A stretch of 64,000 nucleotides of DNA, from the NCBI GenBank assembly GCA_034679465.1, contig JAXDAV010000074.1:19949-83948 (forward strand). The letters run 5' to 3'. Both the position numbers and the translations under genes were made by a program. Numbering within the stretch: position 1 is the stretch's first letter; every line of letters begins with the position of its first letter. Positions 1 to 64,000 of this stretch are shown piece after piece. This stretch comes from Candidatus Aminicenantes bacterium (GTDB lineage Bacteria > Acidobacteriota > Aminicenantia > Aminicenantales > Saccharicenantaceae). The notes under the pieces were generated by a model that had not been told where the DNA came from, did not search any database, and saw only the letters and a program-made list of their open reading frames with translations.

Positions 1-839
1 GCCCGGATCTTGGGCCCCATCGAGCCCGGCGGGAACTGGCCGTCCGCCAGGTGCCGGCGGGCCTCGGCCACGGTCAGGACGGGGGCCTCGGCCTGGCCGG
101 GCCTGCCGAAATCGAGGTAGACGCGTTCGATGGCGGTCAGGATGATGAACAGGTCGACCTTGACCTCGCGGGCCAGCAGGCTCGCGGCGTAGTCCTTGTC
201 GATGACGGCCTCGACCCCTTCGAAGAGGCCGTTGCCGTTGATGATGACCGGGATGCCCCCGCCGCCGGCGGCGATGACGATGCGGCCGGCCTCGACGAGC
301 TCGCGGATGATCCCCTTGGGGACGACGTCGATGGGCCTGGGCGAGGCGACGACCTTGCGGTAGCCCCGGCCGGCGTCCTCGACCAGCGTCCAGCCCTTCT
401 CGCGGGCCAGCTGCTCGCCCCGGAACTTCGAATAGAACGGGCCGACGGGCTTGGTCGGCTCGGCGAAGGCCGGGTCGTCCTTGTCGACGACGACCTGGGT
501 GACGAGGGAGGCGACCTCCTTGTCGATGGAGCGTCGCCGCAGCTCGTTGACCAGCGCCCGCTCGAGCATGAAGCCCATGCTGCCCTCGGTCATGGCGTCG
601 CAGACGTCGAGCGTGTAGGGCGGGACCTTGTCGGCCGCCTCCTCCATCTGCAGGAGGAGGTTCCCGACCTGGGGCCCGTTGCCGTGGACGATGATGAGCT
701 CGTAGCCCTTGCGGACGATGTGGACCATGAGCTCGGCCGCCCGGGCGGCGTTGCGCATCTGCTCGCTCTGCAGGCCTTTCCGGCCCTCGGGGAGCATGGC
801 GTTGCCGCCGAAGGCGACGAGGGCGATCTTCGGTCTCAT
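1..839 (-). CDS. arcC: carbamate kinase; C-terminal ~25 aa lie beyond the left window edge
   Basis: Manual minus-strand translation from the ATG (complement of 837-839) gives MRPKIALVAFGGNAML. Internal LVEAGRIVIAAGGGGIPVI and GSMGPKI at the window edge are amino-acid-kinase/carbamate kinase hallmarks. It is absent from the ORF track because the frame is open at position 1. Confidence 0.8.
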   Translation of the reverse strand, partial: MRPKIALVAFGGNAMLPEGRKGLQSEQMRNAARAAELMVHIVRKGYELIIVHGNGPQVGNLLLQMEEAADKVPPYTLDVCDAMTEGSMGFMLERALVNELRRRSIDKEVASLVTQVVVDKDDPAFAEPTKPVGPFYSKFRGEQLAREKGWTLVEDAGRGYRKVVASPRPIDVVPKGIIRELVEAGRIVIAAGGGGIPVIINGNGLFEGVEAVIDKDYAASLLAREVKVDLFIILTAIERVYLDFGRPGQAEAPVLTVAEARRHLADGQFPPGSMGPKIR

Positions 840-846
840 CGGGCGC

Positions 847-2151
847 CTAGAACCCCTTGAGGACGTCCTTCAACGCGGGCCTGCCGATCTCCTCGAGCTC
901 GTAGCCGACGCGGAGGATGGGCTTCCCGACCTTGATGACGCGGGTGATGTCGATGGGCGTGGCGCTGACGACCAGGTCGCAGTCGACGGCCTCGATCGTC
1001 TTGGCCAGCTCGCGGGTCTGCTTGTCGCCGTAGCCCATGGCCGGCAGGACGTCGGCGAGGTGGCCGTACTTCTCGAAGGTCTTCCGGATCGAGCCGACGG
1101 CGAAGGGCCGGGGGTCGATGATCTCGGCCGCGCCGTACTTCCTGGCCGCGACGATGCCGGCGCCGTAGGTCATGCCGCCGTGGGTCAGGGTCGGGCCGTC
1201 CTCGATGACCAGGACGCGCTTGCCGGTGATCCGGCCGCCGTCCCGGACGATGGTCGGGGAGTTGGCCCGGATGATCTTGGCCTTGGGGTTGACCGCCTTG
1301 GCGCTGGCCAGGACGGTCTCGATGCCGGCCGGAGGGGCCGTGTCCATCTTGTTGATGACGATGACGTCGGCCCGGCGGAAGTTGGTTTCCCCGGGGTAAT
1401 AGCTGAGCTCGTGGCCGGCCCGGTGGGGGTCGGCCACGACGATCTCGAGGTCCGACTTGTAGAAGGGGAAGTCGTTGTTGCCGCCGTCCCAGAGGATGAC
1501 GTCGGCCTCTTTCTCGGCCCGGCGGAGGATGGCCCCGTAATCGACGCCGGCGTAGACGACGACGCCCCGGTCGATGTGGGGCTCGTACTCCTCGCGCTCT
1601 TCGATGGTGCAGTCGTGCCTGTCGAGGTCGGCGTAGGTGGCGAACCTCTGGACCTTCTGCCTGACTAGGTCGCCGTAGGGCATGGGGTGGCGAACGGCGG
1701 CGACCCGCCGGCCCTTTTTCCGGAGGATCTCGGCGACCCGCCGGCTGGTCTGGCTCTTGCCCGAGCCGGTCCGGACCGCGCAGACGGAGACGACGGGCTT
1801 GCGGCTCTTGATCATCGTGTCGCACGGCCCGAGGAGGACGAAGCTGGCCCCGGCGGCCTGGGCCCGGGAGGCCATGTGCATGACGTATTCGTGGGGCAGG
1901 TCGCTGTAGGCCAGGTGGACGTCGTCCACCTTGTGGGCGGCGATGAGGCCCTCCATCTCGGACTCGGCCTCGATGGGGATGCCTTTGGGATAGAGCTTGC
2001 CGGCCAGGGCCGCGGGGTATCGGCGGCCCTCGATGTCCGGGATCTGCGTGGCCGTGAAGGCGACCACCCGGTAGCCCGGATTGTCGCGGAAATAGGTGTT
2101 GAAATTGTGGAAGTCGCGCCCCGCGGCGCCGAGGATGAGGACCTTCTTCAT
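847..2151 (-). CDS. predicted P-loop GTPase, COG2403-type (cyclic 2,3-diphosphoglycerate synthetase-like), 434 aa
   Basis: The track ORF 847..2232 was trimmed to the internal ATG at 2151 (MKKVLILGAAGRDFHNF), which has GGAGGA 9 nt upstream. A Walker A-like motif RTGSGKSQT is present. The stop lies 7 nt upstream of the arcC start. Confidence 0.55.
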   Translation of the reverse strand: MKKVLILGAAGRDFHNFNTYFRDNPGYRVVAFTATQIPDIEGRRYPAALAGKLYPKGIPIEAESEMEGLIAAHKVDDVHLAYSDLPHEYVMHMASRAQAAGASFVLLGPCDTMIKSRKPVVSVCAVRTGSGKSQTSRRVAEILRKKGRRVAAVRHPMPYGDLVRQKVQRFATYADLDRHDCTIEEREEYEPHIDRGVVVYAGVDYGAILRRAEKEADVILWDGGNNDFPFYKSDLEIVVADPHRAGHELSYYPGETNFRRADVIVINKMDTAPPAGIETVLASAKAVNPKAKIIRANSPTIVRDGGRITGKRVLVIEDGPTLTHGGMTYGAGIVAARKYGAAEIIDPRPFAVGSIRKTFEKYGHLADVLPAMGYGDKQTRELAKTIEAVDCDLVVSATPIDITRVIKVGKPILRVGYELEEIGRPALKDVLKGF

Positions 2152-2265
2152 GCCGCTTTCTCCTCCGCAAAGTATAAAAACTTCACCGTCCAAAAAAGCC
2201 CGACTCTTCAATTGTCCGAAAAAGAACGTCAAGTATAGCCCAATGGGGCCTTGAAATCAATTATA

Positions 2266-2294
2266 TTGACACTTCGGGCCGATTTGCTTAATAT
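2266..2294 (+). promoter_or_regulatory. sigma70-type promoter for tRNA-Val (and probably thrS)
   Basis: TTGACA (2266-2271), a 17 nt spacer, then TAATAT (2289-2294). The tRNA 5' end is at 2320. Confidence 0.55.
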
Positions 2295-2319
2295 AGAACG
2301 GCTTTTGAGAGTGAAAGAT

Positions 2320-2394
2320 AGGCGCGTAGCTCAGTGGGAGAGCGCTTCCCTGACACGGAAGAGGCCGTGGGTTCAATCCCCTCCGCGCCTACCA
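2320..2394 (+). tRNA. tRNA-Val (anticodon GAC), 75 nt with encoded CCA
   Basis: Hand-folded cloverleaf. Acceptor stem AGGCGCG/CGCGCCT; D arm GCTC-AGTGGGA-GAGC; anticodon arm CTTCC-CTGACAC-GGAAG; T arm GTGGG-TTCAATC-CCCTC (one T:T mismatch); discriminator A plus CCA. Confidence 0.85.
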
Positions 2395-2453
2395 CGAATG
2401 TTCCCCGAGTGGCCGGATCTGAATCGCCCGCCTTTTTGGGAATGCAGAGGGAT

Positions 2454-4214
2454 ATGAGCGAGAAGCCTGATATTTCGATCGAGGTCCTGCGCCACAGCGC
2501 CGCCCATCTGCTGGCGCACGCAGTCCTCGATCTCTATCCGGGGACCCAGACCGGCGTCGGGCCGGCCGTCGAGACCGGGTTCTACTACGACTTCCTCCGG
2601 GACGAGCCCTTCACCCCCGGGGACCTCGAGAGAATCGAGGCCCGGATGAAGGAGATCGCCCGGGCCGACGTCCCCGTCGAGCGGCTCGTCCTGGACAAGG
2701 ACGAGGCCGTCCGGATGTTCGAGGAGACGGGCCAGCCGCTCAAGGCCGAGCTCGTCCGCGAGAAGGGCGGCGCGACCGTGACCGTCTACCGCCAGGGGCC
2801 GTTCGCCGACTTCTGCCTCGGCCCCCACGTCGCTTCGACCGGCCTTCTCCGGAACGTCAAGCTGCTCTCCGTCTCCGGCGCCTACTGGAAGGGCGACGAG
2901 CGCGGCGCCCAGATGCAGCGCATCTACGGGGCCGTCTTCGCCACCGGGCAGGAGCTCGAGGACCACCTGCGGATGCTCGAGGAGGCCAAGAAGCGCGACC
3001 ACCGCCGCCTCGGGGCCGAGCTCGACCTCTTCAGCGCCAACGACGTCCTCGGGGGCGGGCTCATCCTCTGGCACCCCAAGGGCGCCCGCGTCCGGGCCGT
3101 CATCGAGCAGCACTGGCGCGAGCGCCACTGGGCCGGGGGCTACGACATCCTCTTCACCCCGCACATCGGGCGGGCGGCCCTCTGGGAGACCTCGGGCCAC
3201 CTCGGCTTCTACAAGGACAGCATGTACTCGCCGATGGACATCGACGACGAGGCCTACTATCTCAAGCCGATGAACTGCCCCTTCCACATCCAGATCTACA
3301 AGTCCCGGATGCGCTCGTACCGGGACCTGCCCCTGCGCTGGGCCGAGCTCGGCACCGTCTACCGCTACGAGCGCAGCGGCGCCCTGCACGGCCTCCTGCG
3401 CGTCCGCGGCTTCACCCAGGACGACGCCCACATCATCTGCACGCCCGATCAGATCGAGGACGAGATCCTGCGGGTCCTCGATTTCTCGGTCTCCATCCTG
3501 GCCGACTTCGGCTTCACCGACAACACCATCGAGCTGTCGGTCCGCGACCCGAAGGACCTCGGCAAGTACGCCGGCGACGACGCCCTCTGGCGCCGGGCCG
3601 AGGCCTCGCTCGTCAAGGCCCTGGAGACCCGCGGCTACCCGTACGCGCGGATGGAGGGCGAGGCCGTCTTCTACGGGCCCAAGATCGACATCAAGATCAA
3701 GGACGCCATCGGCCGGCTGTGGCAGTGCACGACCATCCAGTTCGACTTCAACATGTCCGAGCGCTTCGACATGACCTACGTCGGCGAGGACGGCCGTGAG
3801 CACCGACCCTACATGGTCCACCGGGCCCTGCTCGGCTCCCTCGAGCGCTTCTTCGGCGTCCTCGTCGAGCACTACAACGGGAGCTTCCCGCTCTGGCTGG
3901 CGCCCGTCCAGGCCGTCATCCTGCCGATCGCCGAGCGCCACGAGGCCTACGCCCGGGCCCTCGACGAGCGGCTCCGCGCGGCCGGCCTGCGCTCGTCCGT
4001 CGATCTCAGCCGGGAGAAGGTCGGCAAGAAGGTCCGCCAGGCCGAGGTCGAAAAGGTCCCGCTCATCCTCGTCGTCGGCGACAAGGAGGTCGAGAGCGGC
4101 TCGGCCTCCCTGCGCGTCCACGGCCAGGGGGACAAGGGCGGGATCGAGACGGCCCGCTTTCTCGAGAGGGCCCTCGAGCTCAATCGCCAAAAAAGCCTTG
4201 TCGTGAATTTCTAG
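2454..4214 (+). CDS. thrS: threonine--tRNA ligase, 586 aa, lacking the N-terminal TGS domain
   Basis: The track ORF 2334..4214 reads through the tRNA gene, so the start was moved to ATG 2454 (MSEKPDISIEVLRHSAAHLLAHA). It has the editing-domain HxxxH motif, class II motif 2 YRYERSGALHGLLRVRGFTQDDAH, and the anticodon-binding C-terminus. Confidence 0.92.
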   Translation: MSEKPDISIEVLRHSAAHLLAHAVLDLYPGTQTGVGPAVETGFYYDFLRDEPFTPGDLERIEARMKEIARADVPVERLVLDKDEAVRMFEETGQPLKAELVREKGGATVTVYRQGPFADFCLGPHVASTGLLRNVKLLSVSGAYWKGDERGAQMQRIYGAVFATGQELEDHLRMLEEAKKRDHRRLGAELDLFSANDVLGGGLILWHPKGARVRAVIEQHWRERHWAGGYDILFTPHIGRAALWETSGHLGFYKDSMYSPMDIDDEAYYLKPMNCPFHIQIYKSRMRSYRDLPLRWAELGTVYRYERSGALHGLLRVRGFTQDDAHIICTPDQIEDEILRVLDFSVSILADFGFTDNTIELSVRDPKDLGKYAGDDALWRRAEASLVKALETRGYPYARMEGEAVFYGPKIDIKIKDAIGRLWQCTTIQFDFNMSERFDMTYVGEDGREHRPYMVHRALLGSLERFFGVLVEHYNGSFPLWLAPVQAVILPIAERHEAYARALDERLRAAGLRSSVDLSREKVGKKVRQAEVEKVPLILVVGDKEVESGSASLRVHGQGDKGGIETARFLERALELNRQKSLVVNF

Positions 4215-4227
4215 AGGAGGACCCGCC

Positions 4228-4869
4228 ATTTTCAAGAGACACGGTTTCTACCCTGCGGTCGCCAAAGCCAAGCCGCACCGGATCAACGAGCTGATCCAGG
4301 CGCGCGAGGTCCGGGTCATCGACGAGGAGCGTCAGGCCCTCGGCGTCATGCCCACGAGCCAGGCTATCCAGCTGGCCCGGGACCGCGGCCTCGACCTCGT
4401 CGAGATCGCGCCCCACGCCGATCCGCCCGTCTGCAAGATCACGGACTACGGCAAGTTCCTGTACGAACAGCACAAGAAGGACCACGAGGCCAAGAAGCAC
4501 CAGAAGCAGATCCAGATCAAGGAGATCAAGTTCCGGCCGAAGATCAGCGTCCACGACTACGACTTCAAGATGAAGCACGTCAAGCGCTTCCTCGGCGAAG
4601 GCAACAAGGTCAAGATCACCGTCATGCTGCGCGGCCGCGAGAAGCAGAAGCCCGAGCTCGGACAGCAGGTCCTGGACCGCGTCCTGGGCGACGTCAAGGA
4701 CCTGGCGACGCAGGACGGCTCGGCGCGCCGGCTGGATTGGGCCGTGTCCGCCCTGTTGGTCCCCACCAAAGTAGGAGGAAAAGATGCCAAAGCTAAAAAC
4801 CCACAAGGGAGCCCAAAAGAGGTTCAAGGTCACGGCCAAGAAAAAGCTCCTGCACGCCCGGGCGAATAA
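4228..4869 (+). CDS. infC: translation initiation factor IF-3, with an ATT start codon
   Basis: The track ORF starts at internal M 4348. The frame is open upstream and encodes the conserved N-terminus (..[24 protein letters not shown]). An in-frame ATT at 4228 lies 7 nt after GGAGGA (4215-4220). A non-AUG (AUU) start is the classical infC autoregulatory feature. Confidence 0.85.
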
Positions 4870-4984
4870 GAGCCACATCCTGACCAAGAAATCGTCCAAG
4901 CGCAAGCGCCATCTGGCCAAGTCGGGCGAGGCCAGCCCGGCCGACCGCAAGGTCCTCAAGACGATGCTCCCGTACGACCTGTGA
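4784..4984 (+). CDS. rpmI: 50S ribosomal protein L35
   Basis: [21 protein letters not shown], 66 aa, with a GGAGGA RBS, in the conserved infC-rpmI-rplT order. Confidence 0.95.
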
Positions 4985-5015
4985 GCGCCAGCGCGCGCAT
5001 CCCAAGGAGATCCCC

Positions 5016-5372
5016 ATGCCACGCGTCAAACGCAGCACCAAGCGGCACGACCGCCGCGCCAAAGTCCTCGGCCGGGCCAAGGGCTATTTCGGCGCCAAGA
5101 GCCGCAACTACCGCACCGCCAAAGAGGCGGTGGAGAAATCCCTGCTCTACGCCTACCGGGACCGGCGGGCCAAGAAGCGCGATTTCCGCAGTCTCTGGAT
5201 CGTCCGCATCAAGGCCGGGGCCGTCGCCAACGGCACGTCCTACAGCCGCTTCATCAGCGGCCTCAAGGCCCTCGGCGTCGTCCTCGACCGCAAGATCCTG
5301 GCCGACCTGGCCGCCAACGCCCCCGAGACGTTTGCCCACCTGGTCCGGATGACGAGATCGACCGCGGCCTAG
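5016..5372 (+). CDS. rplT: 50S ribosomal protein L20
   Basis: MPRVKRSTKRHDRRAKVLGRAKGYFG, 118 aa, with an AAGGAG RBS. Confidence 0.95.
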   Translation: MPRVKRSTKRHDRRAKVLGRAKGYFGAKSRNYRTAKEAVEKSLLYAYRDRRAKKRDFRSLWIVRIKAGAVANGTSYSRFISGLKALGVVLDRKILADLAANAPETFAHLVRMTRSTAA

Positions 5373-5381
5373 CCTCCGCCG

Positions 5382-6428
5382 ATGGCCACCCTGAAGGACC
5401 GGATCGACGGCCTCCGGAAGACGTTCGAGGAATCCCTCGAGAGCGCCGACGCCAAGGGTCTCGAGGAGCTCCGGACGGCCTTCCTCGGCCGCAAGCGGGG
5501 CCACGTCACCCTGCTGTTCGAGGACCTGAGGACCGTCCCCCCCGAGGAGCGCCGCGAGGCCGGACGCTTGGTCAACGAGCTCAAGGACCACGTCCAGGCC
5601 CGGCTCGCCGCCGCCGAGGCCCGGGTCCGGACGAGCGCCGGCGCCTCCGCCGCGGCGGCCGCCGGCCGCCCGGACCTGACCCTGCCCGGCCGCAGGCGCT
5701 ACGTCGGGGCGCGTCATCCGCTGACCCTGTTCGAGGAGGAGATCGAGCGGATCTTCCTCGGCCTGGGCTTCGCCGTCGAGGAGGGGCCCGAGATCGAGAC
5801 GGACTACTACAACTTCGAGGCCCTCAACTTCCCGCCGCACCATCCGGCCCGGGACCAGTGGGACACCCTGTTCATCAAGGACGACCTGCTCCTGCGGACC
5901 CACACCTCGCCCGTCCAGGTCCGGGTCATGGAGCGGTCGAAGCCGCCCATCCGCATCATCTGCCCGGGCCGCGTCTTCCGCCGGGAGACGCCGGACCCGA
6001 CCCACCTGCCCATGTTCATGCAGGTCGAGGGCCTGGTCATCGACCGGGGCGTCACCTTCGCCCACCTCAAGGGCACGCTGGAGTACTTCATCAAGGCCCT
6101 CTTCGGCGAGAAGATCAGGGTCCGCTTCCGGCCGAGCTTCTTCCCCTTCACCGAGCCCTCGGCCGAGGTCGACATCGAGTGCCTCGTCTGCTCGGGCAAG
6201 GACCCGTCCTGCCGCGTCTGCGCCGGGACGGGCTGGAAGGAGATCCTGGGCTCCGGCATGGTCGACCCGCAGGTCCTCAAGAACGTCAACATCGACCCCG
6301 AGAAGCACTCCGGCTGGGCCTTCGGGCTCGGCATCGACCGCACGGCCATGTTCGCCTTCGGCATCCCGGAGATGCGCTATTTCTACGAGAACGACCTGAG
6401 GTTCCTCAGGCAATTCGGGACCAAATGA
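5382..6428 (+). CDS. pheS: phenylalanine--tRNA ligase alpha subunit
   Basis: 348 aa, with FPPHHPARDQWDTLF and class II core motifs, and the pheS-pheT order. Confidence 0.95.
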   Translation: MATLKDRIDGLRKTFEESLESADAKGLEELRTAFLGRKRGHVTLLFEDLRTVPPEERREAGRLVNELKDHVQARLAAAEARVRTSAGASAAAAAGRPDLTLPGRRRYVGARHPLTLFEEEIERIFLGLGFAVEEGPEIETDYYNFEALNFPPHHPARDQWDTLFIKDDLLLRTHTSPVQVRVMERSKPPIRIICPGRVFRRETPDPTHLPMFMQVEGLVIDRGVTFAHLKGTLEYFIKALFGEKIRVRFRPSFFPFTEPSAEVDIECLVCSGKDPSCRVCAGTGWKEILGSGMVDPQVLKNVNIDPEKHSGWAFGLGIDRTAMFAFGIPEMRYFYENDLRFLRQFGTK

Positions 6429-8491
6429 AGATCAGCCTGGACTGGATCCGAGAGCACGTCGCCGTCGACATCCCCCGGCCGGAGCTGGTCGACCGGCTGA
6501 CGATGATCGGCCTTGTCGCCGACACGGCCGTGGAGAGGGAGGGCGACCTCATCCTCGACCTCGAGACCTACGCCAACCGGCCGGACACGCTCGGCCACCT
6601 CGGCGTCGCCCGCGAGATCGGGGCCCTGCTCGGCCTGCCGCTCCTCGAGAAGGACTGGCCCGTCGCGGAGCTGGCCGAAGCCACGGCCGACGTCGCCGAC
6701 GTCCAGATCACGGCCGAGGCCCTCTGCCCGCGCTACTGCGGCCTCGTCGTCCGCGGCGTCCCGGTCGGGCCGTCGCCCGAGTGGCTGAGGCGCCGCCTCG
6801 AGGCCATGGACCTGCGCCCGGTCAACAACGTCGTCGACGTCTCGAACTACGTCCTCTTCGCCACGGCCCAGCCCATCCACACCTTCGACTTCGGCCGGAT
6901 CGCCGGCGGCCGCATCGTCGTCCGCAAGGCCAAGCGGGGCGAGACGCTCGTCGACCTCGACGGCCGGACGCTGGCGCTGGCCCCGGACATGCTCGTCATC
7001 GCCGACGAATCCCGGCCGGTGGCCCTGGCCGGCGTCATCGGCGGCCGGGCCTCGGGCATCGGCGATTCGACCCGCGACGTCTTCATCGAAAGCGCCTGCT
7101 TCGACCCGGTCTCGATCCGCAAGACGGCCAAGGCCCTGGGGCTCGCGACCGACGCCTCCTACCGCTTCGAGCGGGGGGCCGACATCGCCTTCGCGCCGCG
7201 GGCCGCTCTCATGGCCGCGTCCCTGCTGACGCAGATGGGCGGCCGGGCCACCCGCGGGCTCATCGACCGCTACCCCCGGCCGCCGAAGACGCGGACGGTC
7301 CGGCTCCGCCTGCGCCGGATCGCCGAACTCCTCGGCGTCGACGTGCCGGAGGACTTCGTCGTCGACGTCCTGAGCCGCCTGGGCTTCCGCGTCGAGGGGT
7401 CGCACAAGGGCGCCTGGCGCGTGGACGTCCCGACCTTCCGCGTGGACGTCTCGCGCGAAGCGGACCTGATCGAGGAGGTGGCCCGCTTCTACGGCTACGA
7501 CCGGATCCCCGCGGCGGCCGCGCCGGCCGGCGCGCCCCCGTCGGCCGCCAACCGGAAACGGGAGCGCCTGGCCCGCATCCGCGAAACGCTGGCCGGCCAG
7601 GGCCTTGACGAGGTCATCAACTGGAGCTTCGCCGACCCGGAGAAGGAGGCCGCGGCCGCCGGCGGGCGGGCGCCGGTGCCCATCCGGAACCCCATCTCCA
7701 ACCGGGCCTCCGTCCTGCGGACGACCCTGCTTCCGGGCCTCGTCGAGAACGCCGCCCGGAACCTCAACCGGGGGCTCGACGGCGTCCACGTCTTCGAGAC
7801 GGGGAACGTCTTCTCCTGGGACCAGGACGAGAAGCACCGGGAGGACCTCCACCTCGGCCTGCTCTCGGCCGGGCTGAGGCCCGGGGAGAGCTTCATGGCG
7901 GCCGCCGCGGAGACGGACCTCTTCGTCGTCAAGGGCGCCGTCGAGGCGGTCTTCGAGGCCCTGCGCTTCGACCCGGCCGGCTTCGCGGAGAGGGACCATC
8001 CCTCGTTCGCGCCCGGCCGCGCCCTGGCCGTTCTCTGCAAGGGCCAGGAGGTCGGCCGGCTCGGCCTCCTGAGCCGGCCCCTGACCGCGGCCTTCGAGGT
8101 CGACCGCCCCGTCTATGCCGCCGAGATCGACCTCACGGCGCTCTTCGGGAAGACGCCCCGGCCGTTCGAGTACGTCAACGTGCCCAAGCTGCCCGGGGTC
8201 GTCCGCGACCTGTCCTTCCTCATGGACCGGTCCGTCGCCTACGGCGAGGTCGCCCGGGTCCTCGGCCGGCTCGACCAGCCCCTGCTCGAGGGCTTCGAGC
8301 TCGTCGACCGGTTCGCGGACCCGCCCGTGCCGGCCGACAAGGTCAGCCTGACCGTCCGGCTCCGCTTCCGGCATCCCCAGAGGACGCTCGTGGCCGGGGA
8401 AGTGGACCGCGCCGAGCAGGAGATCGTCGGCCACCTCAGATCCGCGCTCGATATCCAACTCAGGGAGGGGAAAATTGACATCCGAACTTGA
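6425..8491 (+). CDS. pheT: phenylalanine--tRNA ligase beta subunit, short form (688 aa) lacking the B2 OB-fold tRNA-binding domain
   Basis: The track ORF 5858..8491 was trimmed to ATG 6425 (MKISLDWIREHV), an ATGA overlap with the pheS stop. The B3/4, B5 and ferredoxin-fold anticodon-binding regions are recognisable. Confidence 0.9.
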   Translation: MKISLDWIREHVAVDIPRPELVDRLTMIGLVADTAVEREGDLILDLETYANRPDTLGHLGVAREIGALLGLPLLEKDWPVAELAEATADVADVQITAEALCPRYCGLVVRGVPVGPSPEWLRRRLEAMDLRPVNNVVDVSNYVLFATAQPIHTFDFGRIAGGRIVVRKAKRGETLVDLDGRTLALAPDMLVIADESRPVALAGVIGGRASGIGDSTRDVFIESACFDPVSIRKTAKALGLATDASYRFERGADIAFAPRAALMAASLLTQMGGRATRGLIDRYPRPPKTRTVRLRLRRIAELLGVDVPEDFVVDVLSRLGFRVEGSHKGAWRVDVPTFRVDVSREADLIEEVARFYGYDRIPAAAAPAGAPPSAANRKRERLARIRETLAGQGLDEVINWSFADPEKEAAAAGGRAPVPIRNPISNRASVLRTTLLPGLVENAARNLNRGLDGVHVFETGNVFSWDQDEKHREDLHLGLLSAGLRPGESFMAAAAETDLFVVKGAVEAVFEALRFDPAGFAERDHPSFAPGRALAVLCKGQEVGRLGLLSRPLTAAFEVDRPVYAAEIDLTALFGKTPRPFEYVNVPKLPGVVRDLSFLMDRSVAYGEVARVLGRLDQPLLEGFELVDRFADPPVPADKVSLTVRLRFRHPQRTLVAGEVDRAEQEIVGHLRSALDIQLREGKIDIRT

Positions 8492-8735
8492 GCGAATTAA
8501 AATACTCGAAGGCAAGATCGGACAGGTCGTCGATCACATCCACAAGCTGACGGCCGAGAATGACAAGCTGAGGCAGCAGCTCAAAGAATCTCGCGCGGAC
8601 AAGAAAGAGTCCGAGGAGAACGCCCGCAAGGCGGCCCGCCTGGACGAGGAGATGAAGAAGCACGAGGGCGAGCGGGAGCTCCTGAAGGGAAAGATCGAAG
8701 CCATCATCGGCGAGATCGACAAGCTCGGCCTATGA
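8475..8735 (+). CDS. small coiled-coil protein, ZapB-like cell-division factor
   Basis: 86 aa, heptad-rich and K/E-rich (LTAENDKLRQQLKESRADKKESEENARK). TTG start with a GGGAGGGG RBS. Its end overlaps the zapA start by 4 nt. Confidence 0.5.
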   Translation: MTSELERIKILEGKIGQVVDHIHKLTAENDKLRQQLKESRADKKESEENARKAARLDEEMKKHEGERELLKGKIEAIIGEIDKLGL

Positions 8736-9061
8736 CCGAACGTATCCTCGAGATCGAGATCTTCGGACAGCGGTACAAGATCCGCGTCAAAGGAGAGGAG
8801 GATGAGAAATATATCGGCCACTTGACCTCGCTCGTTGACCAGAAGATGCACGAAGTGGCTGTGAAATCGAAGTCCGCGGACTCGACCAAGATCGCCGTTC
8901 TGGCGGCCTTGAACATCGCGGACGAGCTGTTTCTGAGCCAGAAGAAGCTGGATCAGCTGAACGAGGCCTTGGGCCATATGGAGACGGAGATCGAAAGTTT
9001 GGAGGTTCATCTCTTCGCAGATGAGAATACATACACGGACGCCGATAAATCCCCGCTGTGA
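8732..9061 (+). CDS. zapA: cell division protein ZapA
   Basis: 109 aa. IEIFGQRYKIRVKGEEDEKYIGHL...IAVLAALNIADELF matches the ZapA family pattern. Position downstream of pheST as in Bacillus. Confidence 0.8.
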   Translation: MTERILEIEIFGQRYKIRVKGEEDEKYIGHLTSLVDQKMHEVAVKSKSADSTKIAVLAALNIADELFLSQKKLDQLNEALGHMETEIESLEVHLFADENTYTDADKSPL

Positions 9062-9140
9062 CGGGCCCGCCCCCCGGGGCCGGCTCGCCGGCCGGGCCGC
9101 TCCCGGCGCGGGCATCTGACGCCTCCGCGCTTTCCTTCAC

Positions 9141-9168
9141 GTCTCCTCATTTGAATAGATGAGGAGGT
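9141..9168 (+). promoter_or_regulatory. hairpin sequestering the rny Shine-Dalgarno sequence
   Basis: CTCCTCAT (9143-9150) pairs perfectly with ATGAGGAG (9159-9166), plus two flanking G:U pairs, with an 8 nt loop. The 3' arm is the GAGGAGG SD, 8 nt before ATG 9176. Confidence 0.5.
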
Positions 9169-9175
9169 CATCCCA

Positions 9176-10738
9176 ATGAACGCGTTGACGTACGCCGGCA
9201 TCGCCGTGATCGTCATCCTGGCCGCGGCGGTCGCGGTCCTCCTGCTCAAGAGGCAGGCCGGATCCCGGAAGGCCGCCGAGGCCGAAGAGCAGGCCCGGGC
9301 GATCCTCGACCGGGCCCGGGAAGAAGGGGATAAGATCAAGCGGGAGGCGGCCATCGAGGCCCGCGAGAAGGACCTGGCCCGCCTGAACGAGTTCGAAGCC
9401 ATCAACCGGGAGAAACAGCGCAAGATCAACGAGACCGAGCGCCGGCTCCTCAGCAAGGAGGAGAACCTGGAGCGGCGGTTCCAGTCGATCGAGCGCAAGG
9501 AGCGCGACTTCGGTCAGAAGGAGCGCAAGCTGACCCAGAAGGAGAAGGACCTCGAGGTCGAGGAGACCCAGATCGCCGAGGCCGTCCGGAAGGGCCTCCA
9601 GGAGCTCGAGAAGATCTCCGGCCTGACCCAGGAAGAGGCCAAGGCCATGCTGATCAAGAAGATCGAGGACGAGGCCCGCCTCGAGGCCATCGCCACCGTC
9701 CGGCGCATCGAGGAGGAGGCCCGCGAGAAGGCCGCCCAGTCGGCCCGCGAGATCATGTCCAACGCCATCCAGCGCTCGGCCGCCGAGCACGTCGTCGAGA
9801 CCACGGTGTCCGTGGTCGACCTGCCGTCGGACGACATGAAGGGGCGCATCATCGGCCGCGAGGGCCGCAATATCCGGGCCCTGGAGATGGCCACGGGCGT
9901 CGACATCATCGTCGACGACACGCCCGAGGCCGTCATCCTGTCGAGCTTCGACCCCATCCGCCGCGAGCTGGCCCGCCTGTCCATCCAGAAGCTGGTCACC
10001 GACGGGCGCATCCACCCGGCCCGCATCGAGGACATCGTCGAGTCGGTCAAGAACGACCTCGAGCAGAAGATCAAGCAGGAAGGCGAGTCGGCCGTCCTGG
10101 AGCTCAAGGTCCGCGACATCCACCCCGAGCTGATCAAGCTCCTGGGCAAGCTCAAGTACCGGACGAGCTACGGGCAGAACGTCCTCCAGCACACCAAGGA
10201 GGTGGCCATGCTCGCGGCCATGATGGCCCGCGAGATCGGCCTCGACACCAACGTGGCCCTGCGGGCCGGCCTGCTCCACGACATCGGCAAGGCCGTCGAC
10301 CGCGACGTCGAGGGCACGCACACCGAGCTCGGCGTCGAGCTGGCCAAAAAGTACGGCGAGTCCGAGAAGGTCGTCCAGGCCATCGCCTCGCATCACCGCG
10401 ACGTCGACTTCCCCTCGATCGAGGCCGTCCTCGTCCAGGCCGCCGACACGCTCTCGGCCGCCCGGCCCGGGGCCCGGCGCGAGCTGCTCGAGACCTACAT
10501 CCAGCGGCTGGAGAAGCTCGAGGAGATCGCCTGCTCGTTCGAGGGCGTGTCCAAGGCCTTCGCCCTGCAGGCCGGCCGCGAGATCCGCATCATCGTCGAG
10601 GCCCTCAAGGTCTCCGACGACAAGGCCTCCCTCCTGGCCAAGGACACCGCGGCCAAGATCAAGGCCGAGCTCGATTACCCCGGCCAGATCAAGGTCACGG
10701 TCATCCGGGAGATGAGGGCGGTCGAATATGCCCGCTGA
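9176..10738 (+). CDS. rny: ribonuclease Y
   Basis: 520 aa with an N-terminal TM helix, a coiled coil, a KH motif [15 protein letters not shown] and an HD motif LLHDIGKA. Confidence 0.95.
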
Positions 10739-11531
10739 GCTCGGGGTCCTCTTCCTCGGCGACATCATCGGCCGGCCCGGCCGGCGGGCCCTGGAGAAGT
10801 TCCTGCCGGGGCTCGTCCAGAAGCACCGGCCGTCGCTCATCGTCGCCAACGGCGAGAACGCGGCCGGCGGCAGCGGCATCACCGAGGAGATCGGCAAGGA
10901 CCTGTTCATGCACGTCGACGTCCTGACCTCGGGCAACCACATCTGGGACAAGAAGGACGCCCTGCCCTACCTCGAGCGCGAGCCCCGGCTCCTCCGCCCG
11001 GCCAACTACCCGCCGGTGAACCCCGGCCGCTCGTCGTACGTCTTCCAGGCGGCCGACGGCGCCCGGGCGGCCGTCCTCAGCCTCCAGGGGCGGGTCTTCA
11101 TGGAGCCGATCGACTGCCCGTTCAAGCGGGCCGACGAGGAGGTCGCCGCCCTCCGGGCCGTGACCCCGGTCATCATCGTCGATTTCCACGCCGAGGCGAC
11201 CTCCGAGAAGCAGGCCCTCGGCTGGCACCTCGACGGCCGCGTCTCGGCCGTCATCGGCACGCACACCCACGTCCCGACGTCGGACGAGCGGGTCCTGCCC
11301 CGGGGCACGGCCTACATCACCGACGCCGGCATGGCCGGCGGCCGCAACGCCGTCATCGGCATCGCCCGCGAACAGGCCCTGGCGCGGTTCCTGACCTCGC
11401 GGCCCCAGCGCTTCGAGCCGTCGCGCGACGGCCTGTTCCTGTCCGGCGTCTTCGTCCGGATCGACGCGCAGACGGGGAAGGCCCTGTCGATCACGAGGGA
11501 GGTCTTGGCCGAGGATGGCCGCGAAGATTGA
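10728..11531 (+). CDS. ymdB: YmdB-family metallophosphoesterase (2',3'-cyclic-nucleotide 2'-phosphodiesterase)
   Basis: 267 aa, with [19 protein letters not shown] and GNHIWD motifs, and the conserved rny-ymdB pairing. Confidence 0.85.
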
Positions 11532-12855
11532 CGGTCTCGTCGTCAAAGACCACGTCTACACGGTCTCGCAGGTCACCGAGATCGTCAAGACCGCGCTCGA
11601 GGTGGCCTTTCCCCAGGTCTGGGTCGAGGGCGAGGTCTCGGGACACAAGAAGGCCGCCTCGGGCCACGTCTTCTTCAGCCTCAAGGACGACCGGAGCGTC
11701 ATCAAGGCCGTGATGTGGCAGTCGGCGGCCCGCCGGGTCGCCTTCGATCTCAAGGATGGCCTCAAGGTCGTCTGCCGGGGCAAGGTCAGCGTCTATGAGC
11801 CCCGGGGCGACTATCAGCTCTACGTCGATCTCGTCGAGCCCAAGGGCAAGGGCGCCCTCCAGCTCGCCTTCGAGCAGCTCAAAGAGAAGCTCCGGGCCGA
11901 GGGCCTGTTCGACGACGCGCGCAAGCGCCGGCTGCCGCTCCGCCCGCGCACGATCGGCGTCGTCACCTCGCCGACCGGGGCGGCCATCCGCGACATCCTG
12001 CGCGTCCTCGAGCGCCGCTACGCCCGGCTCCGCGTGGTCATCTATCCCGCCCGGGTCCAGGGCGAGGGCGCCGCGGCCGAGATCGTCGAGGGCCTCGACG
12101 CGCTCGGCGCCTGGCCCGGGATCGAGGTCCTCATCGTCGGCCGCGGCGGAGGCTCGATCGAGGACCTCTGGGCCTTCAACGAGGAGAAGGTGGCCCGGGC
12201 CATCGCCCGATCGCCCGTCCCGGTCATCTCCGCCGTCGGCCACGAGGTCGATTACACCATCGCCGACTTCGTCGCCGACGCCCGGGCCTCGACGCCCTCG
12301 GCGGCCGCGGAGATGGTCATCCAGACGGAGGAGGCCTTCGCCGAGAGGATCGACGCGCTGACGCGCCGGCTCGGCGAGACCTTCCGCTTCCGGGTTCAGC
12401 ATCTGCGGAGCGACGTCGACGAGCTCGCCCGCCGCCGCATCTTCCAGAACTTCGAGGTCCGGCTGGCCAACCTCGGGCGGCGCGTCGACGACCTCGAGAC
12501 GCGGGGCCGGAACGTCCTGCGGGCCGAGCGCCAGGCGCTGGCCGAGCGCAAGGGCGCCGCCGTCCTCGCGGCCGAGCGGCTGGCCCACATCCTGCGCCGG
12601 ACGGTCGGCGAGCACAAGGCGGCCTGGGAACGGCTGTCGGCCGGCCTCAACGCCTTGAGCCCCCTGGCCGTCCTCAAGAAGGGCTACACCATCGTCTGGA
12701 AGGACGGAGGCCTGCGGCCGGCCCGCCGGATCGAGGACGTCGTCCCGGGCGAGACGGTCGAGGTTTCCTTCTACAAGGGCGAGTTCAGCGCCCGGGTGGA
12801 GTCCGTCGACCGCCGCAAGCTCCTGGAATCCCGGTTCCTCAAGGAGGGAACATGA
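11515..12855 (+). CDS. xseA: exodeoxyribonuclease VII large subunit
   Basis: 446 aa with an N-terminal OB fold (VWVEGEVSGHKKAASGHVFFSLKD), followed by xseB with a 4 nt overlap. Confidence 0.9.
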   Translation: MAAKIDGLVVKDHVYTVSQVTEIVKTALEVAFPQVWVEGEVSGHKKAASGHVFFSLKDDRSVIKAVMWQSAARRVAFDLKDGLKVVCRGKVSVYEPRGDYQLYVDLVEPKGKGALQLAFEQLKEKLRAEGLFDDARKRRLPLRPRTIGVVTSPTGAAIRDILRVLERRYARLRVVIYPARVQGEGAAAEIVEGLDALGAWPGIEVLIVGRGGGSIEDLWAFNEEKVARAIARSPVPVISAVGHEVDYTIADFVADARASTPSAAAEMVIQTEEAFAERIDALTRRLGETFRFRVQHLRSDVDELARRRIFQNFEVRLANLGRRVDDLETRGRNVLRAERQALAERKGAAVLAAERLAHILRRTVGEHKAAWERLSAGLNALSPLAVLKKGYTIVWKDGGLRPARRIEDVVPGETVEVSFYKGEFSARVESVDRRKLLESRFLKEGT

Positions 12856-13121
12856 GCACGACCCTGACGTTCGAAAAGGCCCTGGCCGAGCTCGAGCAGA
12901 TCGTGGCCAAGCTCGAGAAGGGCGGCATCTCCCTCAACGAATCGCTGGCGCTGTTCGAGAAGGGGGTCAAGATGTCCCGGTTCCTCCGCGGCGAGCTCGA
13001 CAAGGCCGAGCGCAAGGTCGAGATCCTGCTCAAGGACGAGAAGGGGAGCCTCAGGCCGGAGGATTTCGAGGCCGGGACCTGCGACGAAGACGAGGCGGGG
13101 GACGAGGGCGGGGACGCCTGA
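12852..13121 (+). CDS. xseB: exodeoxyribonuclease VII small subunit
   Basis: 89 aa. FEKALAELEQIVAKLEKGGISLNESLALFEKG is typical of XseB. Confidence 0.9.
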   Translation: MSTTLTFEKALAELEQIVAKLEKGGISLNESLALFEKGVKMSRFLRGELDKAERKVEILLKDEKGSLRPEDFEAGTCDEDEAGDEGGDA

Positions 13122-13137
13122 CCCGGACCGGGACGCC

Positions 13138-15018
13138 ATGGCCAAGCTCCTCGACGCCATCCGCGAGCCGGCGGACATCCGGACGCTCACGCCGGACGAG
13201 CTCTCGACCCTGGCCCTGGAGATCCGCGCCCTCATCCTGGAGACCGTCGCCCGGAACGGCGGCCACCTGGCCTCGAACCTCGGCGTCGTCGAGCTGACGC
13301 TGGCTCTGCACCTGGCCTTCGATTCGCCCCGGGACAAGATCGTCTGGGACGTCGGGCACCAGTGCTACACCCACAAGATCCTGACCGGCCGGAAGGACGG
13401 CTTCAGCGGCCTGCGCCGCTGCGGCGGCATCCTGGGCTTTCCCTGCCGCGACGAGAGCGAGCACGATATCTTCAACACCGGACACGCCTCGACGGCCCTC
13501 TCCGCCGCGCTCGGAATGGCCGTGGCCCGGGACCGGGCGGGCGGGTCCCATCACGTCATCGCGGTCGTCGGCGACGGCAGCCTGACCGGGGGCGTCGCCC
13601 TCGAGGCCCTCAACCAGATCGGCCACCTCCGCGAGCGGCTGATCATCGTCCTTAACTTCAACGAGATGTCCATCTCGATCAACGTCGGGGCCTGGTCGAA
13701 ATATTTCTCTTATCTCGTTTCGGGTCAACGCTATATCCGCATGAAGGACCAGGCCAAGTCGCTCCTCAAGAGGGTCCCCCAGCTCGGCCGGCCGGTGATC
13801 AAGGCCGGTCGCGCCCTCGAGGAGCTGGCCAAGAAGATCCTCTTCCCGGGGCTCGTCTTCAAGGAGCTCGGGATCCGCTACATCGGCCCGGTCCACGGCC
13901 ACAACATCGAGTCGCTGGTCGAGGCGTTCGAGACGGCCAAGACCTTCGACGGCCCGGTCCTCATCCAGTGCGTGACCCAGAAGGGCAAGGGCTACCAGCC
14001 CGCGCGGGCCCACCCGGAGAAGTTCCACGGGCTCGGGCCCTTCCAGGTCGCGACGGGCGAGCCGCTGCAGCGCGAGTGGGGCCCCTCGTTCTCGGCCGCC
14101 TTCGGCGAAGCGATGATCAAGGTCGCGAAGAAGGACGAGAAGGTCCTGGCCATCACGGCGGCCATGGGCGAGGGCACCGGGCTCAGGGAGTTCTCCGAGA
14201 GGCTCCCCGACCGCTTCTTCGACGTCGGCATCGCCGAACAGCACGCGGTGACCTTCGCGTCGGGGCTGGCCATCTCGGGCCTCAGGCCCGTCGTGGCCAT
14301 CTACTCGACGTTCCTCCAGCGGGCCTACGACCAGGTCTACCACGACGTCTGCCTGATGGACATCCCCGTCGTCTTCGTCCTCGACCGGGCCGGCATCGTC
14401 CCCGACGACGGGCCGACCCACCAGGGCGTCAACGACATCGCCTTCATGCGGCACATGCCCCACATGATCGTCATGGCCCCCCGGGACGAGAACGAGCTCC
14501 AGCACATGCTCTGGTCGGCCCTCGCCTACGGCCATCCGGCTTCGGTGCGCTTCCCCAAGGCCAAGGGCCTGGGCGTCGCCATGGACGACGAGCTCGAGGT
14601 CCTGCCGCTGGGGCGGAGCGAGCTCGTCAAGGACGGCCGCGACCTCCTCTTCGCCGTCGGCCCCATGGTCGCCCCGGCGCTCGAAGCGGCCCGCGAGCTC
14701 GAGACCGCGGGGAAGTCGTTCGCGGTCGTCAACGCCCGCTTCATCAAGCCGCTCGACCGGGACATGATCCTGCGCTTCGCCGGGCCGGGGCGGACGGTCG
14801 TCACGGTCGAGGAGGGCATCGTCGAGGGCGGCGCCGGGAGCGCCGTGCGCGAGCTCCTGGACCGGGAAGGCCGGTTCGACATCCGCTTCCTGGCCCTGGG
14901 CGTGCCCATCGGGGCCCATCCCGTGGGCAAGTCCGACGAGATCCGGGCCAAGATCGGCCTCGACGTCCCCAGCATCGTCCGGAGGATCCGGGAGCTCGAT
15001 GAAAGAACGCGCGGATAA
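13138..15018 (+). CDS. dxs: 1-deoxy-D-xylulose-5-phosphate synthase
   Basis: 626 aa, with GGHLASNLGVVELTLALH and the TPP motif VVGDGSLTGGVALEALN. Confidence 0.95.
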   Translation: MAKLLDAIREPADIRTLTPDELSTLALEIRALILETVARNGGHLASNLGVVELTLALHLAFDSPRDKIVWDVGHQCYTHKILTGRKDGFSGLRRCGGILGFPCRDESEHDIFNTGHASTALSAALGMAVARDRAGGSHHVIAVVGDGSLTGGVALEALNQIGHLRERLIIVLNFNEMSISINVGAWSKYFSYLVSGQRYIRMKDQAKSLLKRVPQLGRPVIKAGRALEELAKKILFPGLVFKELGIRYIGPVHGHNIESLVEAFETAKTFDGPVLIQCVTQKGKGYQPARAHPEKFHGLGPFQVATGEPLQREWGPSFSAAFGEAMIKVAKKDEKVLAITAAMGEGTGLREFSERLPDRFFDVGIAEQHAVTFASGLAISGLRPVVAIYSTFLQRAYDQVYHDVCLMDIPVVFVLDRAGIVPDDGPTHQGVNDIAFMRHMPHMIVMAPRDENELQHMLWSALAYGHPASVRFPKAKGLGVAMDDELEVLPLGRSELVKDGRDLLFAVGPMVAPALEAARELETAGKSFAVVNARFIKPLDRDMILRFAGPGRTVVTVEEGIVEGGAGSAVRELLDREGRFDIRFLALGVPIGAHPVGKSDEIRAKIGLDVPSIVRRIRELDERTRG

Positions 15019-15781
15019 GCTCCTCGCGGGCCGGGGCCTCGCGCCGAGCCGCGAGAAGGCCCAGGCCCTGATCATGGCCGGCCTGGTCACGAGCGGAGGC
15101 CGGCGGATCGGCAAGGCCGGCGAGCTCGTGGACGCCGAAGCGCCGCTCGAGGTGGCGCGTCCTCTTCCCTTCGTCGGACGCGGCGGGCTCAAGCTCGAGG
15201 AGGCCCTCGAGCGCTTCGGCATCGACGTCCGCGGCCTCGTCGGGCTCGACATCGGCGCGTCGACGGGGGGCTTCGTCGATTGCCTGCTCAAGCGAGGCGC
15301 CGCCCGGGTTTACGCCGTCGACGTGGACACGAAACAGCTCGATTGGGGGCTCGTCCGGGACCCCCGGGTCGGGGCCATCGAGAAGAACGCCCGGGCGCTT
15401 TCCGCCGCCGACGTCCCGGAGCCGCCCGGCCTCGTCACCATGGACGTTTCGTTCATCTCGGTCCTCAAGATCCTGCCGGCCCTCCGCGCCGTCCCCGGCG
15501 ACTGGACTCTCGTGTCGCTCATCAAGCCCCAGTTCGAGGCCGGCCCCGGGGACGTCGGCAAGAAGGGCGTCGTCAGGGACCCGGCGGTCCACGCCGAAGT
15601 CCTGGCCCGCGTCGTCGCTGGGGCCCGGGAGGCCGGCTTCGGCCCCAAGGGGATCATCCGTTGCTCGACGCACGGCCAGAAAGGCAACGTCGAATTCTTC
15701 GTCTGGTGGGACAAGAAGGCCGCGGACCTCAACGCGGACCTCGTCCCGGCCTGGATCAAGGAGGCGGTCAGCCATGATTAA
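14999..15781 (+). CDS. tlyA: TlyA-family rRNA 2'-O-methyltransferase (hemolysin A-like)
   Basis: 260 aa with an N-terminal S4 domain and the FtsJ-like SAM motif LDIGASTGGFVDCLL. Confidence 0.85.
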   Translation: MKERADKLLAGRGLAPSREKAQALIMAGLVTSGGRRIGKAGELVDAEAPLEVARPLPFVGRGGLKLEEALERFGIDVRGLVGLDIGASTGGFVDCLLKRGAARVYAVDVDTKQLDWGLVRDPRVGAIEKNARALSAADVPEPPGLVTMDVSFISVLKILPALRAVPGDWTLVSLIKPQFEAGPGDVGKKGVVRDPAVHAEVLARVVAGAREAGFGPKGIIRCSTHGQKGNVEFFVWWDKKAADLNADLVPAWIKEAVSHD

Positions 15782-16622
15782 CGTGAAGAGAGCTGGCCTC
15801 GTCATCAAGCCCCACGCGCCCTCGGTCGAGGGCATCCTGAAGACGCTGGTCGACCATCTCGAGGGCCGCGGCATCGCCTGCGTCCTCGAGGACGTCGCCG
15901 CCCGGAAGCTCGGCCGGCCGGACGGCCTGGAGCGCGCGGCGATCGCCGAGGCCTCGGACCTCGTCGTCGTCCTCGGCGGCGACGGCACTCTCCTCAGCAT
16001 CGCCCATCACGCGGCCCAGGCGGGCGTGCCGGTCATGGGCGTCAACCTGGGCCGGCTGGGCTTCCTGACCGAGATCCCCGTCAGCGAGGCCGTCCAGACC
16101 CTCGACAGGTTCCTGGCGGGGGACACGACCCTCGTCAGCCCGCGCTGGCTTCTCGAAGCCCGGACGGCGAACGCCGCGTCCTATTGCCTGAATGACGCCG
16201 TCATCACCAAGGGGGCCGTGGCCCGGATGATCGAACTGGCCATCTCGGTCGACGGCAGGGACGTGGCCACCCTCAAGGCCGACGGCCTCATCGTTTCGAC
16301 GCCGACCGGCTCGACCGCCTATTCGCTCTCGGCCGGCGGGCCCATTCTCCATCCGCGGGTCCCGGCCATCGTCCTGACCCCGATCTGTCCCCACACGCTG
16401 TCCTTCCGGCCCATGGCCGTTCCGGCCACGTCGACGATCGGCGTCCGGTTGCTGACGGGGGAGGAGGAGGTCTACGTGACCTTCGACGGCCAGCGCGGCG
16501 GCGTCATGGTCCGCAACGACGTCGTCGAGATCCGCAAGGCCCCCTTCGAGCTCCAGCTCGTCACCTCGCCGAAGCGGTCCTACTACGACCTGGTCAAGGA
16601 AAAGCTCGGCTGGGCGGAGTAG
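15774..16622 (+). CDS. nadK: NAD(+) kinase
   Basis: 282 aa, with the VVLGGDGTLLS motif and STPTGSTAYSLSAGGP. Confidence 0.9.
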   Translation: MINVKRAGLVIKPHAPSVEGILKTLVDHLEGRGIACVLEDVAARKLGRPDGLERAAIAEASDLVVVLGGDGTLLSIAHHAAQAGVPVMGVNLGRLGFLTEIPVSEAVQTLDRFLAGDTTLVSPRWLLEARTANAASYCLNDAVITKGAVARMIELAISVDGRDVATLKADGLIVSTPTGSTAYSLSAGGPILHPRVPAIVLTPICPHTLSFRPMAVPATSTIGVRLLTGEEEVYVTFDGQRGGVMVRNDVVEIRKAPFELQLVTSPKRSYYDLVKEKLGWAE

Positions 16623-16624
16623 GT

Positions 16625-16653
16625 TTGACAACGCCGCGGCCGGCCGCTATCAT
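16625..16653 (+). promoter_or_regulatory. sigma70-type promoter of trxA
   Basis: TTGACA (16625-16630), a 17 nt spacer, then TATCAT (16648-16653). Confidence 0.5.
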
Positions 16654-16698
16654 GGCAGGGCCGATTCACTACAAAAACACTCAGAATTGGAGATCCCG

Positions 16699-17025
16699 AT
16701 GTCCGATGCCATTGTCACCGGGGCCGACGCCACGTTCGAGGCCGAAGTCCTCAAGTCCGATATCCCCGTCCTCGTGGATTTCTGGGCCTCCTGGTGCGGC
16801 CCCTGCCTGATGATCGCGCCCGTCATCGACGAGATCGCCGAAGCCAACAAGGGCAAGCTCAAGGTGGTCAAGATGAACGTCGACGAGAACGGCCGGACGC
16901 CCCAGACCTACGGGATCACGGCCATACCGACCCTGATCCTGTTCAAGGGCGGCCAGCCCCAGGAGAAGGTCGTGGGCGTCGAATCGAAGGCCAAGCTCCT
17001 CGAGCGCATCGCCAAGCACGTCTGA
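16699..17025 (+). CDS. trxA: thioredoxin
   Basis: WCGPC active site. I prefer ATG 16699 (MSDAIVTG, 108 aa) over the track TTG 16687, because TTGGAGA then serves as the RBS. Confidence 0.92.
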   Translation: MSDAIVTGADATFEAEVLKSDIPVLVDFWASWCGPCLMIAPVIDEIAEANKGKLKVVKMNVDENGRTPQTYGITAIPTLILFKGGQPQEKVVGVESKAKLLERIAKHV

Positions 17026-17046
17026 ACGAATCGGGGACACGTACCC

Positions 17047-17115
17047 AAAAGAAGGGACCGGGTCTTCGCAAGGCTGAACAGGCTCACTCCTTGCGAAGAC
17101 CCGGTCCCTTCTTTT
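17047..17115. terminator. bidirectional rho-independent terminator with a 27 bp perfect stem
   Basis: Positions 17047-17073 are the exact reverse complement of 17089-17115, with a 15 nt loop, an A-run on the 5' side and a T-run on the 3' side. It lies between convergent trxA and the YihY-like gene. Confidence 0.8.
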
Positions 17116-17138
17116 TCTGCGCCCCTTTTCTGGGCCCG

Positions 17139-18041
17139 CTATGGAGAGGCCTTCGGCGTCCTCGCCGCCTGCGCCGCCGTCCGCGCGTCGTAACGCTCGT
17201 TGAGCAGAGACGCCAGCTCCGCCCCCCAGAGCAGGATGACCATCGACGAGGAGATCCAGAGCAGGAAGAAGAGGACCGAGGTCAGCGTCCCCTGCAGGAT
17301 CTTGCTCAGGACGATGCCCACCGCCGAGAGATGGACGACGTAGAAGGCGAAGGCCCGCTTGAACACCTCGAAGAGCAAAGCGGCGACGGCCGCCGGGACG
17401 AGCGCCGCCCGGGTGTGGACCTTGACCTCCGGGATGAACTTGTACAGGATGAAGAACATCAGGAAGGTCAGGCCATAGGGGATGACGTATTTCAGCAGGA
17501 CGCTGTTGACGGCCGCCACCACCTCGGGGTTGAGGGTGGACCGGACCAGCTCGCTCTCCTGGACCGTCCGGCCGAACGCGGTCCAGACCGCCGTCATGGC
17601 CAGCGAGAAGAACATGAAGATGCCGACGACGGCCATCGTCAGGAACTCGATCAGCCGGTTGTAGAAGAACGACCGGTGGTATCTCGTCCGGAAGATCAGG
17701 TTGAGCGTCGAGATGAGGGACGAGAAGAGGAAGCTGGCCGAAATGAGCGAGCCGATGACGCCGAAGAGGCCGAGCTGGCCGACGGTGCCCGAGAGCTCCC
17801 CGAGGCTCTTGAAGAAGCCGGGGTCGAGACGGGCGAAGAACTCATCGGTGAAGATGTTGAGGCTCCGCAGGGCCAGCTCCGTGTCGCCCATGAAGCGCGC
17901 CGCCGCCGCGAAGAAGAGGGCGATGAGCGGCACGGAGCAGAGCAGGGCGAAGTAGGAGATGACGATGGCCGAGGTCCAACACTTGTCCCCGTTGAACCGC
18001 TTGAAGGACGCGGCGATGAGCGAAAGCGTCGAGCGCGTCAT
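17139..18041 (-). CDS. YihY/BrkB-family integral membrane protein
   Basis: 300 aa, polytopic. The N-terminus FKRFNGDKCWTSAIVISYFALLCSVPL is typical of the YihY family. Confidence 0.7.
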   Translation of the reverse strand: MTRSTLSLIAASFKRFNGDKCWTSAIVISYFALLCSVPLIALFFAAAARFMGDTELALRSLNIFTDEFFARLDPGFFKSLGELSGTVGQLGLFGVIGSLISASFLFSSLISTLNLIFRTRYHRSFFYNRLIEFLTMAVVGIFMFFSLAMTAVWTAFGRTVQESELVRSTLNPEVVAAVNSVLLKYVIPYGLTFLMFFILYKFIPEVKVHTRAALVPAAVAALLFEVFKRAFAFYVVHLSAVGIVLSKILQGTLTSVLFFLLWISSSMVILLWGAELASLLNERYDARTAAQAARTPKASP

Positions 18042-18077
18042 CCGTTCCGGGTCCCGGCCGGGCTTCGGCCCGGAGGC

Positions 18078-18431
18078 CTAGACGTACTTCCCCCACTGGA
18101 CCATCAGGATGATGATGGTGATGAGCAGGGCGTAGATGACCAGCGTCTCGATGAGGACGAGCCCCAGGATGAGCAGGCCGCGGATGGCCGGCGCGCCGGA
18201 CGGGTTGCGGGAGATCCCCTCGCAGGCCGAGCAGATGGCCCGCGACTGGCAGATGGCGCCGGCGATGACCGCCAGGCTGATCACGGCGCCGCCGACGATG
18301 AGCGACAGCTTGAACAGGTCGGCCCGGGGCTTGGCCAGCTCGGCCGGGGACGCGTCCTGGGCCAGCGCGGGCAGGGCCATCAGGGCGATCCCGAAGGCCA
18401 TCAGGCACAGGGCTTTGAGTCTCTTGGACAT
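18078..18431 (-). CDS. atpE: ATP synthase Fo subunit c with an N-terminal signal-peptide-like extension
   Basis: C-terminal hairpin ..ACEGISRNPSGAPAIRGLLILGLVLIETLVIYALL, with the loop RNP and the carboxylate E in helix 2. Start set at ATG 18431 (MSKRLKAL), with AAGGAG 7 nt upstream, rather than the track GTG 18449. Confidence 0.85.
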   Translation of the reverse strand: MSKRLKALCLMAFGIALMALPALAQDASPAELAKPRADLFKLSLIVGGAVISLAVIAGAICQSRAICSACEGISRNPSGAPAIRGLLILGLVLIETLVIYALLITIIILMVQWGKYV

Positions 18432-18445
18432 GGGGGAGCTCCTTT

Positions 18446-19192
18446 TCACGTTGAGTGCTCTTCTTCATGGGCGACGGCGCCCGCGATATAGATGCAGGAC
18501 AGGAGGACGAAGACGTAGGCCTGGATGAGCGAGGTGAAGATCGACAGGGCCATGAAGGGGAGCGGCAGCAGCAGCGGGAAGATCGAGGCCATGATCACGA
18601 TCAGCAGCTCCTCGGCGAAGATGTTGCAGAAGAGCCGCATCGACAGGGAGACCGGCCGGGAGAAGTGGCTGATGATCTCGATCGGCAGCATCAGCGGGGC
18701 CATGGCCGGGATCTCGCCCACGAAATGCTTGAAATACCTGAGGCCCTGCGTCTTGACGCCCTGGGCGTGATAGTAGAAGAACACGGCCAGGGCGCAGCCG
18801 ACGGTGACGTTGAGCTTGCTCGTCGGCGACATGAGGCCGGGGACGAGGCCGAGCATGTTGCAGAAAAAGATGAAGATGCCGACCGTGCCGATGACCGGGA
18901 CGTAGCGGCGGCCCTCCGGGCCGACGGCCTCGACGATGAGGCCCTCGAACATCCGGACGATCGTTTCGGCCACGGTCTGCCGGGGGGTCGGCACCAGGGC
19001 CGGCCTGCGGGCCAGGAGCCGGAGGAGGATCGGGACGAAGGCGGCCACGATGAGGACCATGACCAGGAAATCGGGGACGGCGTGGGCGGGGTCGACCTCG
19101 AGGCCGAACAGGCCGAGCAGAGCGGCGATGGGAGGGCCGAAGACGCGGTTGAAGGCGTCAACGATCCAGAGGCTGTGCTCTAGTCCTTCCAT
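18446..19192 (-). CDS. atpB: ATP synthase Fo subunit a
   Basis: Track ORF trimmed to ATG 19192 (MEGLEHSLWIV), 248 aa. Conserved RPVSLSMRLFCNIFAEE (essential Arg) and LIQAYVFVLL. Confidence 0.88.
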   Translation of the reverse strand: MEGLEHSLWIVDAFNRVFGPPIAALLGLFGLEVDPAHAVPDFLVMVLIVAAFVPILLRLLARRPALVPTPRQTVAETIVRMFEGLIVEAVGPEGRRYVPVIGTVGIFIFFCNMLGLVPGLMSPTSKLNVTVGCALAVFFYYHAQGVKTQGLRYFKHFVGEIPAMAPLMLPIEIISHFSRPVSLSMRLFCNIFAEELLIVIMASIFPLLLPLPFMALSIFTSLIQAYVFVLLSCIYIAGAVAHEEEHST

Positions 19193-19554
19193 GTCTTCAC
19201 GCCGCGAAGACCCCGGACGGCCTCGGCCAGCGATACCGGCACGATCGCGGAAACGCCCGCGACGAAGGCGAGGATCTTCTTCGGATAGAGGAGGATTATA
19301 AGGAAAAAGACGGCGCAAATCAACACGAGCCGGAGGGCGTAAAGGAAGATGCCGGAGCGCAACGCCCCCCGCGGCCCCTTCGAGAGGATGCGGGTCAGGG
19401 ACTGCTTCAGCCAGACGAAGCCCAGGGCCGAAAAGAGCCCCCCGGCGAAGAGGGCCAGCCCGGTCAGGGGATCGAAGACAAGGGCCGCGGCGATCGCCAG
19501 GGCGGCCGCCAGGCCGGCGATCTCGAAGGGAAGGCGCCGCAGGAGGAGGTCCAT
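19180..19554 (-). CDS. atpI: ATP synthase protein I (AtpI-like small membrane protein)
   Basis: 124 aa hydrophobic protein immediately upstream of atpB and overlapping it by 13 nt. Confidence 0.6.
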   Translation of the reverse strand: MDLLLRRLPFEIAGLAAALAIAAALVFDPLTGLALFAGGLFSALGFVWLKQSLTRILSKGPRGALRSGIFLYALRLVLICAVFFLIILLYPKKILAFVAGVSAIVPVSLAEAVRGLRGVKTWKD

Positions 19555-19563
19555 GGCCCCCGG

Positions 19564-19594
19564 ATTATAGCACGTCCCGACGATCGCCGGTCAA
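19564..19594 (-). promoter_or_regulatory. candidate promoter of atpI-atpB-atpE; the geometry implies a leaderless or near-leaderless mRNA
   Basis: On the minus strand, TTGACC (19589-19594), a 19 nt spacer, then a perfect TATAAT (19564-19569). Only 9 nt separate the -10 from the atpI ATG, with no SD. Confidence 0.4.
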
Positions 19595-19623
19595 TTGCGT
19601 ATGAGGAAGTGAGGGGCGCGTCC

Positions 19624-19652
19624 TTGACATCCTCCGGGCCCTCTCCGAGAAT
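19624..19652 (+). promoter_or_regulatory. candidate promoter of the divergent membrane-protein/AtpZ-like/lptD unit
   Basis: TTGACA (19624-19629), a 17 nt spacer, then GAGAAT (19647-19652). Confidence 0.35.
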
Positions 19653-19694
19653 AGGTCCGGGGAGCCTGGGCGCGTCCGGGGAGGGACACACGCC

Positions 19695-20048
19695 ATGTCG
19701 ACGGAATTCCTGGTCAAGTTCGCGGGACTCCTGGCCGGCATCCTGGCCCGGACGCTCCTGCCCTGGCTGCGCAAGGTGAGGGACGGGAAGGTCCGCGGCT
19801 TCAGCCGCCGCTATCTCTATTCCGCCCTGGCCTCCCTGGCCATCGGCCTCATCTTCGCCTTGGCCATCTTTCCCGAGCTCGAGGCCGGCGCCGGCGGCCG
19901 GACGTTCGAGGCTCTCTTCAAGCTCTTCTCGCTGGCCTTCGCCTTCGGCTTCGGCTGGAACGCGCTGGTCAACGAGGGTGGGGCCTGGGTCTCGACCCCC
20001 GCCGACCCGGAGGCCCGCCCGGCGGGCCGGAAGACGGAGGCCGCTTGA
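19695..20048 (+). CDS. hypothetical small membrane protein (117 aa)
   Basis: Three predicted hydrophobic helices. Its stop overlaps the TTG start of the next gene (TTGA). I recognise no family. Confidence 0.5.
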   Translation: MSTEFLVKFAGLLAGILARTLLPWLRKVRDGKVRGFSRRYLYSALASLAIGLIFALAIFPELEAGAGGRTFEALFKLFSLAFAFGFGWNALVNEGGAWVSTPADPEARPAGRKTEAA

Positions 20049-20284
20049 CGGACGAGACCCCCCGGGGCCCGGGCCTTCGGCGGCTGGTCGAGCTGACCTC
20101 GATCGGCCTCACCCTGCCGTCCTCGATCGCCGTGGGCCTCTTCATGGGCTACTTCCTCGACCGCTGGCTCGGCACCGGGCCCTGGCTCCTGCTCATCTTC
20201 ACCGTGCTCGGGATCGCCTCGGGGCTCCTGAGCCTGTTCCGGGCGCTCCGGAAAGAGATGAAGGACGACCCGCCCCGGGATTGA
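20045..20284 (+). CDS. AtpZ/ATPase_gene1-family small membrane protein (putative F0F1-ATPase accessory subunit)
   Basis: 79 aa. SIGLTLPSSIAVGLFMGYFLDRWLGTGPWLLLIFTVLGIASGLLSLFR matches the AtpZ pattern (G-Y-x-L-D-R/K-x-L-G-T-x-P-W). Confidence 0.65.
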   Translation: MTDETPRGPGLRRLVELTSIGLTLPSSIAVGLFMGYFLDRWLGTGPWLLLIFTVLGIASGLLSLFRALRKEMKDDPPRD

Positions 20285-20329
20285 CCGGCTCGTTTGCTTC
20301 TCCCTGACCGCTGTGCTACAAATCAGGCG

Positions 20330-22522
20330 ATGGAGCTTCGTCCTTTCCGGCCGGATCTCGCTCGCCTGGCCGCCGGAATATGCCTGGCGCTGACGCTCGC
20401 TTCCGCTCGGGCCCTGCCCGCGCCGCAAACGGTCCCCGAGGCCGCCCCCCCGGCCGAGGTCCGGATCCTGGCCCGGACCCAGGAGCGCGCCGGGGAGCGC
20501 GTCTTCGCCTCGGGCGACGTCGAGATCCGATACGGGGACTTCCTCCTCCTCGCCGACCGGGTCGAGTACGACCTCGAGACGAAGGACGTGCTGGCCGAGG
20601 GCAACGTCGTCGCCCAGTCGGACGGCCAGGTCATCCGCGGCGAGCGCATCCGCTACAACCTCGATTCCGGCCGCGGCACGATCGAGCAGGCCTCCGGCCT
20701 CGTGGCGCCCTCGGTCCTGTTCGAGGCCCGGACGCTCGAGCGCCGGCAGGCCGACCTCTACGGCTTGAAAGGGGCCCGGCTCACGGCCTGCGCCCAGCCG
20801 AACCCCCGCTGGAGCTTCAGTCTCTCGAAGGCCAACCTCAGGACGGGCGATTCCATCGAGATGTGGGACGCCGTCCTCCGGATCAAGAGCGTTCCCGTCT
20901 TCTACCTGCCCTACCTGCGCTATCCCCTGAAGGAGCGGGCCACCGGCTTCCTGATGCCGCAGATCGGCCTCGCAGGCGAGAAGGGCCTCTCCCTCTCCCA
21001 GGGCTTCTACTGGGCCCTGGCCCCGAACATGGACGCGACGCTCGGCCTCGATCTGTACGCCAAGCGCGGCCTCGGGGCCGGCCTGGAGTACCGCTACATG
21101 TTCCCCGGCGGGACCAAGGGCGACTTCAAGGCCTACTATTTCCTGTTCAAGAGGGAGCCCGGCGGGGCGCGGCCCGGCAGCTCCTCCATCATCCGGCTCA
21201 ACCACAACCAGGCCCTGCCCTTCGGCTTCAGCCTCGTCGCCGGCGTCGACTATCAGACCTCGTTCAGCTTCCTCCGGGAATTCGACAACAATTTCCAGCG
21301 GGCCGTGTCCTTCACCCGGACGACGCAGGCCTTCCTGTCCCGGTCATGGCGGAAGTTCAACCTGAGCGCCCGGGCCTCGCGCTTCGAGACCTACTTCTCC
21401 CAGATCGACGATTCGAACGTCTCGACGTCGCTGCCCCAGATCAACTTCAACGTCTTCAAGACCAGGCTGTTCAAGCCGCTCTATTTCTCCCTGGCCGCGA
21501 ACCTGACCCGCTGGCAGTACGGCTGGAAGTCCGACTACGAGGCCGGGACCGAGCGGCGCTCGACGCGGCTGGGCGTCAGCCCGTCGCTGAGCCTGCCGTT
21601 CACCTCGATCCCCTGGCTCACGGCCACGACGACGGTCACGGCCAACCTCCAGTACCACGGGCAGAGTCTCGATCCCGCGACCGGAGGGACCGTCGACGAG
21701 CCGCTCTTGACCCGGAACTTCGTCGCCGCCGTCGAGATCACCGGCCCCGTCCTCTACCGGCTCTTCTACGGCCGCGACGGCCGGGCCCGGCTCAAGAACA
21801 TCATCGAGCCCTATGTCAGCTACTCGTACGACAGCCCGACCAACGCGTCCGACCGGATCGTGACCAGCTACGGCTTCTTCCGCTATCATCAGATGAGCTA
21901 CGGGGTCGCCAGCCGCTTCCTCTTCCGGGGCGCGGACGACCGGGCGGTCGAGGTCTTCCAGCTGGGCCTCGGGCAGACCACCTACTTCTCACCCGAGGAC
22001 GGCCCGCTGTCGCCCTTCCCGGTCGACGGCGAGCCGCCCCGCTTCTCCGAGGTGACCGGGACGCTCCGCTTCTACCCGCAGGCCAAGCTCAGCCTCGACG
22101 CTTCGGCGGGCTACAACCCCTATTACCGCGACCTGTCGAGCCTGCGCCTCAGCGCCACGGCCGGGTCCAGGGCCGAGGGCGATTTCCTGACCCTGACCTG
22201 GTTCTCGAGCCGCAACCCCTGGATCACGGGGGTCGATCCCGCGCTCGTCTCCCTGTACAGCCGCGACCAGGTCGGCGCCTTCGGCGGTCTGCGGCTGCCC
22301 GGGCTCGACCTCGACCTCCAGCTCGAGGCCGACTACAACATCAAGGACCGCAAGCTCCTCTACACGGGCGCCCAGCTCACCTACCACTACCAGTGCGTCG
22401 ACATCCTCGTCGACGTCCGGGTCTTCCGCTTCCGGGCCCGGCCCGACACCCAGATCCGGGTCTCGCTCGGCCTCGGCTCGATCGGCCGGACGCTCGATTT
22501 CCTCGGGGGGTTTGGATTCTAG
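20330..22522 (+). CDS. lptD: LPS-assembly outer-membrane protein LptD
   Basis: Start moved to ATG 20330 (MELRPFRP; signal peptide ..ALTLASARA). It has an OstA-like N-domain (GDVEIRYGDFLLLADRVEYDLETKDVLAEGNV) and a large beta-barrel (VPVFYLPYLRYPL, GFLMPQIG). Confidence 0.85.
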   Translation: MELRPFRPDLARLAAGICLALTLASARALPAPQTVPEAAPPAEVRILARTQERAGERVFASGDVEIRYGDFLLLADRVEYDLETKDVLAEGNVVAQSDGQVIRGERIRYNLDSGRGTIEQASGLVAPSVLFEARTLERRQADLYGLKGARLTACAQPNPRWSFSLSKANLRTGDSIEMWDAVLRIKSVPVFYLPYLRYPLKERATGFLMPQIGLAGEKGLSLSQGFYWALAPNMDATLGLDLYAKRGLGAGLEYRYMFPGGTKGDFKAYYFLFKREPGGARPGSSSIIRLNHNQALPFGFSLVAGVDYQTSFSFLREFDNNFQRAVSFTRTTQAFLSRSWRKFNLSARASRFETYFSQIDDSNVSTSLPQINFNVFKTRLFKPLYFSLAANLTRWQYGWKSDYEAGTERRSTRLGVSPSLSLPFTSIPWLTATTTVTANLQYHGQSLDPATGGTVDEPLLTRNFVAAVEITGPVLYRLFYGRDGRARLKNIIEPYVSYSYDSPTNASDRIVTSYGFFRYHQMSYGVASRFLFRGADDRAVEVFQLGLGQTTYFSPEDGPLSPFPVDGEPPRFSEVTGTLRFYPQAKLSLDASAGYNPYYRDLSSLRLSATAGSRAEGDFLTLTWFSSRNPWITGVDPALVSLYSRDQVGAFGGLRLPGLDLDLQLEADYNIKDRKLLYTGAQLTYHYQCVDILVDVRVFRFRARPDTQIRVSLGLGSIGRTLDFLGGFGF

Positions 22523-22541
22523 CCCGGTTCCGCGGCCCGGC

Positions 22542-24011
22542 TCAGATGTTGAGCTCGAGCTGGCCGTCCTGGGCGGACCGGCGATCGGCCTCGATGTCCT
22601 CGAGGAGGTCCGGCGTGATGTCGCCCGTCGGGTAGATGCCGTCGAAGCAGGCGGCGCAGAAATTCCTGATTTTGGGGTTCTCCTGCTGGACCGCCTTCTT
22701 CAGGGCCGCGAGCGACTGGTAGATGACCTTGTCCGCGCCGATCTTGCGGGCCACGGCGGCCTCGTCGGCGTCCTGGGCGACGAACTCGGTCTTGGTCTGC
22801 ATGTCGATGCCGTAGACGCAGGGATGGCGCAGGGGCGGCGAGTACGAGGCGAAGTAGACCCTCCGGGCCCCGGCCTCACGGAGCATCTCGACGATGGCCC
22901 GGGAGGTGTTGCCCCGGACGATGCTGTCGTCGACGAGGAGGATCTTCTTGCCCCGGATCTCCGAGGCGATGGGATTGAGCTTCTGGCGCACGGAGCTCTT
23001 GCGCTGACCGTCGGCCGGCATGATGAAGGTCCGGCCGATGTAGCGGTTTTTGACCAGGGCCTCGCTGTACTTCAGGTTGAGCTTGCGGGCGATCTCGATG
23101 GCCGCGTCGCGGGCCGAATCGGGGACGGGCACGACGACGTCGATGGCGATCTTCCGCCGCCGGATCTCCGCGGCCAGGGACCGGCCGAGATTGACCCGGC
23201 ACTTGTAAACGTTGACCTTGTCGATGAACGTGTCCGGCCGGGCGAAGTAGACCCACTCGAACAGGCACGGCGACAGGCAGCCCCGGCGGACGTGCTTGCG
23301 GTGGAGGGTCCGGGACTTGTCGATGAAGACGGCCTCGCCGGCCTCGACGTCTCGGATCTCGCCGAAGTTCATGATGTTCAGGCTGACCGTCTCCGAAGCG
23401 AAGGCGTAGGAGGGGAGGAGGCCGTCCCGCCGGACGCCGTAGACGAGCGGCTTGATGCCGTAGGGGTCGCGGAAGGCGACCAGTCCCTGTCCGGCGATGT
23501 AGGCCACGACGGAAAAGCCGCCCCGGACCTTCCGATAGACCGCCTCGACGGCCTGGAAGATGTGCTCGGGGGACAAGTCCTTGGTCCGCTCGCGGGCCAG
23601 GGACTCGGCGAAGAGGTTGAGGATGATCTCGAGGTCGCAGTCGGAGTTGAGGTAGCGGTGATTGTCCGCGTAGAGCTCGTCGCGAAGCTCCTTGTAATTG
23701 GCGACGTTGCCGTTGTGGGCCATGATGAGGCCGAACGGCGAATTGAGCTGGAAGGGCTGGGCGTCGTCGCTGCCGCCGCCGCCGATCGTCGGGTAGCGGG
23801 TGTGGCCGATGCCGACCGGGCCGCGGAGGCGCTCGATGGCCTCCAGGGTGAAGATGTCGTGGACGAGCCCGTTGCCTTTCTTGGTGTGGAAGCGGCCGTC
23901 GAAGGTGATGATCCCGGCCGAATCCTGGCCGCGGTGCTGGATGGCCAGGAGGCCCTGGTACAGGTCCCGTATCACGGGGCCGTTGCCCCAGATGCCGATG
24001 ACGCCGCACAT
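22542..24011 (-). CDS. purF: amidophosphoribosyltransferase
   Basis: Track ORF trimmed to ATG 24011 (MCGVIGIWG, the Ntn Cys1), 489 aa. It has the PRTase motif ILLVDDSIVRGNT. Confidence 0.93.
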   Translation of the reverse strand: MCGVIGIWGNGPVIRDLYQGLLAIQHRGQDSAGIITFDGRFHTKKGNGLVHDIFTLEAIERLRGPVGIGHTRYPTIGGGGSDDAQPFQLNSPFGLIMAHNGNVANYKELRDELYADNHRYLNSDCDLEIILNLFAESLARERTKDLSPEHIFQAVEAVYRKVRGGFSVVAYIAGQGLVAFRDPYGIKPLVYGVRRDGLLPSYAFASETVSLNIMNFGEIRDVEAGEAVFIDKSRTLHRKHVRRGCLSPCLFEWVYFARPDTFIDKVNVYKCRVNLGRSLAAEIRRRKIAIDVVVPVPDSARDAAIEIARKLNLKYSEALVKNRYIGRTFIMPADGQRKSSVRQKLNPIASEIRGKKILLVDDSIVRGNTSRAIVEMLREAGARRVYFASYSPPLRHPCVYGIDMQTKTEFVAQDADEAAVARKIGADKVIYQSLAALKKAVQQENPKIRNFCAACFDGIYPTGDITPDLLEDIEADRRSAQDGQLELNI

Positions 24012-24013
24012 GG

Positions 24014-24202
24014 TCAGGCCTTGAGGGGGCGGTCGGGCTCGATCACGGCCTCGTCGATGATCATGACCGGGATGTCGTCCCGGATGGGATAGACGCGCCG
24101 GCAGGAGGCGCACTGGAGGCCTCGCTCGTCGGCCGTGAGCTTGACCTCGGTCTTGCACAGGGGGCAGGCCAAGATGGCCAGGAGCCCGGGACTGATGGAC
24201 AT
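24014..24202 (-). CDS. Trm112/YcaR-family small zinc-ribbon protein
   Basis: Start at ATG 24202 (MSISPGLLAILACPLCK...CASCRRVYPIRDDIPVMIIDEA), 62 aa, ending 2 nt upstream of the purF start. Confidence 0.75.
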   Translation of the reverse strand: MSISPGLLAILACPLCKTEVKLTADERGLQCASCRRVYPIRDDIPVMIIDEAVIEPDRPLKA

Positions 24203-24275
24203 GGCTGTCACCCTCTCTAGGATATTCTCTGCCGCCGCGCCCGTCAAGCGTCAAGCGGCCGGGCTGTCCCCAACC

Positions 24276-24305
24276 TTGCTTCGACCGGCGGAAGTCCCTT
24301 ATAAT
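24276..24305 (+). promoter_or_regulatory. candidate promoter of the GGCT-like gene
   Basis: TTGCTT (24276-24281), an 18 nt spacer, then a perfect TATAAT (24300-24305). An SD GGGAGGAGG precedes GTG 24346. Confidence 0.45.
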
Positions 24306-24345
24306 CCCCGGCGAGGGGACGGACCCCCCTGGGAGGAGGCCGGCC

Positions 24346-24783
24346 GTGCTGTACTTCGCCTACGCTTCGAACATGAACCGGGCCCAGATGAAAAGATGGT
24401 GCCCGGCGAGCCGGTTCCTCAAGGCCGCCCGCCTCGAGGGTTATCGGTTCATCTACGACGGCTTTTCTCCGACCTGGGACGGGGCCGTCGGGAACATCGT
24501 CAAGTCCGGGACCGAAGGTGTCTGGGGGGCCCTGTACGAGGTCACCGAGCGGGACCGGCTGACGCTCGACGCCTTCGAGGGATATCCGCGGAGCTACGAC
24601 CGCAAGGACGTCGAGGTCAGGGACCGGGACGGCCGCGTCGACCGGGCCATGACCTATTACCGGACCGGACGGGCCCTGGGGAAGCCCCATCCCGACTACG
24701 AGAGGATCGTCATCGACGGCGCCAAGGAGTGCGGCCTGCCCGACGAGTACATCGATGCGGCCCTGCGCGTGGTCCGGATTTAA
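24346..24783 (+). CDS. gamma-glutamylcyclotransferase (AIG2/GGCT-like) family protein
   Basis: 145 aa with the N-terminal YFAYASNM motif that is diagnostic of the GGCT fold. Confidence 0.7.
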   Translation: MLYFAYASNMNRAQMKRWCPASRFLKAARLEGYRFIYDGFSPTWDGAVGNIVKSGTEGVWGALYEVTERDRLTLDAFEGYPRSYDRKDVEVRDRDGRVDRAMTYYRTGRALGKPHPDYERIVIDGAKECGLPDEYIDAALRVVRI

Positions 24784-25946
24784 AAGCGGTAGCGAACCCC
24801 GGCGCGAACCGCTGCACCGGAGATGTTGATCCGGGCCTCGGCGGCGTCGACGACGCCGCTCTCCGAGGGGATGGCCGGCCGGATGGCGATGAGCGGATAG
24901 GCCGTTTCGCCGCCGGCCGTCTTGTGGAAGAAGTACAGCCTCCCCGCTTCCGTGAAGCCCCCGCCGCCGGAGGCGGTGAACACGCTCCTCCCGGTCAGCC
25001 CGCCGAAGGCGGCCACCCGGAGACCCGCCTCGGCGAAAAGGACGGTCCGCGGTGCGAGGTCCCATTCGCCTCCGACCGCCGCTTCGAGGCCAAGCCCGCT
25101 CGCGGTCGCCGAACCCTTCCGCTGTTCCCAGGCGTCGGCTCCTTCGAGGCGGAACAGGAACCCGGCTTTGACCGAGTAGAGCCCGAGCCCGCCCCGGACG
25201 TAGAGCCCGGCGCCGGGATAATAGCGGGCCAGGAGCTTGACCGGGACGGCCCGGACCGTCGGCTTGGTCGACACGGACTCGGAGAGGAGCCCGTCGCTGA
25301 GCGTGATCGTGTCCCCGTTGCCGCCCCGCAGGAAGTCCGCCCCGAGGCCGAGCGCGAACCGGGGCGAGAACCGGTAGGACAGCTCGAACCCGGCGACCAT
25401 CGCCAGGTGCAGGCGGTCGGCCGCGCCGGAGGCGCTCAGGCCGCCGGAGGCCGCGAGCCACTCGGGATAGCCCCGGGTCCCGTCGTTGAGATCGCGGGGG
25501 GCGAGCGTGGCCGCCCCGACGGAAACGGCGATCTCGAGAGGGATGGCGCCGGTCCGGAACTCCGGCCGCTCGATGGGGCCGATCCCTCCCCGCCGCGGCG
25601 TCCGGACGCGGGGCGGGGCCTGGGCCGGGGTCGACCTCGCCGGCGCGGCGGCCCTCACGCCCGCCTCGACGACCTCGACCAGGCTCTCGTGGATCCAGCC
25701 GCCGATGACGCCGCCGTCCTCGAGGGCGTAGCGGACGAAGTACCACTCCCCCTCCTTCCGGTCCGCTTCGAGGAGCGTGCCTTCCGGGACCTGCTGGACG
25801 ATGGAGCTGCCGATATCGGGCTTCTCCCGGAGGTTGGCCTGTTCGGCCGCGACCTTGATCTTCGCCGGCCGGGCCGGCGCGTCCTGGGCCGCGGCCGCGA
25901 GGGCCAGGGCCAGGAGAGAGAGGACGATGCAGGCGTATTTTCTCAT
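24780..25946 (-). CDS. secreted SH3b-domain protein fused to a C-terminal outer-membrane beta-barrel
   Basis: 388 aa. It has a signal peptide (..ALAAAAQD), an SH3b-like segment (ANLREKPDIGSSIVQQVPEGTLLEADRKEGEWYFVRY..GGWIH), a Pro/Ala/Arg linker, then alternating-hydrophobic strands ending ..AGVRYRF (terminal Phe). Confidence 0.6.
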   Translation of the reverse strand: MRKYACIVLSLLALALAAAAQDAPARPAKIKVAAEQANLREKPDIGSSIVQQVPEGTLLEADRKEGEWYFVRYALEDGGVIGGWIHESLVEVVEAGVRAAAPARSTPAQAPPRVRTPRRGGIGPIERPEFRTGAIPLEIAVSVGAATLAPRDLNDGTRGYPEWLAASGGLSASGAADRLHLAMVAGFELSYRFSPRFALGLGADFLRGGNGDTITLSDGLLSESVSTKPTVRAVPVKLLARYYPGAGLYVRGGLGLYSVKAGFLFRLEGADAWEQRKGSATASGLGLEAAVGGEWDLAPRTVLFAEAGLRVAAFGGLTGRSVFTASGGGGFTEAGRLYFFHKTAGGETAYPLIAIRPAIPSESGVVDAAEARINISGAAVRAGVRYRF

Positions 25947-25999
25947 GGGCTCACCCGGAGGCCATTATAGCCCACCGTCTGAACCCCGACAACTCCGCT

Positions 26000-28900
26000 C
26001 TATTCGTACTCGGCCCAGTGCTTGATCGCCAAGTCGGCCGGCTTTTTGGCGGCCAGGGCCTGGACGAAGAGGTCGGCGGCCTGGAGGTTGGTCAGGATGG
26101 GGATCGAGTAGTCGACGGCCAGGCGGCGGAGCTTGTAGGCCGAGTTGTACTCGACCCGTTTCGCCGGGTTGGGGATGGAGATGACGAGATCGATCCGGCC
26201 GCCCGCGATAAAGTCGCGGATGTTCGGGCCGCGGCGCTCGTGGACCTTGAAGAGGCGCGTGTTGCGGACGCCGTTGTCCTTGAGATAGGCCGAGGTCTTC
26301 TCGGTCGCGAAGATCCGGTAGCCGAGGCCGGCCAGGGTCTGGGCGGCGCCGAGGAAGCGGCCCTTGGACTCCTCGCCGCCGACCGTGAGCAGGATGTTCC
26401 GGCGCGGCAGGCTGAAGCCGGTCGAGAGGATGGCCTTGAGATAGGCCTCGTGGACGTCCTCTCCCAGGCAGGCCACCTCGCCCGTCGAGGCCATCTCGAC
26501 GCCGAGGACGGGGTCGGCGCCCCTGAGCCGGGAGAAGGAGAACTGCGGCGCCTTGACCCCGACGTAGTTGAGGTCGAGCGTCGTCTTGTGGCTGTGGGCG
26601 GGCCGTCCCATCATGGCGGCGACGGCCAGCTCGACGAAGTTCGTCCGGGCCACCTTGCTGACGAAGGGGAACGACCGCGAGGCCCGGAGGTTGCACTCGA
26701 TGACCTTGATGGCGTTGTCCTTGGCGATGAACTGGATGTTGAACGGCCCGGTGATCGCCAGGGCCCGGGCGATCTCGCGGCCGATCTCGCGGATGCGCCG
26801 GATGGTCTCGATGTAGAGCTTCTGCGGCGGCAGGACCATCGTCGCGTCGCCCGAGTGCACGCCGGCGTTCTCGACGTGCTCGATGATGGCCGAGGCCGTG
26901 ACCTCGCCACGGTCGGCCACGGCGTCGAGCTCGATCTCCTTGGCGTTCAGGATGAACTTGGAGATGACGACGGGATACTCGGGCGAGACGCGGGAGGCCT
27001 TCTGGAGGTAGCGGTCGAGGTAATCCTGGTTGAAGACGACGCTCATGGCCGCCCCGCTCAGGACGTAGGACGGGCGGATGAGGACGGGGTAGCCGATCGT
27101 CCGGGCGAAGCGCTTGGCCTCGGCCACGCTGCGCAGCTCGCGCCACTCGGGCTGGTCGACGCCGAGCTCGTCGAGGAGCCGGGAGAACTTGAAGCGGTCC
27201 TCGGCCCGGTCGATGCTGGCCGGCGGCGTCCCCAGGACGCGCACGCCGGCCCGGTGGCAGCGCAGGGCGATGTTGTTGGGGATCTGGCCGCCCATGGAGA
27301 GCAGGACGCCCAGCGGCTTCTCCTTCTCGTAGATGTCGAGGACCCGCTCGAAGCTGAGCTCGTCGAAGTAGAGCCGGTCGCAGATGTCGTAATCGGTCGA
27401 CACCGTCTCCGGGTTGTAGTTGACCATGATGGTCGCGTAGCCGAGCTTCTTGAGGGCCAGCGCGGCGTTGACGCAGCACCAGTCGAACTCGACCGAGGAC
27501 CCGATGCTGTAGGAGCCCGAGCCGAGGACCATGACCTTGCCGGGGCGGCCGCGGCCGTTCCGGAACGGGACGTCGTCCTCGCGGCCGTTGTAGGTCACGT
27601 AGAGGTAGTTCGTCCGGGCCGGGTATTCGGCGGCCAGGGTGTCGATCTGCTTCACGGCCGGGACGAGCCCGAGCGCCTTTCGCCGGGCCCGGACCCGGAG
27701 CTCGGAGGACCCCGTGAGGAGCGAGATCTGCTTGTCCGAGAAACCCTTCCGCTTGGCCTCGAGGAGGAGGTCCGGCCCGACGGCGCCGAGGCGACGGCCC
27801 TTCAGCCGGGCCTCGCAGTCGACGACCGACTTGATCTTGTGCAGGAACCAGCGGTCGATCCGCGTCAGCTCGTGGATGCGGTCGACGGTGAGGCCCTTCT
27901 TGAGCGCCTCGGCGATGCCGAAGAGCCGCTCGTCGGTCGGCTGGCGGAGCTCCTTCTCCAGGCTCCGGAAGGAGTAGTTCTCGTTGGCCACCAGGCCGTA
28001 GACGCCGACCTGGAGCATCCGGGCCGCCTTCTGGATGGCCTCCTCGAAGGACCGGCCCACAGCCATGACCTCGCCGACCGACTTCATCTCCGAGCCGATC
28101 TTCTTCGAGACGCGGCCGAATTTCTTGAGGTCCCAGCGCGGGATCTTGACGACGAGGTAGTCGAGGGCCGGCTCGAAGCAGGCCGCCGTGACCTTGGTGA
28201 TCGAGTTCGGCAGGTCGGGCAGGGTGTGGCCGAGGGCCAGCTTGGCGGCCACGAAGGCCAGGGGGTAGCCGGTGGCCTTGCTGGCCAGGGCGGAGCTGCG
28301 CGACAGCCGCGCGTTGACCTCGATGATGCGGTAATCCCCGTCGCGGGGGTTGAGGGCGTACTGGATGTTGCACTCGCCGACGATGCCGAGACGGCGGACG
28401 GCCTTGAGGGCGATCCCCCGGAGGCGGTGGTACTCGTCGTTGGTCAGCGTCTGCGACGGGGCGATGACGATGCTCTCGCCCGTGTGGATGCCCATGGGGT
28501 CGAAGTTCTCCATGTTGCAGACGGTGACGCAGTTGTCGGCCCGGTCGCGGACGACCTCGTACTCGATCTCCTTCCAGCCGTCGAGGTACTCCTCGATGAG
28601 GACCTGCGGGGCGGCGGTGAAGGCCCGCCGCAGGGCCTCCCGCAGCTCCCGCGGCGAGTAGGCGATGCCGCTGCCCTTGCCGCCGAGGGCGTAGGCGACG
28701 CGGGCCATGACCGGGTAGCCGATCGTCCCGGCCGCGCGCAGCCCGGCTTCGACCGTCCGGACGGCCAGGCCGCGGGGGGTCTTGAGCCCGGCCTGGGCCA
28801 GGGCCCGGTTGAAGAGCTTGCGGTCCTCCGTCTTTTCGATGGCCTCGACCGGCGTCCCGAGGACGGGCAGGCCGGCCTCGGCCAGGGCGCCGCTCTTCCA

Positions 28901-29197
28901 CAGCGCGATGCCGCAGTTGAGGGCCGTCTGGCCGCCGAACGAGAGCAGGAGGCCCTGGGGCCTCTCCCGGGCGATCACCTTCTTGACGAAGGCCGGCGTC
29001 ACGGGCAGGAAGTAGACCCGGTCGGCCATGCCTTCGGAGGTCTGGATCGTGGCGATGTTGGGGTTGATCAGGACGACGTCGAGGCCCTCCTCCTTGAGGG
29101 CCTTGATGGCCTGGCTGCCGGAGTAGTCGAACTCGCCGGCCTCGCCGATCTTGAGGGCGCCGCTCCCGAGCAGGAGGACCTTCTTCGGCTTCTTCAT
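26000..29197 (-). CDS. carB: carbamoyl-phosphate synthase large subunit
   Basis: 1065 aa with duplicated ATP-grasp halves. N-terminus KKVLLLGSGALKIGEAGEFDYSGSQA. Confidence 0.96.
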   Translation of the reverse strand: MKKPKKVLLLGSGALKIGEAGEFDYSGSQAIKALKEEGLDVVLINPNIATIQTSEGMADRVYFLPVTPAFVKKVIARERPQGLLLSFGGQTALNCGIALWKSGALAEAGLPVLGTPVEAIEKTEDRKLFNRALAQAGLKTPRGLAVRTVEAGLRAAGTIGYPVMARVAYALGGKGSGIAYSPRELREALRRAFTAAPQVLIEEYLDGWKEIEYEVVRDRADNCVTVCNMENFDPMGIHTGESIVIAPSQTLTNDEYHRLRGIALKAVRRLGIVGECNIQYALNPRDGDYRIIEVNARLSRSSALASKATGYPLAFVAAKLALGHTLPDLPNSITKVTAACFEPALDYLVVKIPRWDLKKFGRVSKKIGSEMKSVGEVMAVGRSFEEAIQKAARMLQVGVYGLVANENYSFRSLEKELRQPTDERLFGIAEALKKGLTVDRIHELTRIDRWFLHKIKSVVDCEARLKGRRLGAVGPDLLLEAKRKGFSDKQISLLTGSSELRVRARRKALGLVPAVKQIDTLAAEYPARTNYLYVTYNGREDDVPFRNGRGRPGKVMVLGSGSYSIGSSVEFDWCCVNAALALKKLGYATIMVNYNPETVSTDYDICDRLYFDELSFERVLDIYEKEKPLGVLLSMGGQIPNNIALRCHRAGVRVLGTPPASIDRAEDRFKFSRLLDELGVDQPEWRELRSVAEAKRFARTIGYPVLIRPSYVLSGAAMSVVFNQDYLDRYLQKASRVSPEYPVVISKFILNAKEIELDAVADRGEVTASAIIEHVENAGVHSGDATMVLPPQKLYIETIRRIREIGREIARALAITGPFNIQFIAKDNAIKVIECNLRASRSFPFVSKVARTNFVELAVAAMMGRPAHSHKTTLDLNYVGVKAPQFSFSRLRGADPVLGVEMASTGEVACLGEDVHEAYLKAILSTGFSLPRRNILLTVGGEESKGRFLGAAQTLAGLGYRIFATEKTSAYLKDNGVRNTRLFKVHERRGPNIRDFIAGGRIDLVISIPNPAKRVEYNSAYKLRRLAVDYSIPILTNLQAADLFVQALAAKKPADLAIKHWAEYE

Positions 29198-30312
29198 CCG
29201 GCGGCCTCGAGGAACTCGTCGAAGAGGAACTCGGTGTCGGTCGGGCCGGGGCAGGCCTCGGGGTGGAACTGGACGCCGAAGACGGGCTTGCGGACGCGGC
29301 GGACGCCCTCATTCGTGCCGTCGTTGGCGTTGCGGAACCAGGCGGCCCAGCCGCGCGGCAGGCTCCGCGTGTCGACGGCGAAGCCGTGGTTCTGGCTGGT
29401 GATGTAGCAGCGCTTCGTCCCCTCCTCGAGGCAGGGCTGGTTCTGGCTGCGGTGGCCGAACTTGAGCTTGTAGGTCGACGCGCCGGCGGCCAGGGCCAGG
29501 ATCTGACTGCCGAGACAGATGCCGAAGAGCGGCACGCCCGCGCCGAGGAGGCGGCGGACCGCGGCGATCGCGGCGGCGGCCCGCTCGGGGTCGCCCGGGC
29601 CGTTGGAGAGGACGACGCCCTTTGGGGCGAAGGACAGGATGCGCTCGGCGTCGGAATCGGCCGGGACGCGGACGACCGAGACGCCGCGCCGGACGAGCGA
29701 GCGGACGATGTTCATCTTGGCCCCGCAGTCGACGAGGACGATCGCCCGCCGGGCCTGGGGATTGTAGATGCGGATCTCCGGGGTCGTGACCTCGGCGACG
29801 AGGTCGCGGGCGTTGGGGTCGGGGACCTCCCGGGCCTCGCGGCGCAGCCGGGCCGGGCCCGCCGGGTCGTCGCCGGCGTCGAGGAGCCCGGTCATGACGC
29901 CGTGGACGCGCAGCTTCTTGGTCAGGGCCCGGGTGTCGAGGCCCGCGATTCCCGGGACGCCGCTCTCCCGGAGCCAGTCGTCGACGGTCTTCCGCGAGGT
30001 CGCGTGCGAGGGCCGGGCGCAGAGCTCGGAGACGATGTAGCCGGCGATCTGGGGCCGGTCCGATTCGAAGCGGTCCGGGTCGACGCCGTAGTTGCCGATC
30101 AGGGGATAGGTCTGGCAGAGGATCTGGCCCCGGTAGGACGGGTCGGTGATGCTCTCCGGGTAGCCGACGATCCCGGTATTGAAAACGACTTCCCCCCCGA
30201 TTTTGGCGCTCGCGCCGAAGCCTAGGCCTTCGAGGACGGTCCCGTCCGCGAGGGCCAGCGTTGCTCTGCGAATGAGGTCAGCCTCCGTGTCATTTTCGGG
30301 GCAGTATAGCAC
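29194..30312 (-). CDS. carA: carbamoyl-phosphate synthase small (glutaminase) subunit
   Basis: 372 aa with the catalytic GICLGSQILA Cys and HGFAV, overlapping carB by 4 nt. Confidence 0.95.
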   Translation of the reverse strand: MLYCPENDTEADLIRRATLALADGTVLEGLGFGASAKIGGEVVFNTGIVGYPESITDPSYRGQILCQTYPLIGNYGVDPDRFESDRPQIAGYIVSELCARPSHATSRKTVDDWLRESGVPGIAGLDTRALTKKLRVHGVMTGLLDAGDDPAGPARLRREAREVPDPNARDLVAEVTTPEIRIYNPQARRAIVLVDCGAKMNIVRSLVRRGVSVVRVPADSDAERILSFAPKGVVLSNGPGDPERAAAAIAAVRRLLGAGVPLFGICLGSQILALAAGASTYKLKFGHRSQNQPCLEEGTKRCYITSQNHGFAVDTRSLPRGWAAWFRNANDGTNEGVRRVRKPVFGVQFHPEACPGPTDTEFLFDEFLEAAG

Positions 30313-30456
30313 AAGCCCGGCCGGGCCTCAAGGGCCGGTCGGGGCCGCGGGCCGTCGGGAGGAGGCCGTCTCACCCCTTGAACCCCCGCCGGGGGGCATG
30401 GTATTTTCGTCGCGGAAGAGGATAATGGAGCCGGGAATTGCGCGGTGAGGTGAGCC

Positions 30457-32475
30457 ATGCCTTCTGACGACGGTCACGGGACGACCGGCGCTCCCGAGCG
30501 CCGCGGGCCGGCCTCCCCGTCCGTCCCCCTCCCGGCCGAGAAGGACGAGCTCATCCGCTCGATGACCGTGTCCCTGCGCGTCGCCTTCAAGATGGCCTCG
30601 ATGTACAACGCGGACCATCCGGCCTTCAAGAGCAGCGTCAACGAGCTCATGGCCAAGCTCGAGGCCCTCTTCGCCCACATCAATCCCGTCTCCATCGGCT
30701 TCTCGCCCCACGCCCTGCTCATCGACGGGCGCTTCTGGGAGGGCGAGCGGACCTACATGGACCTGGCCCAGCTCTTCCACTTCCGCAAGATCAAGCGCCT
30801 GGAGATCCGCCCGGGCGTCCCCCACGCCGAGTTCATGCGCTTCGCCTCCAAGATCATGCTGCCGGTCAAGCTCTTCATCAAGGAGGGCGGCGCCCAGGCC
30901 ATCATCAAGCGGGAGACCATCACCCACATCTCCGTGGACACGCTCGACTACTCGGTCCTCCTCCAGGGGGAGGGCGAGGAGATCAAGGAGATCTGGCCCT
31001 ACCTCCTCATGGAGGCCGTCGAAGAGGACGACCGGGGCAAGCTCGAGGAGCTGGCCGGCTCGTTCGGCAAGGTCGTCGGCAAGTTCAACACCGAGGACCT
31101 CATCCAGAACGAGGAGCTGCACAAGAACTTCGCCAAGTTCTTCCACTATCTCAAGACGACCTCCGAGGAGAAGCACCGGGTCGCCTCCAAGCAGCTCCTG
31201 AAGACCATCGTCTCCGCCCGCAAGACGCCGACCGAAACGAAGTTCGAGAACCTCAAGCTCCTCATCTCCGACCTCAGCGAGGAGGACCTGGCCTCGACGC
31301 TCTGGGAGGAGATCATCGGCAACGACAAGTTCGACTCCCTGAGCTTCAGCATTTTCTCCCGGATCATCGACAAGGAGCGGCACAAGAAGATCGCGACCTC
31401 TCTGCACGCCCTGTTCCACACCGAGGACCCCCAGAACCGCCGGGCCCAGACCGAGTCGAAGATCCGCATCCTCATGTCGGGCATGTCCTCGTCGCTCCAC
31501 TCCGAGATCTACCGCCAGACGCTCTCGAGCCTCCTCAACGAGATCTCCTTCGACCAGAAGCTGACCCTCGACCATCAGCTCCTCCGGCGCAACTACCGCT
31601 TCCTCCTCCTGGTCCTGCTGTCGCAGGACGGGCCGAAGGAGACGGCCACGGCCGAGCTGGTCCGCCTGGGCGAGGAGTGGGACGCGGTCCTCCAGGAGAG
31701 CGATTTCGAGTTCCTCCTCGCCCTCCACGAGGTCCTCGAGGCCAAGGCCGCGGACCTGGCCGGCGAGCCGGCCTTCGAGGACCGCCGGAAAGCCATCGCC
31801 GAACACGTCGAAGGCTGCCTCCTGCACGGCGATTCGGGCCCCGAGCTCGACGCCTTCATCGACCGGCTGGGCCGGAGCCTCCATGATCGGGAGGCCTACG
31901 CGGGCACGGTGTTCAAGGACCGGATCGTCTCGGCCTCGCTCCTGAGGGCCTATTTCCGGTTCTTCCCCGACGGGACCGAGGACCTCCACGTCCGGATCAG
32001 GAAGAAGTCCTCCGACAGCGAGCTCCTGGGCCGCATCGCCGACGCCCTGATGCTCATCGACACCCCGGCCTCCCTGGAGACCCTGAAGAAGGTCTTCGAG
32101 GCCGGCGACGCGGGGGTCAAGGTCAAGGCCCTCCAGGCCATGCAGAACCTCAAGGAGCACGACGAGGCCTTCCTCTTCCCCATCCTGGAGAAGCGGAACG
32201 AGCTCATCCAGGCCGAGGCCCTCATCCTGCTCATGCGCCACGAGCGGACGAAGCACGTCGCCTTCACCAAGCTGTTCGGGATCGTCTCGCCCTACGGGCT
32301 GAGGAACAAGACCCTGCTGAGGAACCTCGGCATCGTCGAGCGCTACGGCCTGCGCGAGGCCGCCTCCTATGTCGGGGCGTTGTCCGAGCGCAAGGATTTC
32401 TGGAACCGCAGGGTCCGGCAGGCCGCCGAGGCCCTGATGGCCAAATGGGGACTGGAGATCTGGCGTGAGGGATAA
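30457..32475 (+). CDS. hypothetical all-helical protein (672 aa): sensor-like N-domain paralogous to the downstream HD-GYP protein, plus a HEAT/ARM-like C-terminal region
   Basis: The N-terminal ~130 aa (MYNADHPAFKSSVNELMAKLEALF ... RLEIRPGVPHAEFMRFASKI) align by eye with residues ~15-110 of the next protein. The C-terminus has repeats resembling HEAT (LETLKKVFEAGDAGVKVKALQAMQNL..). No HD or GYP motif is present. Confidence 0.6.
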   Translation: MPSDDGHGTTGAPERRGPASPSVPLPAEKDELIRSMTVSLRVAFKMASMYNADHPAFKSSVNELMAKLEALFAHINPVSIGFSPHALLIDGRFWEGERTYMDLAQLFHFRKIKRLEIRPGVPHAEFMRFASKIMLPVKLFIKEGGAQAIIKRETITHISVDTLDYSVLLQGEGEEIKEIWPYLLMEAVEEDDRGKLEELAGSFGKVVGKFNTEDLIQNEELHKNFAKFFHYLKTTSEEKHRVASKQLLKTIVSARKTPTETKFENLKLLISDLSEEDLASTLWEEIIGNDKFDSLSFSIFSRIIDKERHKKIATSLHALFHTEDPQNRRAQTESKIRILMSGMSSSLHSEIYRQTLSSLLNEISFDQKLTLDHQLLRRNYRFLLLVLLSQDGPKETATAELVRLGEEWDAVLQESDFEFLLALHEVLEAKAADLAGEPAFEDRRKAIAEHVEGCLLHGDSGPELDAFIDRLGRSLHDREAYAGTVFKDRIVSASLLRAYFRFFPDGTEDLHVRIRKKSSDSELLGRIADALMLIDTPASLETLKKVFEAGDAGVKVKALQAMQNLKEHDEAFLFPILEKRNELIQAEALILLMRHERTKHVAFTKLFGIVSPYGLRNKTLLRNLGIVERYGLREAASYVGALSERKDFWNRRVRQAAEALMAKWGLEIWREG

Positions 32476-33874
32476 GATCAAGATCTGCTTCATCTACCTG
32501 ATGAACGCCATCCAGGCGGGGAAGATCTACACCGGCGACCACCCCAAGTTCAAGGAATACCTCAACCGCCTTTACGGCGTCGTCCAGGAGATCCTGGAGG
32601 ACCGCAAGGAGCTCGTCCTCGGCATCATCGGCGGCGAGGCCGCCTGGGAGGACGAGATCTTCTTCCATCTCCGCGGCAAGCTCGGCCTGCTCATCGACTT
32701 CCTGGAGAAGAACGGCGTCGAGCGGATCATCTTCCAGCAGGGCCTGCGCTTCGAGGAGCTGCGCGAGTTCATCATCTTCCTGACCCGGGTGAAGCGGCAG
32801 GAGAAGATCAGCGAGCAGGAGTATTTCAATCTCCACGGCATCCAGAACATCCGGGCCGGCAAGCTCCGGACCATGGTCCGCGACGAGGCCATCGCGCCGG
32901 AGGTCGAGGAGACGCGGACCCGCTACGAGAGCTCCGTCCACACCGTCTCGAACGCCCTCAACGTCGTCCTCGAGCGCGAGGAGGTCGACTATCTCGACCT
33001 GCGCTTCAACGTCCTGGGCATCATGGAGGACTTCGTCGGCCGCCACCAGGAGCTCCTCAACCTCGTCTCGGTCAAGAGGCGCGACCTGGTGACGTTCGTC
33101 CACCTCCTCAACGTCACCCTGCTCTCCATGTTCTTCGCCTCCAAGCTCCAGTTCTCCAAGGACGACGTCCTCGACCTGGGCATCGCCGCGCTCTACCACG
33201 ACGTCGGCAAGCTCTACATCTCGCTCAAGGTCATCCAGAAGGAGTCGAAGCTCTCCGAGGGCGAGTTCCTCCAGGTCCGCAACCACCCCCTCCTCGGGGC
33301 CCGCATCCTCGAGGGCTACAAGGACGCCCTGGGCATCCTGCCGATCGTCGTCTGCTACGAGCACCACCTCCGCCACGACCTGACCGGCTATCCCAAGTCG
33401 CCCTACGCCCGGCGGCCCCACCCGGCCTCGATGATGGTCAGCATCTGCGACGTCTACGACGCCCTGGCCCTGAAGCGGTCCTACAAGAAGGATTACCCGC
33501 CCGAGAAGATCCACGAGCTCATGATGCTCGAGCGGGGCAAGATCTTCGATCCCCAGCTCCTGGACAAGTTCTTCCAGTTCATGGGCGTCTGGCCGATCGG
33601 GACGCTCGTGGCCATGAGCGACGGCCGGGTCGGCGTCGTCCGGGCCGTGAACGAGGCCGACATCGACCGGCCGTCCGTCCAGGTCCTGGCCCCGGAGAAC
33701 GCCGGCGAGATCGTCGACCTGGCCTTGCGGCCGGACGTCCGCGTCGTCGGGTCCCTGAACCCGCAGGCCGAGGGGGCGCCTTACCTGCCGCTCCTCGGCC
33801 TCCCGGCGCCGGCGGAGGCCGAGGCCGGCGATGACGGCCGGGGCGGCGAAGACGACGAACCGGATATGGAGTAA
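32465..33874 (+). CDS. HD-GYP domain protein (putative c-di-GMP phosphodiesterase) with an uncharacterised N-terminal domain
   Basis: 469 aa with a GTG start that overlaps the upstream stop by 11 nt. Motifs AALYHDVGK and EHHLRHDLTGYP (HHx3Dx2GYP) and DVYDAL. Confidence 0.85.
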   Translation: MRDKIKICFIYLMNAIQAGKIYTGDHPKFKEYLNRLYGVVQEILEDRKELVLGIIGGEAAWEDEIFFHLRGKLGLLIDFLEKNGVERIIFQQGLRFEELREFIIFLTRVKRQEKISEQEYFNLHGIQNIRAGKLRTMVRDEAIAPEVEETRTRYESSVHTVSNALNVVLEREEVDYLDLRFNVLGIMEDFVGRHQELLNLVSVKRRDLVTFVHLLNVTLLSMFFASKLQFSKDDVLDLGIAALYHDVGKLYISLKVIQKESKLSEGEFLQVRNHPLLGARILEGYKDALGILPIVVCYEHHLRHDLTGYPKSPYARRPHPASMMVSICDVYDALALKRSYKKDYPPEKIHELMMLERGKIFDPQLLDKFFQFMGVWPIGTLVAMSDGRVGVVRAVNEADIDRPSVQVLAPENAGEIVDLALRPDVRVVGSLNPQAEGAPYLPLLGLPAPAEAEAGDDGRGGEDDEPDME

Positions 33875-33885
33875 AGGAGACCGAC

Positions 33886-35715
33886 ATGTGCGGCATCATC
33901 GGCTGTTCCGGCGCCCGGGACACCGTTCCCGATCTCATCGAGGGGCTGCGGCGGCTCGAGTATCGCGGCTACGATTCGGCCGGCATCGCCGTCCTCAACG
34001 GCGGCGGGCTCGAGCGGCGGCGGGTCAAAGGCAAGGTCCGCGACCTGGCCGAAGAGGTCCGCCGGCGCCCGATCTCGGGCGCCTGCGGCATCGGGCACAC
34101 CCGCTGGGCCACCCACGGCCGTCCGAGCGAGGACAACGCCCACCCGCACACCGACTGCAGCGGAACGATCGCCCTCCTCCACAACGGCATCGTCGAGAAC
34201 TACTGGGCCCTCAAGGAGAGGCTGAGGGCCGAGGGCCACGTCTTCAAGACCGAGACGGACACCGAGGTCATCGTCCACCTGGTCGAAAAGCACTTCCGCG
34301 GCTCCCTCGAGGAGGCCCTCCGGGCCGCCGTCCGGGAGCTCGAAGGGGCCTTCGCCGTGGCCTGCATCTCGTCGCGCGATCCGGGCAAGATCGTCGCCGC
34401 CCGCAACGGCCCGCCGGTCGTCGTCGGCTTCGGCGACGGCGAGAGCTTCCTGTCCTCGGACCTCACGCCTCTGCTGGCCCACACCAAGCGCGTGGCCTAT
34501 CTGGGCGACGGCGAGGTCGCCGTCCTGACGGCGGCGGCGGTCCGCTTCGCCAGCTTTGCCGGGGCCCCGGTCGGGAAGACGGTCGAGACCCTCGACTGGG
34601 AGCCGGCCATGATCGAGAAGCGCGGCTTCGCCCACTTCATGTCCAAGGAGATCTTCGAGCAGGCGGACGTCGTCCGCGACACCCTCAAGAGCCGGGTCTC
34701 GCTCGACTCCGGGCGGGTCTTCCTCGACGACACCGGCCTCGACCCGGCGGCCTTCCGCGAGGCCTCGCGGGTCGTCCTCATCGCCTGCGGCACGTCTTAC
34801 CACGCCGGCCTCGTCGGGAAGTACCTCATCGAGACGCTGGCCCGCGTCCCGGTCGACGTCGAGTACGCCTCGGAGCTGCGCTCGCGCGACTTCGTCATGG
34901 ATCGCGGGACGCTCGTCCTCGGCATCTCCCAGTCGGGCGAGACGGCCGACACGCTGGCCGCCCTCCGCCTGGCCCGGGACAAGGCCCGGGCCGTCCTGGC
35001 CGTCACCAACAATCCGAGGTCCTCGATGGCCCGGGACGCGGACGGCCTCCTCGACCTCCACGCCGGGCCGGAAATCGGCGTCGCCGCGACCAAGACGTTC
35101 GTCGGCCAGATGGCCGCCCTGGCCCTCTTCGCCCTGGCCCTGGCCCAGGCCCGCGGCGCCCTCGGCGAGGAGGAGAGCCGGGCCCTCGTCCGGGAGCTCC
35201 AGCGCGTGCCGCTCAAGATGGACCGGGTCCTCGGCGGGGCCGCCGCCGTCGAGCGGGCCGCCCGCCGCTATCTCTCCTGCGAGCACTACCTCTTCCTCGG
35301 CCGCTGGATCAACTTCCCCATCGCCCTCGAAGGGGCCCTGAAGCTCAAGGAGATCTCCTACACCCACGCCGAAGGCTACGCCGGCGGGGAGATGAAGCAC
35401 GGGCCCATCGCCCTCATCGACGAGGGCATGACCACCCTGGCCGTCGTGCCGCGCGACCGCGTCCACGAGAAGATGCTGTCCAACATCGCCGAGGTGAAGG
35501 CGAGGAACGGCCGGATCCTGGCCGTCGCCTTCGAGGGCGACGAGCGGGCCGGGGCCGCGGCCGAGGAGGTCTTCCCCATCCCGGAGACCCACGAGCTGTT
35601 CACGCCGTTCCTGACCGTCCTGCCCCTTCAGCTCTTCGCCTACCATTCCGCCTCGGGCAAGGGCCTCGACGTCGACCAGCCGCGCAACCTGGCCAAAAGC
35701 GTCACCGTCGAATGA
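33886..35715 (+). CDS. glmS: glutamine--fructose-6-phosphate aminotransferase
   Basis: 609 aa with Ntn MCGIIG, two SIS domains and the C-terminal KSVTVE. Confidence 0.96.
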   Translation: MCGIIGCSGARDTVPDLIEGLRRLEYRGYDSAGIAVLNGGGLERRRVKGKVRDLAEEVRRRPISGACGIGHTRWATHGRPSEDNAHPHTDCSGTIALLHNGIVENYWALKERLRAEGHVFKTETDTEVIVHLVEKHFRGSLEEALRAAVRELEGAFAVACISSRDPGKIVAARNGPPVVVGFGDGESFLSSDLTPLLAHTKRVAYLGDGEVAVLTAAAVRFASFAGAPVGKTVETLDWEPAMIEKRGFAHFMSKEIFEQADVVRDTLKSRVSLDSGRVFLDDTGLDPAAFREASRVVLIACGTSYHAGLVGKYLIETLARVPVDVEYASELRSRDFVMDRGTLVLGISQSGETADTLAALRLARDKARAVLAVTNNPRSSMARDADGLLDLHAGPEIGVAATKTFVGQMAALALFALALAQARGALGEEESRALVRELQRVPLKMDRVLGGAAAVERAARRYLSCEHYLFLGRWINFPIALEGALKLKEISYTHAEGYAGGEMKHGPIALIDEGMTTLAVVPRDRVHEKMLSNIAEVKARNGRILAVAFEGDERAGAAAEEVFPIPETHELFTPFLTVLPLQLFAYHSASGKGLDVDQPRNLAKSVTVE

Positions 35716-35846
35716 CCCCTGGACTGTTCATAAGAACGCCGGGTTTCTCCAAGCCCAACAAGGCCAAGGCCGGCGTCTTTATGAATGGTCCGGGGCTTGA
35801 TGGACAGGGGGGCTGGGAGTATTCTTGATGGCGTGAGGAGAATCCG

Positions 35847-36629
35847 ATGAACGCACGCACCCTCCGGCGCTCCGGCACCCTGGCCGCCGCCGCTGTCCTT
35901 CTGGCCTCCGTCGTTCTGGCCCAGGGCCCCAAGCCCCGGGCCGTCTTCAAGGCGACGTCCCACGACTTCGGCAAGGTCAAGCAGGGCGACGTCGTCAGCC
36001 ACGAGTTCGTCTTCCGCAACGAGGGCGGCGCCCCGCTCGTCATCGAGAAGATCGACACGACCTGCGGCTGTGCGGCCGCGCTCGCGTCCGAGAAGACGAT
36101 CGGCCCGGGCAAGGAAGGCCGGATCAAGGCGACCTTCGACACCCGCGGCTATTCGGGGCGCCTCTCCCGCTACCTCTACATCGTCTCCAACGACGGCGAA
36201 GACCCCCGCCGCGAGCTCGCCCTCATCGCCGACATCGAGGTCCCGCCCTCGGCCCGCATCGACGTCGACCGCTACAACGTCGAGATGGGCCTGGTCCTCG
36301 AAGGGGAGGCGCCCTCGGCCAAGATCGTCATCAAGAGCGCCGGCGAGCGCGAGCTCAAAGTCGAGCTGGCCCACGAGAACGTCAAGTTCTTCTCCGGCGG
36401 CAAGCCGCTCGTTTCGCCGTTCTTCCTGCCCCGGGGCGAGTCCCGGGAGGTCGAGGCCCGCTTCCCGGCCCAGTCCAAGCCCGGGGTCAACCGCGACTAT
36501 ATCCTCCTCAAGTCGAACGACCCCGTCCGCTCGACGCTCTCCATCTACGTCAGCCGTTATGTCGTCTCCAAGAAGGAGCTGAAGGAGCTCTTCGAGAAGT
36601 ACCGGTCGGTCCTCAAGGTCCCGGGCTAG
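35847..36629 (+). CDS. DUF1573 domain-containing secreted protein
   Basis: 260 aa with a signal peptide, and HDFGKVKQGDVVSHEFVFRNEGGAPLVIEKIDTTCGC, the typical DUF1573 signature. Confidence 0.75.
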   Translation: MNARTLRRSGTLAAAAVLLASVVLAQGPKPRAVFKATSHDFGKVKQGDVVSHEFVFRNEGGAPLVIEKIDTTCGCAAALASEKTIGPGKEGRIKATFDTRGYSGRLSRYLYIVSNDGEDPRRELALIADIEVPPSARIDVDRYNVEMGLVLEGEAPSAKIVIKSAGERELKVELAHENVKFFSGGKPLVSPFFLPRGESREVEARFPAQSKPGVNRDYILLKSNDPVRSTLSIYVSRYVVSKKELKELFEKYRSVLKVPG

Positions 36630-36637
36630 GGACCGGC

Positions 36638-36865
36638 ATGGCCCGCATCCTCATCGTCAAGGCCCAGCCGCGCTCAAAGGCCCCCGGCGTCGAGGAGCTC
36701 GGGCCGGACCACTTCCGGGTCCGGGTCAGGGCCGCACCCGAAAAGGGCCGGGCCAACGACGAAGTCGCCGGCCGCCTGGCCGCGCACCTGGGCGTCCCGC
36801 CTTCGCGCCTGACGCTCCTCCGGGGGGCCTCCTCGTCCCACAAGCTCTTCCGGCTCGATATCTAG
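36638..36865 (+). CDS. DUF167 (YggU-family) protein
   Basis: 75 aa. VKAQPRSKAPGVEEL...RVRVRAAPEKGRANDEV...LLRGASSSHKLF matches the YggU pattern. Confidence 0.7.
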   Translation: MARILIVKAQPRSKAPGVEELGPDHFRVRVRAAPEKGRANDEVAGRLAAHLGVPPSRLTLLRGASSSHKLFRLDI

Positions 36866-36964
36866 CCGCTCCCGGGTCCGTCCTTTCGCTCCCATTCGTT
36901 CGTTACGGCCGGCGGGTGGGACGATCCGGCCGCGCCGTTCGTCCTTCCGGGATGGAGGCCCTCC

Positions 36965-38068
36965 ATGGACGACCGCCGCCGCTGTTGGCTGGCCCTGCAG
37001 CTCCTTTTCCACGGCCCCGGCGCCGCGGCCCGGCGCGTCCTCAAGCGCTTCCCCGCGGTCACCGACGTCTTCCGGGCCGCGCCGGCCGACTTCGAGGGTC
37101 TCCGCCTGACCGGCGACGCGGTCGAGGCCCTCGTCTCGGGGCGGGCCCTCGACCGGGCCGACCGGGAGCTTGAAAATGCCGGCCGGAAGGCGTATGCTCT
37201 CTTGACCCTTGACGACCCCGGGTATCCGGGCTACTTGAGAGAGATCTTCGATCCTCCGTTCGTCCTCTATTGCGAGGGCGATCCGGAGACGCTTCGAAAT
37301 CCCGCGGTGGCCATCGTCGGCGCCAGGCGACCCACCCCCTACGGGCGGGCCGTGGCCGAAAGGCTTGCCTGCGACCTGGCCGGCCGCGGCTGTGTCGTCG
37401 CCAGCGGCCTGGCCGCGGGCATCGACGCCTGCGCCCATCGGGGGGCTCTCCAAAAGGGAAGGACGGTGGCTGTGCTCGGTTCCGGCTTGGACGTGTGCTA
37501 TCCGTGGGAGAACCGCGGTCTCCAGCGCGAGATCGCCGGCCGCGGCGCGGTGGTGTCGGAGTTCCCCCTGGGGACGCCGCCGCTCGCGGAGCACTTCCCG
37601 GTCCGCAACCGGATCATCAGCGGCCTGTCGCTGGCCCTGGTCGTGGTCGAGGCGGCCTGGAAGAGCGGCTCGCTCATCACGGCCAAGCTGGCCCTGTCCC
37701 AGGACCGCGAGGTCATGGCCGTCCCGGGCAACGTGACCTCCGAGCTGAGCGCTGGCCCGAACGGCCTCATCAAGGACGGGGCCCGGCCCGTCGCGTCGTG
37801 GGAGGACGTGGCCGAGGGACTGCCGTCCCCCTGGCGCGAGGACCTTCTTGCGCGCCGGGACGAGAAGGAGGAGAATAGCGGCGCTTCTCTGAGCCCGGAC
37901 GAGCGCCGGCTCCTGGACGAGCTCGCCGTCGACGCGGCCCGGCCGATCGACGAGCTGGCCGAGAGGACCGGCCTTTCGGTCTCCGTCCTGCTGGCGCTGC
38001 TGCTCGGCCTCGAGCTGAAGGGGGCCGTCGTCCAGCGTCCCGGCAAAGAATTCCAGAGGAGAATGTAA
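36965..38068 (+). CDS. dprA: DNA-processing protein DprA (Smf)
   Basis: 367 aa with a Rossmann-like core (VAIVGARRPTPYG, SGLAAGIDACAHRGAL, FPVRNRIISGL) and a C-terminal winged helix. Conserved dprA-topA adjacency. Confidence 0.9.
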   Translation: MDDRRRCWLALQLLFHGPGAAARRVLKRFPAVTDVFRAAPADFEGLRLTGDAVEALVSGRALDRADRELENAGRKAYALLTLDDPGYPGYLREIFDPPFVLYCEGDPETLRNPAVAIVGARRPTPYGRAVAERLACDLAGRGCVVASGLAAGIDACAHRGALQKGRTVAVLGSGLDVCYPWENRGLQREIAGRGAVVSEFPLGTPPLAEHFPVRNRIISGLSLALVVVEAAWKSGSLITAKLALSQDREVMAVPGNVTSELSAGPNGLIKDGARPVASWEDVAEGLPSPWREDLLARRDEKEENSGASLSPDERRLLDELAVDAARPIDELAERTGLSVSVLLALLLGLELKGAVVQRPGKEFQRRM

Positions 38069-38069
38069 G

Positions 38070-40406
38070 TTGGCGAAATCACTCGTCATCGTCGAATCGC
38101 CGGCCAAGGCGAAGACGGTCAACCACTATCTCGGCAAGGACTACGTCGTCAAGGCCTCGATGGGCCACGTCCGCGACCTGCCCAAGAAGCAGATGGGCGT
38201 CGACATCGCCGCCGACTTCCAGCCGACCTATGAGGTCATCCCCGAGAAGAAGAAGGTCGTCGCCGAGCTGAAGAGAGCGGCCAAGGAGAGCGACCGCGTC
38301 ATCCTGGCCGCCGACCCCGACCGGGAAGGCGAGGCCATCTCCTGGCACCTCAGCCAACTTCTGGCCGATGCCAATCCGAACATCTTCCGGGCGGCCTTCA
38401 ACGAGATCACCGCGGAGGGCGTGCAGGCGGCGTTCCGGAACCCCGGGCAGATCAACCTCGCCCTCTTCAACGCCCAGCAGTCGCGGCGCGTCCTCGACCG
38501 GCTGGCCGGGTATCTCATCAGCCCCCTCCTGTGGAAGAAGATCGCCCGGGGCTTGTCCGCGGGCCGGGTCCAATCCGTGGCCCTGCGGCTCATCGTCGAC
38601 CGGGAAAAGGAGATCAAGGACTTCAAGTCCGAGGAATACTGGGCCGTCGCGGCCAAGCTCGAGGCCCGGAACCCGCCGGCCTTCAAGGCCGCGCTGGCCA
38701 AGATCGAAGGCAAGAAGGCCAAGGTCCGCACCGAGGAAGAGGCCCGGATCATCCGCGAGGAATGCGACCGGGCGCCGTTCGTGCTGGACGAGGTCCGGGT
38801 CAAGCCGAAATACAGGCACCCCGGCCCGCCCTACATCACCAGCACCCTCCAGCAGGACGGTTTCCGGCTCCTGCGCTTCCCGGTGAAGAAGACGATGTTC
38901 GTGGCCCAGAAGCTCTACGAAGGCATGCCCATCGGGGAGCTCGGCCAGACGGGCCTCATCACCTACATGCGCACGGATTCGTTCCGCGTGTCCGAAGCGG
39001 CCCAGGCGGCCGCGCGGGCCTTCATCGAACAGCACTACCAGGCCCTTCCGGCCAAGGGGGACGGCGCGTCCGCCGAGGACGTCCAGGCCCAGGCCGGCCA
39101 TCGCTCGCCCTACGTCCCGGCCAAGCCGAACGAGTACAAGAGCAAGAAGAAGACCCAGGACGCCCACGAGGCCATCCGGCCGGCCCACGTCGAGCTCACG
39201 CCGGAGAAGGTCAAGCCCTACCTCAAGAAGGAGGAATACGACCTCTACAAGCTCATCTGGCGGAGGTTCATGGCCTCGCAGATGGCCCCGGCCAGGATCG
39301 AGGAGACGGTCTTCGACATCACGGTCGGCCGCTTCCTCTTCCAGGCCAAGGGAGAGGTCGTCAAGTTCGACGGCTTCCTGGCCGTCTGGCCGAACGGCGG
39401 CTCCGACAAGGAGGTCCTGCCCAAGGCCGAGGCCGGCGAGACCCTCAAGCTGCTGGAGCTCGAGACCAAGCAGAAGTTCACCGAGCCGCCCCCCCGCTAC
39501 ACGGAAGGGACGCTGGTCAAGGAGCTCGAGGCCCGCGGCATCGGCCGGCCGAGCACCTACGCGCCGACCATCGCCACCATCCAGACCCGGACCTACGTCG
39601 TCAAGGAGGAGGGCAAGTTCCGGCCCACCGAGCTGGGGACCTACGTCACCGAGTATCTCATCAAGCACTTCGCCAAGCTCATGGAGTACAAGTTCACCGC
39701 CCGCATGGAGGAGGAGCTCGACGAGATCTCCGAGGGCGCCCGCAAAGGGTCCGAGAGCCTCCGGGAGTTCCATACCCTGCTCGAGGGCTATCTCAAGACG
39801 GCCGGCGAGTCCGAGGGCGTCAAGCAGACGGGCATTCCCCTCGACGAGAAGTGCCCGAAATGCGGCGCGCCGCTGGTCGTCAAGAGCGGCCGTTTCGGCC
39901 AGTTCAAGGCCTGCTCCGCCTATCCGGCCTGCCGGTTCCGCGACAGCCTGGACAAGCGGGAGTCCAAGCCCCTGGACGAGAAATGCCCCGAGTGCGGCTC
40001 CCAGCTGGCGCAGAAGTTCGGCCGCTTCGGCCCGTTCGTCGCCTGCTCGGATTATCCCAAGTGCAAGTACATCAAGAAGGACAAGCCCGTCGAAACGGGG
40101 ATCGACTGCCCGCTCGACTGCGGCGGCCGGGTCCTCAAGCGCAAGACGCGCCGGGGCAAGTTCTTCTTCGGCTGCAGCCGCTATCCGAAGTGCCGCTTCG
40201 CCTCCTGGGACGATCCCCTCGCCCGGGCCTGCCCCCAGTGCGGGGCGAAGGTCCTCTACAAAAAGAACCCCATCAAGGGCGAGCCGTACATCTTCTGCAA
40301 GACCGAGAAGTGCGCGTTCAAGGAAGCGGCGCCGCGGGAGAAGATCTGGGAGGCGGCGGCCGGAGAGCCGGCGGACGGCGGACCCGATGGACAGGGAAAT
40401 CGCTGA
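38070..40406 (+). CDS. topA: DNA topoisomerase I with four C-terminal C4 zinc ribbons
   Basis: 778 aa with a TTG start 8 nt after GAGGAGAA. Toprim LVIVESPAKAKTV and four CxxC...CxxxxC motifs between roughly 39850 and 40320. Confidence 0.95.
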   Translation: MAKSLVIVESPAKAKTVNHYLGKDYVVKASMGHVRDLPKKQMGVDIAADFQPTYEVIPEKKKVVAELKRAAKESDRVILAADPDREGEAISWHLSQLLADANPNIFRAAFNEITAEGVQAAFRNPGQINLALFNAQQSRRVLDRLAGYLISPLLWKKIARGLSAGRVQSVALRLIVDREKEIKDFKSEEYWAVAAKLEARNPPAFKAALAKIEGKKAKVRTEEEARIIREECDRAPFVLDEVRVKPKYRHPGPPYITSTLQQDGFRLLRFPVKKTMFVAQKLYEGMPIGELGQTGLITYMRTDSFRVSEAAQAAARAFIEQHYQALPAKGDGASAEDVQAQAGHRSPYVPAKPNEYKSKKKTQDAHEAIRPAHVELTPEKVKPYLKKEEYDLYKLIWRRFMASQMAPARIEETVFDITVGRFLFQAKGEVVKFDGFLAVWPNGGSDKEVLPKAEAGETLKLLELETKQKFTEPPPRYTEGTLVKELEARGIGRPSTYAPTIATIQTRTYVVKEEGKFRPTELGTYVTEYLIKHFAKLMEYKFTARMEEELDEISEGARKGSESLREFHTLLEGYLKTAGESEGVKQTGIPLDEKCPKCGAPLVVKSGRFGQFKACSAYPACRFRDSLDKRESKPLDEKCPECGSQLAQKFGRFGPFVACSDYPKCKYIKKDKPVETGIDCPLDCGGRVLKRKTRRGKFFFGCSRYPKCRFASWDDPLARACPQCGAKVLYKKNPIKGEPYIFCKTEKCAFKEAAPREKIWEAAAGEPADGGPDGQGNR

Positions 40407-41271
40407 GTTCCTGGCCTTCCTCCGGCACGAGAAGAACGCTTCCCCGCACACCCTGGCCGCCTATGAGCGCGACCTCCGGCAGGTCGCGGCCTACCTGAAA
40501 GAGCGCGGGACCCGCTGGGACCGGGCCGGCAACGTGATCCTGCGCGGCTTCCTGGCCGAGCTTCACGAGAAGAAGCGCAAGAAGTCGACGATCGGGCGCA
40601 AGCTGGCCGCCCTCCGGTCCTTCTACGATTTCTGCCTGCGGAAGAGGTGGGTCTCCGAGAACCCGGCCAAGGTCCTGGCCCGGCCCCGGCAGGAGAAGCG
40701 CGTCCCCTCCTTCCTTTCGGAGAGCGAGGCGGCGGAGCTCCTCGACCTGCCGCGCCCGGCCGGACCGCTCGATCTCCGCGACCGGGCCGTCCTCGAGCTC
40801 CTCTACGCGACCGGGATCCGCGTCAGCGAGCTCGTCGGCGTCGAGACGCCGGACCTCCACTTCGGCGAGCGCCTGGTCCGTGTCCGGGGCAAGGGCAGGA
40901 AGGAGCGCATCGTCCCGTTCGGGACCAGGGCCCTCGAGGCCCTCGAGGCCTACCGCCGCGCCCGGCCCGGGCTGGCCCGGGGCGGGGACGGCGGCGAGGC
41001 CTTCTTCCTCAATTACCGGGGCGGCCGGCTGACGACGCGGTCCGTGCAGCGGATGGTCCGCACGTGCATCCGCCGCACCGCCGTCGCCCGCAAGATCAGC
41101 CCCCACTCGCTCCGCCACTCTTTCGCCTCCCACCTGCTCGGCCGGGGCGCCGACCTGCGTGTCATCCAGGAGCTTCTCGGGCACAGCAGCCTGGCCACGA
41201 CGCAGAAGTACACCCACGTCGATCTCAAGCAGCTGCTCGCCGTTTACAAGAAGAGCCACCCCCGCTCTTAG
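40387..41271 (+). CDS. xerC: tyrosine recombinase XerC/XerD family
   Basis: 294 aa with the catalytic RHSFASHLL and GHSSLATTQKYTHV motifs, in housekeeping synteny after topA. Confidence 0.85.
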   Translation: MDREIAEFLAFLRHEKNASPHTLAAYERDLRQVAAYLKERGTRWDRAGNVILRGFLAELHEKKRKKSTIGRKLAALRSFYDFCLRKRWVSENPAKVLARPRQEKRVPSFLSESEAAELLDLPRPAGPLDLRDRAVLELLYATGIRVSELVGVETPDLHFGERLVRVRGKGRKERIVPFGTRALEALEAYRRARPGLARGGDGGEAFFLNYRGGRLTTRSVQRMVRTCIRRTAVARKISPHSLRHSFASHLLGRGADLRVIQELLGHSSLATTQKYTHVDLKQLLAVYKKSHPRS

Positions 41272-41281
41272 CCTGATTCAA

Positions 41282-41328
41282 AAAAACGCCCCCTTTCTTC
41301 TCCATCACTCTTATTTCAGGGCGTTTTT
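41282..41328 (+). terminator. candidate terminator after xerC (10 bp stem, unusually large loop)
   Basis: AAAAACGCCC (41282-41291) pairs with GGGCGTTTTT (41319-41328). The 27 nt loop weakens the call. Confidence 0.35.
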
Positions 41329-41509
41329 ACCCTCCGGGCGACCCGAGCGGGCCGGCAATCGGCGTTTCCGGTTTCTCCGCGCTTTGTCCACGGGGCTTGA
41401 CGCGAAGGCCGGGGTGCCTTCCACAATCGACACAAAACAATAGGAATAGTGGGAGACGGCAGAGTGGCACGGAGGACGCATTTAGGACGGACGAAAGGAG
41501 GTCTCACCC

Positions 41510-41821
41510 ATGACCGCTCAAAAACACAAGGGACTGGCGCTCGGGCTGGCCGTCGCGATCATCGCGCTCGCGCTCGCTCCGGCCTTGGCCCAGTCGACGG
41601 CGTCGAAGGCGAAGGTCAACATCAACACCGCCCCGGCCTCGGAGCTCGAAACGCTGCCGCGGATCGGCCCCAAGGTGGCCCAGAGGATCATCGATTTCCG
41701 GACCAAGAACGGCAACTTCAAGCGGGTCGAGGAGATCATGAAGATCCAGGGGATCGGCGAGAAGGTCTATGAGCAGATCAAGGACCTGATCACGGTGGGC
41801 GCCGAAACCGCGCCGAAATGA
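41510..41821 (+). CDS. ComEA-like helix-hairpin-helix DNA-binding protein
   Basis: 103 aa with a signal/anchor peptide, then VNINTAPASELETLPRIGPKVAQRIIDFR...IQGIGEKVYEQIK (tandem HhH). Confidence 0.8.
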   Translation: MTAQKHKGLALGLAVAIIALALAPALAQSTASKAKVNINTAPASELETLPRIGPKVAQRIIDFRTKNGNFKRVEEIMKIQGIGEKVYEQIKDLITVGAETAPK

Positions 41822-41871
41822 CGGCCCGGCCCTGTCCGGCCGGCCTCCCCAGCGGGGCCCCCGGACGGGGC

Positions 41872-42478
41872 CTATCTTTTCGCCTCGAGGAAGCGGCGAA
41901 GCCTGCGGACGGCCCGGCCGCGGTGGCTGACCTCGTTCTTGACCCGGGCCGGGAGCTCGGCGAACGTCCGCCGAAGCGGCGGATAGAAAAAGACCGGATC
42001 GTAGCCGAATCCCGACCGCCCCCGCGGCGCGAGGGCGATGCGGCCCCGGACTTCGCCCCGGAACTCCCCGACGATCGAGCCCCCCTCGGCCAGGACCATG
42101 ACGCAGACGAAGCGGGCCTTCCGGGCCGGCGCGGGAACGCCTTCGAGGAGGCGCAGGAGTCTGTCGATGTTCTTTTCGTCGGAGGGGCGCGGGGCGGAAA
42201 AGCGGGCCGAGCGGACGCCGGGCGCGCCGCCCAGGGCTTCGACCTCGAGCCCCGAGTCCTCGGCCAGGGTCAGCCCGGGCCGGCGACGGCTGTAGAAGAG
42301 GGCCTTGGACCGGGCGTTGGCTTCGAACGTCCGGCCCCGCTCGACGGGCTTCGGGCCGGGCCGGGCGCCGGCGAGGCCGACGACCTCGAGGGGCCGGCCG
42401 CCGCGCGAAAGGCCCTTCAGGGCCCTCCGGAGCTCGCGGACCTTGCCAGGGTTCCCGGTCGCCAGGAGGAGGCGCCCC

Positions 42479-42486
<8 letters not shown>
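41872..42486 (-). CDS. rdgB: dITP/XTP pyrophosphatase (RdgB/HAM1 family)
   Basis: 204 aa, with ATGNPGKVRE, SGLEVEALGGAPGV and GFGYDPVF motifs. Confidence 0.9.
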
Positions 42487-44512
<2,026 letters not shown>

Positions 44513-44564
44513 AACGTCAACCGTCCCGGCCCTGGCCGGGCATTTCCGTGATCCAAAAAAGCGC

Positions 44565-44593
44565 TTGACAGACATCGTCCGCGGTGTTAAATG
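44565..44593 (+). promoter_or_regulatory. candidate promoter of the Rrf2-pstSCAB operon
   Basis: TTGACA (44565-44570), a 17 nt spacer, then TAAATG (44588-44593), in an AT-rich patch within otherwise GC-rich DNA. Confidence 0.5.
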
Positions 44594-44602
44594 ATTAAAT
44601 CT

Positions 44603-44617
44603 ATTGACTTAGTCAAT
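44603..44617. promoter_or_regulatory. perfect 7-1-7 palindrome, candidate operator for the adjacent Rrf2 regulator
   Basis: ATTGACT-T-AGTCAAT lies just downstream of the predicted -10/TSS and 21 nt before the Rrf2 ATG. Confidence 0.5.
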
Positions 44618-44637
44618 TAATAAAGCCGGGAGGGGAG

Positions 44638-45081
44638 ATGAGGCTCTCGACGAAGGGCGAATACGCCAGCCGGGCCATGCTGGAGCTGTCCCGCAGATAT
44701 GGGGACGGCCCGATCCACAGCCGGGAGATCTCCGACGCCCAGGTGATCCCCCAGAACTTCCTCGAGCAGATCCTCCTTCTCCTGAAGCGGGCCGGCTACC
44801 TCAAGAGCCGTAAGGGCCCGAAGGGCGGCTATGTCCTGGCCAAGCCTCCGGGCGAGATCACTGTGGCCGAGGTCATCCGGGTCATGGACGGCCCCCTCGC
44901 CCCCATCGATTGCGTCAGCGTCATGGCCCGCGAGACCTGCCCGATGGAGGGGACCTGCGGCCTGCGCTGGCTGTGGAAGGACGTCCGCGACGCGGTGGCC
45001 GACATCCTCGAAAGGACGACCTTCGCCGATCTCGTCAGCAGGAGCAGTCCCGCCGCGGGCGAAGAGGGGAGACGGCCGTGA
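44638..45081 (+). CDS. Rrf2-family transcriptional regulator with a three-Cys putative Fe-S ligand set
   Basis: 147 aa. N-terminal wHTH MRLSTKGEYASRAMLELS...ISDAQVIPQNFLEQILLLLKRAGYLKSRKGPKGGY, and a Cys cluster CVSVMARETCPMEGTC (C-x8-C-x5-C). Confidence 0.85.
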   Translation: MRLSTKGEYASRAMLELSRRYGDGPIHSREISDAQVIPQNFLEQILLLLKRAGYLKSRKGPKGGYVLAKPPGEITVAEVIRVMDGPLAPIDCVSVMARETCPMEGTCGLRWLWKDVRDAVADILERTTFADLVSRSSPAAGEEGRRP

Positions 45082-46058
45082 CGGCGCGGACCCGCGGTCT
45101 CGTCCTTCTCGGCGTCCTCTGCTCCGTCCTTTCCGGGCCTCCCCCGGCGGCGGCCCAGCCGGCTTCCCCCCAAGCGACGGGCAGGCTCTCGCTCTCCGGG
45201 GCCTGGGCCCTCTATCCGTTGGCCGTCCGCTGGCAGGAAGAGTTCCGGAAGAGCCATCCCGGGGCCGTCATCGACATTCAGGCCGGGGGCGCGGGCAAGG
45301 GCATCGCCGACGCGCTGGCCGGGGTCGTCGATATCGGCATGGTCTCCCGGGAGATCCATCCCGCCGAGATGGAGAAGGGCGCGGTCCCGCTGGCCGTGGC
45401 CAAGGACGCGGTCGTCGCCACGGTCAGCCGGAAGAACCCGTTCCTCCCCGAGCTCCTCCGCCGCGGCCTCACCAAGGACGAGCTGGCCGGGCTCTGGCTG
45501 AGGAAGCCCGCCCCGGCCTGGGAGCGGCTCCTCGGCTTGAGCGGCCGGACGCCCGTCCACGTCTTCACCCGCTCGGACGCCTGCGGCGCGGCCGAGACCT
45601 GGGCCGCCTACCTCGGCGGACACCAGGAGGACCTGAACGGCATCGGCGTCTACGGCGACCCGGGCCTGGCCGAGGCGGTCCGCCGCGATCCGCTGGCCGT
45701 CGGCTTCAACAACGTCAACTTCGCCTACGACGCGAAGACCCTGCGGCCCGTGGCCGGGCTCGAGATCTGCCCGATCGACCTCGACGGGAACGGCCTCGTC
45801 GACCCGGCCGAGAGGATCTACGCCAGCCGCGACGACCTCATCCGGGCCATCGCGGCGAACGTCTATCCCTCCCCGCCGGCGCGCGACCTCTGGTTCGTCG
45901 TCAAGGGCCGGCCCGAGGGCCCGCTCCTCGTCGAATTCCTGGCCTGGGTCCTCACGGAGGGCCAGCGATACGTCGGCGAAATGGGCTACATCGCCGTCGG
46001 CCGGGACCGGATCGCTTCGGGCCTGGCCGTTCTCGGCTCTCCCGAGGCCAAACGGTGA
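45078..46058 (+). CDS. pstS: phosphate ABC transporter substrate-binding protein (PstS/PhoT family)
   Basis: Track ORF trimmed to GTG 45078 (GTGA overlap with the Rrf2 stop). It has a signal peptide, then IQAGGAGKGIADALAGVVDIGMVSREI, typical of the family. Confidence 0.8.
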   Translation: MTARTRGLVLLGVLCSVLSGPPPAAAQPASPQATGRLSLSGAWALYPLAVRWQEEFRKSHPGAVIDIQAGGAGKGIADALAGVVDIGMVSREIHPAEMEKGAVPLAVAKDAVVATVSRKNPFLPELLRRGLTKDELAGLWLRKPAPAWERLLGLSGRTPVHVFTRSDACGAAETWAAYLGGHQEDLNGIGVYGDPGLAEAVRRDPLAVGFNNVNFAYDAKTLRPVAGLEICPIDLDGNGLVDPAERIYASRDDLIRAIAANVYPSPPARDLWFVVKGRPEGPLLVEFLAWVLTEGQRYVGEMGYIAVGRDRIASGLAVLGSPEAKR

Positions 46059-46939
46059 GGCTGTTCAAGGACGCCCTGGCCCGCCGGGCGATGGGCCTGG
46101 TCACCGCCCTTCCGGGCCTGCTCGTCCTGGTCATCGTCATCGGGCTGTTCCTGCGATCGAGGGCCATCCTCGGCGTCGAGCCGCTCGCCCGCCTCCTTTT
46201 CTCTTCGGCCTGGAGCCCGCTCAAGGGCGAATTCGGCCTGATGCCGTTCATCGCCGGCACGGTCTGGGTCACCGTGACCGCCCTCGTCCTGGCCGTGCCC
46301 GTTTCGATCCTCACGGCCGTCTACCTGTCGGAGTACGCCCCGCGCTGGGTCCGCGAGGCCGCCAAGCCGGTCATCGATCTCCTGGCCGGCCTGCCCTCGG
46401 TCGTCTACGGCGTCTGGGGCGTCATCCTGGTCGTGCCCTTCGTCGGCCGGGTCCTGGCCCCGCTGGCCGGCGTCTATTCCTCCGGTTACAGCATCCTCGC
46501 CGGCGGCCTCGTCCTGGCCGTCATGACCTTCCCGACGGTCATCCACGTGACCCTCGAGGTCTTCTCGACGGTGCCCCGCTCGCTCCGCGACGCGTCCCTC
46601 TCTCTCGGGGCGACCAAATGGGAGACCACCCGTCACGTCGTCCTGCGCAAGGGCGCCCAGGGGATCCTGGCCGCCTCCGTCCTCGGCTTCTCCCGGGCCT
46701 TCGGCGAGACCATGGCCGTGCTCATGGTCGTCGGCAACGTGCCGGCCGTGCCGCGCTCGCTCTTCGACCCCGGCTATCCTCTGCCGGCCCTCATCGCCAA
46801 CAACTACGGCGAGATGATGTCGGTGCCGCGCTACGACGCGGCCCTGATGACGGCCGCGCTCGTCCTCATGGTCATGGTCCTGTTCTTCAACGTCCTGGCC
46901 CGCTGGATCCTCATCCGGGTCGAGCGGAGGGTCCGGTGA
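46055..46939 (+). CDS. pstC: phosphate ABC transporter permease PstC
   Basis: GTG 46055 (GTGA overlap with pstS), 294 aa. Motifs LSEYAPRWVREAAKPVIDLLAGLPSVVYG and the EAA-loop SLGATKWETTRHVVL. Confidence 0.88.
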   Translation: MRLFKDALARRAMGLVTALPGLLVLVIVIGLFLRSRAILGVEPLARLLFSSAWSPLKGEFGLMPFIAGTVWVTVTALVLAVPVSILTAVYLSEYAPRWVREAAKPVIDLLAGLPSVVYGVWGVILVVPFVGRVLAPLAGVYSSGYSILAGGLVLAVMTFPTVIHVTLEVFSTVPRSLRDASLSLGATKWETTRHVVLRKGAQGILAASVLGFSRAFGETMAVLMVVGNVPAVPRSLFDPGYPLPALIANNYGEMMSVPRYDAALMTAALVLMVMVLFFNVLARWILIRVERRVR

Positions 46940-47811
46940 GCGGCCCGGCCGCCCGGAGCGTCGGCCGGCGCAAGCGGACCGACGCCCTCTTTCGCCTCCT
47001 GGCCGCGGCCTCGGCCGCCGTCGTCCTCCTCTCGCTCCTCCTCATCCTGGGGACGATCCTCTGGAAATCGGTCCCGGCCCTGAGCCTGTCCATGCTCACC
47101 CGAACGCCGAAGGGGGGGTTCTACCTGGGCCGGGAGGGCGGCATCCTCAACGCCATCGCCGGCTCGCTGGCCCTCGGGCTCGGCGCGACCCTGCTGGCCT
47201 TCCTCCTGAGCCTGCCGCTCGTCCTCTACCTCAACGCCTACAAGGGCCGGGGCTCGCGAACGGCCGTCTGGACGCGCTTCTTCCTCGACGTCCTCTGGGG
47301 CGTGCCGTCGATCGTCATCGGCGCGTTCGGCTTCATCGTCATGCTGGCCCTGGGCCTGCGGGCCTCGCTCCTGGCCGGCATCCTGACGGTCGCCCTGCTC
47401 GAATTCCCGATCATGAGCCGGGCCATCGATGAGGTCATGCGCCTCGTCCCCCGGGAGCTCAAGGACGCCTCGACCTCGCTCGGGGCGACCCGGTTCGAGA
47501 CCGGCCTGAAGGTCATGGTCCGGCAGGCGGCCCCGGGCATCCTGACCGGCATGCTCCTCGCCTTCGGCCGCGGCATCGGCGACGCCGCCTCGGTCCTGTT
47601 CACGGCCGGCTTCACCGACCGCGTCCCCGCCTCCCTGGCCGATCCCGCGGCGACCCTGCCGCTGGCCATCTTCTTCCAGCTGGGGACCCCCTTCCCGGAG
47701 GTCCAGCAGAGGGCCTACGCCTCGGCCGCGGTCCTGACCCTGATCATCCTCCTCATCAGCCTGGCCGGCCGGGCGATGGGCCGAAAGGCGAACCGTCATG
47801 TCGTCAAGTGA
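46936..47811 (+). CDS. pstA: phosphate ABC transporter permease PstA
   Basis: GTG 46936 (GTGA overlap with pstC), 291 aa. Motifs GILNAIAGS and SLGATRFETGLKVMV. Confidence 0.88.
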   Translation: MSGPAARSVGRRKRTDALFRLLAAASAAVVLLSLLLILGTILWKSVPALSLSMLTRTPKGGFYLGREGGILNAIAGSLALGLGATLLAFLLSLPLVLYLNAYKGRGSRTAVWTRFFLDVLWGVPSIVIGAFGFIVMLALGLRASLLAGILTVALLEFPIMSRAIDEVMRLVPRELKDASTSLGATRFETGLKVMVRQAAPGILTGMLLAFGRGIGDAASVLFTAGFTDRVPASLADPAATLPLAIFFQLGTPFPEVQQRAYASAAVLTLIILLISLAGRAMGRKANRHVVK

Positions 47812-48589
47812 AGGGCGGGCGCGCCCCTCGAACGGCGAGGTCCCCATCAGCATCCGGAACCTGAGCGTCTCTTACGGCGACCTCCAGGCCCTCCGGGACG
47901 TCAGCCTGGACATCCCGGCGAACAGGATCACCGTCATCATGGGGCCGTCCGGCTGCGGCAAGTCGACCCTGCTCAAGTCCCTGAACCGCCTCCTCGACAC
48001 GGACGACGGGGCCCGCGTCCGGGGCCAGGTCATCCTCGACGGCGAGGACATCTACGCCCCGCGGACCGAGGTCACCCGGATCCGCAAGAAGATGGGACTC
48101 CTGTCCCAGAAGCCCCAGGTCCTGCCGATGTCGATCTACGAGAACGTCGCCTACGGCCCGCGCATCCACGGCCTCGAGTCGCGCCGGGAGCTCGACCGGC
48201 GGGTCGAGCGCTACCTGCGGGTCGCCGGCCTGTGGGACGAGGTCAAGGACCGTCTGCGCGAGCCGGCCTCGCTCCTCTCGGTCGGGCAGCAGCAGCGCCT
48301 CTGTCTGGCCCGGGGACTGGCCGTCGAGCCCGAGATCATCCTCGGCGACGAGCCGACCTCGGCCCTCGATCCCCAGTCGAGCCAGAACGTCGAGCGGCGC
48401 CTGCTCGATCTCAAGCGCGACTACACGGTCGTCGTCGTCACCCACATCCTCCGCCAGGCCCGCCGGATCGCCGACCACGTCGCCTTCCTGTATCTGGGCG
48501 AGCTGGTCGAGCACGGGCCCGCGGCCGACGTCTTCGCCGCCCCGAAAGACCCGCGGACGCGCGCCTACCTCACCGGCGAGATCAGCTGA
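47798..48589 (+). CDS. pstB: phosphate import ATP-binding protein PstB
   Basis: 263 aa with Walker A GPSGCGKST, the signature LSVGQQQRL, and Walker B IILGDEPTSALD. Confidence 0.95.
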   Translation: MSSSEGRARPSNGEVPISIRNLSVSYGDLQALRDVSLDIPANRITVIMGPSGCGKSTLLKSLNRLLDTDDGARVRGQVILDGEDIYAPRTEVTRIRKKMGLLSQKPQVLPMSIYENVAYGPRIHGLESRRELDRRVERYLRVAGLWDEVKDRLREPASLLSVGQQQRLCLARGLAVEPEIILGDEPTSALDPQSSQNVERRLLDLKRDYTVVVVTHILRQARRIADHVAFLYLGELVEHGPAADVFAAPKDPRTRAYLTGEIS

Positions 48590-48714
48590 CCTGACAGAAT
48601 GATGCCCCGGCGATAGGGGGCCTGGGCCGCATCCGATTTGGCCCGCCCGTTCCTCCGGGGCAGAATGGTTTCCTAATAATATTAAAAATATCAGCCGTGA
48701 TTTTGCTTATTTGC

Positions 48715-48744
48715 TTGACAATCGGGTTTAGACCAGCATAATAT
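48715..48744 (+). promoter_or_regulatory. promoter of the Lrp/AsnC gene; near-leaderless geometry
   Basis: TTGACA (48715-48720) with CATAAT (48737-48742, 16 nt spacer) or TAATAT (48739-48744, 18 nt spacer). The ATG at 48755 is only 10-12 nt after the -10, and there is no SD. Confidence 0.55.
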
Positions 48745-48754
48745 TCCTAACAAC

Positions 48755-49246
48755 ATGAAATATGACGAATATGATAAGGGGATTCTTAAAATTCTGTATG
48801 AAGACGGCAAGATCTCCAACTCCACCCTGGCTCAGAAGATCAAGCTCTCTCCGCCGGCGACCCTCGAACGGGTCCGCAAGCTCCGGACAAACGGCATCAT
48901 CCAGGGACAGAAGGCAATCCTCGACAAGAAGAAGCTCGGCCGGGGCCTGACCTGCTTTCTTGCCCTGCAGATCAAGCACCTCCATTGCCAGGAGGACTAC
49001 CAGCGCATCGAGGAGCACCTCAAGCAGCTCGAGGAGATCGAGGAGATCCATTTCCTCACCGGTCGGATCGACTACCTCATCAAGGTCAACGTCCGGGACA
49101 TCGACGAGTACCGGGAGTTCTTCGTGGCCAGGCTCTCGAAGGTCCCGCTGATCGAGCGGGCCGAGACCTTCGTCGTGGTGTCCTCGGGCGTCAATCCGCG
49201 ATACAACCCGATCAACGTCGACCCGAAGGACCAGGATCCCGAATGA
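48755..49246 (+). CDS. Lrp/AsnC-family transcriptional regulator
   Basis: 163 aa with an N-terminal HTH (ILKILYEDGKISNSTLAQKIKLSPPATLERVRKLRTNGII) and a C-terminal RAM/AsnC effector domain (IHFLTGRIDYLIKVNVRD). Confidence 0.88.
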   Translation: MKYDEYDKGILKILYEDGKISNSTLAQKIKLSPPATLERVRKLRTNGIIQGQKAILDKKKLGRGLTCFLALQIKHLHCQEDYQRIEEHLKQLEEIEEIHFLTGRIDYLIKVNVRDIDEYREFFVARLSKVPLIERAETFVVVSSGVNPRYNPINVDPKDQDPE

Positions 49247-49496
49247 GGGACACGCCCGGGAGGAGCCTTGACAAATCACCTCCGAAGAACATACCCTTGG
49301 GGGCCAGAAAATATGACCCCTTTGTCACCGGTCCGGCGCGGTCCCTGTCCGGGCTCCCCGCTGACCTACCACTTCGCAGAGGAGGACGATGAAGACAGTA
49401 TCCCCACAACAGACCTGCCGGAAGGTGCGGTGAATCCCCGGGGATCCGCCGTGGGCACAGGAACGACAAGAAGATTTCGAGGAGGTTTCAAAGCGA

Positions 49497-52400
49497 ATGA
49501 GTAAAAGGCTGTTCATTCTTCTCATCGGCTGTCTGACGATCGGGGGCCTGGCCTTCGCCCAGCTCACCCCGACCGGGCAGATCAACGGCCGGGTCTCGGA
49601 CCAGCAGGGCAATCCCCTGCCCGGCGTGAGCGTCGAGGCCACGAGCCCCCGGCTCATCGGCCGGTCGGTCGCGGTCACCGACGCCAACGGCGTCTACCGG
49701 CTGATGGCCCTGCCCTCGGGGACCTACGAGATCACCTACACCATCCAGGGCTTCAAGACACTGAGGCGGCAGGGCATCCTGCTCGAGCTGTCCCAGACCC
49801 TGGCCCTCAACGTGACGCTCGAAGAGGCCGCCATCGAGGAGCAGGTCACGGTCATCGGCCAGAGCCCGCTCATCGACGTCAAGAGCACGGTCAAGGGCCA
49901 GGTCATGACCAAGGAGGTCTATCTGGCCCTGCCGCGGGGACGGTCCTTCGATTCGCTCATCAGCACCATCCCCGGCGTCCAGAGCGAATCCGTCACCGGA
50001 GGCATCTCGGTTGACGGCGCCTCCGGCGCCGAGAACATGTTCTACGCCGACGGCGCGGACGTCGGCGACTTCCACTACGGCGACCGCGGCCTGAACGTCG
50101 TCCTCGAGCTCCTCGACGAAGTCAAGGTCACGGCCTCCGGCTACAACGCCGAGTTCGGCGGCTCGATGGGCGGCGTCATCAACATCATCACCCGGTCCGG
50201 CAGCAACGAGTTCCACGGCGACATCATGGGCTTCTACGAGAACAATCGTCCGTACATGCAGGGCCACTCCCGGACCTTCCTGCGGCGCGATCCCTTTGCC
50301 GCGGGCTACGTCTACGAGTACGTCAACTACGACGACGACTATTTCAACGGCGGCGAGGACCGGGACCGCTACAACCGCTATGAGGGCGTCTTCAGCCTCG
50401 GCGGCTACATCATCAAGGACAAGCTGTGGTTCTTCGGCTCCGTCAACCCGACCCTCAGCAAGACGGTGGCCCAGAGGCACTTCGGCATGCCCTCCAACCC
50501 CACGCCCTTCGAGAGCTTCAGGACCAAGAGCACGGGCCTGGGCGGGTCCATCCGTCTCACCGCCGCCCCGACCGCCGGCCTCCGGCTGTCGGCCGGCTTC
50601 ATCAACAACTTCACCAATTATCGGGGCGCCCTGCCGTCCATCATCGGCAACAGCGCCTCGGACTACGAGTGGGACTTGGAAGGGTATGACTACCCGCACA
50701 TGAGCGCGTCGCTGACCGCGGACCTGTCGCTCGGCAACAACGTGCTCCTCAGCTACCGCGGCGGCTGGCACCAGTCGAACCAGACCAACCAGCAGATCGC
50801 CCCGCCCGACTCCTCGACCTACCAGTTCAACACCTCCAATTCCATCTACGCCGGAGATCCCTTCTACGTCTCCAATCCGAGCCTCATCCAGACCCAGGGC
50901 TGGACCAACAGCGCGCTCTACACGGAGACCCTGCGGTACCTGCGCGGCAAGATCGGCAACAACATCGACGGCACGTTCTATTTCAACGCCGGCGGTGAGC
51001 ACGCCATCAAGCTCGGCGTGGGCTACAATTACATCTATGAGGACCGCTACACCGGCGCGCCCCATCCCCGGGTTTACCTGTATTGGGGCCAGACGACCAA
51101 CGATCTCGACTTCAACATCGGCCCCGCGGCCGACCCGGAGACCAATCCCGACGACATCTACGGCCAGTACGGCTACTACATCGTCCGCAGCTCGTTCACC
51201 TCGCCCTACGGCAGCGTCTGGAAGATCAACAGCAACAACCTGTCCGTTTACGCTCAGGATTCCTGGACGATCGGCGGCCGGCTGACGCTGAACTACGGCC
51301 TCCGGGCCGAGAGCCAGTACATGCCGACCTTCACGGACAACCGGGAATACCCGGGCTGGACCGAAAGCCCGGTCAGCTTCGGGCTGGGCGACACGCTGGC
51401 CCCCCGGCTCGGCGCGGTCTACGACGTCTTCGGCGACTCCAGCCTGAAGGTCTTCGGCAGCTTCGGGATCTACTACGACGTCATGAAGCTGTACATGGGT
51501 CAGCTGACCTTCGGCGGCTCCAAGCGGGTCGAGGACTACTACGCCCTGAACAACCCGGATTGGACGGCCATCGCGGCCACCGGCGTCCTCGAGGACGCCA
51601 ACGACCAGGCCGCGGGCGGCTCCAACACCTATGCCGGCTCCATGGACTACCTGCCGCCGTCCCTGAACCGCGTCGATCCCGACATGAAGCCGACCTCCCA
51701 GAGCGAGATCTCCTTCGGCGCCGAGAAGAAGCTCTTCGAAGACCTGTCCCTGTCCGTGCGCCTGGTCAATAAGCACCTCATCCGGACGATCGAGGACGTC
51801 GGCGTCTACGTCCGGGAAGGCGACACCGTCTATCAGGACTTCTGGGTCACCAACCCCGGCTTCGGCGTCTCCCGCTGGACCACCAACGGCGGCCAGTTCG
51901 ATCCCATGTATTGGGAGTGCCCCCGGGCGACCCGCGACTACCTCGGCCTGAACATCTCCTTAGAGAAGAGATTCAGCCACAACTGGCAGGGCGGGTTCAA
52001 TTACACCCTGAGCAAGGCCTACGGCAACTACTCCGGCCTGGCCTCGTCCGACGAGGGCGGCCGCCTCGGCCCCAGCGTCGAGCAGGACTTCGACCGCTGG
52101 TTCATGGGCTATGACGGCCAGGGCAACATGCTCGACGGCGTCCTGCCGCACGACCGCACCCACTACTTCAAGGCCTACGGCTCCTATTCCTTCCCCTTCG
52201 GGCTGACGGTCGGCGCGGTCGCCTACGGCCGCAGCGGCCTGCCCCAGTCCACCAAAGTCCTCTACAACTCCAAGTACTTCTACGTCAACGGACGCGGGGA
52301 CATGGGCCGTTTGCCCTTCACCGTCTGGGCCGACATGTTCATGGAGTACGGCCTCAAGCTCGGCGGACGCGCCCGGGCCGCGATCAACCTCCAGGTCAAC

Positions 52401-52619
52401 AACATCACCAACACCGACACCATCCAAAGCATGATCACGACGCCCAACCGCAGCAGCTTCACCGGCTACCACAACCAGATCCTGGACGGCTCGTTCGCCA
52501 CGAACTACATGTCGATCATCGCCACCCAGAGCGGGGGCATCGCCCACGCCGCCTACGGCGACTGGGAGACCCGCTTCGGCCCCTGGTCGGCCCGCCTCGG
52601 CCTCAAGCTCTCCTTCTAG
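49497..52619 (+). CDS. TonB-dependent outer-membrane receptor with an N-terminal carboxypeptidase-regulatory-like domain
   Basis: 1040 aa with a signal peptide. GRVSDQQGNPLPGVSVEATS...TDANGVYRLMALPSGTYEITYTIQGF (CarboxypepD_reg), a plug-like region, and a long barrel ending RLGLKLSF. Confidence 0.8.
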   Translation: MSKRLFILLIGCLTIGGLAFAQLTPTGQINGRVSDQQGNPLPGVSVEATSPRLIGRSVAVTDANGVYRLMALPSGTYEITYTIQGFKTLRRQGILLELSQTLALNVTLEEAAIEEQVTVIGQSPLIDVKSTVKGQVMTKEVYLALPRGRSFDSLISTIPGVQSESVTGGISVDGASGAENMFYADGADVGDFHYGDRGLNVVLELLDEVKVTASGYNAEFGGSMGGVINIITRSGSNEFHGDIMGFYENNRPYMQGHSRTFLRRDPFAAGYVYEYVNYDDDYFNGGEDRDRYNRYEGVFSLGGYIIKDKLWFFGSVNPTLSKTVAQRHFGMPSNPTPFESFRTKSTGLGGSIRLTAAPTAGLRLSAGFINNFTNYRGALPSIIGNSASDYEWDLEGYDYPHMSASLTADLSLGNNVLLSYRGGWHQSNQTNQQIAPPDSSTYQFNTSNSIYAGDPFYVSNPSLIQTQGWTNSALYTETLRYLRGKIGNNIDGTFYFNAGGEHAIKLGVGYNYIYEDRYTGAPHPRVYLYWGQTTNDLDFNIGPAADPETNPDDIYGQYGYYIVRSSFTSPYGSVWKINSNNLSVYAQDSWTIGGRLTLNYGLRAESQYMPTFTDNREYPGWTESPVSFGLGDTLAPRLGAVYDVFGDSSLKVFGSFGIYYDVMKLYMGQLTFGGSKRVEDYYALNNPDWTAIAATGVLEDANDQAAGGSNTYAGSMDYLPPSLNRVDPDMKPTSQSEISFGAEKKLFEDLSLSVRLVNKHLIRTIEDVGVYVREGDTVYQDFWVTNPGFGVSRWTTNGGQFDPMYWECPRATRDYLGLNISLEKRFSHNWQGGFNYTLSKAYGNYSGLASSDEGGRLGPSVEQDFDRWFMGYDGQGNMLDGVLPHDRTHYFKAYGSYSFPFGLTVGAVAYGRSGLPQSTKVLYNSKYFYVNGRGDMGRLPFTVWADMFMEYGLKLGGRARAAINLQVNNITNTDTIQSMITTPNRSSFTGYHNQILDGSFATNYMSIIATQSGGIAHAAYGDWETRFGPWSARLGLKLSF

Positions 52620-52645
52620 AGACCGGACCGGACATTCGAACGTCA

Positions 52646-52683
52646 GGGCCCGCCCCCCGCGGGGGGCGGGCCCTTCTTATTTC
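52646..52683 (+). terminator. rho-independent terminator after the TonB-dependent receptor
   Basis: GGGCCCGCCCCCC (52646-52658) pairs with GGGGGGCGGGCCC (52661-52673), followed by the T-rich CTTCTTATTT. Confidence 0.75.
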
Positions 52684-52699
52684 TCCCCTTTCCGGGCCC

Positions 52700-52727
52700 T
52701 TGACTATTTCCCGAAATCCCTTAATCT
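52700..52727 (+). promoter_or_regulatory. candidate promoter of the sulfatase-like gene; leaderless geometry
   Basis: TTGACT (52700-52705), a 16 nt spacer, then TAATCT (52722-52727). ATG 52737 lies 9 nt after the -10, with no SD. Confidence 0.45.
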
Positions 52728-52736
52728 GAACTCTCC

Positions 52737-54884
52737 ATGGCCAAGACGAACGAGGCCCGGCATTTCCCTGGGGGAGCGACCCTTGCGCTGGGCCTTTTCG
52801 CCGCGGTCCTGGCCGGCTGTCGGGGCGGCGGGCCGTTCCGGGCCGGGACCGCGTCGGGGCACAGCGTCCTCCTGATCACGCTCGACACGACGCGGGCCGA
52901 CCGTCTCGGCTGTTACGGCTATGGGCCGGCCGCGACCCCCCACCTCGACCGCCTGGCCCGCGAGGGCGTCCGCTTCGAGCGGGTCTATTGCCCGGCCCCG
53001 CTGACCCTGCCTTCGCACAGCTCCATCCTGACGGGCCTTCATCCGGCGACGCACGGCGTCCGCAACAACGGCCACGACCTCTCGCCGAAATGGAGGACGC
53101 TGGCCGAGATCCTGAAGGCCGGGGGATTCGCCACGGCGGCCTTCGTCTCGGCCTTCTCGGTCGATTCCCGGTTCGGCCTCGACCGGGGCTTCGACGTCTA
53201 CGACGACGCGTTCCAGCCCCCGGCGCCCCTGACGGGGGCGCACGCCGAGCGGCGGGCCGAGGAGACGTTCGCCCGATTCGCCCGCTGGCTCGACGGCCAC
53301 GGCGGGAATCGGTTCTTCGCCTGGGTCCATTACTACGACCCCCACCTGCCCTACGACCCGCCTTCGCCGTATCGTGAAGCCGCGCCCGGGCGCCCCTACG
53401 ACGGCGAGATCGCCTATATGGACCATTATGTCGGCCGGATCGTGGACGCGCTCGCGGCCAAGGGCCTCCTCGACCGGACCCTCATCGTCGTCGCCGGCGA
53501 CCACGGCGAGGGGCTGGGGGACAAGGTCGAGACCGGCCACGGCATCTTCCTCTACGAAGAGACGCTCCGCGTGCCTCTCATCATCCGCAGTCCCGGGTCC
53601 TTCCCCCGGCCGCTCGTCGTCGAGGGGCCGGTGCGGCTGGTGGACGTGGCCCCGACCATCCTGGAGACGCTCGGCCTCGCGGCGGAGGCCGGGGGCATGG
53701 AAGGCCGGAGCCTCGTCCCCTGGGTCAGGGACCCGGCCCGGCCCGGGCTCGACAGCCTGGTCGAGACCTTCTATCCCCGTGAGAACTTCGGCTGGTCGGA
53801 GCTCGTCGGGATCGTCTCCGGCCCCTGGAAATACATCCAGGCGCCCAGGCCCGAGCTCTACGACCTCGCGACCGACCCGGGGGAGAGGACGGACCTGGCG
53901 GCCTCGTCGCCGACCCAGGCGGACGAGCTCCGGAAGAGGCTCGAGGCCGAGCTCCTGAGGCTGGCCGCTCCGGCCGGCGCGTCCGGCGGGCAGGCCGTCC
54001 GGGCCGACGACCGGGAAAGACTCCGGTCCCTGGGCTACGTCAGCTTCGCTCCGGCCCGGCCGGGCGCGGCCGCCCCGGACCCGAAGGACCGGATCGGCCT
54101 GCTCAAGCTCGTCCAGCAGGCCCAGGCGTTCGAGCTCGAGGAGAAGTTCGCCGAAGCCGAGCGGGTCTATCTCCAGATCGTGGCGGAGATCCCGGATTCG
54201 CCGGAGAGCTACGTCAATCTGGCCATCGCCCAGGCGAGACAGAACAGGTTCGACCGGGCCGTGGAGACCCTCGGCCGGGGCCTGGCCCGGATGCCGGACT
54301 CCGAGACCCTGCTTGTCCGTCTCGGCCACACCTACCTCGTCAGCGGCAAGCCGGGCGAGGCCTTGGAGACGATGGTGAAGGTCCTCGGCTACAACCCCCG
54401 GAGCGTCGACGCCCTGACGGTCGCCGCGGGCATCCTCGACGCCTCGGGCCGGAAGGCCGAGGCCCGGGCGCTCTTCGAACGGGCCCTCGAGATCGAACCG
54501 GAAGGCCTCCACCTGCGGACGAGCTACGCGGCCAACCTGGCCTCTTCCGGCGCCCTCAAGGAAGCGATCGCCGTCTATCGGACGCTGATCGAAGATTTCC
54601 CCGAGGAACAGGCCTACTATCAATTCGCCGGCATCGCCCACTCGTTCCTCGGCGAATTCGATCAGGCGGTCGAGCTCCTGCGCCAGGCCCTGGCCATCCG
54701 GCCGACGCCGGTCGGCTTCTTCAATCTGGCCGTGGCCTACGAAAAGAGGGGCGACCTCAAGGAAGCGGCCGAGGCCCTGCGGATGTATCTCCGCAACTCT
54801 CGGGGTGAGAGCGAGGACAATATCCGCAAGGCCCGGGCCGAGCTCGAGACCCTGGAAAAGAAGATCGGCCGGGGCCCGTCCTGA
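52737..54884 (+). CDS. sulfatase-like (alkaline-phosphatase superfamily) lipoprotein with C-terminal TPR repeats
   Basis: 715 aa with the lipobox LAGC and an N-terminal metal site LITLDTTRADRLG. The nucleophile region APLTLPSHSSILTG has Thr in place of the Cys/Ser-x-P-x-R formylglycine motif. TPR repeats run from about residue 450 to the end. Confidence 0.75.
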   Translation: MAKTNEARHFPGGATLALGLFAAVLAGCRGGGPFRAGTASGHSVLLITLDTTRADRLGCYGYGPAATPHLDRLAREGVRFERVYCPAPLTLPSHSSILTGLHPATHGVRNNGHDLSPKWRTLAEILKAGGFATAAFVSAFSVDSRFGLDRGFDVYDDAFQPPAPLTGAHAERRAEETFARFARWLDGHGGNRFFAWVHYYDPHLPYDPPSPYREAAPGRPYDGEIAYMDHYVGRIVDALAAKGLLDRTLIVVAGDHGEGLGDKVETGHGIFLYEETLRVPLIIRSPGSFPRPLVVEGPVRLVDVAPTILETLGLAAEAGGMEGRSLVPWVRDPARPGLDSLVETFYPRENFGWSELVGIVSGPWKYIQAPRPELYDLATDPGERTDLAASSPTQADELRKRLEAELLRLAAPAGASGGQAVRADDRERLRSLGYVSFAPARPGAAAPDPKDRIGLLKLVQQAQAFELEEKFAEAERVYLQIVAEIPDSPESYVNLAIAQARQNRFDRAVETLGRGLARMPDSETLLVRLGHTYLVSGKPGEALETMVKVLGYNPRSVDALTVAAGILDASGRKAEARALFERALEIEPEGLHLRTSYAANLASSGALKEAIAVYRTLIEDFPEEQAYYQFAGIAHSFLGEFDQAVELLRQALAIRPTPVGFFNLAVAYEKRGDLKEAAEALRMYLRNSRGESEDNIRKARAELETLEKKIGRGPS

Positions 54885-54890
54885 CGGACG

Positions 54891-55424
54891 TCAGGACGCG
54901 CCGATCCGTTTCAAGCCCGCGCGCAGGGCCTCCCCCAGGGCGATGATGTCGGCGTAGTCCGCCGCTCCGCCGTCGCCGCGCCCGCGACGCAACAGGCTGA
55001 AACGCAAGCGGTTGCGCGTGTGCCGGTAGCCGAACTCGATCCCCGGATGGCCGAAGAAGAGGGTCATCATCGTCTCGGTCATCTTGGTCAGGGGCGGCCG
55101 GTCGACGTGGGAGAGCCCGAACCGGGCCGTGACCCGCGTCCCCGCTCCCGGATCGGAGGAGAGGGTCAGCCGGCCGCCGCAGAGGCCGGCGGTCTGGGCC
55201 AGGAGCGGGAGCCCGAGGCCCGTCCGCTTCCGCCCGGTCGTGTAGAACGGATCGAGGGCCCGCGCCCGCTCCTCCGCGGCCATGCCCCGGCCGTTGTCGG
55301 TCACCCGGATCGTCAGCGCGTCCCGGAGATCGCTCTCGTTGACGGCGATGAGCACGCGGGTCGCGCCGGCGGCCGCGGCGTTCTCGGCGAGATCGAGGAT
55401 GTGGAGCGAGAGGTCCTCGATCAT
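54891..55424 (-). CDS. GHKL/HATPase_c ATP-binding protein without a DHp/phospho-His domain
   Basis: 177 aa with an N box HILDLAENAAAAGA, G1 DNGRGM and G2 GLGLPL, starting directly at the ATPase fold. ATGA overlap with the upstream PHP gene. Confidence 0.75.
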   Translation of the reverse strand: MIEDLSLHILDLAENAAAAGATRVLIAVNESDLRDALTIRVTDNGRGMAAEERARALDPFYTTGRKRTGLGLPLLAQTAGLCGGRLTLSSDPGAGTRVTARFGLSHVDRPPLTKMTETMMTLFFGHPGIEFGYRHTRNRLRFSLLRRGRGDGGAADYADIIALGEALRAGLKRIGAS

Positions 55425-56167
55425 GGCCCGACGATCCTCCGGCCCTCCCGGCCCGCCAGGGCCAGGCGGATCTCCCCGAGGCCCGTTCCTTCGACCAGGA
55501 AGTCTGTCGCGGCCGCGCCGATCTCCTCCGGCGTGTGGGCGTCCGAAAAGCGGACGATCGGCAGGGGGGCCAGCGATCCGAAAGCGGCCCGGGCCTGCTC
55601 CGCCGTCAGCCGGGGGGAGACCTCGATGGCCTCCAGCGCCAGCCCCGGGGGGATGAAACCGAGCTGAGAGACGATGCTGAACGAGTCCCGGTCGACGTGG
55701 CCGGCGATGGCCAGGCCGCCGTGGCCGCGGATGAGATCGACCGCCTCCCGGACCGGGAAGAGGGTCGCCCCGAGGAGACAGCGCGGGCAGAAGCCGGTCA
55801 CGTCATCGGCGGCGTCGACGAGGACCTGGTCGGCGACGAACTTCATCTTCGCGGCGAGGTCGGGGAGGTTCCGATAGACCTCCTCCTGGAACGGGCCGAG
55901 GTCGACCCCGGCGTCGAAGAGGCCGAGGATGTGGACCTCTTCGGCCGTCGTCATCTCGATGCCCGGGAGGACGGCCAGGCCCGTCCCGGCCGCGGCCTCG
56001 ATCACGGCGCCGGCGTTCTCCGTCGTGTTGTGGTCGGTGACGGCGATGAGGTCGAGCCCGGCCGCGCGGGCCCGGTCGACGACCGCGCGGGGCGACATCG
56101 TCAGCTCGCCGCAGGGCGAGAGGCAGGTATGGATGTGGAGGTCGGCCCGGACCCGCCGGAGGGCCAT
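55421..56167 (-). CDS. PHP-domain (polymerase/histidinol-phosphatase type) metal-dependent phosphoesterase
   Basis: 248 aa, with ADLHIHTCLSPCG, IAVTDHNT, the GIEMTT motifs and C-terminal SDAH. Confidence 0.8.
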   Translation of the reverse strand: MALRRVRADLHIHTCLSPCGELTMSPRAVVDRARAAGLDLIAVTDHNTTENAGAVIEAAAGTGLAVLPGIEMTTAEEVHILGLFDAGVDLGPFQEEVYRNLPDLAAKMKFVADQVLVDAADDVTGFCPRCLLGATLFPVREAVDLIRGHGGLAIAGHVDRDSFSIVSQLGFIPPGLALEAIEVSPRLTAEQARAAFGSLAPLPIVRFSDAHTPEEIGAAATDFLVEGTGLGEIRLALAGREGRRIVGP

Positions 56168-56508
56168 CAGCTCCCCTTGACGCCCAGCGCATGGAGACGG
56201 CCGGCCAGCTCGAAGGCGCCCAGGCGGGCCCCCAGCAGCGGGATCTTTTCCCGTTCGGCCTGGGCCAAGGTTTCCGCCGTGGGCGCCCGGCCGCCGACGA
56301 GGACGACGCCGGCCAGCTCCTTGAGGACGGCCACGGCGACGATGTTCGGATGGACCTGCATGGTCACCCAGACGTCGTCCTTGCGGGCGTGCCCGATGAC
56401 GTCGGAGAGGAGGTCGCTCGCGTAGCCGCCTCCGACGGGCCGGTCGAGCTGGACGCCGGGGGTGAAGACCGTGAGATCGAGACGCGTTGCCAGATCGCTG
56501 AGGGTCAT
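56167..56508 (-). CDS. DRTGG-domain protein (113 aa)
   Basis: This is the C-terminal part of track ORF 56167..57759, starting at ATG 56508 (MTLSDLATRLDL...GGGYASDLLSDVIGHARKDDVWVTMQVHPNIVAVAVLKELAGVVLV). It matches the small DRTGG proteins found in hydrogenase-regulatory clusters. ATGA overlap with the upstream gene. Confidence 0.7.
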   Translation of the reverse strand: MTLSDLATRLDLTVFTPGVQLDRPVGGGYASDLLSDVIGHARKDDVWVTMQVHPNIVAVAVLKELAGVVLVGGRAPTAETLAQAEREKIPLLGARLGAFELAGRLHALGVKGS

Positions 56509-57803
56509 CGCTTCTCCTTCCGGCCCTTCTTCGCCCGGCCCTTGGGGACGAACGGGCAGTCCTCGAGCCGGGCGTAGCCGCGGACGATGTCGTCGGCCAG
56601 GGTCCGGCAATCGGGGGCCCCGCAGACGCCGCAGTCCTTGAGCGGCAGGCCGGCGAAGATCCTCTCCCGCCGCTTGGCTTTGCGGATGGCCTTGGCCGGG
56701 TCCCGGTCCAGGGGGCGCGGTTCCGCGGGCGTCACCGGGTGGTCGAACGAGAGGAAATTCTTGTGATAGAGGCGGCTGACGTCCTTCTGGTCGATGACCG
56801 CGTGCTCGCCCGCGGCGGCGACGAGCTCGAGGACGCGGCTCTTGGCCAGGAAGCGGTTCTCGACCCCGAGCGGCCCGCCCACGCACCCGTCGGGACAGAC
56901 CGTGCACTCGAGGAGATCGATGTCCTGGAGCAGTCCGCCCTCGACCTCGTCGAGGACGCGCATGGTGTCCCGGATGCCCGAGACGGCCACGGCCCGATGG
57001 GTCTTGAGGCCGCGCGTCTCCCCGCCGGAGAGGGGCCAGCCCATGCCCAGGCCGCTGAAGAGCGTCTCCGGGAAGAGGTGGCGCATCAGGGCGTCCTCCT
57101 CGCTCTTGCGCAGGGCCTTGAGGATCTGGGGGAAGATGTCCCGGATCGACATGGCCCCGTCGAGGTAGGACCTGGCCAGGGTGGCCGGGCTGTTGATGGA
57201 GACGATCTTGGCCGGGCAGGGCGTGATGTGAATGATGCCGATCCGCTCGGCCGGGATCCCCAGAGCCTTGGGCAGGATGGTCCGGAGGATCTTGGCGGCG
57301 ATCTCCCGCGGCGGCTCGATCGGCATGATCTGGCCGCAGAGGGAGGGGTAGCGCCGCTGGATGATCCGGACGACGACGGGGCAGGTCGAGGTGATGTAGG
57401 GCCGGGGCCCGGGGTGCTCGTCGAGATACTTCTCGGTCGCGGCGCAGTTGAGCTCGCAGATCGAGCTGAGATCGTAGACCTCGTCGAACCCGACCCGGCG
57501 CAGGGCCGACAGGATCTCGGTGGGCAGGACGGTGGGGCCGAACTGGCCGTAGATGACCGTCGAGGGGATGGCGACCTTGTAGTCGAAGGCCTCCAGCGCG
57601 GCGAACGACGTGGTATGGGAGTGGACGGCCTCGTGGGGGCAGACGCGGAGACACTCGGCGCAGTCGATGCAGAGCTGGTCGATGATGCGGGCCTTGCCCC
57701 CCTCGACCCGGATGGCCCGGGTCGGGCAGGCCGACATGCAGCGGACACAGCCGACGCACTTGTCCTCGGTGATGTGGATGGCGTGGAAGTTCCTGTCGCT
57801 CAT
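56505..57803 (-). CDS. [FeFe]-hydrogenase-like Fe-S protein, putative sensory type (2x ferredoxin 4Fe-4S + variant H-domain + C-terminal Cx2Cx4Cx16C)
   Basis: 432 aa. It has C16x2Cx2Cx3CP and C45x2Cx2Cx3CP. The H-cluster motif equivalents are ITSTCP (res 137-142), TPCPAK (194-199) and ECTVCPDGCVGGP (299-311). The C-terminus has C391GVC394GAPDC399...C416. Confidence 0.8.
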   Translation of the reverse strand: MSDRNFHAIHITEDKCVGCVRCMSACPTRAIRVEGGKARIIDQLCIDCAECLRVCPHEAVHSHTTSFAALEAFDYKVAIPSTVIYGQFGPTVLPTEILSALRRVGFDEVYDLSSICELNCAATEKYLDEHPGPRPYITSTCPVVVRIIQRRYPSLCGQIMPIEPPREIAAKILRTILPKALGIPAERIGIIHITPCPAKIVSINSPATLARSYLDGAMSIRDIFPQILKALRKSEEDALMRHLFPETLFSGLGMGWPLSGGETRGLKTHRAVAVSGIRDTMRVLDEVEGGLLQDIDLLECTVCPDGCVGGPLGVENRFLAKSRVLELVAAAGEHAVIDQKDVSRLYHKNFLSFDHPVTPAEPRPLDRDPAKAIRKAKRRERIFAGLPLKDCGVCGAPDCRTLADDIVRGYARLEDCPFVPKGRAKKGRKEKR

Positions 57804-58255
57804 GGCCTCACGTGTCCGTTCTTCCTGATGACGATGTCGAGGCGCGTCCCCCGGCCCACTTCCGAGTCGATGGCGAAGTCGTCGGCGTTCCTGCGGATGT
57901 TCGGCAGTCCCATGCCGGCGCCGAAGCCGAGCTCCCGCATCTCGGCCGTCGCCGTCGAGTACCCCTCGGTCAGGGCCAGCTCGACGTCCGGGATGCCCGG
58001 GCCGCGGTCGTCGATGGTGAGCCGGACCTCGCCGGGGGACACGGTCAGGTCCATCCGGGCGTCCCAGGCGTACATGATGACGTTCATCTCGGCCTCATAG
58101 GCGACGATGGCCGCCCGCCGCACCGTCGCCGTGTCGATCCCCAGGTCCTTCAGCAGCTCCTTGATGTCGCAGGCGGCGGCGCCGGCCCGGGCGAAGTCCC
58201 CGCCCTTGACGGGGTACTCCCGGCGGAAGACGGACTCAGCGGCGGGCATGGCCAC
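57800..58255 (-). CDS. RsbW-like anti-sigma-factor-type Ser/Thr kinase fold ATPase (HATPase_c_2)
   Basis: 151 aa. AIVAYEAEMNVIMY, DDRGPGIPD and GFGAGMGLPNI motifs resemble the N, G1 and G2 boxes. ATGA overlap with the hydrogenase-like gene. Confidence 0.7.
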   Translation of the reverse strand: MAMPAAESVFRREYPVKGGDFARAGAAACDIKELLKDLGIDTATVRRAAIVAYEAEMNVIMYAWDARMDLTVSPGEVRLTIDDRGPGIPDVELALTEGYSTATAEMRELGFGAGMGLPNIRRNADDFAIDSEVGRGTRLDIVIRKNGHVRP

Positions 58256-58592
58256 CGTCCTCGACCCGCCCGGCGATCCGCGAGCAGGCCGTGAACATCG
58301 TCATCCTGGTCGCGATCAGCGGGAGGCCCTTCGCCCGGGCCTCGGCGATGGCCTCCGCGGCCGGGCGCTTGCCCTGGACGAAGACGACCGCGGCGATGTC
58401 GGCGACGGCGCAGGCGCAGACGACGTGGGGATTGGCCAGCCCGGTCAGGAGGAGCGAGCCCGGCTCGGCGGAGGTGAGGACGTCGCTCATGAGATCGGAA
58501 GCGAAGACCTTGTGGAAGGCGGTCTCGGGGGCGGTCGCCGGGGTCAGGAGCTCGGCGTCGAGAAGGGCCAGAACGTCCTTGAGAGCGATCAT
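58236..58592 (-). CDS. DRTGG-domain protein (118 aa), paralogue of 56167..56508
   Basis: This is the C-terminal part of track ORF 58236..60197, starting at ATG 58592 after GGGAGG (MIALKDVLALLDAELL...FASDLMSDVLTSAEPGSLLLTGLANPHVVCACAVADIAAVVFV). Confidence 0.7.
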   Translation of the reverse strand: MIALKDVLALLDAELLTPATAPETAFHKVFASDLMSDVLTSAEPGSLLLTGLANPHVVCACAVADIAAVVFVQGKRPAAEAIAEARAKGLPLIATRMTMFTACSRIAGRVEDGGHARR

Positions 58593-58649
58593 GGGACCTC
58601 CCGCCGCGCCGGAATCCCGCCCGGCTTCATTATAACCCGAAGCCCGGGC

Positions 58650-58680
58650 AAAAAAAAGGGGACGAGCCCGGCCCGTCCCC
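58650..58680 (-). terminator. rho-independent terminator after the GltB-like gene
   Basis: On the minus strand, GGGGACG pairs with CGTCCCC (58658-58664 / 58674-58680 in plus coordinates), with a 9 nt loop, followed by T8 (58650-58657). Confidence 0.75.
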
Positions 58681-58696
58681 TGGATACGGCCCGCGA

Positions 58697-60283
58697 TCAC
58701 TTGGCCTTGAGGATCTCCTGGACCTCGGCCTTGTCGACGTCGGTGATGAACGGGATGGCGCTGATGTCGGCGGCCGGCTTGGTGATGGCCGCGATGTCGT
58801 CCCGGCTGATGTAGCCCAGGTTGAACTTGCGCGCGCCGGCCATCAGCTGCCGCAGGCCCTGGCTCAGCCGCTCGAAGTAGGTGTAGACGCCCATCGCCCC
58901 GGGCGGCAGGTCCTTGAACCGCTCGCCGAAGCGGTGCTTGAGCTCGGGGGCGGTGACGAAGATCTCGTCCTTGGTGCTGCCGAAGCGCTCGACATAGACC
59001 GGGATCTGGCCGTCGGAGATGCGGCCGCCGATGGTCTTCCCGACCATGGCCGCGGCCATGGGCGAGCGGGCCATGCCGACGAGCTTGACGTAGGGCGCGC
59101 CGAGGGCCAGGGCCTTGAAGATCTGGTCCTCGAAGGTGATGCCGCCGGCGAAGGCCAGATCGGGGACGTACTCGCCCTGCTGGGCCAGCTGGTCGGCGTA
59201 CTGATAGGTCAGCGACCAGATCTCGACGGCCGGGACGCCCCACTCGTTCATCATCCGCCAGGGGCTCATGCCCGTGCCGCCGCCGGCGCCGTCGACGGTC
59301 AGCAGGTCGAGCTTGGCCTTGGAGGCGAACTTGACCGCCCGGGCCAGGTCGGCCGGCCGATAGGCGCCGGTCTTGAGGAAGACGCGCTTGGCCCCGGCCT
59401 GGCGCAGCTCCTCGACCCTCTGCATGAACTCGCCCTCGTCGACCATGCCCATGCGGGAGTGGCGCTCGAACTCCTTGAAACTGCCCTTCTCGAAGGCCTC
59501 GATGACCTTGGGGTTGTCGGGGTCGGGCAGGACGATGTAGCCCTTCTTCTTCAGGGCCTGGGCCTTCTTGACGGTCTTGAGCTTGACCTCGCCGCCGATG
59601 TCCTTGGCCCCCTGGCCCCATTTGAGCTCGACCGTCTCGACGCCCAGCTTCTGGACGGCGTATTCCTGGACGCCGAGGCGGGTGTCCTCGACGTTGGCCT
59701 GGACGACGACGTCGCCGTAGCCGTCCCCCTGCCAGTCGCGGAACGACCGGACGCGGAACTCCATGTCCGGGGAGCGGACGACCTTGCCGTTCTTGAGCTC
59801 GGTCTCGTCGTCCATGCCGCAGACGTTTTCGCCGATCGTCAGGATGACCCCGGAGACGGCCGCCCCGCCGCCGAGGCCGGCCCAGTTCTGCTTGGCGATG
59901 TTGGTCGAGCCCATGCCCGAGATGACGAAGGGCAGTCTGAGCTTGAGGTCCTTGTCGCGGCCGATCCTGGTCTCGGTCGTGACCTTCTCGAACGTGGCCT
60001 TGTCGCTGTCGGCGGGGACGCCGTAGGCCCCCTTGGCCGTCCCCATGATGCTGAAGTGGGACAGGTCGATGGGGTAGTCCTTCTCGCAGGCCGCCGTGAT
60101 GATGCCGAACGGCTGCGGATAGAGGACCTCGTGGCCGCGGTAGGCGGACTTCCCGATCTCGCACATCCCGACGCAGCCGTCGACGCAGGTCACGCACATC
60201 CCGCTGAAGGGGCTGATCGATCCCTCCGTCCGGTTCTTGGTCAGGGTGGCGGCGCTTCTGTTGAGCTTGGTCATGGTCGGCAT
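58697..60283 (-). CDS. glutamate synthase-related FMN-binding protein (GltB domain-2 type) with an N-terminal Cys cluster
   Basis: 528 aa. N-terminal CVTCVDGCVGMC, a TIM-barrel region with DGAGGGTGMSP (equivalent to the GltS FMN-domain GGTGA motif), and LAFAGGI. No amidotransferase domain. Confidence 0.8.
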   Translation of the reverse strand: MPTMTKLNRSAATLTKNRTEGSISPFSGMCVTCVDGCVGMCEIGKSAYRGHEVLYPQPFGIITAACEKDYPIDLSHFSIMGTAKGAYGVPADSDKATFEKVTTETRIGRDKDLKLRLPFVISGMGSTNIAKQNWAGLGGGAAVSGVILTIGENVCGMDDETELKNGKVVRSPDMEFRVRSFRDWQGDGYGDVVVQANVEDTRLGVQEYAVQKLGVETVELKWGQGAKDIGGEVKLKTVKKAQALKKKGYIVLPDPDNPKVIEAFEKGSFKEFERHSRMGMVDEGEFMQRVEELRQAGAKRVFLKTGAYRPADLARAVKFASKAKLDLLTVDGAGGGTGMSPWRMMNEWGVPAVEIWSLTYQYADQLAQQGEYVPDLAFAGGITFEDQIFKALALGAPYVKLVGMARSPMAAAMVGKTIGGRISDGQIPVYVERFGSTKDEIFVTAPELKHRFGERFKDLPPGAMGVYTYFERLSQGLRQLMAGARKFNLGYISRDDIAAITKPAADISAIPFITDVDKAEVQEILKAK

Positions 60284-60311
60284 GATGTTACCTCCTCGAT
60301 GTCCTTCGTCG

Positions 60312-60995
60312 TTAAGATTTTTTGTCCCGGACGCAGGTGCCGCAGCGGCCCGCGTCGTACATCCAGCACTGGAGGTCGTCGTAGTGCTCCAGGCAGGTCG
60401 GTTCCATGGTCAGGCAGGCGTTGCACAGGGCCGTCTCGGCGTTCGGCCCCTGGCAGCGGAGCTGGCAGGCGGGGCAGATGTACATGCAGGCGCCGCACAG
60501 CCGGCAGACCTCCGAGCGCAGGTCGAACGGCGTCGAGATCGTCCGCTTGTGGCCCCTCTGCTGGAAGCCGATGGCCCGGGCGTCCATCTGCTCGGCGCAG
60601 ATCCGCGTGCACAGGCCGCAAAGGACGCACTCGTCGTTCCGGGGGGCGAACCGGACCTTGGTCACGCCGAAGCGGGAGGCCAGGTCCTGGAGGACCTTGG
60701 AGCCCGGCGCGGTGGAGAGCATGAGCTCGATCATCATCCGCCGCGCCGACCAGACCCGGTCGGAATCGGTCCGGACGACGAGCCCCGCTTCGGCCGGGTA
60801 GGTGCAGGACGTCACCAGCTTCGACCGCGGCCGCTCGCCGATCTCGACGAGACAGAGCCGGCAGCCGCCGAACTCCGTCAGGCCTTCGTGATGACAGAGG
60901 GTCGGGATCTCCAGGCCGTAGAACTTGGCCGTCTCGAGGACGGTCCAGCCCTCCTCGGCCTTGACGCACAAGCCGTTCAGGATGAGTTCGATCAT
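60312..60995 (-). CDS. 2Fe-2S plus 4Fe-4S ferredoxin-type protein resembling the N-terminus of NuoG/HydA/HylA, without a catalytic domain
   Basis: 227 aa. MIELILNG..TVLETA...PTLCHHEGLTEFGGCRLCLVEI (2Fe-2S fold), CVLCGLCTRIC and CRLCGACMYICP (4Fe-4S), plus extra C-terminal cysteines. 4 nt overlap with the upstream gene. Confidence 0.75.
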   Translation of the reverse strand: MIELILNGLCVKAEEGWTVLETAKFYGLEIPTLCHHEGLTEFGGCRLCLVEIGERPRSKLVTSCTYPAEAGLVVRTDSDRVWSARRMMIELMLSTAPGSKVLQDLASRFGVTKVRFAPRNDECVLCGLCTRICAEQMDARAIGFQQRGHKRTISTPFDLRSEVCRLCGACMYICPACQLRCQGPNAETALCNACLTMEPTCLEHYDDLQCWMYDAGRCGTCVRDKKS

Positions 60996-63900
60996 GTTTC
61001 ACGTCCCAGCGCATTCTTGGCGTCCCGGGTCTCGAGCTCACAGCGGAGGCAGCGCCGGGCCTCCTTCAGGGCGAGCTCCCCGGTGAAGCCGAGCTCGATC
61101 TCGTCGTGTCCCGACCGCCTCTTGCCGCGGGGCAGGTGGGGCATCCTGGCCCTCTTCGTGTTTTGGGCCTCCTCCTCGGTCAGCTTGACCGGCTCCACGT
61201 AGCAGGCCGGGCGCGTGACCTCGTTGACCCGGACGAAGGGGCGTCCCTCGAGGTAGGCCTCGATCGACCGGGCCGCGGCCTTGCCCGCGGCCATGGCCTC
61301 GACGACGCTGCTCGGGCCCGAGACGACGTCGCCGCCGGCGAAGACGCCCGGCCGGGTCGTGGCCATGCTGGCCGGGTCGACGATGATCGTGCCCCACTCG
61401 GGCGACAGCGTCAGGCCGTCGCTCTCCCTGAGGTAGGGCGTGTAGGCCCGCTCGCTGATGGCCAGGATGAGGGTATCGGCCGGCACCTGGAACTCCGACC
61501 CCGGGATGGGCACGGGCCGGGCCCGGCCGCTCGAGTCCTTCTCGCCGAGCTTCATGCGGATGCACTCGACGCCGACGACCCGGCCGTCCCGGGTGCGGAT
61601 GCGGACCGGGGCGGTCAGGTATTCGATCCGGATCCCCTCCTCGAGCCCGGCCTCGATCTCTTCGGGGTAGGCCGGCATCTCCCGCCGTGTCCGGCGGTAG
61701 AGGATCGTGGCCTCCTTCACCCGCTTGTCGCGGAAGGCGACGCGGGCGGCGTCGACGGCCGAGTTGCCGCCGCCGATGACCGCGACCCGGGCGCCGAGCG
61801 AGACCGGGATCCCGAGATGATGGTCTTTGAGGTATTCGAGGGCCTGGAGGACGCCTTCGGCCTCTTCGCCGGGGACGCCCATCTCGAGCGGCTTGTGGGC
61901 GCCCGTGGCCAGGTAGACGGCCTTGTAGCCCTGCCGGAAGAGATCGTCCAGGCTGAAGTCCTTGCCGAGCGTCATGTTGGTCTTGATGCTCAGGCCGCAG
62001 CTGACGAGGTAGTCGAGGTCGTCCTGGAGCCTCTCCTTGGGCAGGCGGTGGTCGGGGATGGTCACCCGGAGCATGCCCCCGGCGACCGGCAGGGACTCGA
62101 GGATCCGGACGGCGAAGCCCTTCTTGATGAGCTCGTAGCCCGCCGCCAGGCCGGACGGCCCGGCGCCGACGATGGCCACCTTCTCGGGCCGGGTGACGGG
62201 GAGCCTTTCGGGCGCGTCGAGGCCCTTCTCCCGGGCCCAATCCAGGACATAGCGCTTCAGGGCCCGGATGGCGATGGGCTCGCCGATCTCCCCGGCCCGG
62301 CAGACGGATTCGCAGGGCCGGCTGCAGACCCGGCCGCAGACCGAAGGGAGCGGGTTGTCCTTGCGGATGACCCGGAAGGCCTCCGCGTGCTTCTTCTGGG
62401 CGACGAGGCCGATGTAGCTCGAGGCCTCCTGGTCGATGGGGCAGGCGTACTGACAGGGCGCGGAGACGATCTCCTTGCAGACCATGGCCGGGCACCGTCT
62501 CTCGACGACGTGCTTCTCGTACTCGGGCCGGAAGTAGCGCAGAGTGGACAGGACCGGGTTGGCGGCCGTCTGGCCGAGCCCGCAGAGGGAGGCGTCCTTG
62601 ACCGCCGCCGCCAGCTCTTCGAGCAGGGCGATGTCCTCCAGGGTCCCCTGGCCGTCCGTGATCCTGCTGACGATCTCGTACATGCGCTGGGTGCCCTCGC
62701 GGCAGGAGACGCACTTGCCGCAGGACTCGTCGCGCAGGAAATTCAGGAAGTACTTGGCCAAGTCGACCATGCAGGTCTTGTCGTCCATGACGATCATGCC
62801 GCCGGAGCCCATCATGGCCCCCGCGGCCGTCAGGCTCTCGTAGTCGACCGGCAGGTCGAGGAGCTTGGCCGGGATGCAGCCGCCCGACGGGCCGCCGATC
62901 TGGACGCCCTTGATGGCCCGGCCGCCGGGGACGCCGCCGCCGATGCCGTCGACGATCTCCCGGAGGCTGATGCCCATCGGGACCTCGACCAGGCCGGTGT
63001 TGGCGATCTTGCCGACGAGCGAGAAGATCTTCGTCCCCTTGCTCGTGTCCGTGCCCAGGCCCGCGAACCACTTCGCCCCCCGGCGGATGATGTTGGGAAC
63101 GGTCGCCCAGGTCTCGACGTTGTTGTTGACCGTCGGCGAGCCCCAGAGCCCCTTGCTGGCCGGGAAGGGCGGGCGCTGCCGGGGCATGGCGATCTGGCCC
63201 TCGATCGAGGCGATCAGGGCCGTTTCCTCGCCCGAGACGAACGCGCCGGCCCCCTGGACGATCTCCAGGTCGAAATCGAAGCCCGTGCCCAGGATGTCGG
63301 TCCCGAGCAGTCCGTACTCCCGGGCCTGCCGGATGGCGATGTCGATGCGCTTGATGGCCAGGGGATACTCGTGGCGGATGTAGATGAACCCCTTCGCGGC
63401 GCCGATCGCCTTGGCCCCGATGATCATGCCCTCCAGGACCGCGTGGGGATCGGCCTCGAGGACGGAGCGGTCCATGAACGCGCCGGGGTCGCCCTCGTCG
63501 CCGTTGCAGATGATGTACTTCGGCGAGCGCTTCTGGACGGCGCAGGCGGCCCATTTCTTGCCCGTGGGGAAGCCGGCCCCGCCGCGGCCCCGCAGGCCGG
63601 AGGCGGCGATCTCTTCCAGGATGGCCTCGGGCGTCATCTCGGTCAGGGCCTTGGCCAGGGCCTCGTAGCCGTCGAAGGCGATGTACTCGTCGATCTTCTC
63701 CGGGTCGATCCGGCCGCGGTTGCGCAGGACGATGAGGCGCTGGTGCTTGAAGAACTCGATGTCCTTCATCTTCGGGACCGGCTTGTCCTCGGCCGGGGGG
63801 ACGTACATCAACTTCTTGACCGGCCGGCCCTTGAGGAGATGCTCCTCGACGAGACGGGGGATGTCCTCGGTCTTGAGAAGCTGATAGAAGATCCCGTCCG

Positions 63901-64000
63901 GCTGGACCATGACGATGGGGCCCCGCTCGCAGAACCCGTTACAGCCCGTGGCGATGACCTGGACCTCGTCCTGGAGGCGCCGCCTGGCGATCTCCTGCTC
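60992..64000 (-). CDS. fusion flavoprotein: thioredoxin-like 2Fe-2S + NuoF/HydB-like (FMN, NADH, 4Fe-4S) + GltD/NfnB-like (2x 4Fe-4S, FAD, NAD(P)H); the N-terminus lies beyond the right window edge
   Basis: The frame stays open upstream of the track M at 63910 to position 64000 (..VIATGCNGFCERGPIVMVQPDG, a Trx-like 2Fe-2S motif). NuoF motifs are GRGGAGFPTGKKW and ESCGKCVSCREG..LCGLGQ. GltD motifs are PLPSVCGRVCSRPCESVC, VAIVGAGPSGLAAGYEL and VAVIGGGNSAVDAAR. Confidence 0.85.
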   Translation of the reverse strand, partial: EQEIARRRLQDEVQVIATGCNGFCERGPIVMVQPDGIFYQLLKTEDIPRLVEEHLLKGRPVKKLMYVPPAEDKPVPKMKDIEFFKHQRLIVLRNRGRIDPEKIDEYIAFDGYEALAKALTEMTPEAILEEIAASGLRGRGGAGFPTGKKWAACAVQKRSPKYIICNGDEGDPGAFMDRSVLEADPHAVLEGMIIGAKAIGAAKGFIYIRHEYPLAIKRIDIAIRQAREYGLLGTDILGTGFDFDLEIVQGAGAFVSGEETALIASIEGQIAMPRQRPPFPASKGLWGSPTVNNNVETWATVPNIIRRGAKWFAGLGTDTSKGTKIFSLVGKIANTGLVEVPMGISLREIVDGIGGGVPGGRAIKGVQIGGPSGGCIPAKLLDLPVDYESLTAAGAMMGSGGMIVMDDKTCMVDLAKYFLNFLRDESCGKCVSCREGTQRMYEIVSRITDGQGTLEDIALLEELAAAVKDASLCGLGQTAANPVLSTLRYFRPEYEKHVVERRCPAMVCKEIVSAPCQYACPIDQEASSYIGLVAQKKHAEAFRVIRKDNPLPSVCGRVCSRPCESVCRAGEIGEPIAIRALKRYVLDWAREKGLDAPERLPVTRPEKVAIVGAGPSGLAAGYELIKKGFAVRILESLPVAGGMLRVTIPDHRLPKERLQDDLDYLVSCGLSIKTNMTLGKDFSLDDLFRQGYKAVYLATGAHKPLEMGVPGEEAEGVLQALEYLKDHHLGIPVSLGARVAVIGGGNSAVDAARVAFRDKRVKEATILYRRTRREMPAYPEEIEAGLEEGIRIEYLTAPVRIRTRDGRVVGVECIRMKLGEKDSSGRARPVPIPGSEFQVPADTLILAISERAYTPYLRESDGLTLSPEWGTIIVDPASMATTRPGVFAGGDVVSGPSSVVEAMAAGKAAARSIEAYLEGRPFVRVNEVTRPACYVEPVKLTEEEAQNTKRARMPHLPRGKRRSGHDEIELGFTGELALKEARRCLRCELETRDAKNALGRET

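Follow-up and report, generated by a model that had tools for sequence, protein, structure and literature searches.

In a 64,000-nucleotide stretch of DNA from Candidatus Aminicenantes bacterium (contig JAXDAV010000074.1; the window below means this whole stretch), two overlapping genes, A1 and B1, form an obligate, translationally coupled pair. Both products start with the same N-terminal domain (ND), which continues into a non-catalytic alpha-solenoid in A1 and into an HD-GYP domain in B1. The evidence tips somewhat in favour of the two proteins being a heterodimeric c-di-GMP phosphodiesterase module joined by the NDs, with the HEAT-like subunit as regulator or scaffold. Searches of Pfam, NCBIfam, the PDB and the literature, the last including work on HD-GYP proteins with HEAT repeats and on GGDEF/HEAT/STAND proteins, revealed no such design, in agreement with the preliminary description of this DNA, which could not match the pair to any characterised system. 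The features of the locus, in coordinates of the window, are as follows.

29194..30312, minus strand: carA, the divergent upstream neighbour (open reading frame, ORF); context only, outside the module
30313..30456, plus strand: intergenic leader of A1-B1, 144 nt (sequence)
30457..32475, plus strand: A1, 672 aa, ND plus alpha-solenoid (HEAT-like), non-catalytic partner (ORF)
30535..30942, plus strand: ND of A1, residues 27-162 (hhalign, AF2 secondary structure, conservation)
30982..32469, plus strand: all-alpha solenoid of A1, residues 176-671 (AF2, Foldseek, hhalign)
32454..32475, plus strand: A1/B1 junction with translational coupling (GGAG 32454-57, GTG 32465-67, TAA 32473-75)
32465..33874, plus strand: B1, 469 aa, ND plus predicted HD-GYP phosphodiesterase (ORF, GTG start)
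32468..32860, plus strand: ND of B1, residues 2-132 (hhalign, AF2, conservation)
32891..33061, plus strand: helical linker from ND to catalytic domain, B1 residues 143-199 (AF2)
33086..33580, plus strand: HD-GYP catalytic domain, B1 residues 208-372 (Pfam, PmGH alignment, Foldseek)
33596..33760, plus strand: C-terminal five-strand beta domain, B1 residues about 378-432 (AF2)
33886..35715, plus strand: glmS (ORF), beginning 11 nt past the stop codon of B1; it has an AGGAG of its own

Gene order and conservation of the pair

As a two-gene module, A1 and B1 lie on the same strand with the HEAT gene first, they overlap, and each protein begins with the ND. A1 starts with an ATG that directly follows the Shine-Dalgarno-like sequence GGTGAGGTGAG, and no sigma-70-like promoter for the pair was found on the plus strand. 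The 11-nt overlap and the GTG start of B1 at 32465 had been claimed before, and the reading frames run exactly so, with a GGAG placed 7 nt 5' of this GTG. The arrangement is kept in relatives. A B1-type gene directly follows the A1-type gene in all 66 metagenome loci with enough DNA, and the two overlap by 8-17 nt in 65 of them (11 nt in 52 loci, 8 nt in 4 and 17 nt in 9). A start codon occupies the position of B1 residue 1 in 65/66 relatives (GTG 40, ATG 24, TTG 1). The co-occurrence survey proposed in the preliminary description thus found the two genes together in every relative examined.

The same genome holds a second, canonical pair elsewhere (A2 plus B2). Of 80 genome loci with an A2-type gene, 74 carry an HD-GYP gene after it, and five of the remaining six are truncated at the end of the contig. 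Tandems of the order A-B-A-B are present in L016, L025 and L087-L089. The two pairs in one genome and these tandems indicate that pairs duplicate as units. The combination of ND-HEAT with ND-HD-GYP is also found in other Acidobacteriota families and in Thermodesulfobacteriota. In the latter, 111 of 251 sampled genomes (44%) encode the ND; the copy number is even in 82 of these 111 carriers, and the copies typically share a strand at a distance of about 1.7 kb. Clustering at 50% identity places the ND in 6449 protein clusters. Among the 150 top-ranking representative clusters, 10 are single-chain ND-HEAT-ND-HD fusions, and further architectures include ND-ND-HEAT and GGDEF-AAA_16-ND-ND-HEAT. 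Given these fusions and ND-ND tandems, the ND is almost always present in two copies and linked to enzymes of c-di-GMP metabolism.

The neighbouring genes are less constant. At this locus, glmS is probably co-transcribed with A1-B1, and the pair is divergent from carAB, as the preliminary description stated. As a general feature, the carAB context does not hold and is kept in close relatives only: carA upstream and glmS downstream are found solely where A1 identity is at least 73%, and more distant A-B pairs have different flanking genes. Because of this restriction, we rejected the idea that the pair is functionally linked to glmS or carAB. The flanks vary by lineage, and no conserved third gene was observed beside the pair.

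The shared domain and the two proteins

The ND comprises about 135 residues and is an alpha/beta domain with two long helices first (AF2). The idea that both proteins share it came from the preliminary description, and pairwise profile alignment gives it significant support. With deep family alignments, hhalign matches A1 33-164 to B1 5-135 over 130 columns (probability 94.7%, E 5.8e-8), A1 to B2 at 95.7% and B1 to A2 at 97.6%. Pairwise BLASTP is weak (E 0.001 over 40 aa), and shallow profiles reach only 15% probability (E 0.0018). An HMM derived solely from relatives of B1, searched against all six-frame ORFs of at least 100 aa in the genome, retrieved only B1, A2 (6e-8), A1 (1e-3) and B2 (0.14). 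The AF2 models of A1 27-162 and B1 2-132 have the same element order, a1-a2-b1-b2-b3-a3-b4-a4-a5-b5, with a pLDDT of about 90 in the A1 ND. The signature reads Y50-x3-H54-P55 ... G120-x4-E125-F-x2-F129 in A1 and Y22-x3-H26-P27 ... G93-x4-E98-L-x2-F102 in B1. The conserved polar residues Tyr, His and Glu are common to A- and B-type NDs, in a conservation set whose effective number of distinct sequences is only about 61.

The ND has no match to any Pfam, NCBIfam or PDB entry. A profile search of PDB sequences gave chance matches, e.g., the designed Octarellin, and no solved structure with an ND. Foldseek was run on whole models, so that the B1 matches are dominated by HD-GYP domains and the A1 matches by solenoids. 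DUF3391 (PF11871) was considered and rejected; it has no Pfam match at E <=1 in A1, B1, A2 or B2, its model misses all four loci in a whole-genome search, and its topology is also unlike that of the ND. GAF, a six-strand sheet (PMC4159591), was likewise rejected for lack of a Pfam match and for its different element order; this separation by Pfam and element order is compatible with a distant fold relation. In a tree of the domain, the A1-, B1-, A2- and B2-type NDs fall into four separate, well-supported clades, and A1 is not grouped with B1; the tree rests on 111 columns, and its support covers the four clades, not their deep order. By this tree, the separation of A-type from B-type NDs into clades is old, which contradicts the preliminary term “tandem paralogous” if it means a recent local duplication.

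B1 appears to be a catalytically competent HD-GYP phosphodiesterase. Pfam recognizes HD (43.7 bits, cut-off 22) and HD_5 (38.7 bits, cut-off 27.2) within residues 211-365, and the motifs HDVGK (245-249) and EHHLRHDLTGYP (299-310) are present. The key residues D207, H213, H245/D246, K249, H274, H300/H301, G308-Y309-P310, D329 and D332 correspond, in this order, to D183, H189, H221/D222, K225, H250, H276/H277, GYP, D305 and D308 of PmGH, the enzyme compared below. B1 therefore keeps seven of the eight PmGH metal ligands together with the GYP motif, and its metal-ligand, D/K and GYP residues are invariant in 66 relatives. The model (pLDDT 80.6) matches 4mcw, 4r8z, 3tm8 and 9rbz with a Foldseek probability of 1.00, and the fold is that of PmGH, PA4781 and DvhD. 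The intact HD-GYP domain claimed for the downstream protein is therefore borne out by Pfam, ligands, GYP motif and fold alike. The eighth ligand is missing, with V209 at the position of PmGH E185. The triplet at PmGH E-T-G is V209-T-F in B1 and Y-T-L in B2, and neither protein falls into the eight-ligand trinuclear E/D-T-G subfamily. Because of V209, the predicted activity and substrate of B1 are not certain. The C-terminal beta domain is conserved in B1- and B2-type proteins and has only a sub-threshold match to DUF7030.

A1 is, as judged from profile alignment, a divergent full-length homologue of ND plus HEAT-repeat proteins. It aligns with the A2 family over 518 columns (97.3%, E 1.6e-11), and A2 itself is positive for HEAT_2 (Pfam E 6.7e-14). 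The HEAT assignment of A1 follows from homology to such HEAT_2-positive proteins and from its alpha-solenoid fold, the Pfam score for HEAT_2 being below the cut-off (14 bits vs 27.7, E 0.063). Foldseek matches of the solenoid are SF3B1, CRM1, PP2A PR65 (1b3u) and beta-catenin. The solenoid in the AF2 model and the homology to HEAT partners agree with the earlier view of a protein without a catalytic motif and with HEAT/ARM-like helical repeats. The label “pseudo-enzyme” had to be dropped, since A1 has no HD-GYP similarity outside the ND. A decayed enzyme was also rejected as an origin: against the B families, hhalign aligns the ND alone, and the remainder matches HEAT partners. The long alignment with ND plus HEAT_2 proteins suggests a scaffold or adaptor type instead. 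No known c-di-GMP binding motif was detected in A1 among PilZ, MshEN and I-site-bearing families (Pfam, NCBIfam). Membership of A1 or B1 in anti-phage defence was rejected by comparison with PADLOC protein models, of which A1 matched none and B1 only Cas3 through a generic HD match (E 7e-4).

Proposed mode of action and its alternatives

HD-GYP is, to our knowledge, the class of c-di-GMP phosphodiesterases that is least well understood, and the only regulation we know of for it is in single-chain sensor fusions (REC, GAF, PAS). In the module favoured here, A1 and B1 would be translated in a coupled manner from a common transcript as two subunits of a dedicated HD-GYP enzyme. Their NDs would bind each other, and this heterodimer would replace an N-domain-driven homodimer of the PmGH type. 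The pairing would place the HEAT-like solenoid of A1 beside the catalytic subunit, where it might bind another protein or signal, or position the enzyme, and thus regulate or scaffold it. We infer the ND:ND contact, the direction of regulation and the choice of c-di-GMP over other cyclic dinucleotides as substrate. Natural A-B fusions and ND-ND tandem proteins support heterodimerisation indirectly. Conserved adjacency, gene fusion and paired copy numbers would also be expected of sensors of a common ligand or of sequential action, and the Tyr/His/Glu set of the ND could belong to a ligand site instead of an interface. Since the A- and B-type NDs appear as old, separate clades, a recent co-conversion signal for contact is absent.

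A chance or compositional similarity of the NDs, with A1 and B1 as mere neighbours, might be read from the BLASTP match of only 40 residues and from the 15% obtained with shallow profiles. This explanation has already been refuted and has practically no probability left, as deep profiles reach 94.7-97.6%, the genome-wide HMM yields the four ND proteins only, and identical predicted topology, 66/66 adjacency and natural fusions all speak against it. A more serious alternative, although an unlikely one, is that the ND senses a small molecule or redox state, and that A1 and B1 bind the same signal separately, each as a homodimer, and are co-expressed without contact. HD-GYP proteins usually have a sensor module such as GAF, REC or PAS at the N-terminus (PMC4159591), and the polar residues conserved in both A and B NDs, as well as the old separation of their clades, would suit such sensors. 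However, independent sensors do not need the ND to come in twos as a gene pair, an end-to-end fusion or an ND-ND tandem, and the strictly conserved gene overlap suggests equimolar co-synthesis.

The solenoid could also be an output. Specific pairs of a PDE and an effector are known to signal locally, and A1 might be a c-di-GMP receptor or downstream target while B1 only sets the nucleotide level around it and the ND serves as a shared localisation tag for a third partner. ND-HEAT is fused both to domains that degrade c-di-GMP (HD-GYP) and to domains that make it (GGDEF-AAA_16-ND-ND-HEAT); these fusions fit a module that responds to c-di-GMP or is supplied with it, no matter which enzyme it is joined to. 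Against this stand the lack in A1 of a PilZ, MshEN or I-site-bearing family and the lineage-dependent flanks, in which a third conserved gene was not seen; we consider this reading quite improbable. The heterodimeric module thus remains the reading towards which we lean. If the NDs pair, second-messenger turnover would have a holoenzyme of new design, the ND would be a new domain for protein-protein interaction, and a function could be assigned to thousands of proteins now called “hypothetical” or “HEAT repeat”. It is conceivable, though we hold it only tentatively, that ND-HEAT proteins are a general, hitherto unrecognised class of accessory subunits for c-di-GMP enzymes, with the ND as a hetero-pairing domain and a solenoid that docks and gates the HD-GYP or fused GGDEF domain. 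Such a class would mean PP2A-like control of c-di-GMP by “catalytic subunit + HEAT scaffold” in thousands of bacteria.

Comparison with known systems

PmGH, a GAF-HD-GYP c-di-GMP phosphodiesterase of Persephonella marina (PDB 4MCW; PMC4159591), is the best match of the B1 catalytic domain both in sequence (E 1.5e-20) and in fold (Foldseek E 1.8e-8). Both proteins have an N-terminal alpha/beta domain, a long helical linker and an HD-GYP domain. The PmGH homodimer is built by the N-terminal domain and the long helix alone, and the B1 linker helix (143-199) is analogous to this dimerisation helix (PMC4159591). PmGH is a homodimer with GAF, whereas B1 has an ND with another element order, and a second gene, A1, supplies the N-domain once more, attached to a HEAT solenoid. 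The metal sites differ as well: PmGH has an eight-ligand trinuclear site with E-T-G (PMC4159591), and B1 has V-T-F at this triplet. In this respect, B1 and B2 resemble PA4781 of P. aeruginosa (PDB 4R8Z) and the Tyr/Phe seven-ligand subfamily, which is presumed to be binuclear (PMC4159591); they likewise have no E185 carboxylate and keep the other seven ligands. PA4781 also matches B1 in fold (4r8z, rmsd 3.7 A over 171 columns), but its input domain is a REC domain, and it lacks a dedicated partner gene.

Bd1817, a DUF3391-HD-GYP protein (PDB 3TM8), is similar to B1 in that an uncharacterised N-terminal domain and linker helices precede the HD-GYP domain, and a role in protein-protein interaction has been proposed for this N-terminal domain (PMC3188283). 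Its N-domain is a 78-residue PH-like beta fold (PMC3188283), unlike the larger ND with its two leading helices, and Bd1817 is inactive and has no GYP Tyr, whereas B1 retains the motif. The comparison with PP2A, which joins the PR65/A HEAT scaffold to a catalytic subunit, is an analogy that concerns the possible mode of action and not membership: its homology to A1-B1 is limited to the generic solenoid, and its partners have no shared domain. In PP2A, a HEAT solenoid partners a metallo-phosphohydrolase without being catalytic itself, as A1 may do for B1.

Layout and coupling of the two genes

The pair encodes A1, which carries a HEAT-like alpha-solenoid, and B1, an HD-GYP protein. The genome is of Aminicenantes type (Acidobacteriota), and close homologues are labelled Candidatus Aminicenantes. 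Both begin with a common N-terminal domain (ND) of ~135 residues, which also opens the two proteins of a second pair in the same genome, A2 and B2.

Features of the two pairs (window positions, except for contig C32)
30457-32475, same strand as B1: A1 gene, 672 aa
32465-33874, same strand as A1: B1 gene, 469 aa, GTG start
33596-33760: five-strand beta domain C-terminal to HD-GYP in the AlphaFold model, B1 residues ~378-432
C32:111046-107691, minus strand: A2 + B2 pair, also recovered as loci L002/L004

The preliminary description had reported two genes overlapping by 11 nt, with a GTG start at 32465, and this is confirmed by the open reading frames and by start-codon conservation. The A1 stop codon, TAA (32473-75), lies inside B1, and GGAG stands 7 nt ahead of the GTG. 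A start codon occupies the equivalent position in 65 of 66 related loci, among which the overlap measures 11 nt (n=52), 17 nt (n=9) or 8 nt (n=4). Because the GGAG and the 11 nt overlap are present, and the start codon and overlap are kept in relatives, the gene models and the predicted translational coupling are sound.

The carA/carB genes lie upstream of A1. Their divergent orientation, as described previously, holds here, but carA is kept only where A1 identity is at least 73%. The glmS gene starts 11 nt past the B1 stop (33872-33888) with its own AGGAG; a terminator was looked for in this gap and none was found. Among the metagenome loci, the glmS flank is limited to the same close relatives, and both flanking genes lie outside the ND-HEAT/ND-HD-GYP module. 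In the database protein P0159 (817 aa), B1 is joined to a GlmS amidotransferase domain, which may come from loss of the stop codon or from an error in gene calling.

The shared N-terminal domain

Direct comparison of A1 with B1 gives a marginal result, both by pairwise BLASTP (E 0.001 over 40 aa) and with shallow profiles. The shared domain is nevertheless settled by three independent lines of evidence. The second pair comprises A2, a 624-aa protein that Pfam HEAT_2 matches confidently, and B2, a 489-aa HD-GYP protein; their genes are separated by a gap of 11 nt, and the N-terminus of A2 matches that of B1 by plain BLASTP with E 3e-7. When the alignments were enlarged with 160 fetched loci, the deep profile of A1 matched that of B1 over 130 columns (probability 94.7%, E 5.8e-8), which bears out the earlier claim that the same domain opens both proteins; the probabilities were 95.7% for A1 vs B2, 97.6% for B1 vs A2 and 100% for B1 vs B2. 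An HMM built from B1 relatives alone and run against all six-frame ORFs of the genome matched A1, B1, A2 and B2 and nothing else; the genome holds five HD-GYP proteins. Finally, both AlphaFold models have the same element order, a1-a2-b1-b2-b3-a3-b4-a4-a5-b5 (pLDDT ~90 there), spanning residues 27-162 of A1 and 2-132 of B1. In a set of ~61 effective sequences the domain has a two-part signature: the a1/a2 turn carries Y-x3-H-P, and b4/a4 carries G-x4-E-[LF]-x2-F. The genes upstream of A2/B2 are rhamnulokinase-like and sugar-isomerase-like.

A search with an ND profile of 114 positions against representative clusters (50% identity) gave 6449 clusters at E <=1e-3 and 1199 at <=1e-10. Architectures were read from the best 150 of the 6449.

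Architectures among the best 150 ND clusters
ND + HEAT, ~600 aa
ND + HD-GYP, ~480 aa
ND-HEAT-ND-HD(-GYP) in a single chain, 1200-1800 aa, ten clusters
ND-ND-HEAT
GGDEF-AAA_16-ND-ND-HEAT, ~1400 aa (P0441, P0451, P0467, P0474, P0489, P0500)

In the last family, AAA_16 is a STAND-like NTPase, and a diguanylate cyclase on the same chain as ND-HEAT takes the place of the separate phosphodiesterase partner. Three ND-HEAT-ND-HD-GYP fusions (P0387, P0411, P0444) have an additional N-terminal 340-620 aa with no Pfam match. ND thus nearly always occurs in two copies, on two genes, in one fusion or in tandem, and it is tied to enzymes predicted to make or break c-di-GMP.

The two partners and their conservation

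The HD-GYP domain of B1 is intact, as the preliminary description had stated: Pfam HD and HD_5 pass the threshold, and the catalytic Asp/Lys pair, the GYP motif and seven of the eight metal ligands of PmGH, the GAF-HD-GYP c-di-GMP phosphodiesterase of Persephonella marina (PDB 4MCW), are retained. The position of the eighth ligand (PmGH E185) is Val in B1 and Tyr in B2, so both were placed in the seven-ligand Tyr/Phe-type subfamily, for which Bellini et al. expected a binuclear site (PMC4159591). The five-strand beta domain is kept in B1- and B2-type proteins with the motif GVxPVGTLVxLxxGExGxV...RPxVK. A Pfam family search gave only a sub-threshold DUF7030 match to it, and it might bind a ligand or partner.

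A1 has no significant match in Pfam, NCBIfam or PDB sequences. Its profile is homologous to A2-type proteins over 518 columns (97.3%, E 1.6e-11). In its AlphaFold model, everything from residue 176 onwards is an all-alpha solenoid, with SF3B1, CRM1, PP2A-PR65 and beta-catenin as fold neighbours. The HEAT/ARM-like repeats proposed for it are thus upheld. The same homology and model show that A1 is no decayed enzyme but a fast-evolving member of the ND + HEAT family, so the suggestion of a pseudo-enzyme is not sustained. Full-length A1-type proteins are confined, in the homologue search, to A1's own order.

The co-occurrence survey proposed earlier shows that the pairing is strictly conserved. 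A B1-type gene lies directly behind the A1-type gene in 66/66 metagenome loci (27-91% identity, >=600 nt of DNA behind), and B is more conserved than A in all of them. Among genome loci found with A2, an HD-GYP gene directly follows the HEAT gene in 74/80. Five of the others end at a contig edge; the sixth (L075, JBGLNH010000001.1) is the sole genome locus with ample downstream DNA in which no HD-GYP gene was found, and its A2-type gene, which aligns to query residues 2-278 only, may be rearranged. In other Acidobacteriota families, ND + HEAT (740-1040 aa) is followed by ND + HD-GYP (~460 aa). Some genomes, from Aminicenantes and from elsewhere in Acidobacteriota, have two pairs directly adjoining as A-B-A-B (L016, L025, L087, L088, L089), so the pair duplicates as a unit. 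The arrangement also occurs in Desulfobacteraceae (L083, L084). In their phylum, Thermodesulfobacteriota, ND is present in 111 of 251 sampled genomes, with an even number of copies in 82 of them (2 copies in 59, 4 in 20, 6 in 2 and 8 in 1). The copies typically share a strand at a spacing of ~1.7 kb, and the frames that contain them are ~590 and ~490 aa long.

Proposed mechanism and comparison with known systems

In the most economical reading, two NDs would combine into a single structural unit. Where the NDs are on two genes, that unit would be an A:B heterodimer that sets the HEAT solenoid beside the phosphodiesterase. The B1 model has a helical linker comparable to the long connecting helix of PmGH, whose dimer is made solely by this helix and the N-terminal domain (PMC4159591). 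The chief competing explanation is that A1 and B1 use ND in parallel, each as a sensor of a ligand. The conserved Tyr/His/Glu set of ND fits such a sensor, and it fits the heterodimer equally. Overall, the original observation stands and its interpretation is supported in part.

The catalytic half of B1 is an ordinary HD-GYP domain. Its nearest PDB relatives by sequence are PmGH, V-cGAP3, PA4781 and DvhD, and the fold of its AlphaFold model agrees with HD-GYP structures. ND has no model in Pfam or NCBIfam, and none of the PDB sequences covered by a profile search contains it. DUF3391 was rejected as its identity, as the genome search gave no match to that model at any of the four ND loci, and the fold of ND differs from the PH-like N-domain of Bd1817 (PMC3188283). 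A full-text literature search on HD-GYP with HEAT repeats gave nothing relevant, and PADLOC gave no defence match for A1/B1. Judged from sequence, the design joins a predicted HD-GYP phosphodiesterase, whose input domain is uncatalogued, to an obligate partner with HEAT repeats that carries the same domain. The HD-GYP half is already known; the rest of the design, ND with its HEAT partner, is undescribed in the sources reached.

Follow-up and report, generated by a model that had tools for sequence, protein, structure and literature searches.

A family of putative sensory [FeFe]-hydrogenase homologues, group D/M2e, has been defined previously (PMC8163306). [quoted passage not shown] In the case of the A. 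mobile enzyme, the products of 'hisK' and 'hydD' did not co-purify with it. Here, a six-gene cassette containing a HydS homologue was analyzed in a window (the whole 64,000-nucleotide stretch of Candidatus Aminicenantes DNA under study).

The cassette comprises six overlapping genes on the minus strand (54891-58592, read from the sequence) in the order DRTGG1, HATP1, HydS, DRTGG2, PHP and HATP2 (Table 1). Start and stop codons overlap as ATGA at 57800-57803, 56505-56508 and 55421-55424 and as TGATG at 56165-56169 (DRTGG2/PHP), and DRTGG1 and HATP1 overlap by 14-20 nt; HATP1 has 151 residues when read from a GTG, and gene callers start it at the ATG at 58249 (149 aa). The six genes, their order, their domains and their 1-20 nt overlaps, all listed in the original prediction, were borne out when the coordinates were re-read and compared with Pfam, with the single sub-cut-off call, DRTGG2, being rescued by a family profile that recovered it in at least 47 of 59 loci.

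Table 1. Features of the cassette and of the adjacent enzyme genes in the window
Feature	Position	Strand	Matches or structure
HATP2, histidine-kinase CA-type GHKL ATPase, 177 aa	54891..55424	-	Pfam HATPase_c 64 bits, residues 7-103
PHP-family metal-dependent phosphoesterase, 248 aa	55421..56167	-	Pfam PHP
DRTGG2, 113 aa	56167..56508	-	Pfam 21.5 bits, under the 25.2 cut-off
HydS, 432 aa	56505..57803	-	Pfam Fe_hyd_lg_C 91.8 bits, FeS PF04060, Fer4
HATP1, SpoIIAB/RsbW-like GHKL ATPase	57800..58255	-	Pfam HATPase_c, HATPase_c_2
DRTGG1, 118 aa	58236..58592	-	Pfam PF07085, 30.1 bits; single-domain
TATAAT (-10-like) element	58629..58634	-	~35 nt before the start codon of DRTGG1
Intrinsic-terminator-like hairpin	58657..58681	-	11-bp stem, 8 G-C pairs, T7 tail
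FMN-binding glutamate-synthase-family protein, 528 aa	58697..60283	-	PF01645, Glu_synthase 68.7 bits
HoxU/HydA-N-terminal-like Fe-S protein, 227 aa	60312..60995	-	Pfam Fer2_4, Fer4_7
NuoF (HydB/BfuB-like) fused to GltD-type NAD(P)H-FAD domain	60992..64000	-	Complex1_51K, NADH_4Fe-4S, Fer4_20, Pyr_redox_2

The overlapping start and stop codons, the upstream terminator and the conserved TATAAT element indicate that the six genes are a single operon, separate from the enzyme operon. The glutamate-synthase-like gene ends with its stop codon 16 nt before the terminator-like hairpin, which divides the two operons; these are linked by adjacency only. Relatives including L012 and L016 have, by eye, a terminator-like hairpin/T-run at the matching position. 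The TATAAT element, which is followed by a GGGAGG Shine-Dalgarno sequence at ~58598-58603, is likely to be the promoter of the cassette. Its ATAA core and the next G are invariant in all seven aligned cassette upstream sequences, and the full TATAATG is common to six close ones (the window, L012, L016, L005, L020 and L015), with L007 being different; the element is kept in L015, whose cassette is unlinked. A two-hexamer consensus scan upstream of the cassette detected no full sigma-70 site.

Judging from its motifs, HydS is a putative sensory [FeFe]-hydrogenase homologue that matches the group D/M2e definition. Its N-terminus is a 2x[4Fe-4S] domain, and its H-domain keeps all four H-cluster cysteines (C141, C196, C303 and C307), the Cys columns being invariant in an alignment of 43 sequences. 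TSTCP replaces TSCCP, so that the proton-relay Cys is absent, motif comparison showed both conserved Met residues to be replaced as well, and the C-terminus contains a Cx2Cx4Cx16C motif (C391, C394, C399 and C416). All PDB sequence matches of HydS were [FeFe] hydrogenases (E = 1e-21 to 1e-11). The original prediction had likened it to the hfs-type, group C; this PAS-containing type was ruled out, as HydS has no PAS domain and fits group D/M2e instead (PMC8163306). H2 sensing by HydS may be assumed by analogy with the published TamHydS work; if HydEFG were absent, HydS would lack the [2Fe] subcluster and H2 sensing would be impossible.

Among the loci with enough flanking room, DRTGG1 was found in 56 of 59 and HATP1 in 57 of 59. 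Conserved motifs include D.MSDVL, LTGL.N, RTA and VRGK.P in DRTGG1, and Y..DLLS.V and W.T.....N..AVA.L in DRTGG2. HATP1 has intact N (YEAE.N), G1 (D.GPGI) and G2 (GFGAGMGLPN) boxes; its top PDB sequence matches were anti-sigma F factor structures (1th8/1til, E = 7e-6), and the NCBIfam spIIAB model scored 40.5 bits, under its cut-off of 135. HATP2, in which Pfam detected no HisKA/DHp domain, has conserved N, G1, F and G2 boxes and a ~70-aa C-terminal extension, and matched CA domains of histidine kinases in PDB (e.g., ZraS, 2e-8). It is the counterpart of the 'hisK' gene within HydABC/NiFe-HydABCSL operons, being located in the NuoE/NuoE2 interval in 30 loci and directly 3' of PHP in 10 loci. 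Across phyla, both ATPases keep their ATP-binding motifs and PHP keeps its metal site. In addition, natural fusions join DRTGG to HATPase (L024, L028 and L050), DRTGG1 to HydS (P0121 and P0206), HATP1 to HydS (P0159), and HydS to a C-terminal DRTGG2 (P0133, P0139, P0145, P0195 and P0232), suggesting that DRTGG1, HATP1, HydS and DRTGG2 form one complex.

The metal-site motifs of PHP (DLHIH, TDHN, PGME, EE.H, PAH.DR and SDAH) are conserved in 64 orthologues. The top Foldseek matches of its AF2 model (pLDDT 86.5) were BAD_1165, TM0559, and EndoQ (TMq 0.73), pAp phosphatase 2yb1 and RNase AM, the latter three being nucleotide/nucleic-acid phosphoesterases that represent its nearest neighbours in both sequence and fold. 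No protein phosphatase was present among the best 50 matches, and the modelled fold appears poorly suited to a simple kinase/phosphatase pair.

On the enzyme side, sequence comparison indicates that Aminicenantes have the 227-aa HoxU-like protein and the PF01645 FMN protein in place of the HydA catalytic domain. The former, an Fe-S protein with [2Fe-2S] plus 2x[4Fe-4S], resembles a truncated BfuA; its best NCBIfam matches were HoxU and the group A6 [FeFe] hydrogenase model, the latter over its N-terminal 206 residues. The PF01645 protein, which has an N-terminal CxxCxxxCxxxC motif and is encoded by the last gene of the enzyme operon, holds the place taken by the HydA H-domain in other phyla and is 80-93% conserved in Aminicenantes; it had no PDB sequence match, and the best fold matches of its low-confidence model were FMN TIM barrels. 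Orthologues of the NuoF-GltD fusion have 1030 aa in L016, L095, L103 and L126. In this lineage, the NuoE/NuoF neighbour with a glutamate-synthase-like end in place of HydA occurs in both gene orders (L007 versus L005, L012, L016, L095 and others), in agreement with the earlier view that the adjacent enzymes are glutamate-synthase/NuoF-like. L007 has NuoE-NuoE2-NuoF-Fer2_4-GltB-like immediately after the cassette and on the same strand, and no hydrogenase was found within 10 kb; in one Aminicenantes genome, the cassette is ~850 kb from the GltB-like operon.

The context upstream of the enzyme operon is cut off by the window rather than absent. The NuoF-GltD ORF (60992-63910) is not closed within the window, and its frame runs on to base 64000, including a 2Fe-2S thioredoxin-like motif. 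All close syntenic relatives with enough sequence (at least 13) possess HypA/HypB and a complete HoxFUYH [NiFe] hydrogenase 1-6 kb beyond the equivalent of the window end, where NuoE2, NuoE, HypA, HypB, a small unannotated ORF and HoxH-HoxY-HoxU-HoxF were found; they include L095, which is ~90% identical to the window at the nucleotide level, and L016, L103 and L126, which share its NuoF-GltD fusion. Because of this synteny and of the gene running off the window, a [NiFe] hydrogenase is almost certainly present just past the edge, which would place the neighbouring enzyme between the cassette and a Hox-type hydrogenase. The headline of the original prediction, that there is no hydrogenase to regulate, is an edge artefact, and what relatives have at that place is [NiFe] Hox rather than the canonical hydABC operon with maturases that had been envisaged as a possible neighbour. 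Pfam analysis of ~45 further window ORFs detected no hydrogenase, HydEFG, Hyp, response regulator, sigma factor or STAS protein, consistent with the absences claimed earlier except for DNA-binding proteins, two of which (AsnC/Lrp at 48755-49246 and Rrf2 at 44638-45081) are present, neither adjoining the cassette.

The cassette was detected in at least 594 species-level loci of at least 10 phyla, and most of 80 species-representative loci (at least 10 phyla) share its gene order, an arrangement conserved far beyond chance and, as had been expected, kept as a unit rather than scattered. Of 40 loci flanked by 9 kb or more on each side, 30 have NuoE and NuoF ("Bfu"/HydABC-type) within 10 kb and 10 do not. 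The third module of the neighbouring enzyme varies, including [FeFe] HydA, NiFe-HydABCSL, molybdopterin, NuoF-GltD and GltB-like types. [FeFe] HydA, which in PDB best matched the bifurcating HydA1 of A. woodii/T. kivui, is a neighbour in at least 22 loci, which upholds the proposed likeness to clusters beside bifurcating [FeFe] hydrogenases. No DNA-binding or regulator gene is conserved next to or upstream of the cassette.

We see an even chance that the cassette is an accessory sensor/switch module of NuoE/NuoF-type ("Bfu"/HydABC-like) bifurcating oxidoreductases. In the proposed mechanism, the HydS core, with its H-cluster ligands kept and its proton relay gone, would turn over slowly and report H2 pressure or a low-potential redox state rather than support metabolic flux. 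Complexed with the two small DRTGG proteins and the SpoIIAB-like GHKL ATPase, it may transmit a change in its H-cluster/Fe-S chain to HATP1 by direct contact, and HATP1 would spend ATP to switch a partner (one of the DRTGG proteins or else a subunit of the enzyme next door), with PHP resetting the switch. HATP2 ('HisK'), the cassette member that accompanies the enzyme genes, is probably in contact with the NuoE/HydD part. We infer the ATP-driven switch, its target and a post-translational output, the last because no DNA-binding protein is conserved beside the cassette. The enzyme controlled here would be NuoE-NuoE2-NuoF~GltD-HoxU-like-GltB-like, a HydABC-type core with an FMN glutamate-synthase-family module in place of the H2-forming domain.

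It is unlikely that the cassette senses H2 to control the nearby Hox-type [NiFe] hydrogenase, with the glutamate-synthase-like operon merely in between. HoxF-HoxU-HoxY-HoxH and HypB/HypA are located directly upstream of the NuoE...GltB-like operon in at least 13 relatives, Hox is likewise immediately beside the cassette in L171 and L174, from two unrelated lineages, and an H2 sensor governing a hydrogenase is the established logic of regulatory [NiFe] hydrogenases; however, L007, which has no Hox within 10 kb, still pairs the cassette with the GltB-like operon, the most frequent neighbour across phyla is NuoE/NuoF and no particular hydrogenase, the cassette is missing from most HoxH-anchored loci at 72-79% identity, and Hox is ~7 kb away from the cassette, with at least two transcription units intervening. 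The original prediction, a hydrogenase-independent partner-switching or phospho-relay device that is gated by Fe-S redox state and controls a flavin enzyme, appears very unlikely. The kinase-fold ATPase would phosphorylate a DRTGG protein and PHP would dephosphorylate it, in a host with no hydrogenase to regulate. Although HATP1 is SpoIIAB-like, a Ser is conserved within the D(L/M)(L/M)SDV motif of both DRTGG proteins, the immediate neighbour is a flavin enzyme, and L007 has no hydrogenase nearby, synteny places Hox and HypAB shortly past the window, PHP has no protein phosphatase among its fold and sequence neighbours, no STAS/sigma partner was found among the scanned window ORFs, and we know of no phospho-acceptor role for DRTGG.

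It also seems improbable that the cassette is no regulator at all and functions in ATP-dependent assembly, maturation or repair of the NuoE/NuoF (BfuBC) core. In that case, the GHKL ATPases would act as clamps in the manner of chaperones, HydS would provide an Fe-S scaffold or donate electrons, and PHP would be a cofactor-processing phosphoesterase. The cassette is associated with Bfu-type enzymes irrespective of their third module (FeFe, NiFe, molybdopterin, GltD or GltB-like), the purified holoenzyme lacks an ATPase whose gene lies within the enzyme operon, no DNA-binding output is conserved, and PHP is nucleotide-phosphoesterase-like. On the other hand, the H-cluster ligands of HydS are strongly conserved and TamHydS reacts with H2, the closest relatives of HATP1 are anti-sigma serine kinases, which are regulators, and HydABC enzymes have reportedly been produced and purified with, to our knowledge, no reported need for cassette genes. 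It is barely credible that HydS is a working catalytic subunit feeding H2 electrons via the truncated HoxU-like protein into the NuoEF-GltB-like complex, resulting in an H2-dependent glutamate-synthase-like enzyme. The H-domain lost from the enzyme operon in this lineage has a counterpart in the adjacent cassette, whose HydS combines an H-domain with two [4Fe-4S] clusters and has intact H-cluster ligands, but the cassette coexists with a complete HydA in most other loci, the replaced proton-relay Cys and Met residues and the low TamHydS activity argue against catalysis, and the cassette is a separate transcription unit that can be unlinked from the enzyme operon.

Compared with known systems, the cassette is a known and widespread accessory operon, usually located beside electron-bifurcating hydrogenases, and the new element is its partner, a glutamate-synthase-like form of the bifurcating-enzyme core.

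Analysis of the six minus-strand genes at 54891-58592, designated here DRTGG1, HATP1, HydS, DRTGG2, PHP and HATP2 in their order of reading, revealed that this cassette belongs to the group D sensory-hydrogenase clusters, among which it is ordinary and widespread, and that it is the partner enzyme of the cassette that is unusual in the Aminicenantes lineage. HydS is an [FeFe]-hydrogenase-like protein, HATP1 and HATP2 are GHKL ATPases, and PHP is a phosphoesterase. All six ORFs share one orientation and a very high third-position GC, and reading of the reverse strand together with Pfam annotation confirmed the genes, order, domains and overlaps that had been claimed from the sequence by the original prediction.

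Features of the cassette and of the neighbouring enzymes (L007, L012 and L095 are loci of relatives)
Feature	Position or size	Strand	Basis or remark
Cassette junctions	ATGA 57800-57803, 56505-56508, 55421-55424; TGATG 56165-56169	-	reverse-strand reading
DRTGG1/HATP1 overlap	14-20 nt, by start GTG 58255 or ATG 58249	-	reverse-strand reading
DRTGG1	118 aa	-	Pfam DRTGG
HATP1	151 aa	-	Pfam HATPase_c / HATPase_c_2
HydS	432 aa	-	Pfam Fer4 (two) + Fe_hyd_lg_C + PF04060 FeS
DRTGG2	113 aa	-	Pfam DRTGG, slightly below threshold
PHP	248 aa	-	Pfam PHP
HATP2	177 aa	-	Pfam HATPase_c from residue 7; no DHp
Terminator-like hairpin	58681-58657	-	strong; stem of 11 bp, T7 tail; 16 nt past the stop of the PF01645 gene
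Operon NuoE-NuoE2-NuoF(+/-GltD)-HoxU-like-PF01645	window 58697-64000; L007 13045-18248; L012 4007-9020	- (window)	HydABC/Bfu-type core, FMN third module
Hox [NiFe] hydrogenase	L095 6934-12915; L012 1-3771		HoxF ~602, HoxU 234, HoxY 181, HoxH 482 aa, with HypB/HypA

Between the hairpin and DRTGG1 lie a TATAAT and then a GGGAGG sequence. TATAAT is common to six closely related aligned sequences (the more distant L007 differs), including the relative L015, in which the cassette is parted from its usual neighbour and the motif is still there. Given the hairpin and these signals ahead of DRTGG1, the six genes are best read as an operon of their own. An Rfam search of 54000-64000 returned no riboswitch or other regulatory RNA match at E <= 0.1. 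At the other end, the stop codons of HATP2 and a convergent sulfatase-TPR gene are 6 nt apart, and a 14-nt inverted repeat (54873-54902, 93% complementary, 2-nt spacer) spans them, which may be a shared terminator without a T-tract. Nothing pointed to a defence or mobile-element reading of the locus.

When one genome per GTDB species was scanned with a 12-sequence alignment as query (a 43-sequence alignment being too diverse), at least 594 cassette loci were found. The best 80 of these were taken with 10-kb flanks and annotated with profiles built from proteins of the window and refined by iteration over these loci. In the 59 loci with room for the whole cassette, DRTGG1 was present in 56, HATP1 in 57, PHP in 50, HATP2 in 43 and DRTGG2 in at least 47, the last being under-called where GC is high. 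Gene order is uniform across loci, and the cassette is conserved as a unit. Titles of host genomes among the best 80 include Aminicenantes, Ignavibacteria, Bacteroidetes, Thermodesulfobacteriota, Bryobacteraceae, Eisenbacteria, Planctomycetota, Fibrobacteraceae, Treponema, Armatimonadota and many Clostridia. A literature search on DRTGG, PHP and hydrogenase together found no paper.

HydS carries two N-terminal [4Fe-4S] motifs (residues 9-64, Pfam Fer4 families), and its C16, C22, C26, C45, C48, C51 and C55 are invariant in the 43-sequence family alignment, as are all four H-cluster cysteines, C141 (TSTCP), C196 (TPCPAK) and C303/C307 (CPDGC), of an H-domain matched by Fe_hyd_lg_C at 91.8 bits. 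In this domain TSTCP replaces TSCCP, i.e., the proton-relay cysteine (CpI C299) is not conserved, and both framing methionines (M353, M497) are gone, with TPC for MPC and E-C-T-V-C for E-x-M-x-C. A C-terminal Cx2Cx4Cx16C motif, CGVCGAPDCRTLADDIVRGYARLEDC (residues 391-416), matches Pfam FeS PF04060 at 42.7 bits; the chain ends 16 residues past the last cysteine, and Pfam gave no PAS match. Judged by its sequence, HydS thus shows all the structural traits by which Land et al. (PMC8163306) defined the M2e/group D putative sensory [FeFe] hydrogenases, while a group A3 bifurcating [FeFe] hydrogenase as neighbour, a group D trait that is contextual and not structural, is absent here. Group D features and the lack of PAS set HydS apart from the PAS-containing hfs/TmHydS type (group C), and the hfs-type, group C label originally given to it is withdrawn; papers using HydDB label such HydS-type proteins C3 or C1. 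Identity as a group A catalytic [FeFe] hydrogenase was rejected as well: HydS scores 78-97 bits against the group A/B NCBIfam models, whose cut-offs are 405-450, and lacks intact group A motifs L1 TSC(C/S)P, L2 MPCxxK and L3 ExMxCxxGCxxG, which true HydA proteins adjoining the cassette in other loci do carry.

The HydS family comprises 333 clusters (50% identity) at E <= 1e-30, mostly of 415-460 aa. In a crude neighbour-joining tree without support values, HydS falls in a non-Firmicute branch with NiFe-, molybdopterin- and GltD-neighboured sequences, separate from a large Firmicute/HydABC branch. The nearest homologues of HydS, PHP and the PF01645 protein encoded upstream carry the names Candidatus Aminicenantes or Acidobacteriota. 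The closest relative at species level (L019, MFD00905.bin.2.87; 91% HydS identity) has frame-shifted ORFs in which HydS and PHP are split or merged, and its NuoF runs on into Fer2_4; our guess is that these are assembly indel errors, not biology. A motif search of the fetched loci found no HydE/F/G-like ORFs within 10 kb on either side of any Aminicenantes locus. Among all fetched loci, HydF- and HydE-like ORFs occur by the cassette only in L086 (3499-5830), from a MAG labelled 'bacterium', which encodes a 420-aa HydF-like protein (GTPase plus CxH...HCxxC) and a HydE-like radical-SAM ORF. Literature searches gave nothing on HydEFG specific to Aminicenantes.

Across phyla, NuoE and NuoF were found within 10 kb of the cassette in 30 of the 40 loci having at least 9 kb on both sides, and none was nearby in the other 10. 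The usual Clostridial layout is DRTGG1 - ATPase - HydS - DRTGG2 - PHP - NuoE - ATPase2 - NuoE2 - NuoF - HydA, where HydA (~580 aa) has canonical L2/L3 motifs and matches the bifurcating HydA1 of A. woodii and T. kivui (E = 1e-236 and 1e-194). Catalytic HydA was called by L2/L3 motifs and PDB matches, a 'CCP' test being too strict because bifurcating HydA proteins have TSCSPGW. HATP2 is encoded between NuoE and NuoE2 at 30 loci and right behind PHP at 10. What differs from locus to locus is the third module of the enzyme: at least 22 loci have [FeFe] HydA, four (L021, L022, L028, L029) have a HydA-like protein that lacks an H-cluster, with [NiFe] small and large subunits after it, two (L064, L073) have an 850-aa Fer2_4-molybdopterin protein, four (L027, L038, L041, L090) have NuoF-GltD fusions, and a 227-aa HoxU-like protein with a PF01645 protein occurs in Aminicenantes only. 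At the level of gene neighbourhood, these comparisons show the conserved partner of the cassette to be the NuoE/NuoF core and not a particular hydrogenase. Comparison of the fetched loci found no DNA-binding protein or transcription factor conserved upstream, the biggest upstream family being a ~290-aa protein in eight Firmicute loci. In the two Planctomycetota MAGs with the molybdopterin protein (L064 1542-11300, L073 2598-10105), DRTGG-ATPase-HydS stands beside NuoE-NuoF, this formate-dehydrogenase/NuoG-like protein and a separate GltD, with DRTGG2 displaced and PHP absent; a 'sensory hydrogenase' is thus also partnered with molybdopterin-type enzymes.

The neighbouring enzyme in Aminicenantes is, as had been predicted, glutamate-synthase/NuoF-like, its PF01645, HoxU-like and NuoF-GltD proteins all being recognized by Pfam. 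The 528-aa PF01645 protein ('FMN-binding glutamate synthase family') has an N-terminal CxxCxxxCxxxC motif, contains neither an amidotransferase nor a GXGXG domain, is 80-93% conserved among Aminicenantes and has no PDB sequence match. Its structure model is of low confidence (pLDDT 56.6, from a shallow alignment with at least 80% identity) and best resembles FMN TIM barrels at TM ~0.5, which supports an 'FMN barrel' but no particular substrate. The top models for the 227-aa protein are the N-terminus of [FeFe] HydA and HoxU. NuoF-GltD contains Complex1_51K and NADH_4Fe-4S, with a [2Fe-2S] motif at the window edge; here the C-terminal ferredoxin domain of NuoF has been swapped for GltD Fer4_20, and it is retained in many relatives, whose 605-aa NuoF is without the GltD fusion. 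Of the Bfu gene set, the BfuA-like 227-aa protein is encoded inside the window, and NuoE and NuoE2, directly upstream in all relatives, fall past base 64000 for the window's own operon. What the relatives encode in addition is NuoE/NuoE2 and a [NiFe] Hox enzyme; HydA is not among these genes.

At L007, a locus on a 4.3-Mb contig with 68% HydS identity, the cassette comes immediately before a co-oriented NuoE-NuoE2-NuoF-Fer2_4-PF01645 operon; since this order differs from that of the window, the link between cassette and enzyme has been kept in two gene orders. It has an exception, as GCA_041320535.1 carries the cassette (L015) and the PF01645 operon (L175 3926-14307) ~850 kb apart. The sulfatase-TPR gene still comes after the cassette in that genome, and genes for a class III aminotransferase and an amino-acid permease come after the PF01645 gene; a 1105-aa ORF without Pfam match, read from the other strand, separates NuoF from the HoxU-like gene. 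Upstream of the cassette at L007 are genes for glutamine synthetase and an AsnC-type regulator. An AsnC/Lrp-type regulator is near the cassette in both arrangements, beside glutamine synthetase and immediately upstream at L007 (7066-9097), and 5.6 kb downstream in the window (48755-49246), with synteny kept in L012-L014. This vicinity is a possible nitrogen or amino-acid link and could be coincidence.

The NuoF-GltD ORF has no upstream stop before base 64000, so the window cuts the operon; its extra 30 codons encode a [2Fe-2S] thioredoxin-like motif. All relatives that have the same genes downstream as the window (sulfatase-TPR, TonB-like receptor, AsnC, pst genes) share one upstream continuation, namely NuoE2, NuoE, HypA, HypB, a small unannotated ORF, HoxH, HoxY and HoxU. 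A second scan, anchored on HoxH, recovered HoxF (a NuoE-NuoF fusion) - HoxU - HoxY - HoxH - HypB - HypA, and in seven loci (L095, L100, L101, L103, L105, L108, L126) this Hox-Hyp cluster is followed by NuoE-NuoE2-NuoF-Fer2_4-PF01645 and the cassette. L095 has ~90% nucleotide identity to window 56711-64000, and it shares a 1030-aa NuoF-GltD fusion with L016, L103 and L126. HypA should accordingly start ~1.2 kb past the window end, with HoxH at ~2.8-4.2 kb. Exact-protein look-ups with NuoF-GltD, the GltB-like protein, Fer2_4, HydS and PHP gave nothing or only short, 100%-identical Logan contigs (L001-L004, L008-L011; assemblies SRR24057987-SRR24058006), and because these are short the content past base 64000 rests on synteny. 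On that basis the predicted hydrogenase is of the Hox-type [NiFe] class with its own diaphorase, not [FeFe] HydABC with HydEFG. A canonical hydABC operon with maturases is thus not what synteny places beyond the window, yet the claim that there is no hydrogenase to regulate still falls, since a Hox enzyme with HypAB is expected there. The absence of a STAS or sigma partner from the window holds for the ORFs scanned. Positions 1-54000 contain housekeeping genes, and three window ORFs of coding-like composition have no Pfam match (E <= 1e-5): 847-2232 (-, 461 aa), 30457-32475 (+, 672 aa) and 41818-42531 (+, 237 aa).

HATP1 is a stand-alone GHKL domain with N, G1 and G2 boxes (HATPase_c_2, 31.1 bits), motifs kept in 67 orthologues. 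In the PDB, anti-sigma F factor alone matches it significantly by sequence (E = 7e-6), and its sole NCBIfam match is spIIAB (TIGR01925; 40.5 bits, cut-off 135); STAS or sigma genes, the partners of SpoIIAB/RsbW, were absent from the window ORFs scanned and are not among the genes kept upstream of the cassette in other loci. The matches of HATP2 are CA domains of histidine kinases (residues 7-103, 64 bits), and it begins at the N box; identity as a two-component histidine kinase was rejected, as Pfam found no HisKA/DHp domain with the phospho-accepting histidine. The predicted structure of PHP (pLDDT 86.5, pTM 0.87) is nearest by Foldseek to the PHP domain of endonuclease Q (TMq 0.73), BAD_1165, TM0559, the pAp phosphatase 2yb1 and RNase AM. 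Protein phosphatases of the CpsB/YwqE type are absent from its top 50 Foldseek matches and from its PDB sequence matches, and a PHP-family protein tyrosine phosphatase was rejected on both sequence and fold. A nucleotide or phosphodiester is thus at least as likely a substrate of PHP as a DRTGG protein. All phyla sampled keep the ATP-binding boxes of the two ATPases and the metal ligands of PHP, and the two DRTGG proteins have a D(L/M)(L/M)SDV motif that is conserved just as widely. Among HydS-family representatives, DRTGG-HydS (P0121, P0206), HATPase-HydS (P0159) and HydS-DRTGG fusions (P0133, P0139, P0145, P0195, P0232) were found, and DRTGG-HATPase fusions are encoded in L024, L028 and L050. 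These natural fusions, with the overlapping start and stop codons, argue for a direct working contact among DRTGG1, the SpoIIAB-like ATPase, HydS and DRTGG2.

Beyond the observed anatomy, conservation, fusions and neighbour statistics, we infer H2 or redox sensing, a switch and its target. There is in our estimate an even chance that the cassette is an accessory sensor or switch of NuoE/NuoF-type bifurcating enzymes. In such a scheme HydS would report H2 or a low-potential redox state, and would hand this signal, through physical contact, to the DRTGG proteins and the SpoIIAB-like ATPase; ATP hydrolysis or transfer would alter the state of a partner, PHP would undo that change, and the hisK-like HATP2 would be the tie to the enzyme. 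As there is no conserved DNA-binding partner, the output is probably post-translational. The position of the glutamate-synthase-like enzyme beside Hox makes H2 produced or consumed by Hox a plausible signal.

Several other readings have to be weighed against an accessory sensor or switch. The cassette might control Hox itself: in all close relatives the NuoE...PF01645 operon has the Hox cluster as its immediate upstream neighbour, and Hox adjoins the cassette in two unrelated lineages (L171 and L174), to be set beside L007, where no hydrogenase occurs within 10 kb of the cassette, and the NuoE/NuoF core as the partner kept across phyla. An assembly or repair module of the NuoEF core would share that association, and has to be weighed with the invariant H-cluster cysteines of HydS. 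These same cysteines are what a catalytic role for HydS could draw on, and the lost proton relay and altered group A motifs are what it would have to accommodate. The hydrogenase-free phospho-relay of the original prediction keeps its parts, its conserved unit and its flavin-enzyme neighbour, and loses its group C label and the absence of a hydrogenase; in addition, as the PHP matches include no protein phosphatase, PHP is not most naturally read as one half of a simple kinase/phosphatase pair with a DRTGG protein as target.

A wider form of the sensor/switch reading, which we consider unlikely, is that the cassette is a general ATP-driven H2/redox switch acting post-translationally on the NuoE/NuoF bifurcating core, whatever its wiring, and that in Aminicenantes it gates a GltB-like, hitherto undescribed member of this enzyme family feeding NAD(P)H and ferredoxin electrons to a glutamate-synthase-like FMN module. 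If this were true, the H2 pressure set by Hox would choose between production of H2 and of glutamate (or another reduced amino or keto acid), and the 'sensory hydrogenases' of the entire non-Firmicute branch would serve to regulate enzymes other than [FeFe] ones. Signalling by PAS-less putative sensory [FeFe] hydrogenases is a current question in work on TamHydS (2020-2026), for which the cross-phylum fusions are testable leads. Concrete partner candidates for HydS are the two DRTGG proteins and the SpoIIAB-like ATPase, repeatedly fused to it, and further candidates are a PHP protein of the nucleotide-esterase branch and a 'hisK' ATPase embedded in enzyme operons. Aminicenantes are a natural test case, since in their neighbour enzyme a glutamate-synthase-family module has taken the place of the domain that forms H2; should the sensor be functional in this setting, H2 sensing would steer nitrogen or carbon redox metabolism, beyond hydrogenases.

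Among known systems, TamHydS of Thermoanaerobacter mathranii, compared here by its published description, likewise has two [4Fe-4S] motifs, an H-domain without relay cysteine and framing methionines, a C-terminal Cx2Cx4Cx16C motif, no PAS domain and a NuoE/NuoF-type enzyme as neighbour; identity of HydS to Firmicute members is ~35-40%. The neighbour of TamHydS is group A3 HydABC, whereas that of HydS is the GltB-like variant with the [NiFe] Hox enzyme, and no AraC-type regulator is encoded near HydS. The C-terminal cluster is not reduced by H2 according to the TamHydS papers. With hfsABCD of Thermoanaerobacterium saccharolyticum and TmHydS/RaHydS (group C, M2f), HydS shares relay loss, the C-terminal four-Cys cluster and encoding with kinase- or phosphatase-type genes near fermentative hydrogenases, but group C proteins have PAS and PP2C-type phosphatases or histidine kinases, in contrast to the DRTGG proteins, GHKL-only ATPases and PHP that accompany the PAS-less HydS. 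Similarly, HATP1 resembles the SpoIIAB-SpoIIAA/RsbW-RsbV modules as a ~150-aa stand-alone GHKL ATPase with best matches to anti-sigma F factor, but is far under the family cut-off, has no STAS antagonist, PP2C phosphatase or sigma factor in the window, and is fused or coupled to DRTGG and an Fe-S protein. The regulatory [NiFe] hydrogenase HoxBC-HoxJ (group 2b) follows a like logic, a slow hydrogenase homologue serving as H2 sensor with a kinase-type ATPase, although the protein families are unrelated and HoxJ has PAS, DHp and a response-regulator output, none of which is in the cassette.

The closest parallels to the cassette together with its enzyme are the operons with 'hisK' and 'hydD' and the 'bfuT' genes. 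Schut et al. (PMC9304861) drew hisK and hydD in the NiFe-HydABCSL operon of Acetomicrobium mobile and noted that neither belongs to the holoenzyme; by position and family HATP2 corresponds to hisK of such HydABC/NiFe-HydABCSL operons, and NuoE2 to hydD. The group C3 sensory hydrogenases 'bfuT' upstream of bfuC in Hydrogenedentota (PMC11406978) have the same arrangement as HydS upstream of the NuoE gene. In the passages of these two papers that were consulted, DRTGG and PHP genes are not mentioned. The window differs in having hisK at the cassette end, not between NuoE and NuoE2, and an enzyme without its own [FeFe] or [NiFe] catalytic subunit. On the enzyme side, the NuoF-GltD fusion and the Fe-S protein resembling the HydA N-terminus match NfnABC and the Sporomusa-type Stn (Bfu with GltD), and both redox parts of NADPH-glutamate synthase GltBD, GltD and the PF01645 FMN protein, are present in the window, the latter without the amidotransferase or GXGXG domain of GltBD. 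The available passages of the published Bfu survey mention no glutamate-synthase (GltB)-type member and do not list a module of this kind. What is known, then, is the kind of cassette, and what is new is its GltB-like partner enzyme in Aminicenantes.

Follow-up and report, generated by a model that had tools for sequence, protein, structure and literature searches.

A gene at positions 56505 to 57803 of the minus strand, within a 64,000-nucleotide window from a Candidatus Aminicenantes genome, encodes a homologue of the group D (M2e) HydS-type [FeFe] hydrogenases. It forms the sensor component of a six-gene cassette that is conserved, is coupled in translation, and is found linked, across phyla, to NuoE/NuoF enzymes of the Bfu type, which are flavin based and electron bifurcating. 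Given a host lineage in which searches for the H-cluster maturases came back negative, we are left with either redox sensing by plain iron-sulfur clusters or a so far undescribed way of making the di-iron cofactor. We give about an even chance to the protein being a redox sensor that carries Fe-S clusters only.

The hydS-like open reading frame translates to 432 amino acids, and its identity was established from translation, Pfam, phmmer, and an AlphaFold model. It shares an ATGA overlap with each neighbor, its ATG with the stop codon of the ATPase gene upstream and its own stop codon with the ATG that begins the following gene. On the minus strand, as are all features below, Pfam recognizes an N-terminal 2x[4Fe-4S] Fer4 dicluster ferredoxin domain (CVGCVRCMSACP and CIDCAECLRVCP; residues 10 to 60; 57624..57776), in which eight of eight cysteines are kept within the protein's own clade, an H-domain (Fe_hyd_lg_C; residues 79 to 311; 56871..57569; E value, 7e-26), and a C-terminal [4Fe-4S] domain (PF04060; residues 386 to 418; 56550..56648; E value, 4.5e-11). 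The last of these holds the Cx2Cx4Cx16C motif as C391-x2-C394-x4-C399-x16-C416 and is followed by a Lys/Arg tail (KGRAKKGRKEKR). The Pfam scan found no PAS domain, and the protein ends 16 residues past C416.

Within the H-domain, motif L1 reads TSTCP (residues 138 to 142; 57378..57392, from the alignment), where C141 is a cluster ligand and T140 occupies the position of CpI C299 and TamHydS A137. L2 reads TPCPAK (residues 194 to 199; 57207..57224), with C196 as ligand, K199 as the cyanide-contacting Lys, and T194 at the M353 position, which is Ser or Thr in group D. L3 reads ECTVCPDGCVGGP (residues 299 to 311; 56871..56909), with C303 as ligand, C307 as the bridging Cys, E299 equivalent to TamHydS E289, and T301 at the M497 position. 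Between L2 and L3, SGGE (residues 259 to 262; 57018..57029) supplies the counterparts of TamHydS S249 and E252, part of the group D proton relay. The first-pass annotation had placed the three motifs, the C-terminal motif, and the basic tail at exactly these positions and had read the motifs as L1 to L3 of an H-cluster, which is borne out by phmmer alignment to solved enzymes in the PDB: ITSTCP pairs with FTSCCP, ITPCPAK with MPCxxK, and ECTVCPDGC with E(V/Y)M(T/A)CPxGC of T. kivui HydA2 and the D. desulfuricans hydrogenase. The four H-cluster cysteines that it counted as present (C141, C196, C303, and C307) align with the ligands of these enzymes and are invariant across 46 homologues, far beyond chance. 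A misalignment was suspected when Firmicute HydA neighbors were seen to read TSCSPGW; since the solved A. woodii HydA1 also has TSCSPGW, the alignment stands. The AlphaFold model (pLDDT, 92.6; pTM, 0.91) has [FeFe] hydrogenases as its best structural matches, namely, DdH, CbA5H, and CpI (TM scores of 0.64 to 0.69; E values of ~1e-18 to 1e-20).

Group D is defined by two [4Fe-4S] clusters, an H-domain, Cx2Cx4Cx16C, and no PAS domain (PMC8163306). The protein has Fer4, PF02906, and PF04060 in this order and nothing else, with the four cysteines spaced at 391/394/399/416; the CpI C299 position is not conserved (T140, mostly Ala in group D), and M353 is replaced by T194. The motif deviations are thus the hallmarks of an already described family, of which TamHydS is the characterized member (PMC8163306). 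The Thr recognized earlier at the position of the relay Cys is real and is unusual for the family (Ala in 47 of 59 Firmicute members); it is not a simple loss, because the side chain still carries a hydroxyl, and it marks a subclade. Alignment to the TamHydS coding sequence gives A137 to T140, S191 to T194, S249 to S259, E252 to E262, and E289 to E299, the letters having been read from an OCR-damaged coding sequence in the supplement of PMC13104023, which is adequate for residue mapping. Of the group D proton path (S249, E252, D265, and E289), S259, E262, and E299 are therefore kept, and the exit residue D265 is replaced by S275, a Ser found throughout the clade of this protein versus Asp in 97% of Firmicute members. 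The positions of the group A path have all changed (E279 to A122, E282 to K125, R286 to E129, C299 to T140, and S319 to M160). The earlier statement that the catalytic proton-pathway residues are absent consequently holds for the group A path and fails for the group D relay, and its broader reading of a sensor or Fe-S redox protein rather than a catalytic hydrogenase fits.

Other groups were considered and rejected. For a group A catalytic [FeFe] hydrogenase, TSCCPxW, MPCxxKxxE, and ExMxCxxGCxxGGGQP would be expected, versus TSTCPVV, TPCPAKIVS, and ECTVCPDGCVGGPL here; the NCBIfam group A and B models score only 78 to 97 bits against cut-offs of 406 to 450, and no curated equivalog was hit. 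For group C (M2f), a PAS domain should follow the four-Cys motif, and there is none. In a tree built without curated group B, C, and E to G references and without TamHydS, our protein and every cassette-linked homologue fall together, and group A HydA is separated from them (support, 100). The same clade holds Hungateiclostridium (= Acetivibrio) and Ruminiclostridium, genera on the group D list of the family's authors. TamHydS is 47 to 49% identical to the clade members from Acetivibrio, Ruminiclostridium, and others and ~33% identical to our protein. Group D has been called "sensory" by inference only, without a known signal or partners (PMC13104023).

The cassette consists, in order, of a DRTGG-domain protein (118 amino acids [aa]; PF07085; 58236..58592), a GHKL/SpoIIAB-like ATPase (151 aa; 57800..58255) whose stop overlaps the hydS-like start, the HydS-like protein, a second DRTGG-domain protein (113 aa; 56167..56508) whose start overlaps the hydS-like stop, a PHP-domain phosphoesterase (248 aa; 55421..56167) with the metal-binding His and Asp residues kept, and a second GHKL ATPase (177 aa; 54891..55424). 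Cassette gene junctions overlap by 4 nucleotides, the identical gene order recurs at ~80 loci from many phyla, and catalytic residues are kept in both ATPases and the PHP protein. A literature search on a DRTGG/PHP cassette returned nothing relevant, which is not proof that no report exists.

At this locus, the cassette comes after genes for NuoE, a ferredoxin, NuoF-GltD, and NuoG-like and GltB-like proteins, which together specify a NuoEF (Bfu)-type enzyme (58697..64000): a GltB-like FMN subunit (58697-60283), a NuoG/HydA-N-terminal-like Fe-S protein (60312-60995), and a Trx-2Fe2S/NuoF/GltD fusion (60992 to past the window end). The end module is GOGAT-like (a glutamate-synthase-like FMN protein), and a Hox [NiFe] hydrogenase is encoded just upstream. 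Nowhere in the subclade of our protein is an [FeFe] hydrogenase the partner. In Firmicutes, the cassette lies 5' of hydCDBA, and one ATPase and a small ferredoxin gene sit among the structural genes; in sister clade B, it is linked to an Mvh-like [NiFe] enzyme. Assignment of the clade B partner to the NiFe-HydABCSL type was dropped when a PDB sequence search identified its 585-aa protein as a NuoG-N-terminal/HdrA-like fusion and showed the [NiFe] large subunit to be Mvh-like to the same degree as HydL-like. Strict co-occurrence of the sensor with [NiFe] hydrogenases was also rejected, as family f3 has [NiFe] enzymes yet no sensor.

The maturases were sought in the host genome (95.7% complete, 82 contigs) and in 40 relatives from its order. 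In the host genome, the HydG and HydE models had no match, the HydF model matched only generic GTPases (≤77 bits versus a cut-off of 325), and tblastn with HydG, HydF, and an intervening open reading frame from two Firmicutes found nothing past GTPase domains; the sole H-domain match was the protein itself. None of the 41 genomes, of which 26 are ≥90% complete and four are single contigs, passed the HydG, HydE, or HydF cut-off, and 37 carry the H-domain protein; orthologues occur in nearly all genomes of the genus. The identical search recovered HydG at 488 to 947 bits in 27 control genomes from Firmicutes and other groups. As ~40% of the Firmicute-type metagenome-assembled genomes (MAGs) tested likewise lack HydG, several of them with a true HydA at the same locus, absence from a single MAG is unreliable and only the lineage-level count was used. 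A group A (usually HydABC) hydrogenase and HydEFG, the usual genomic company of group D proteins, were not found in the host genome; this company is a contextual feature outside the sequence definition of the group. We found nothing relevant in the literature on group D proteins in maturase-less bacteria, although a report may have escaped the search.

The first-pass annotation had counted a genome without HydEFG, with a protein that binds only cubane clusters, among the outcomes that would refute its reading and make this a non-H2 redox sensor; with HydEFG not found here, that branch is now favored. With no maturases and no catalytic [FeFe] hydrogenase in the lineage, the protein most likely holds only [4Fe-4S] clusters, four in number (two near the N terminus, one in the [4Fe-4S]H site, and one in the C-terminal domain), with no [2Fe]H subcluster. 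Such a protein would signal the redox state of either ferredoxin or its partner enzyme, with electrons entering through the N-terminal relay. A redox change, or binding of a small ligand at the open [4Fe-4S]H pocket, would shift its conformation and so might modulate the adjacent GHKL ATPase/PHP phosphatase pair that would act on the DRTGG proteins, and the output may tune the neighboring GOGAT-like NuoEF enzyme and possibly the upstream Hox [NiFe] hydrogenase.

Selection on the pocket complicates a reading with plain clusters. The subclade of the protein is well supported and drawn from non-Firmicute phyla, and 38 of its 40 members are encoded in genomes that lack HydG. The dN/dS is 0.23 over the whole protein and 0.17 over the H-domain, the lowest of all parts of the protein, and residues homologous to those of the di-iron pocket are more conserved in the maturase-less clade than the rest of the H-domain (entropy of 0.29 versus 0.70); K199, which contacts cyanide, and E262, the relay Glu of group D, are among them. 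As judged from these substitution patterns, the H-domain and di-iron pocket are still under purifying selection. A pocket more conserved than its surroundings is what continued binding of a [2Fe]H-like cofactor would predict, and it counts against the Fe-S-only reading. The protein may accordingly be a genuine H2 sensor with a complete H-cluster, its [2Fe]H made or acquired independently of HydEFG, that controls Hox and the NuoEF-type enzyme, the main rival explanation, which we consider possible but rather doubtful. K199, E262, E299, and T194 do not vary within the clade, the group D proton relay is retained, and the cassette keeps adjoining [NiFe] hydrogenases (Hox here, Mvh-like in the sister clade), so that H2 may still be the relevant signal. 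There is precedent in archaea and eukaryotes that encode [FeFe] hydrogenases without maturases: most archaeal genomes with these enzymes also lack HydEFG, an alternative maturation route has been proposed, and some of the eukaryotes are reported to have an active, H2-producing enzyme (PMC11216029). However, an alternative H-cluster pathway is known in no organism, and none of the 41 genomes of the order yielded a maturase. Clade B has replaced the relay Glu with Ile, Leu, Met, or Val, and the Lys that binds cyanide is missing from a related branch. The clade of our protein is itself altered beside the di-iron site (the P231 equivalent to T82, the A137 equivalent to T140, and Gly to D305), and in TamHydS, A137C on its own reduces activity.

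Three further explanations were weighed. The maturase genes could have been missed because assemblies are incomplete or the genes have diverged too far for the models, making this an ordinary group D hydrogenase; the state of the host assembly and the HydG-negative Firmicute MAGs with a true HydA would allow for this, but the uniformly negative lineage (four single-contig genomes included), the independent negative tblastn search, and the positive control genomes make it very improbable. We regard as slightly less probable still that the gene is a functionless leftover of a hydrogenase operon in decay: both the maturases and a catalytic [FeFe] partner have disappeared, but dN/dS values are low, none of the 16 cluster cysteines varies within the clade, the cassette genes are intact and still coupled in translation, and orthologues persist across nearly all genomes of the genus. 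The protein might instead be no sensor and belong to NuoEF-type complexes as an accessory subunit for electron transfer or assembly, in effect a wire of the ferredoxin kind on an H-domain scaffold, with the ATPase, PHP, and DRTGG genes involved in maturation of the complex. The strict tie of the cassette to NuoE/NuoF genes, irrespective of which catalytic end module is present, agrees with such a role, as does the placement of one ATPase and a small ferredoxin among the structural genes in Firmicutes. We nevertheless think it unlikely, because HydABC structures are not known to contain subunits other than HydA, HydB, and HydC, purified A. mobile NiFe-HydABCSL comprises five subunits and does not include HydD, HydP, or HisK, TamHydS is a stand-alone, slow, high-affinity hydrogenase, and a SpoIIAB-like kinase fold paired with a phosphatase suggests signaling.

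The group D family itself, with TamHydS, was already known; new here is a deep, conserved branch with maturase-less genomes, partner enzymes other than [FeFe] hydrogenases, and a di-iron pocket under selection. We tentatively raise the idea, less probable than not by a wide measure, that at least the Aminicenantales, and probably several other phyla of the subclade, do not need HydEFG to fill the conserved pocket with a di-iron (or related) cofactor or, in a milder version, that the subclade does without [2Fe]H. The former would amount to a second H-cluster maturation route in bacteria; the latter would make "group D sensory hydrogenases" in essence redox sensors, not H2 sensors, of electron-bifurcating NuoEF enzymes. 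Two questions thereby become testable, namely, whether H2 or the redox state of a bifurcating enzyme is the signal of these proteins and whether a maturase-independent H-cluster route, already suspected for archaea, exists. An "[FeFe] hydrogenase" call by Pfam or HydDB in MAGs of Aminicenantes or of a similar kind should not be equated with a capacity for H2 production.

The closest characterized system is TamHydS of Thermoanaerobacter mathranii, a group D (M2e) putative sensory [FeFe] hydrogenase (PMC8163306, PMC10407848, PMC11803613, PMC13104023). Both proteins have two N-terminal [4Fe-4S] motifs, the H-domain, and Cx2Cx4Cx16C and lack a PAS domain. Both also carry the four H-cluster cysteines, a residue other than Cys where CpI has C299, a hydroxyl side chain in place of M353, and the S249/E252/E289 relay, and homologues are flanked by the DRTGG/ATPase/PHP cassette and NuoE/NuoF genes. 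They differ in that ours is only ~33% identical (over the OCR-damaged coding sequence), has Thr rather than Ala at position 137, Ser for D265, and Thr for L291 and for the P231 equivalent, and comes from a different phylum (Aminicenantes), from a genome without HydEFG or a group A hydrogenase, where its partner enzyme is GOGAT-like and not HydABC. TmHydS of Thermotoga maritima (group C, M2f) is a slow sensor-type H-domain protein that, like ours, lacks the relay Cys and has a C-terminal four-Cys cluster; TmHydS, unlike ours, has a C-terminal PAS domain and Ser/Gly at two Met positions. The eukaryotic Nar1 and NARFL (IOP) are H-domain homologues with [4Fe-4S] clusters only, in hosts without HydEFG, and are a precedent for an H-domain that works without [2Fe]H. 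Their N-terminal cluster motif is a different one, they are not known to have a C-terminal PF04060 domain or a kinase cassette, and their role is in cytosolic Fe-S assembly; compared with them, the di-iron pocket residues of our protein are conserved rather than eroded. Finally, FeFe-HydABC (PDB 8A6T, 7Q4V, and 7P5H) and NiFe-HydABCSL (7T2R) are NuoEF (Bfu) enzymes of the same type as the one in the genomic context, although our protein is no subunit of these solved complexes and, unlike theirs, the local end module is not a hydrogenase.

The hydS-like gene (56505-57803, - strand) encodes a 432-residue protein; its ATG lies within an ATGA overlap with the stop codon of the upstream ATPase gene, and its TGA lies within another with the start codon of the gene that follows. 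Pfam assigns a 4Fe-4S dicluster domain (residues 10-60), the [FeFe]-hydrogenase large-subunit domain PF02906 (residues 79-311, E 7e-26), and a PF04060 Fe-S domain (residues 386-418), and the product is an intact multi-cluster protein. The first-pass annotation had reported altered H-cluster motifs, and these occur as described: L1 TSTCP (residues 138-142), L2 TPCPAK (residues 194-199), L3 ECTVCPDGCVGGP (residues 299-311), and a C-terminal four-Cys motif (C391/C394/C399/C416). Alignment with solved hydrogenases bears out their identity, pairing FTSCCP with ITSTCP, MPCxxK with ITPCPAK, and ExMxCPxGC with ECTVCPDGC. A confident AlphaFold model built with 46 homologues as input (pLDDT 92.6, pTM 0.91) is closest to the structures of DdH, CbA5H, and CpI (TM 0.64-0.69). 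The Lys/Arg-rich C-terminal tail (56505-56540) is a clade feature, with KKEKR or KEKK ending most relatives in the clade.

Members of M2e/group D are defined by two ferredoxin clusters, an H-domain, a Cx2Cx4Cx16C motif, no PAS domain, loss of the relay Cys, and a hydroxyl residue at M353 in CpI hydrogenase numbering (PMC8163306). The architecture of our protein fits this definition and it belongs to this known family, while scoring far under the cut-offs of the NCBIfam group A and B models. In a maximum likelihood tree rooted with six group A HydA H-domains, a single clade (support 100) holds all 99 cassette-linked homologues. Its Firmicute part contains genera from the group D list of the authors who described TamHydS, the putative sensory hydrogenase of Thermoanaerobacter mathranii and sole characterized group D member (PMC8163306); TamHydS shares 47-49% identity with Firmicute members and about 33% with our protein. 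The latter falls within a 20-member Aminicenantes clade (support 100) nested in a 40-member non-Firmicute clade (support 98), which is HydG negative in 38 cases and of which a 26-member half is marked by Thr at the C299 position. Orthologues occur in nearly all genomes of the genus (77-93% identity), in two more families (65-68%), and in others (about 41-43%). Some Aminicenantes genomes, the source genome not among them, encode a further H-domain protein of 523-708 aa (loci L035:9128-11215, L036:8639-10726, and L037:8153-9724) with stronger PF02906 scores, Phe at the relay position, and Arg for Lys (WISSFCPS/GPCISR); it adjoins a 674-754-aa GltD-like protein, and maturases were not found in these genomes.

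Five genes closely flank the hydS-like gene on the same strand: a DRTGG protein and a SpoIIAB-like GHKL ATPase on one side, and a second DRTGG protein, a PHP phosphoesterase, and a second GHKL ATPase on the other. About 80 loci share this gene order; they come from Firmicutes, Aminicenantes, WOR-3, Stahlbacteria, Coatesbacteria, Zixibacteria, Bacteroidota, other Acidobacteriota, Desulfobacterota, and Spirochaetia. Across 50 to 70 homologues the residues that bind ATP and metal are conserved, and the kinase-like and phosphatase-like components are intact. DRTGG protein 1 (58236-58592) has CAC at residues 59-61, a stretch that is RTA in at least 90% of 68 homologues. Some genomes of the genus carry a second, paralogous cassette (37-39% identity; L033:2552-12229, L034:6643-16285) in the order DRTGG, 710-836-aa NuoG-like protein, GltD, DRTGG, ATPase, HydS-like protein, NuoE, NuoF, with neither a PHP gene nor a second ATPase.

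The cassette is linked to NuoEF-type enzymes, being joined to NuoE, a small ferredoxin, and NuoF in every locus with enough flanking sequence. Upstream of it inside the window lie a GltB-like FMN protein, an Fe-S protein resembling NuoG and the HydA N terminus, and a Trx-2Fe2S/NuoF/GltD fusion; past the window end, the same strand encodes a small [2Fe-2S] protein, NuoE, HypA, HypB, a maturation protease, and a complete Hox-type [NiFe] hydrogenase, HoxFUYH. This Hox operon (HoxF-HoxU-HoxY-HoxH, protease, HypB, HypA; contig positions 85282-91269, - strand, equal to L026:2283-8270) lies just past the right window end, immediately upstream of the NuoE/ferredoxin/NuoF-GltD genes. HoxH carries the RxCGxCxxxH motif as well as DPCxxCxxH, and the cassette thus has a hydrogenase neighbor, of the [NiFe] type. 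The end module varies among clades: the clade studied here has a short NuoG-like and a GltB-like protein; a second Aminicenantes clade pairs a NuoG-N/HdrA-like fusion with an Mvh-like [NiFe] hydrogenase; Thermoanaerobaculia, Terriglobia, and Eisenbacteria have a giant GltD-containing protein; and Firmicutes have a 580-aa HydA that includes a true H-domain. All Firmicute HydA genes adjoining the cassette (L108:15898-17646, L066:18471-20222, and 18 other loci) have TSCSPGW, in which Ser replaces the second Cys of TSCCP at the position that ligates [4Fe-4S]H. This motif recurs in the solved A. woodii HydA1 (PDB 7Q4V/7Q4W), whereas T. kivui HydA1 has TSCCPSW.

The source genome (3.08 Mb, 95.7% complete) has our protein as its sole PF02906 match. 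The hydEFG genes, which the first-pass annotation had named as the ones to look for, were not recovered there: profile searches gave no match to HydG (TIGR03955) or HydE (TIGR03956) and only generic GTPases for HydF (TIGR03918; none above 77 bits, where the cut-off is 325), and an independent tblastn with queries from Acetivibrio mesophilus and Anaerosolibacter (HydG, HydF, and the intervening ORF) matched GTPase domains only. Across the order (41 genomes from 13 genera and 9 families, 26 of them at least 90% complete and four single-contig), none passed a HydG, HydE, or HydF cut-off, and 37 encode the H-domain protein. In 27 other genomes with a cassette homologue, the same search recovered HydG (488-947 bits); these include three cultured Firmicutes, a Thermoanaerobaculia, an Eisenbacteria, and a deltaproteobacterial genome. 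Known maturases are thus lacking throughout the lineage. That they are present but were missed is a minor alternative: of the Firmicute-type MAGs searched, about 40% were HydG negative, including several that encode a true HydA at the same locus, so absence from one MAG weighs little, and what counts is the lineage-level zero.

Because HydEFG is missing, the protein probably carries only cubane clusters. The reading we favor, with middling confidence, is of a redox or small-ligand sensor whose state would be read by the GHKL ATPase/PHP pair acting on the DRTGG proteins, with an output that would tune the adjoining GOGAT-like bifurcating-type enzyme and perhaps Hox too. The main rival, which we consider rather unlikely, is that the protein truly senses H2, with an H-cluster built by an unknown route; [NiFe] hydrogenases are persistently in the neighborhood, and archaeal [FeFe]-hydrogenase genomes without maturases provide a precedent (PMC11216029). 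Conservation of the di-iron pocket also favors it: in the HydG-less clade, twelve positions mapped by homology (T82, V83, T140, P165, R166, E167, T194, K199, W256, E262, E299, and T301) are more conserved than the remaining H-domain (entropy 0.29 versus 0.70; permutation p about 0.005), a result that is only indicative because the sequences are related and the position list was self-chosen. Firmicute members show the same pattern. Accessory-subunit and relic-gene explanations are minor; the protein is under purifying selection and is not decaying, its within-genus dN/dS being 0.23 over the full length and 0.17 in the H-domain, the minimum among its parts.

Other substitutions weigh against this pocket conservation. 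Relative to the Firmicute consensus, the protein's own clade has three site-adjacent changes (P to T82, A to T140, and G to D305) and, at the path exit, D to S275; in TamHydS, A137C by itself reduces activity (PMC11803613). The sister, second Aminicenantes clade (L029:4264-5640, L030:8577-9896, L032:8779-10146, L047:9998-11347), whose gene lies upstream of NuoE-ferredoxin-NuoF, the NuoG-N/HdrA-like fusion, and the Mvh-like hydrogenase, has Ile/Leu/Met/Val for the relay Glu and has lost one ferredoxin Cys (CxGRxxCxxxCP, Arg for the second Cys of the first motif). The Eisenbacteria/Terriglobia/Thermoanaerobaculia branch (L053, L056, L069; ORFs around 10000-11350) no longer has the cyanide-contacting Lys (TPCSA[V/I/T]), and two of these three genomes encode HydG.

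What is variant, then, is a deep non-Firmicute subclade that has Thr in the relay position, lacks known maturation genes, and is partnered with enzymes other than [FeFe] hydrogenases; our literature search, incomplete in coverage, found no paper on such a subclade. As the first-pass annotation held, catalytic proton-pathway residues are missing: the positions equivalent to the group A path are A122, K125, E129, and M160. Group D has a separate proposed path, S249-E252-E289-D265 (PMC10407848). TamHydS and our protein share two ferredoxin clusters, the H-domain, Cx2Cx4Cx16C, and the lack of PAS; aligned to the TamHydS coding sequence (PMC13104023 supplement), S249, E252, and E289 correspond to S259, E262, and E299, and A137, S191, D265, and L291 to T140, T194, S275, and T301.
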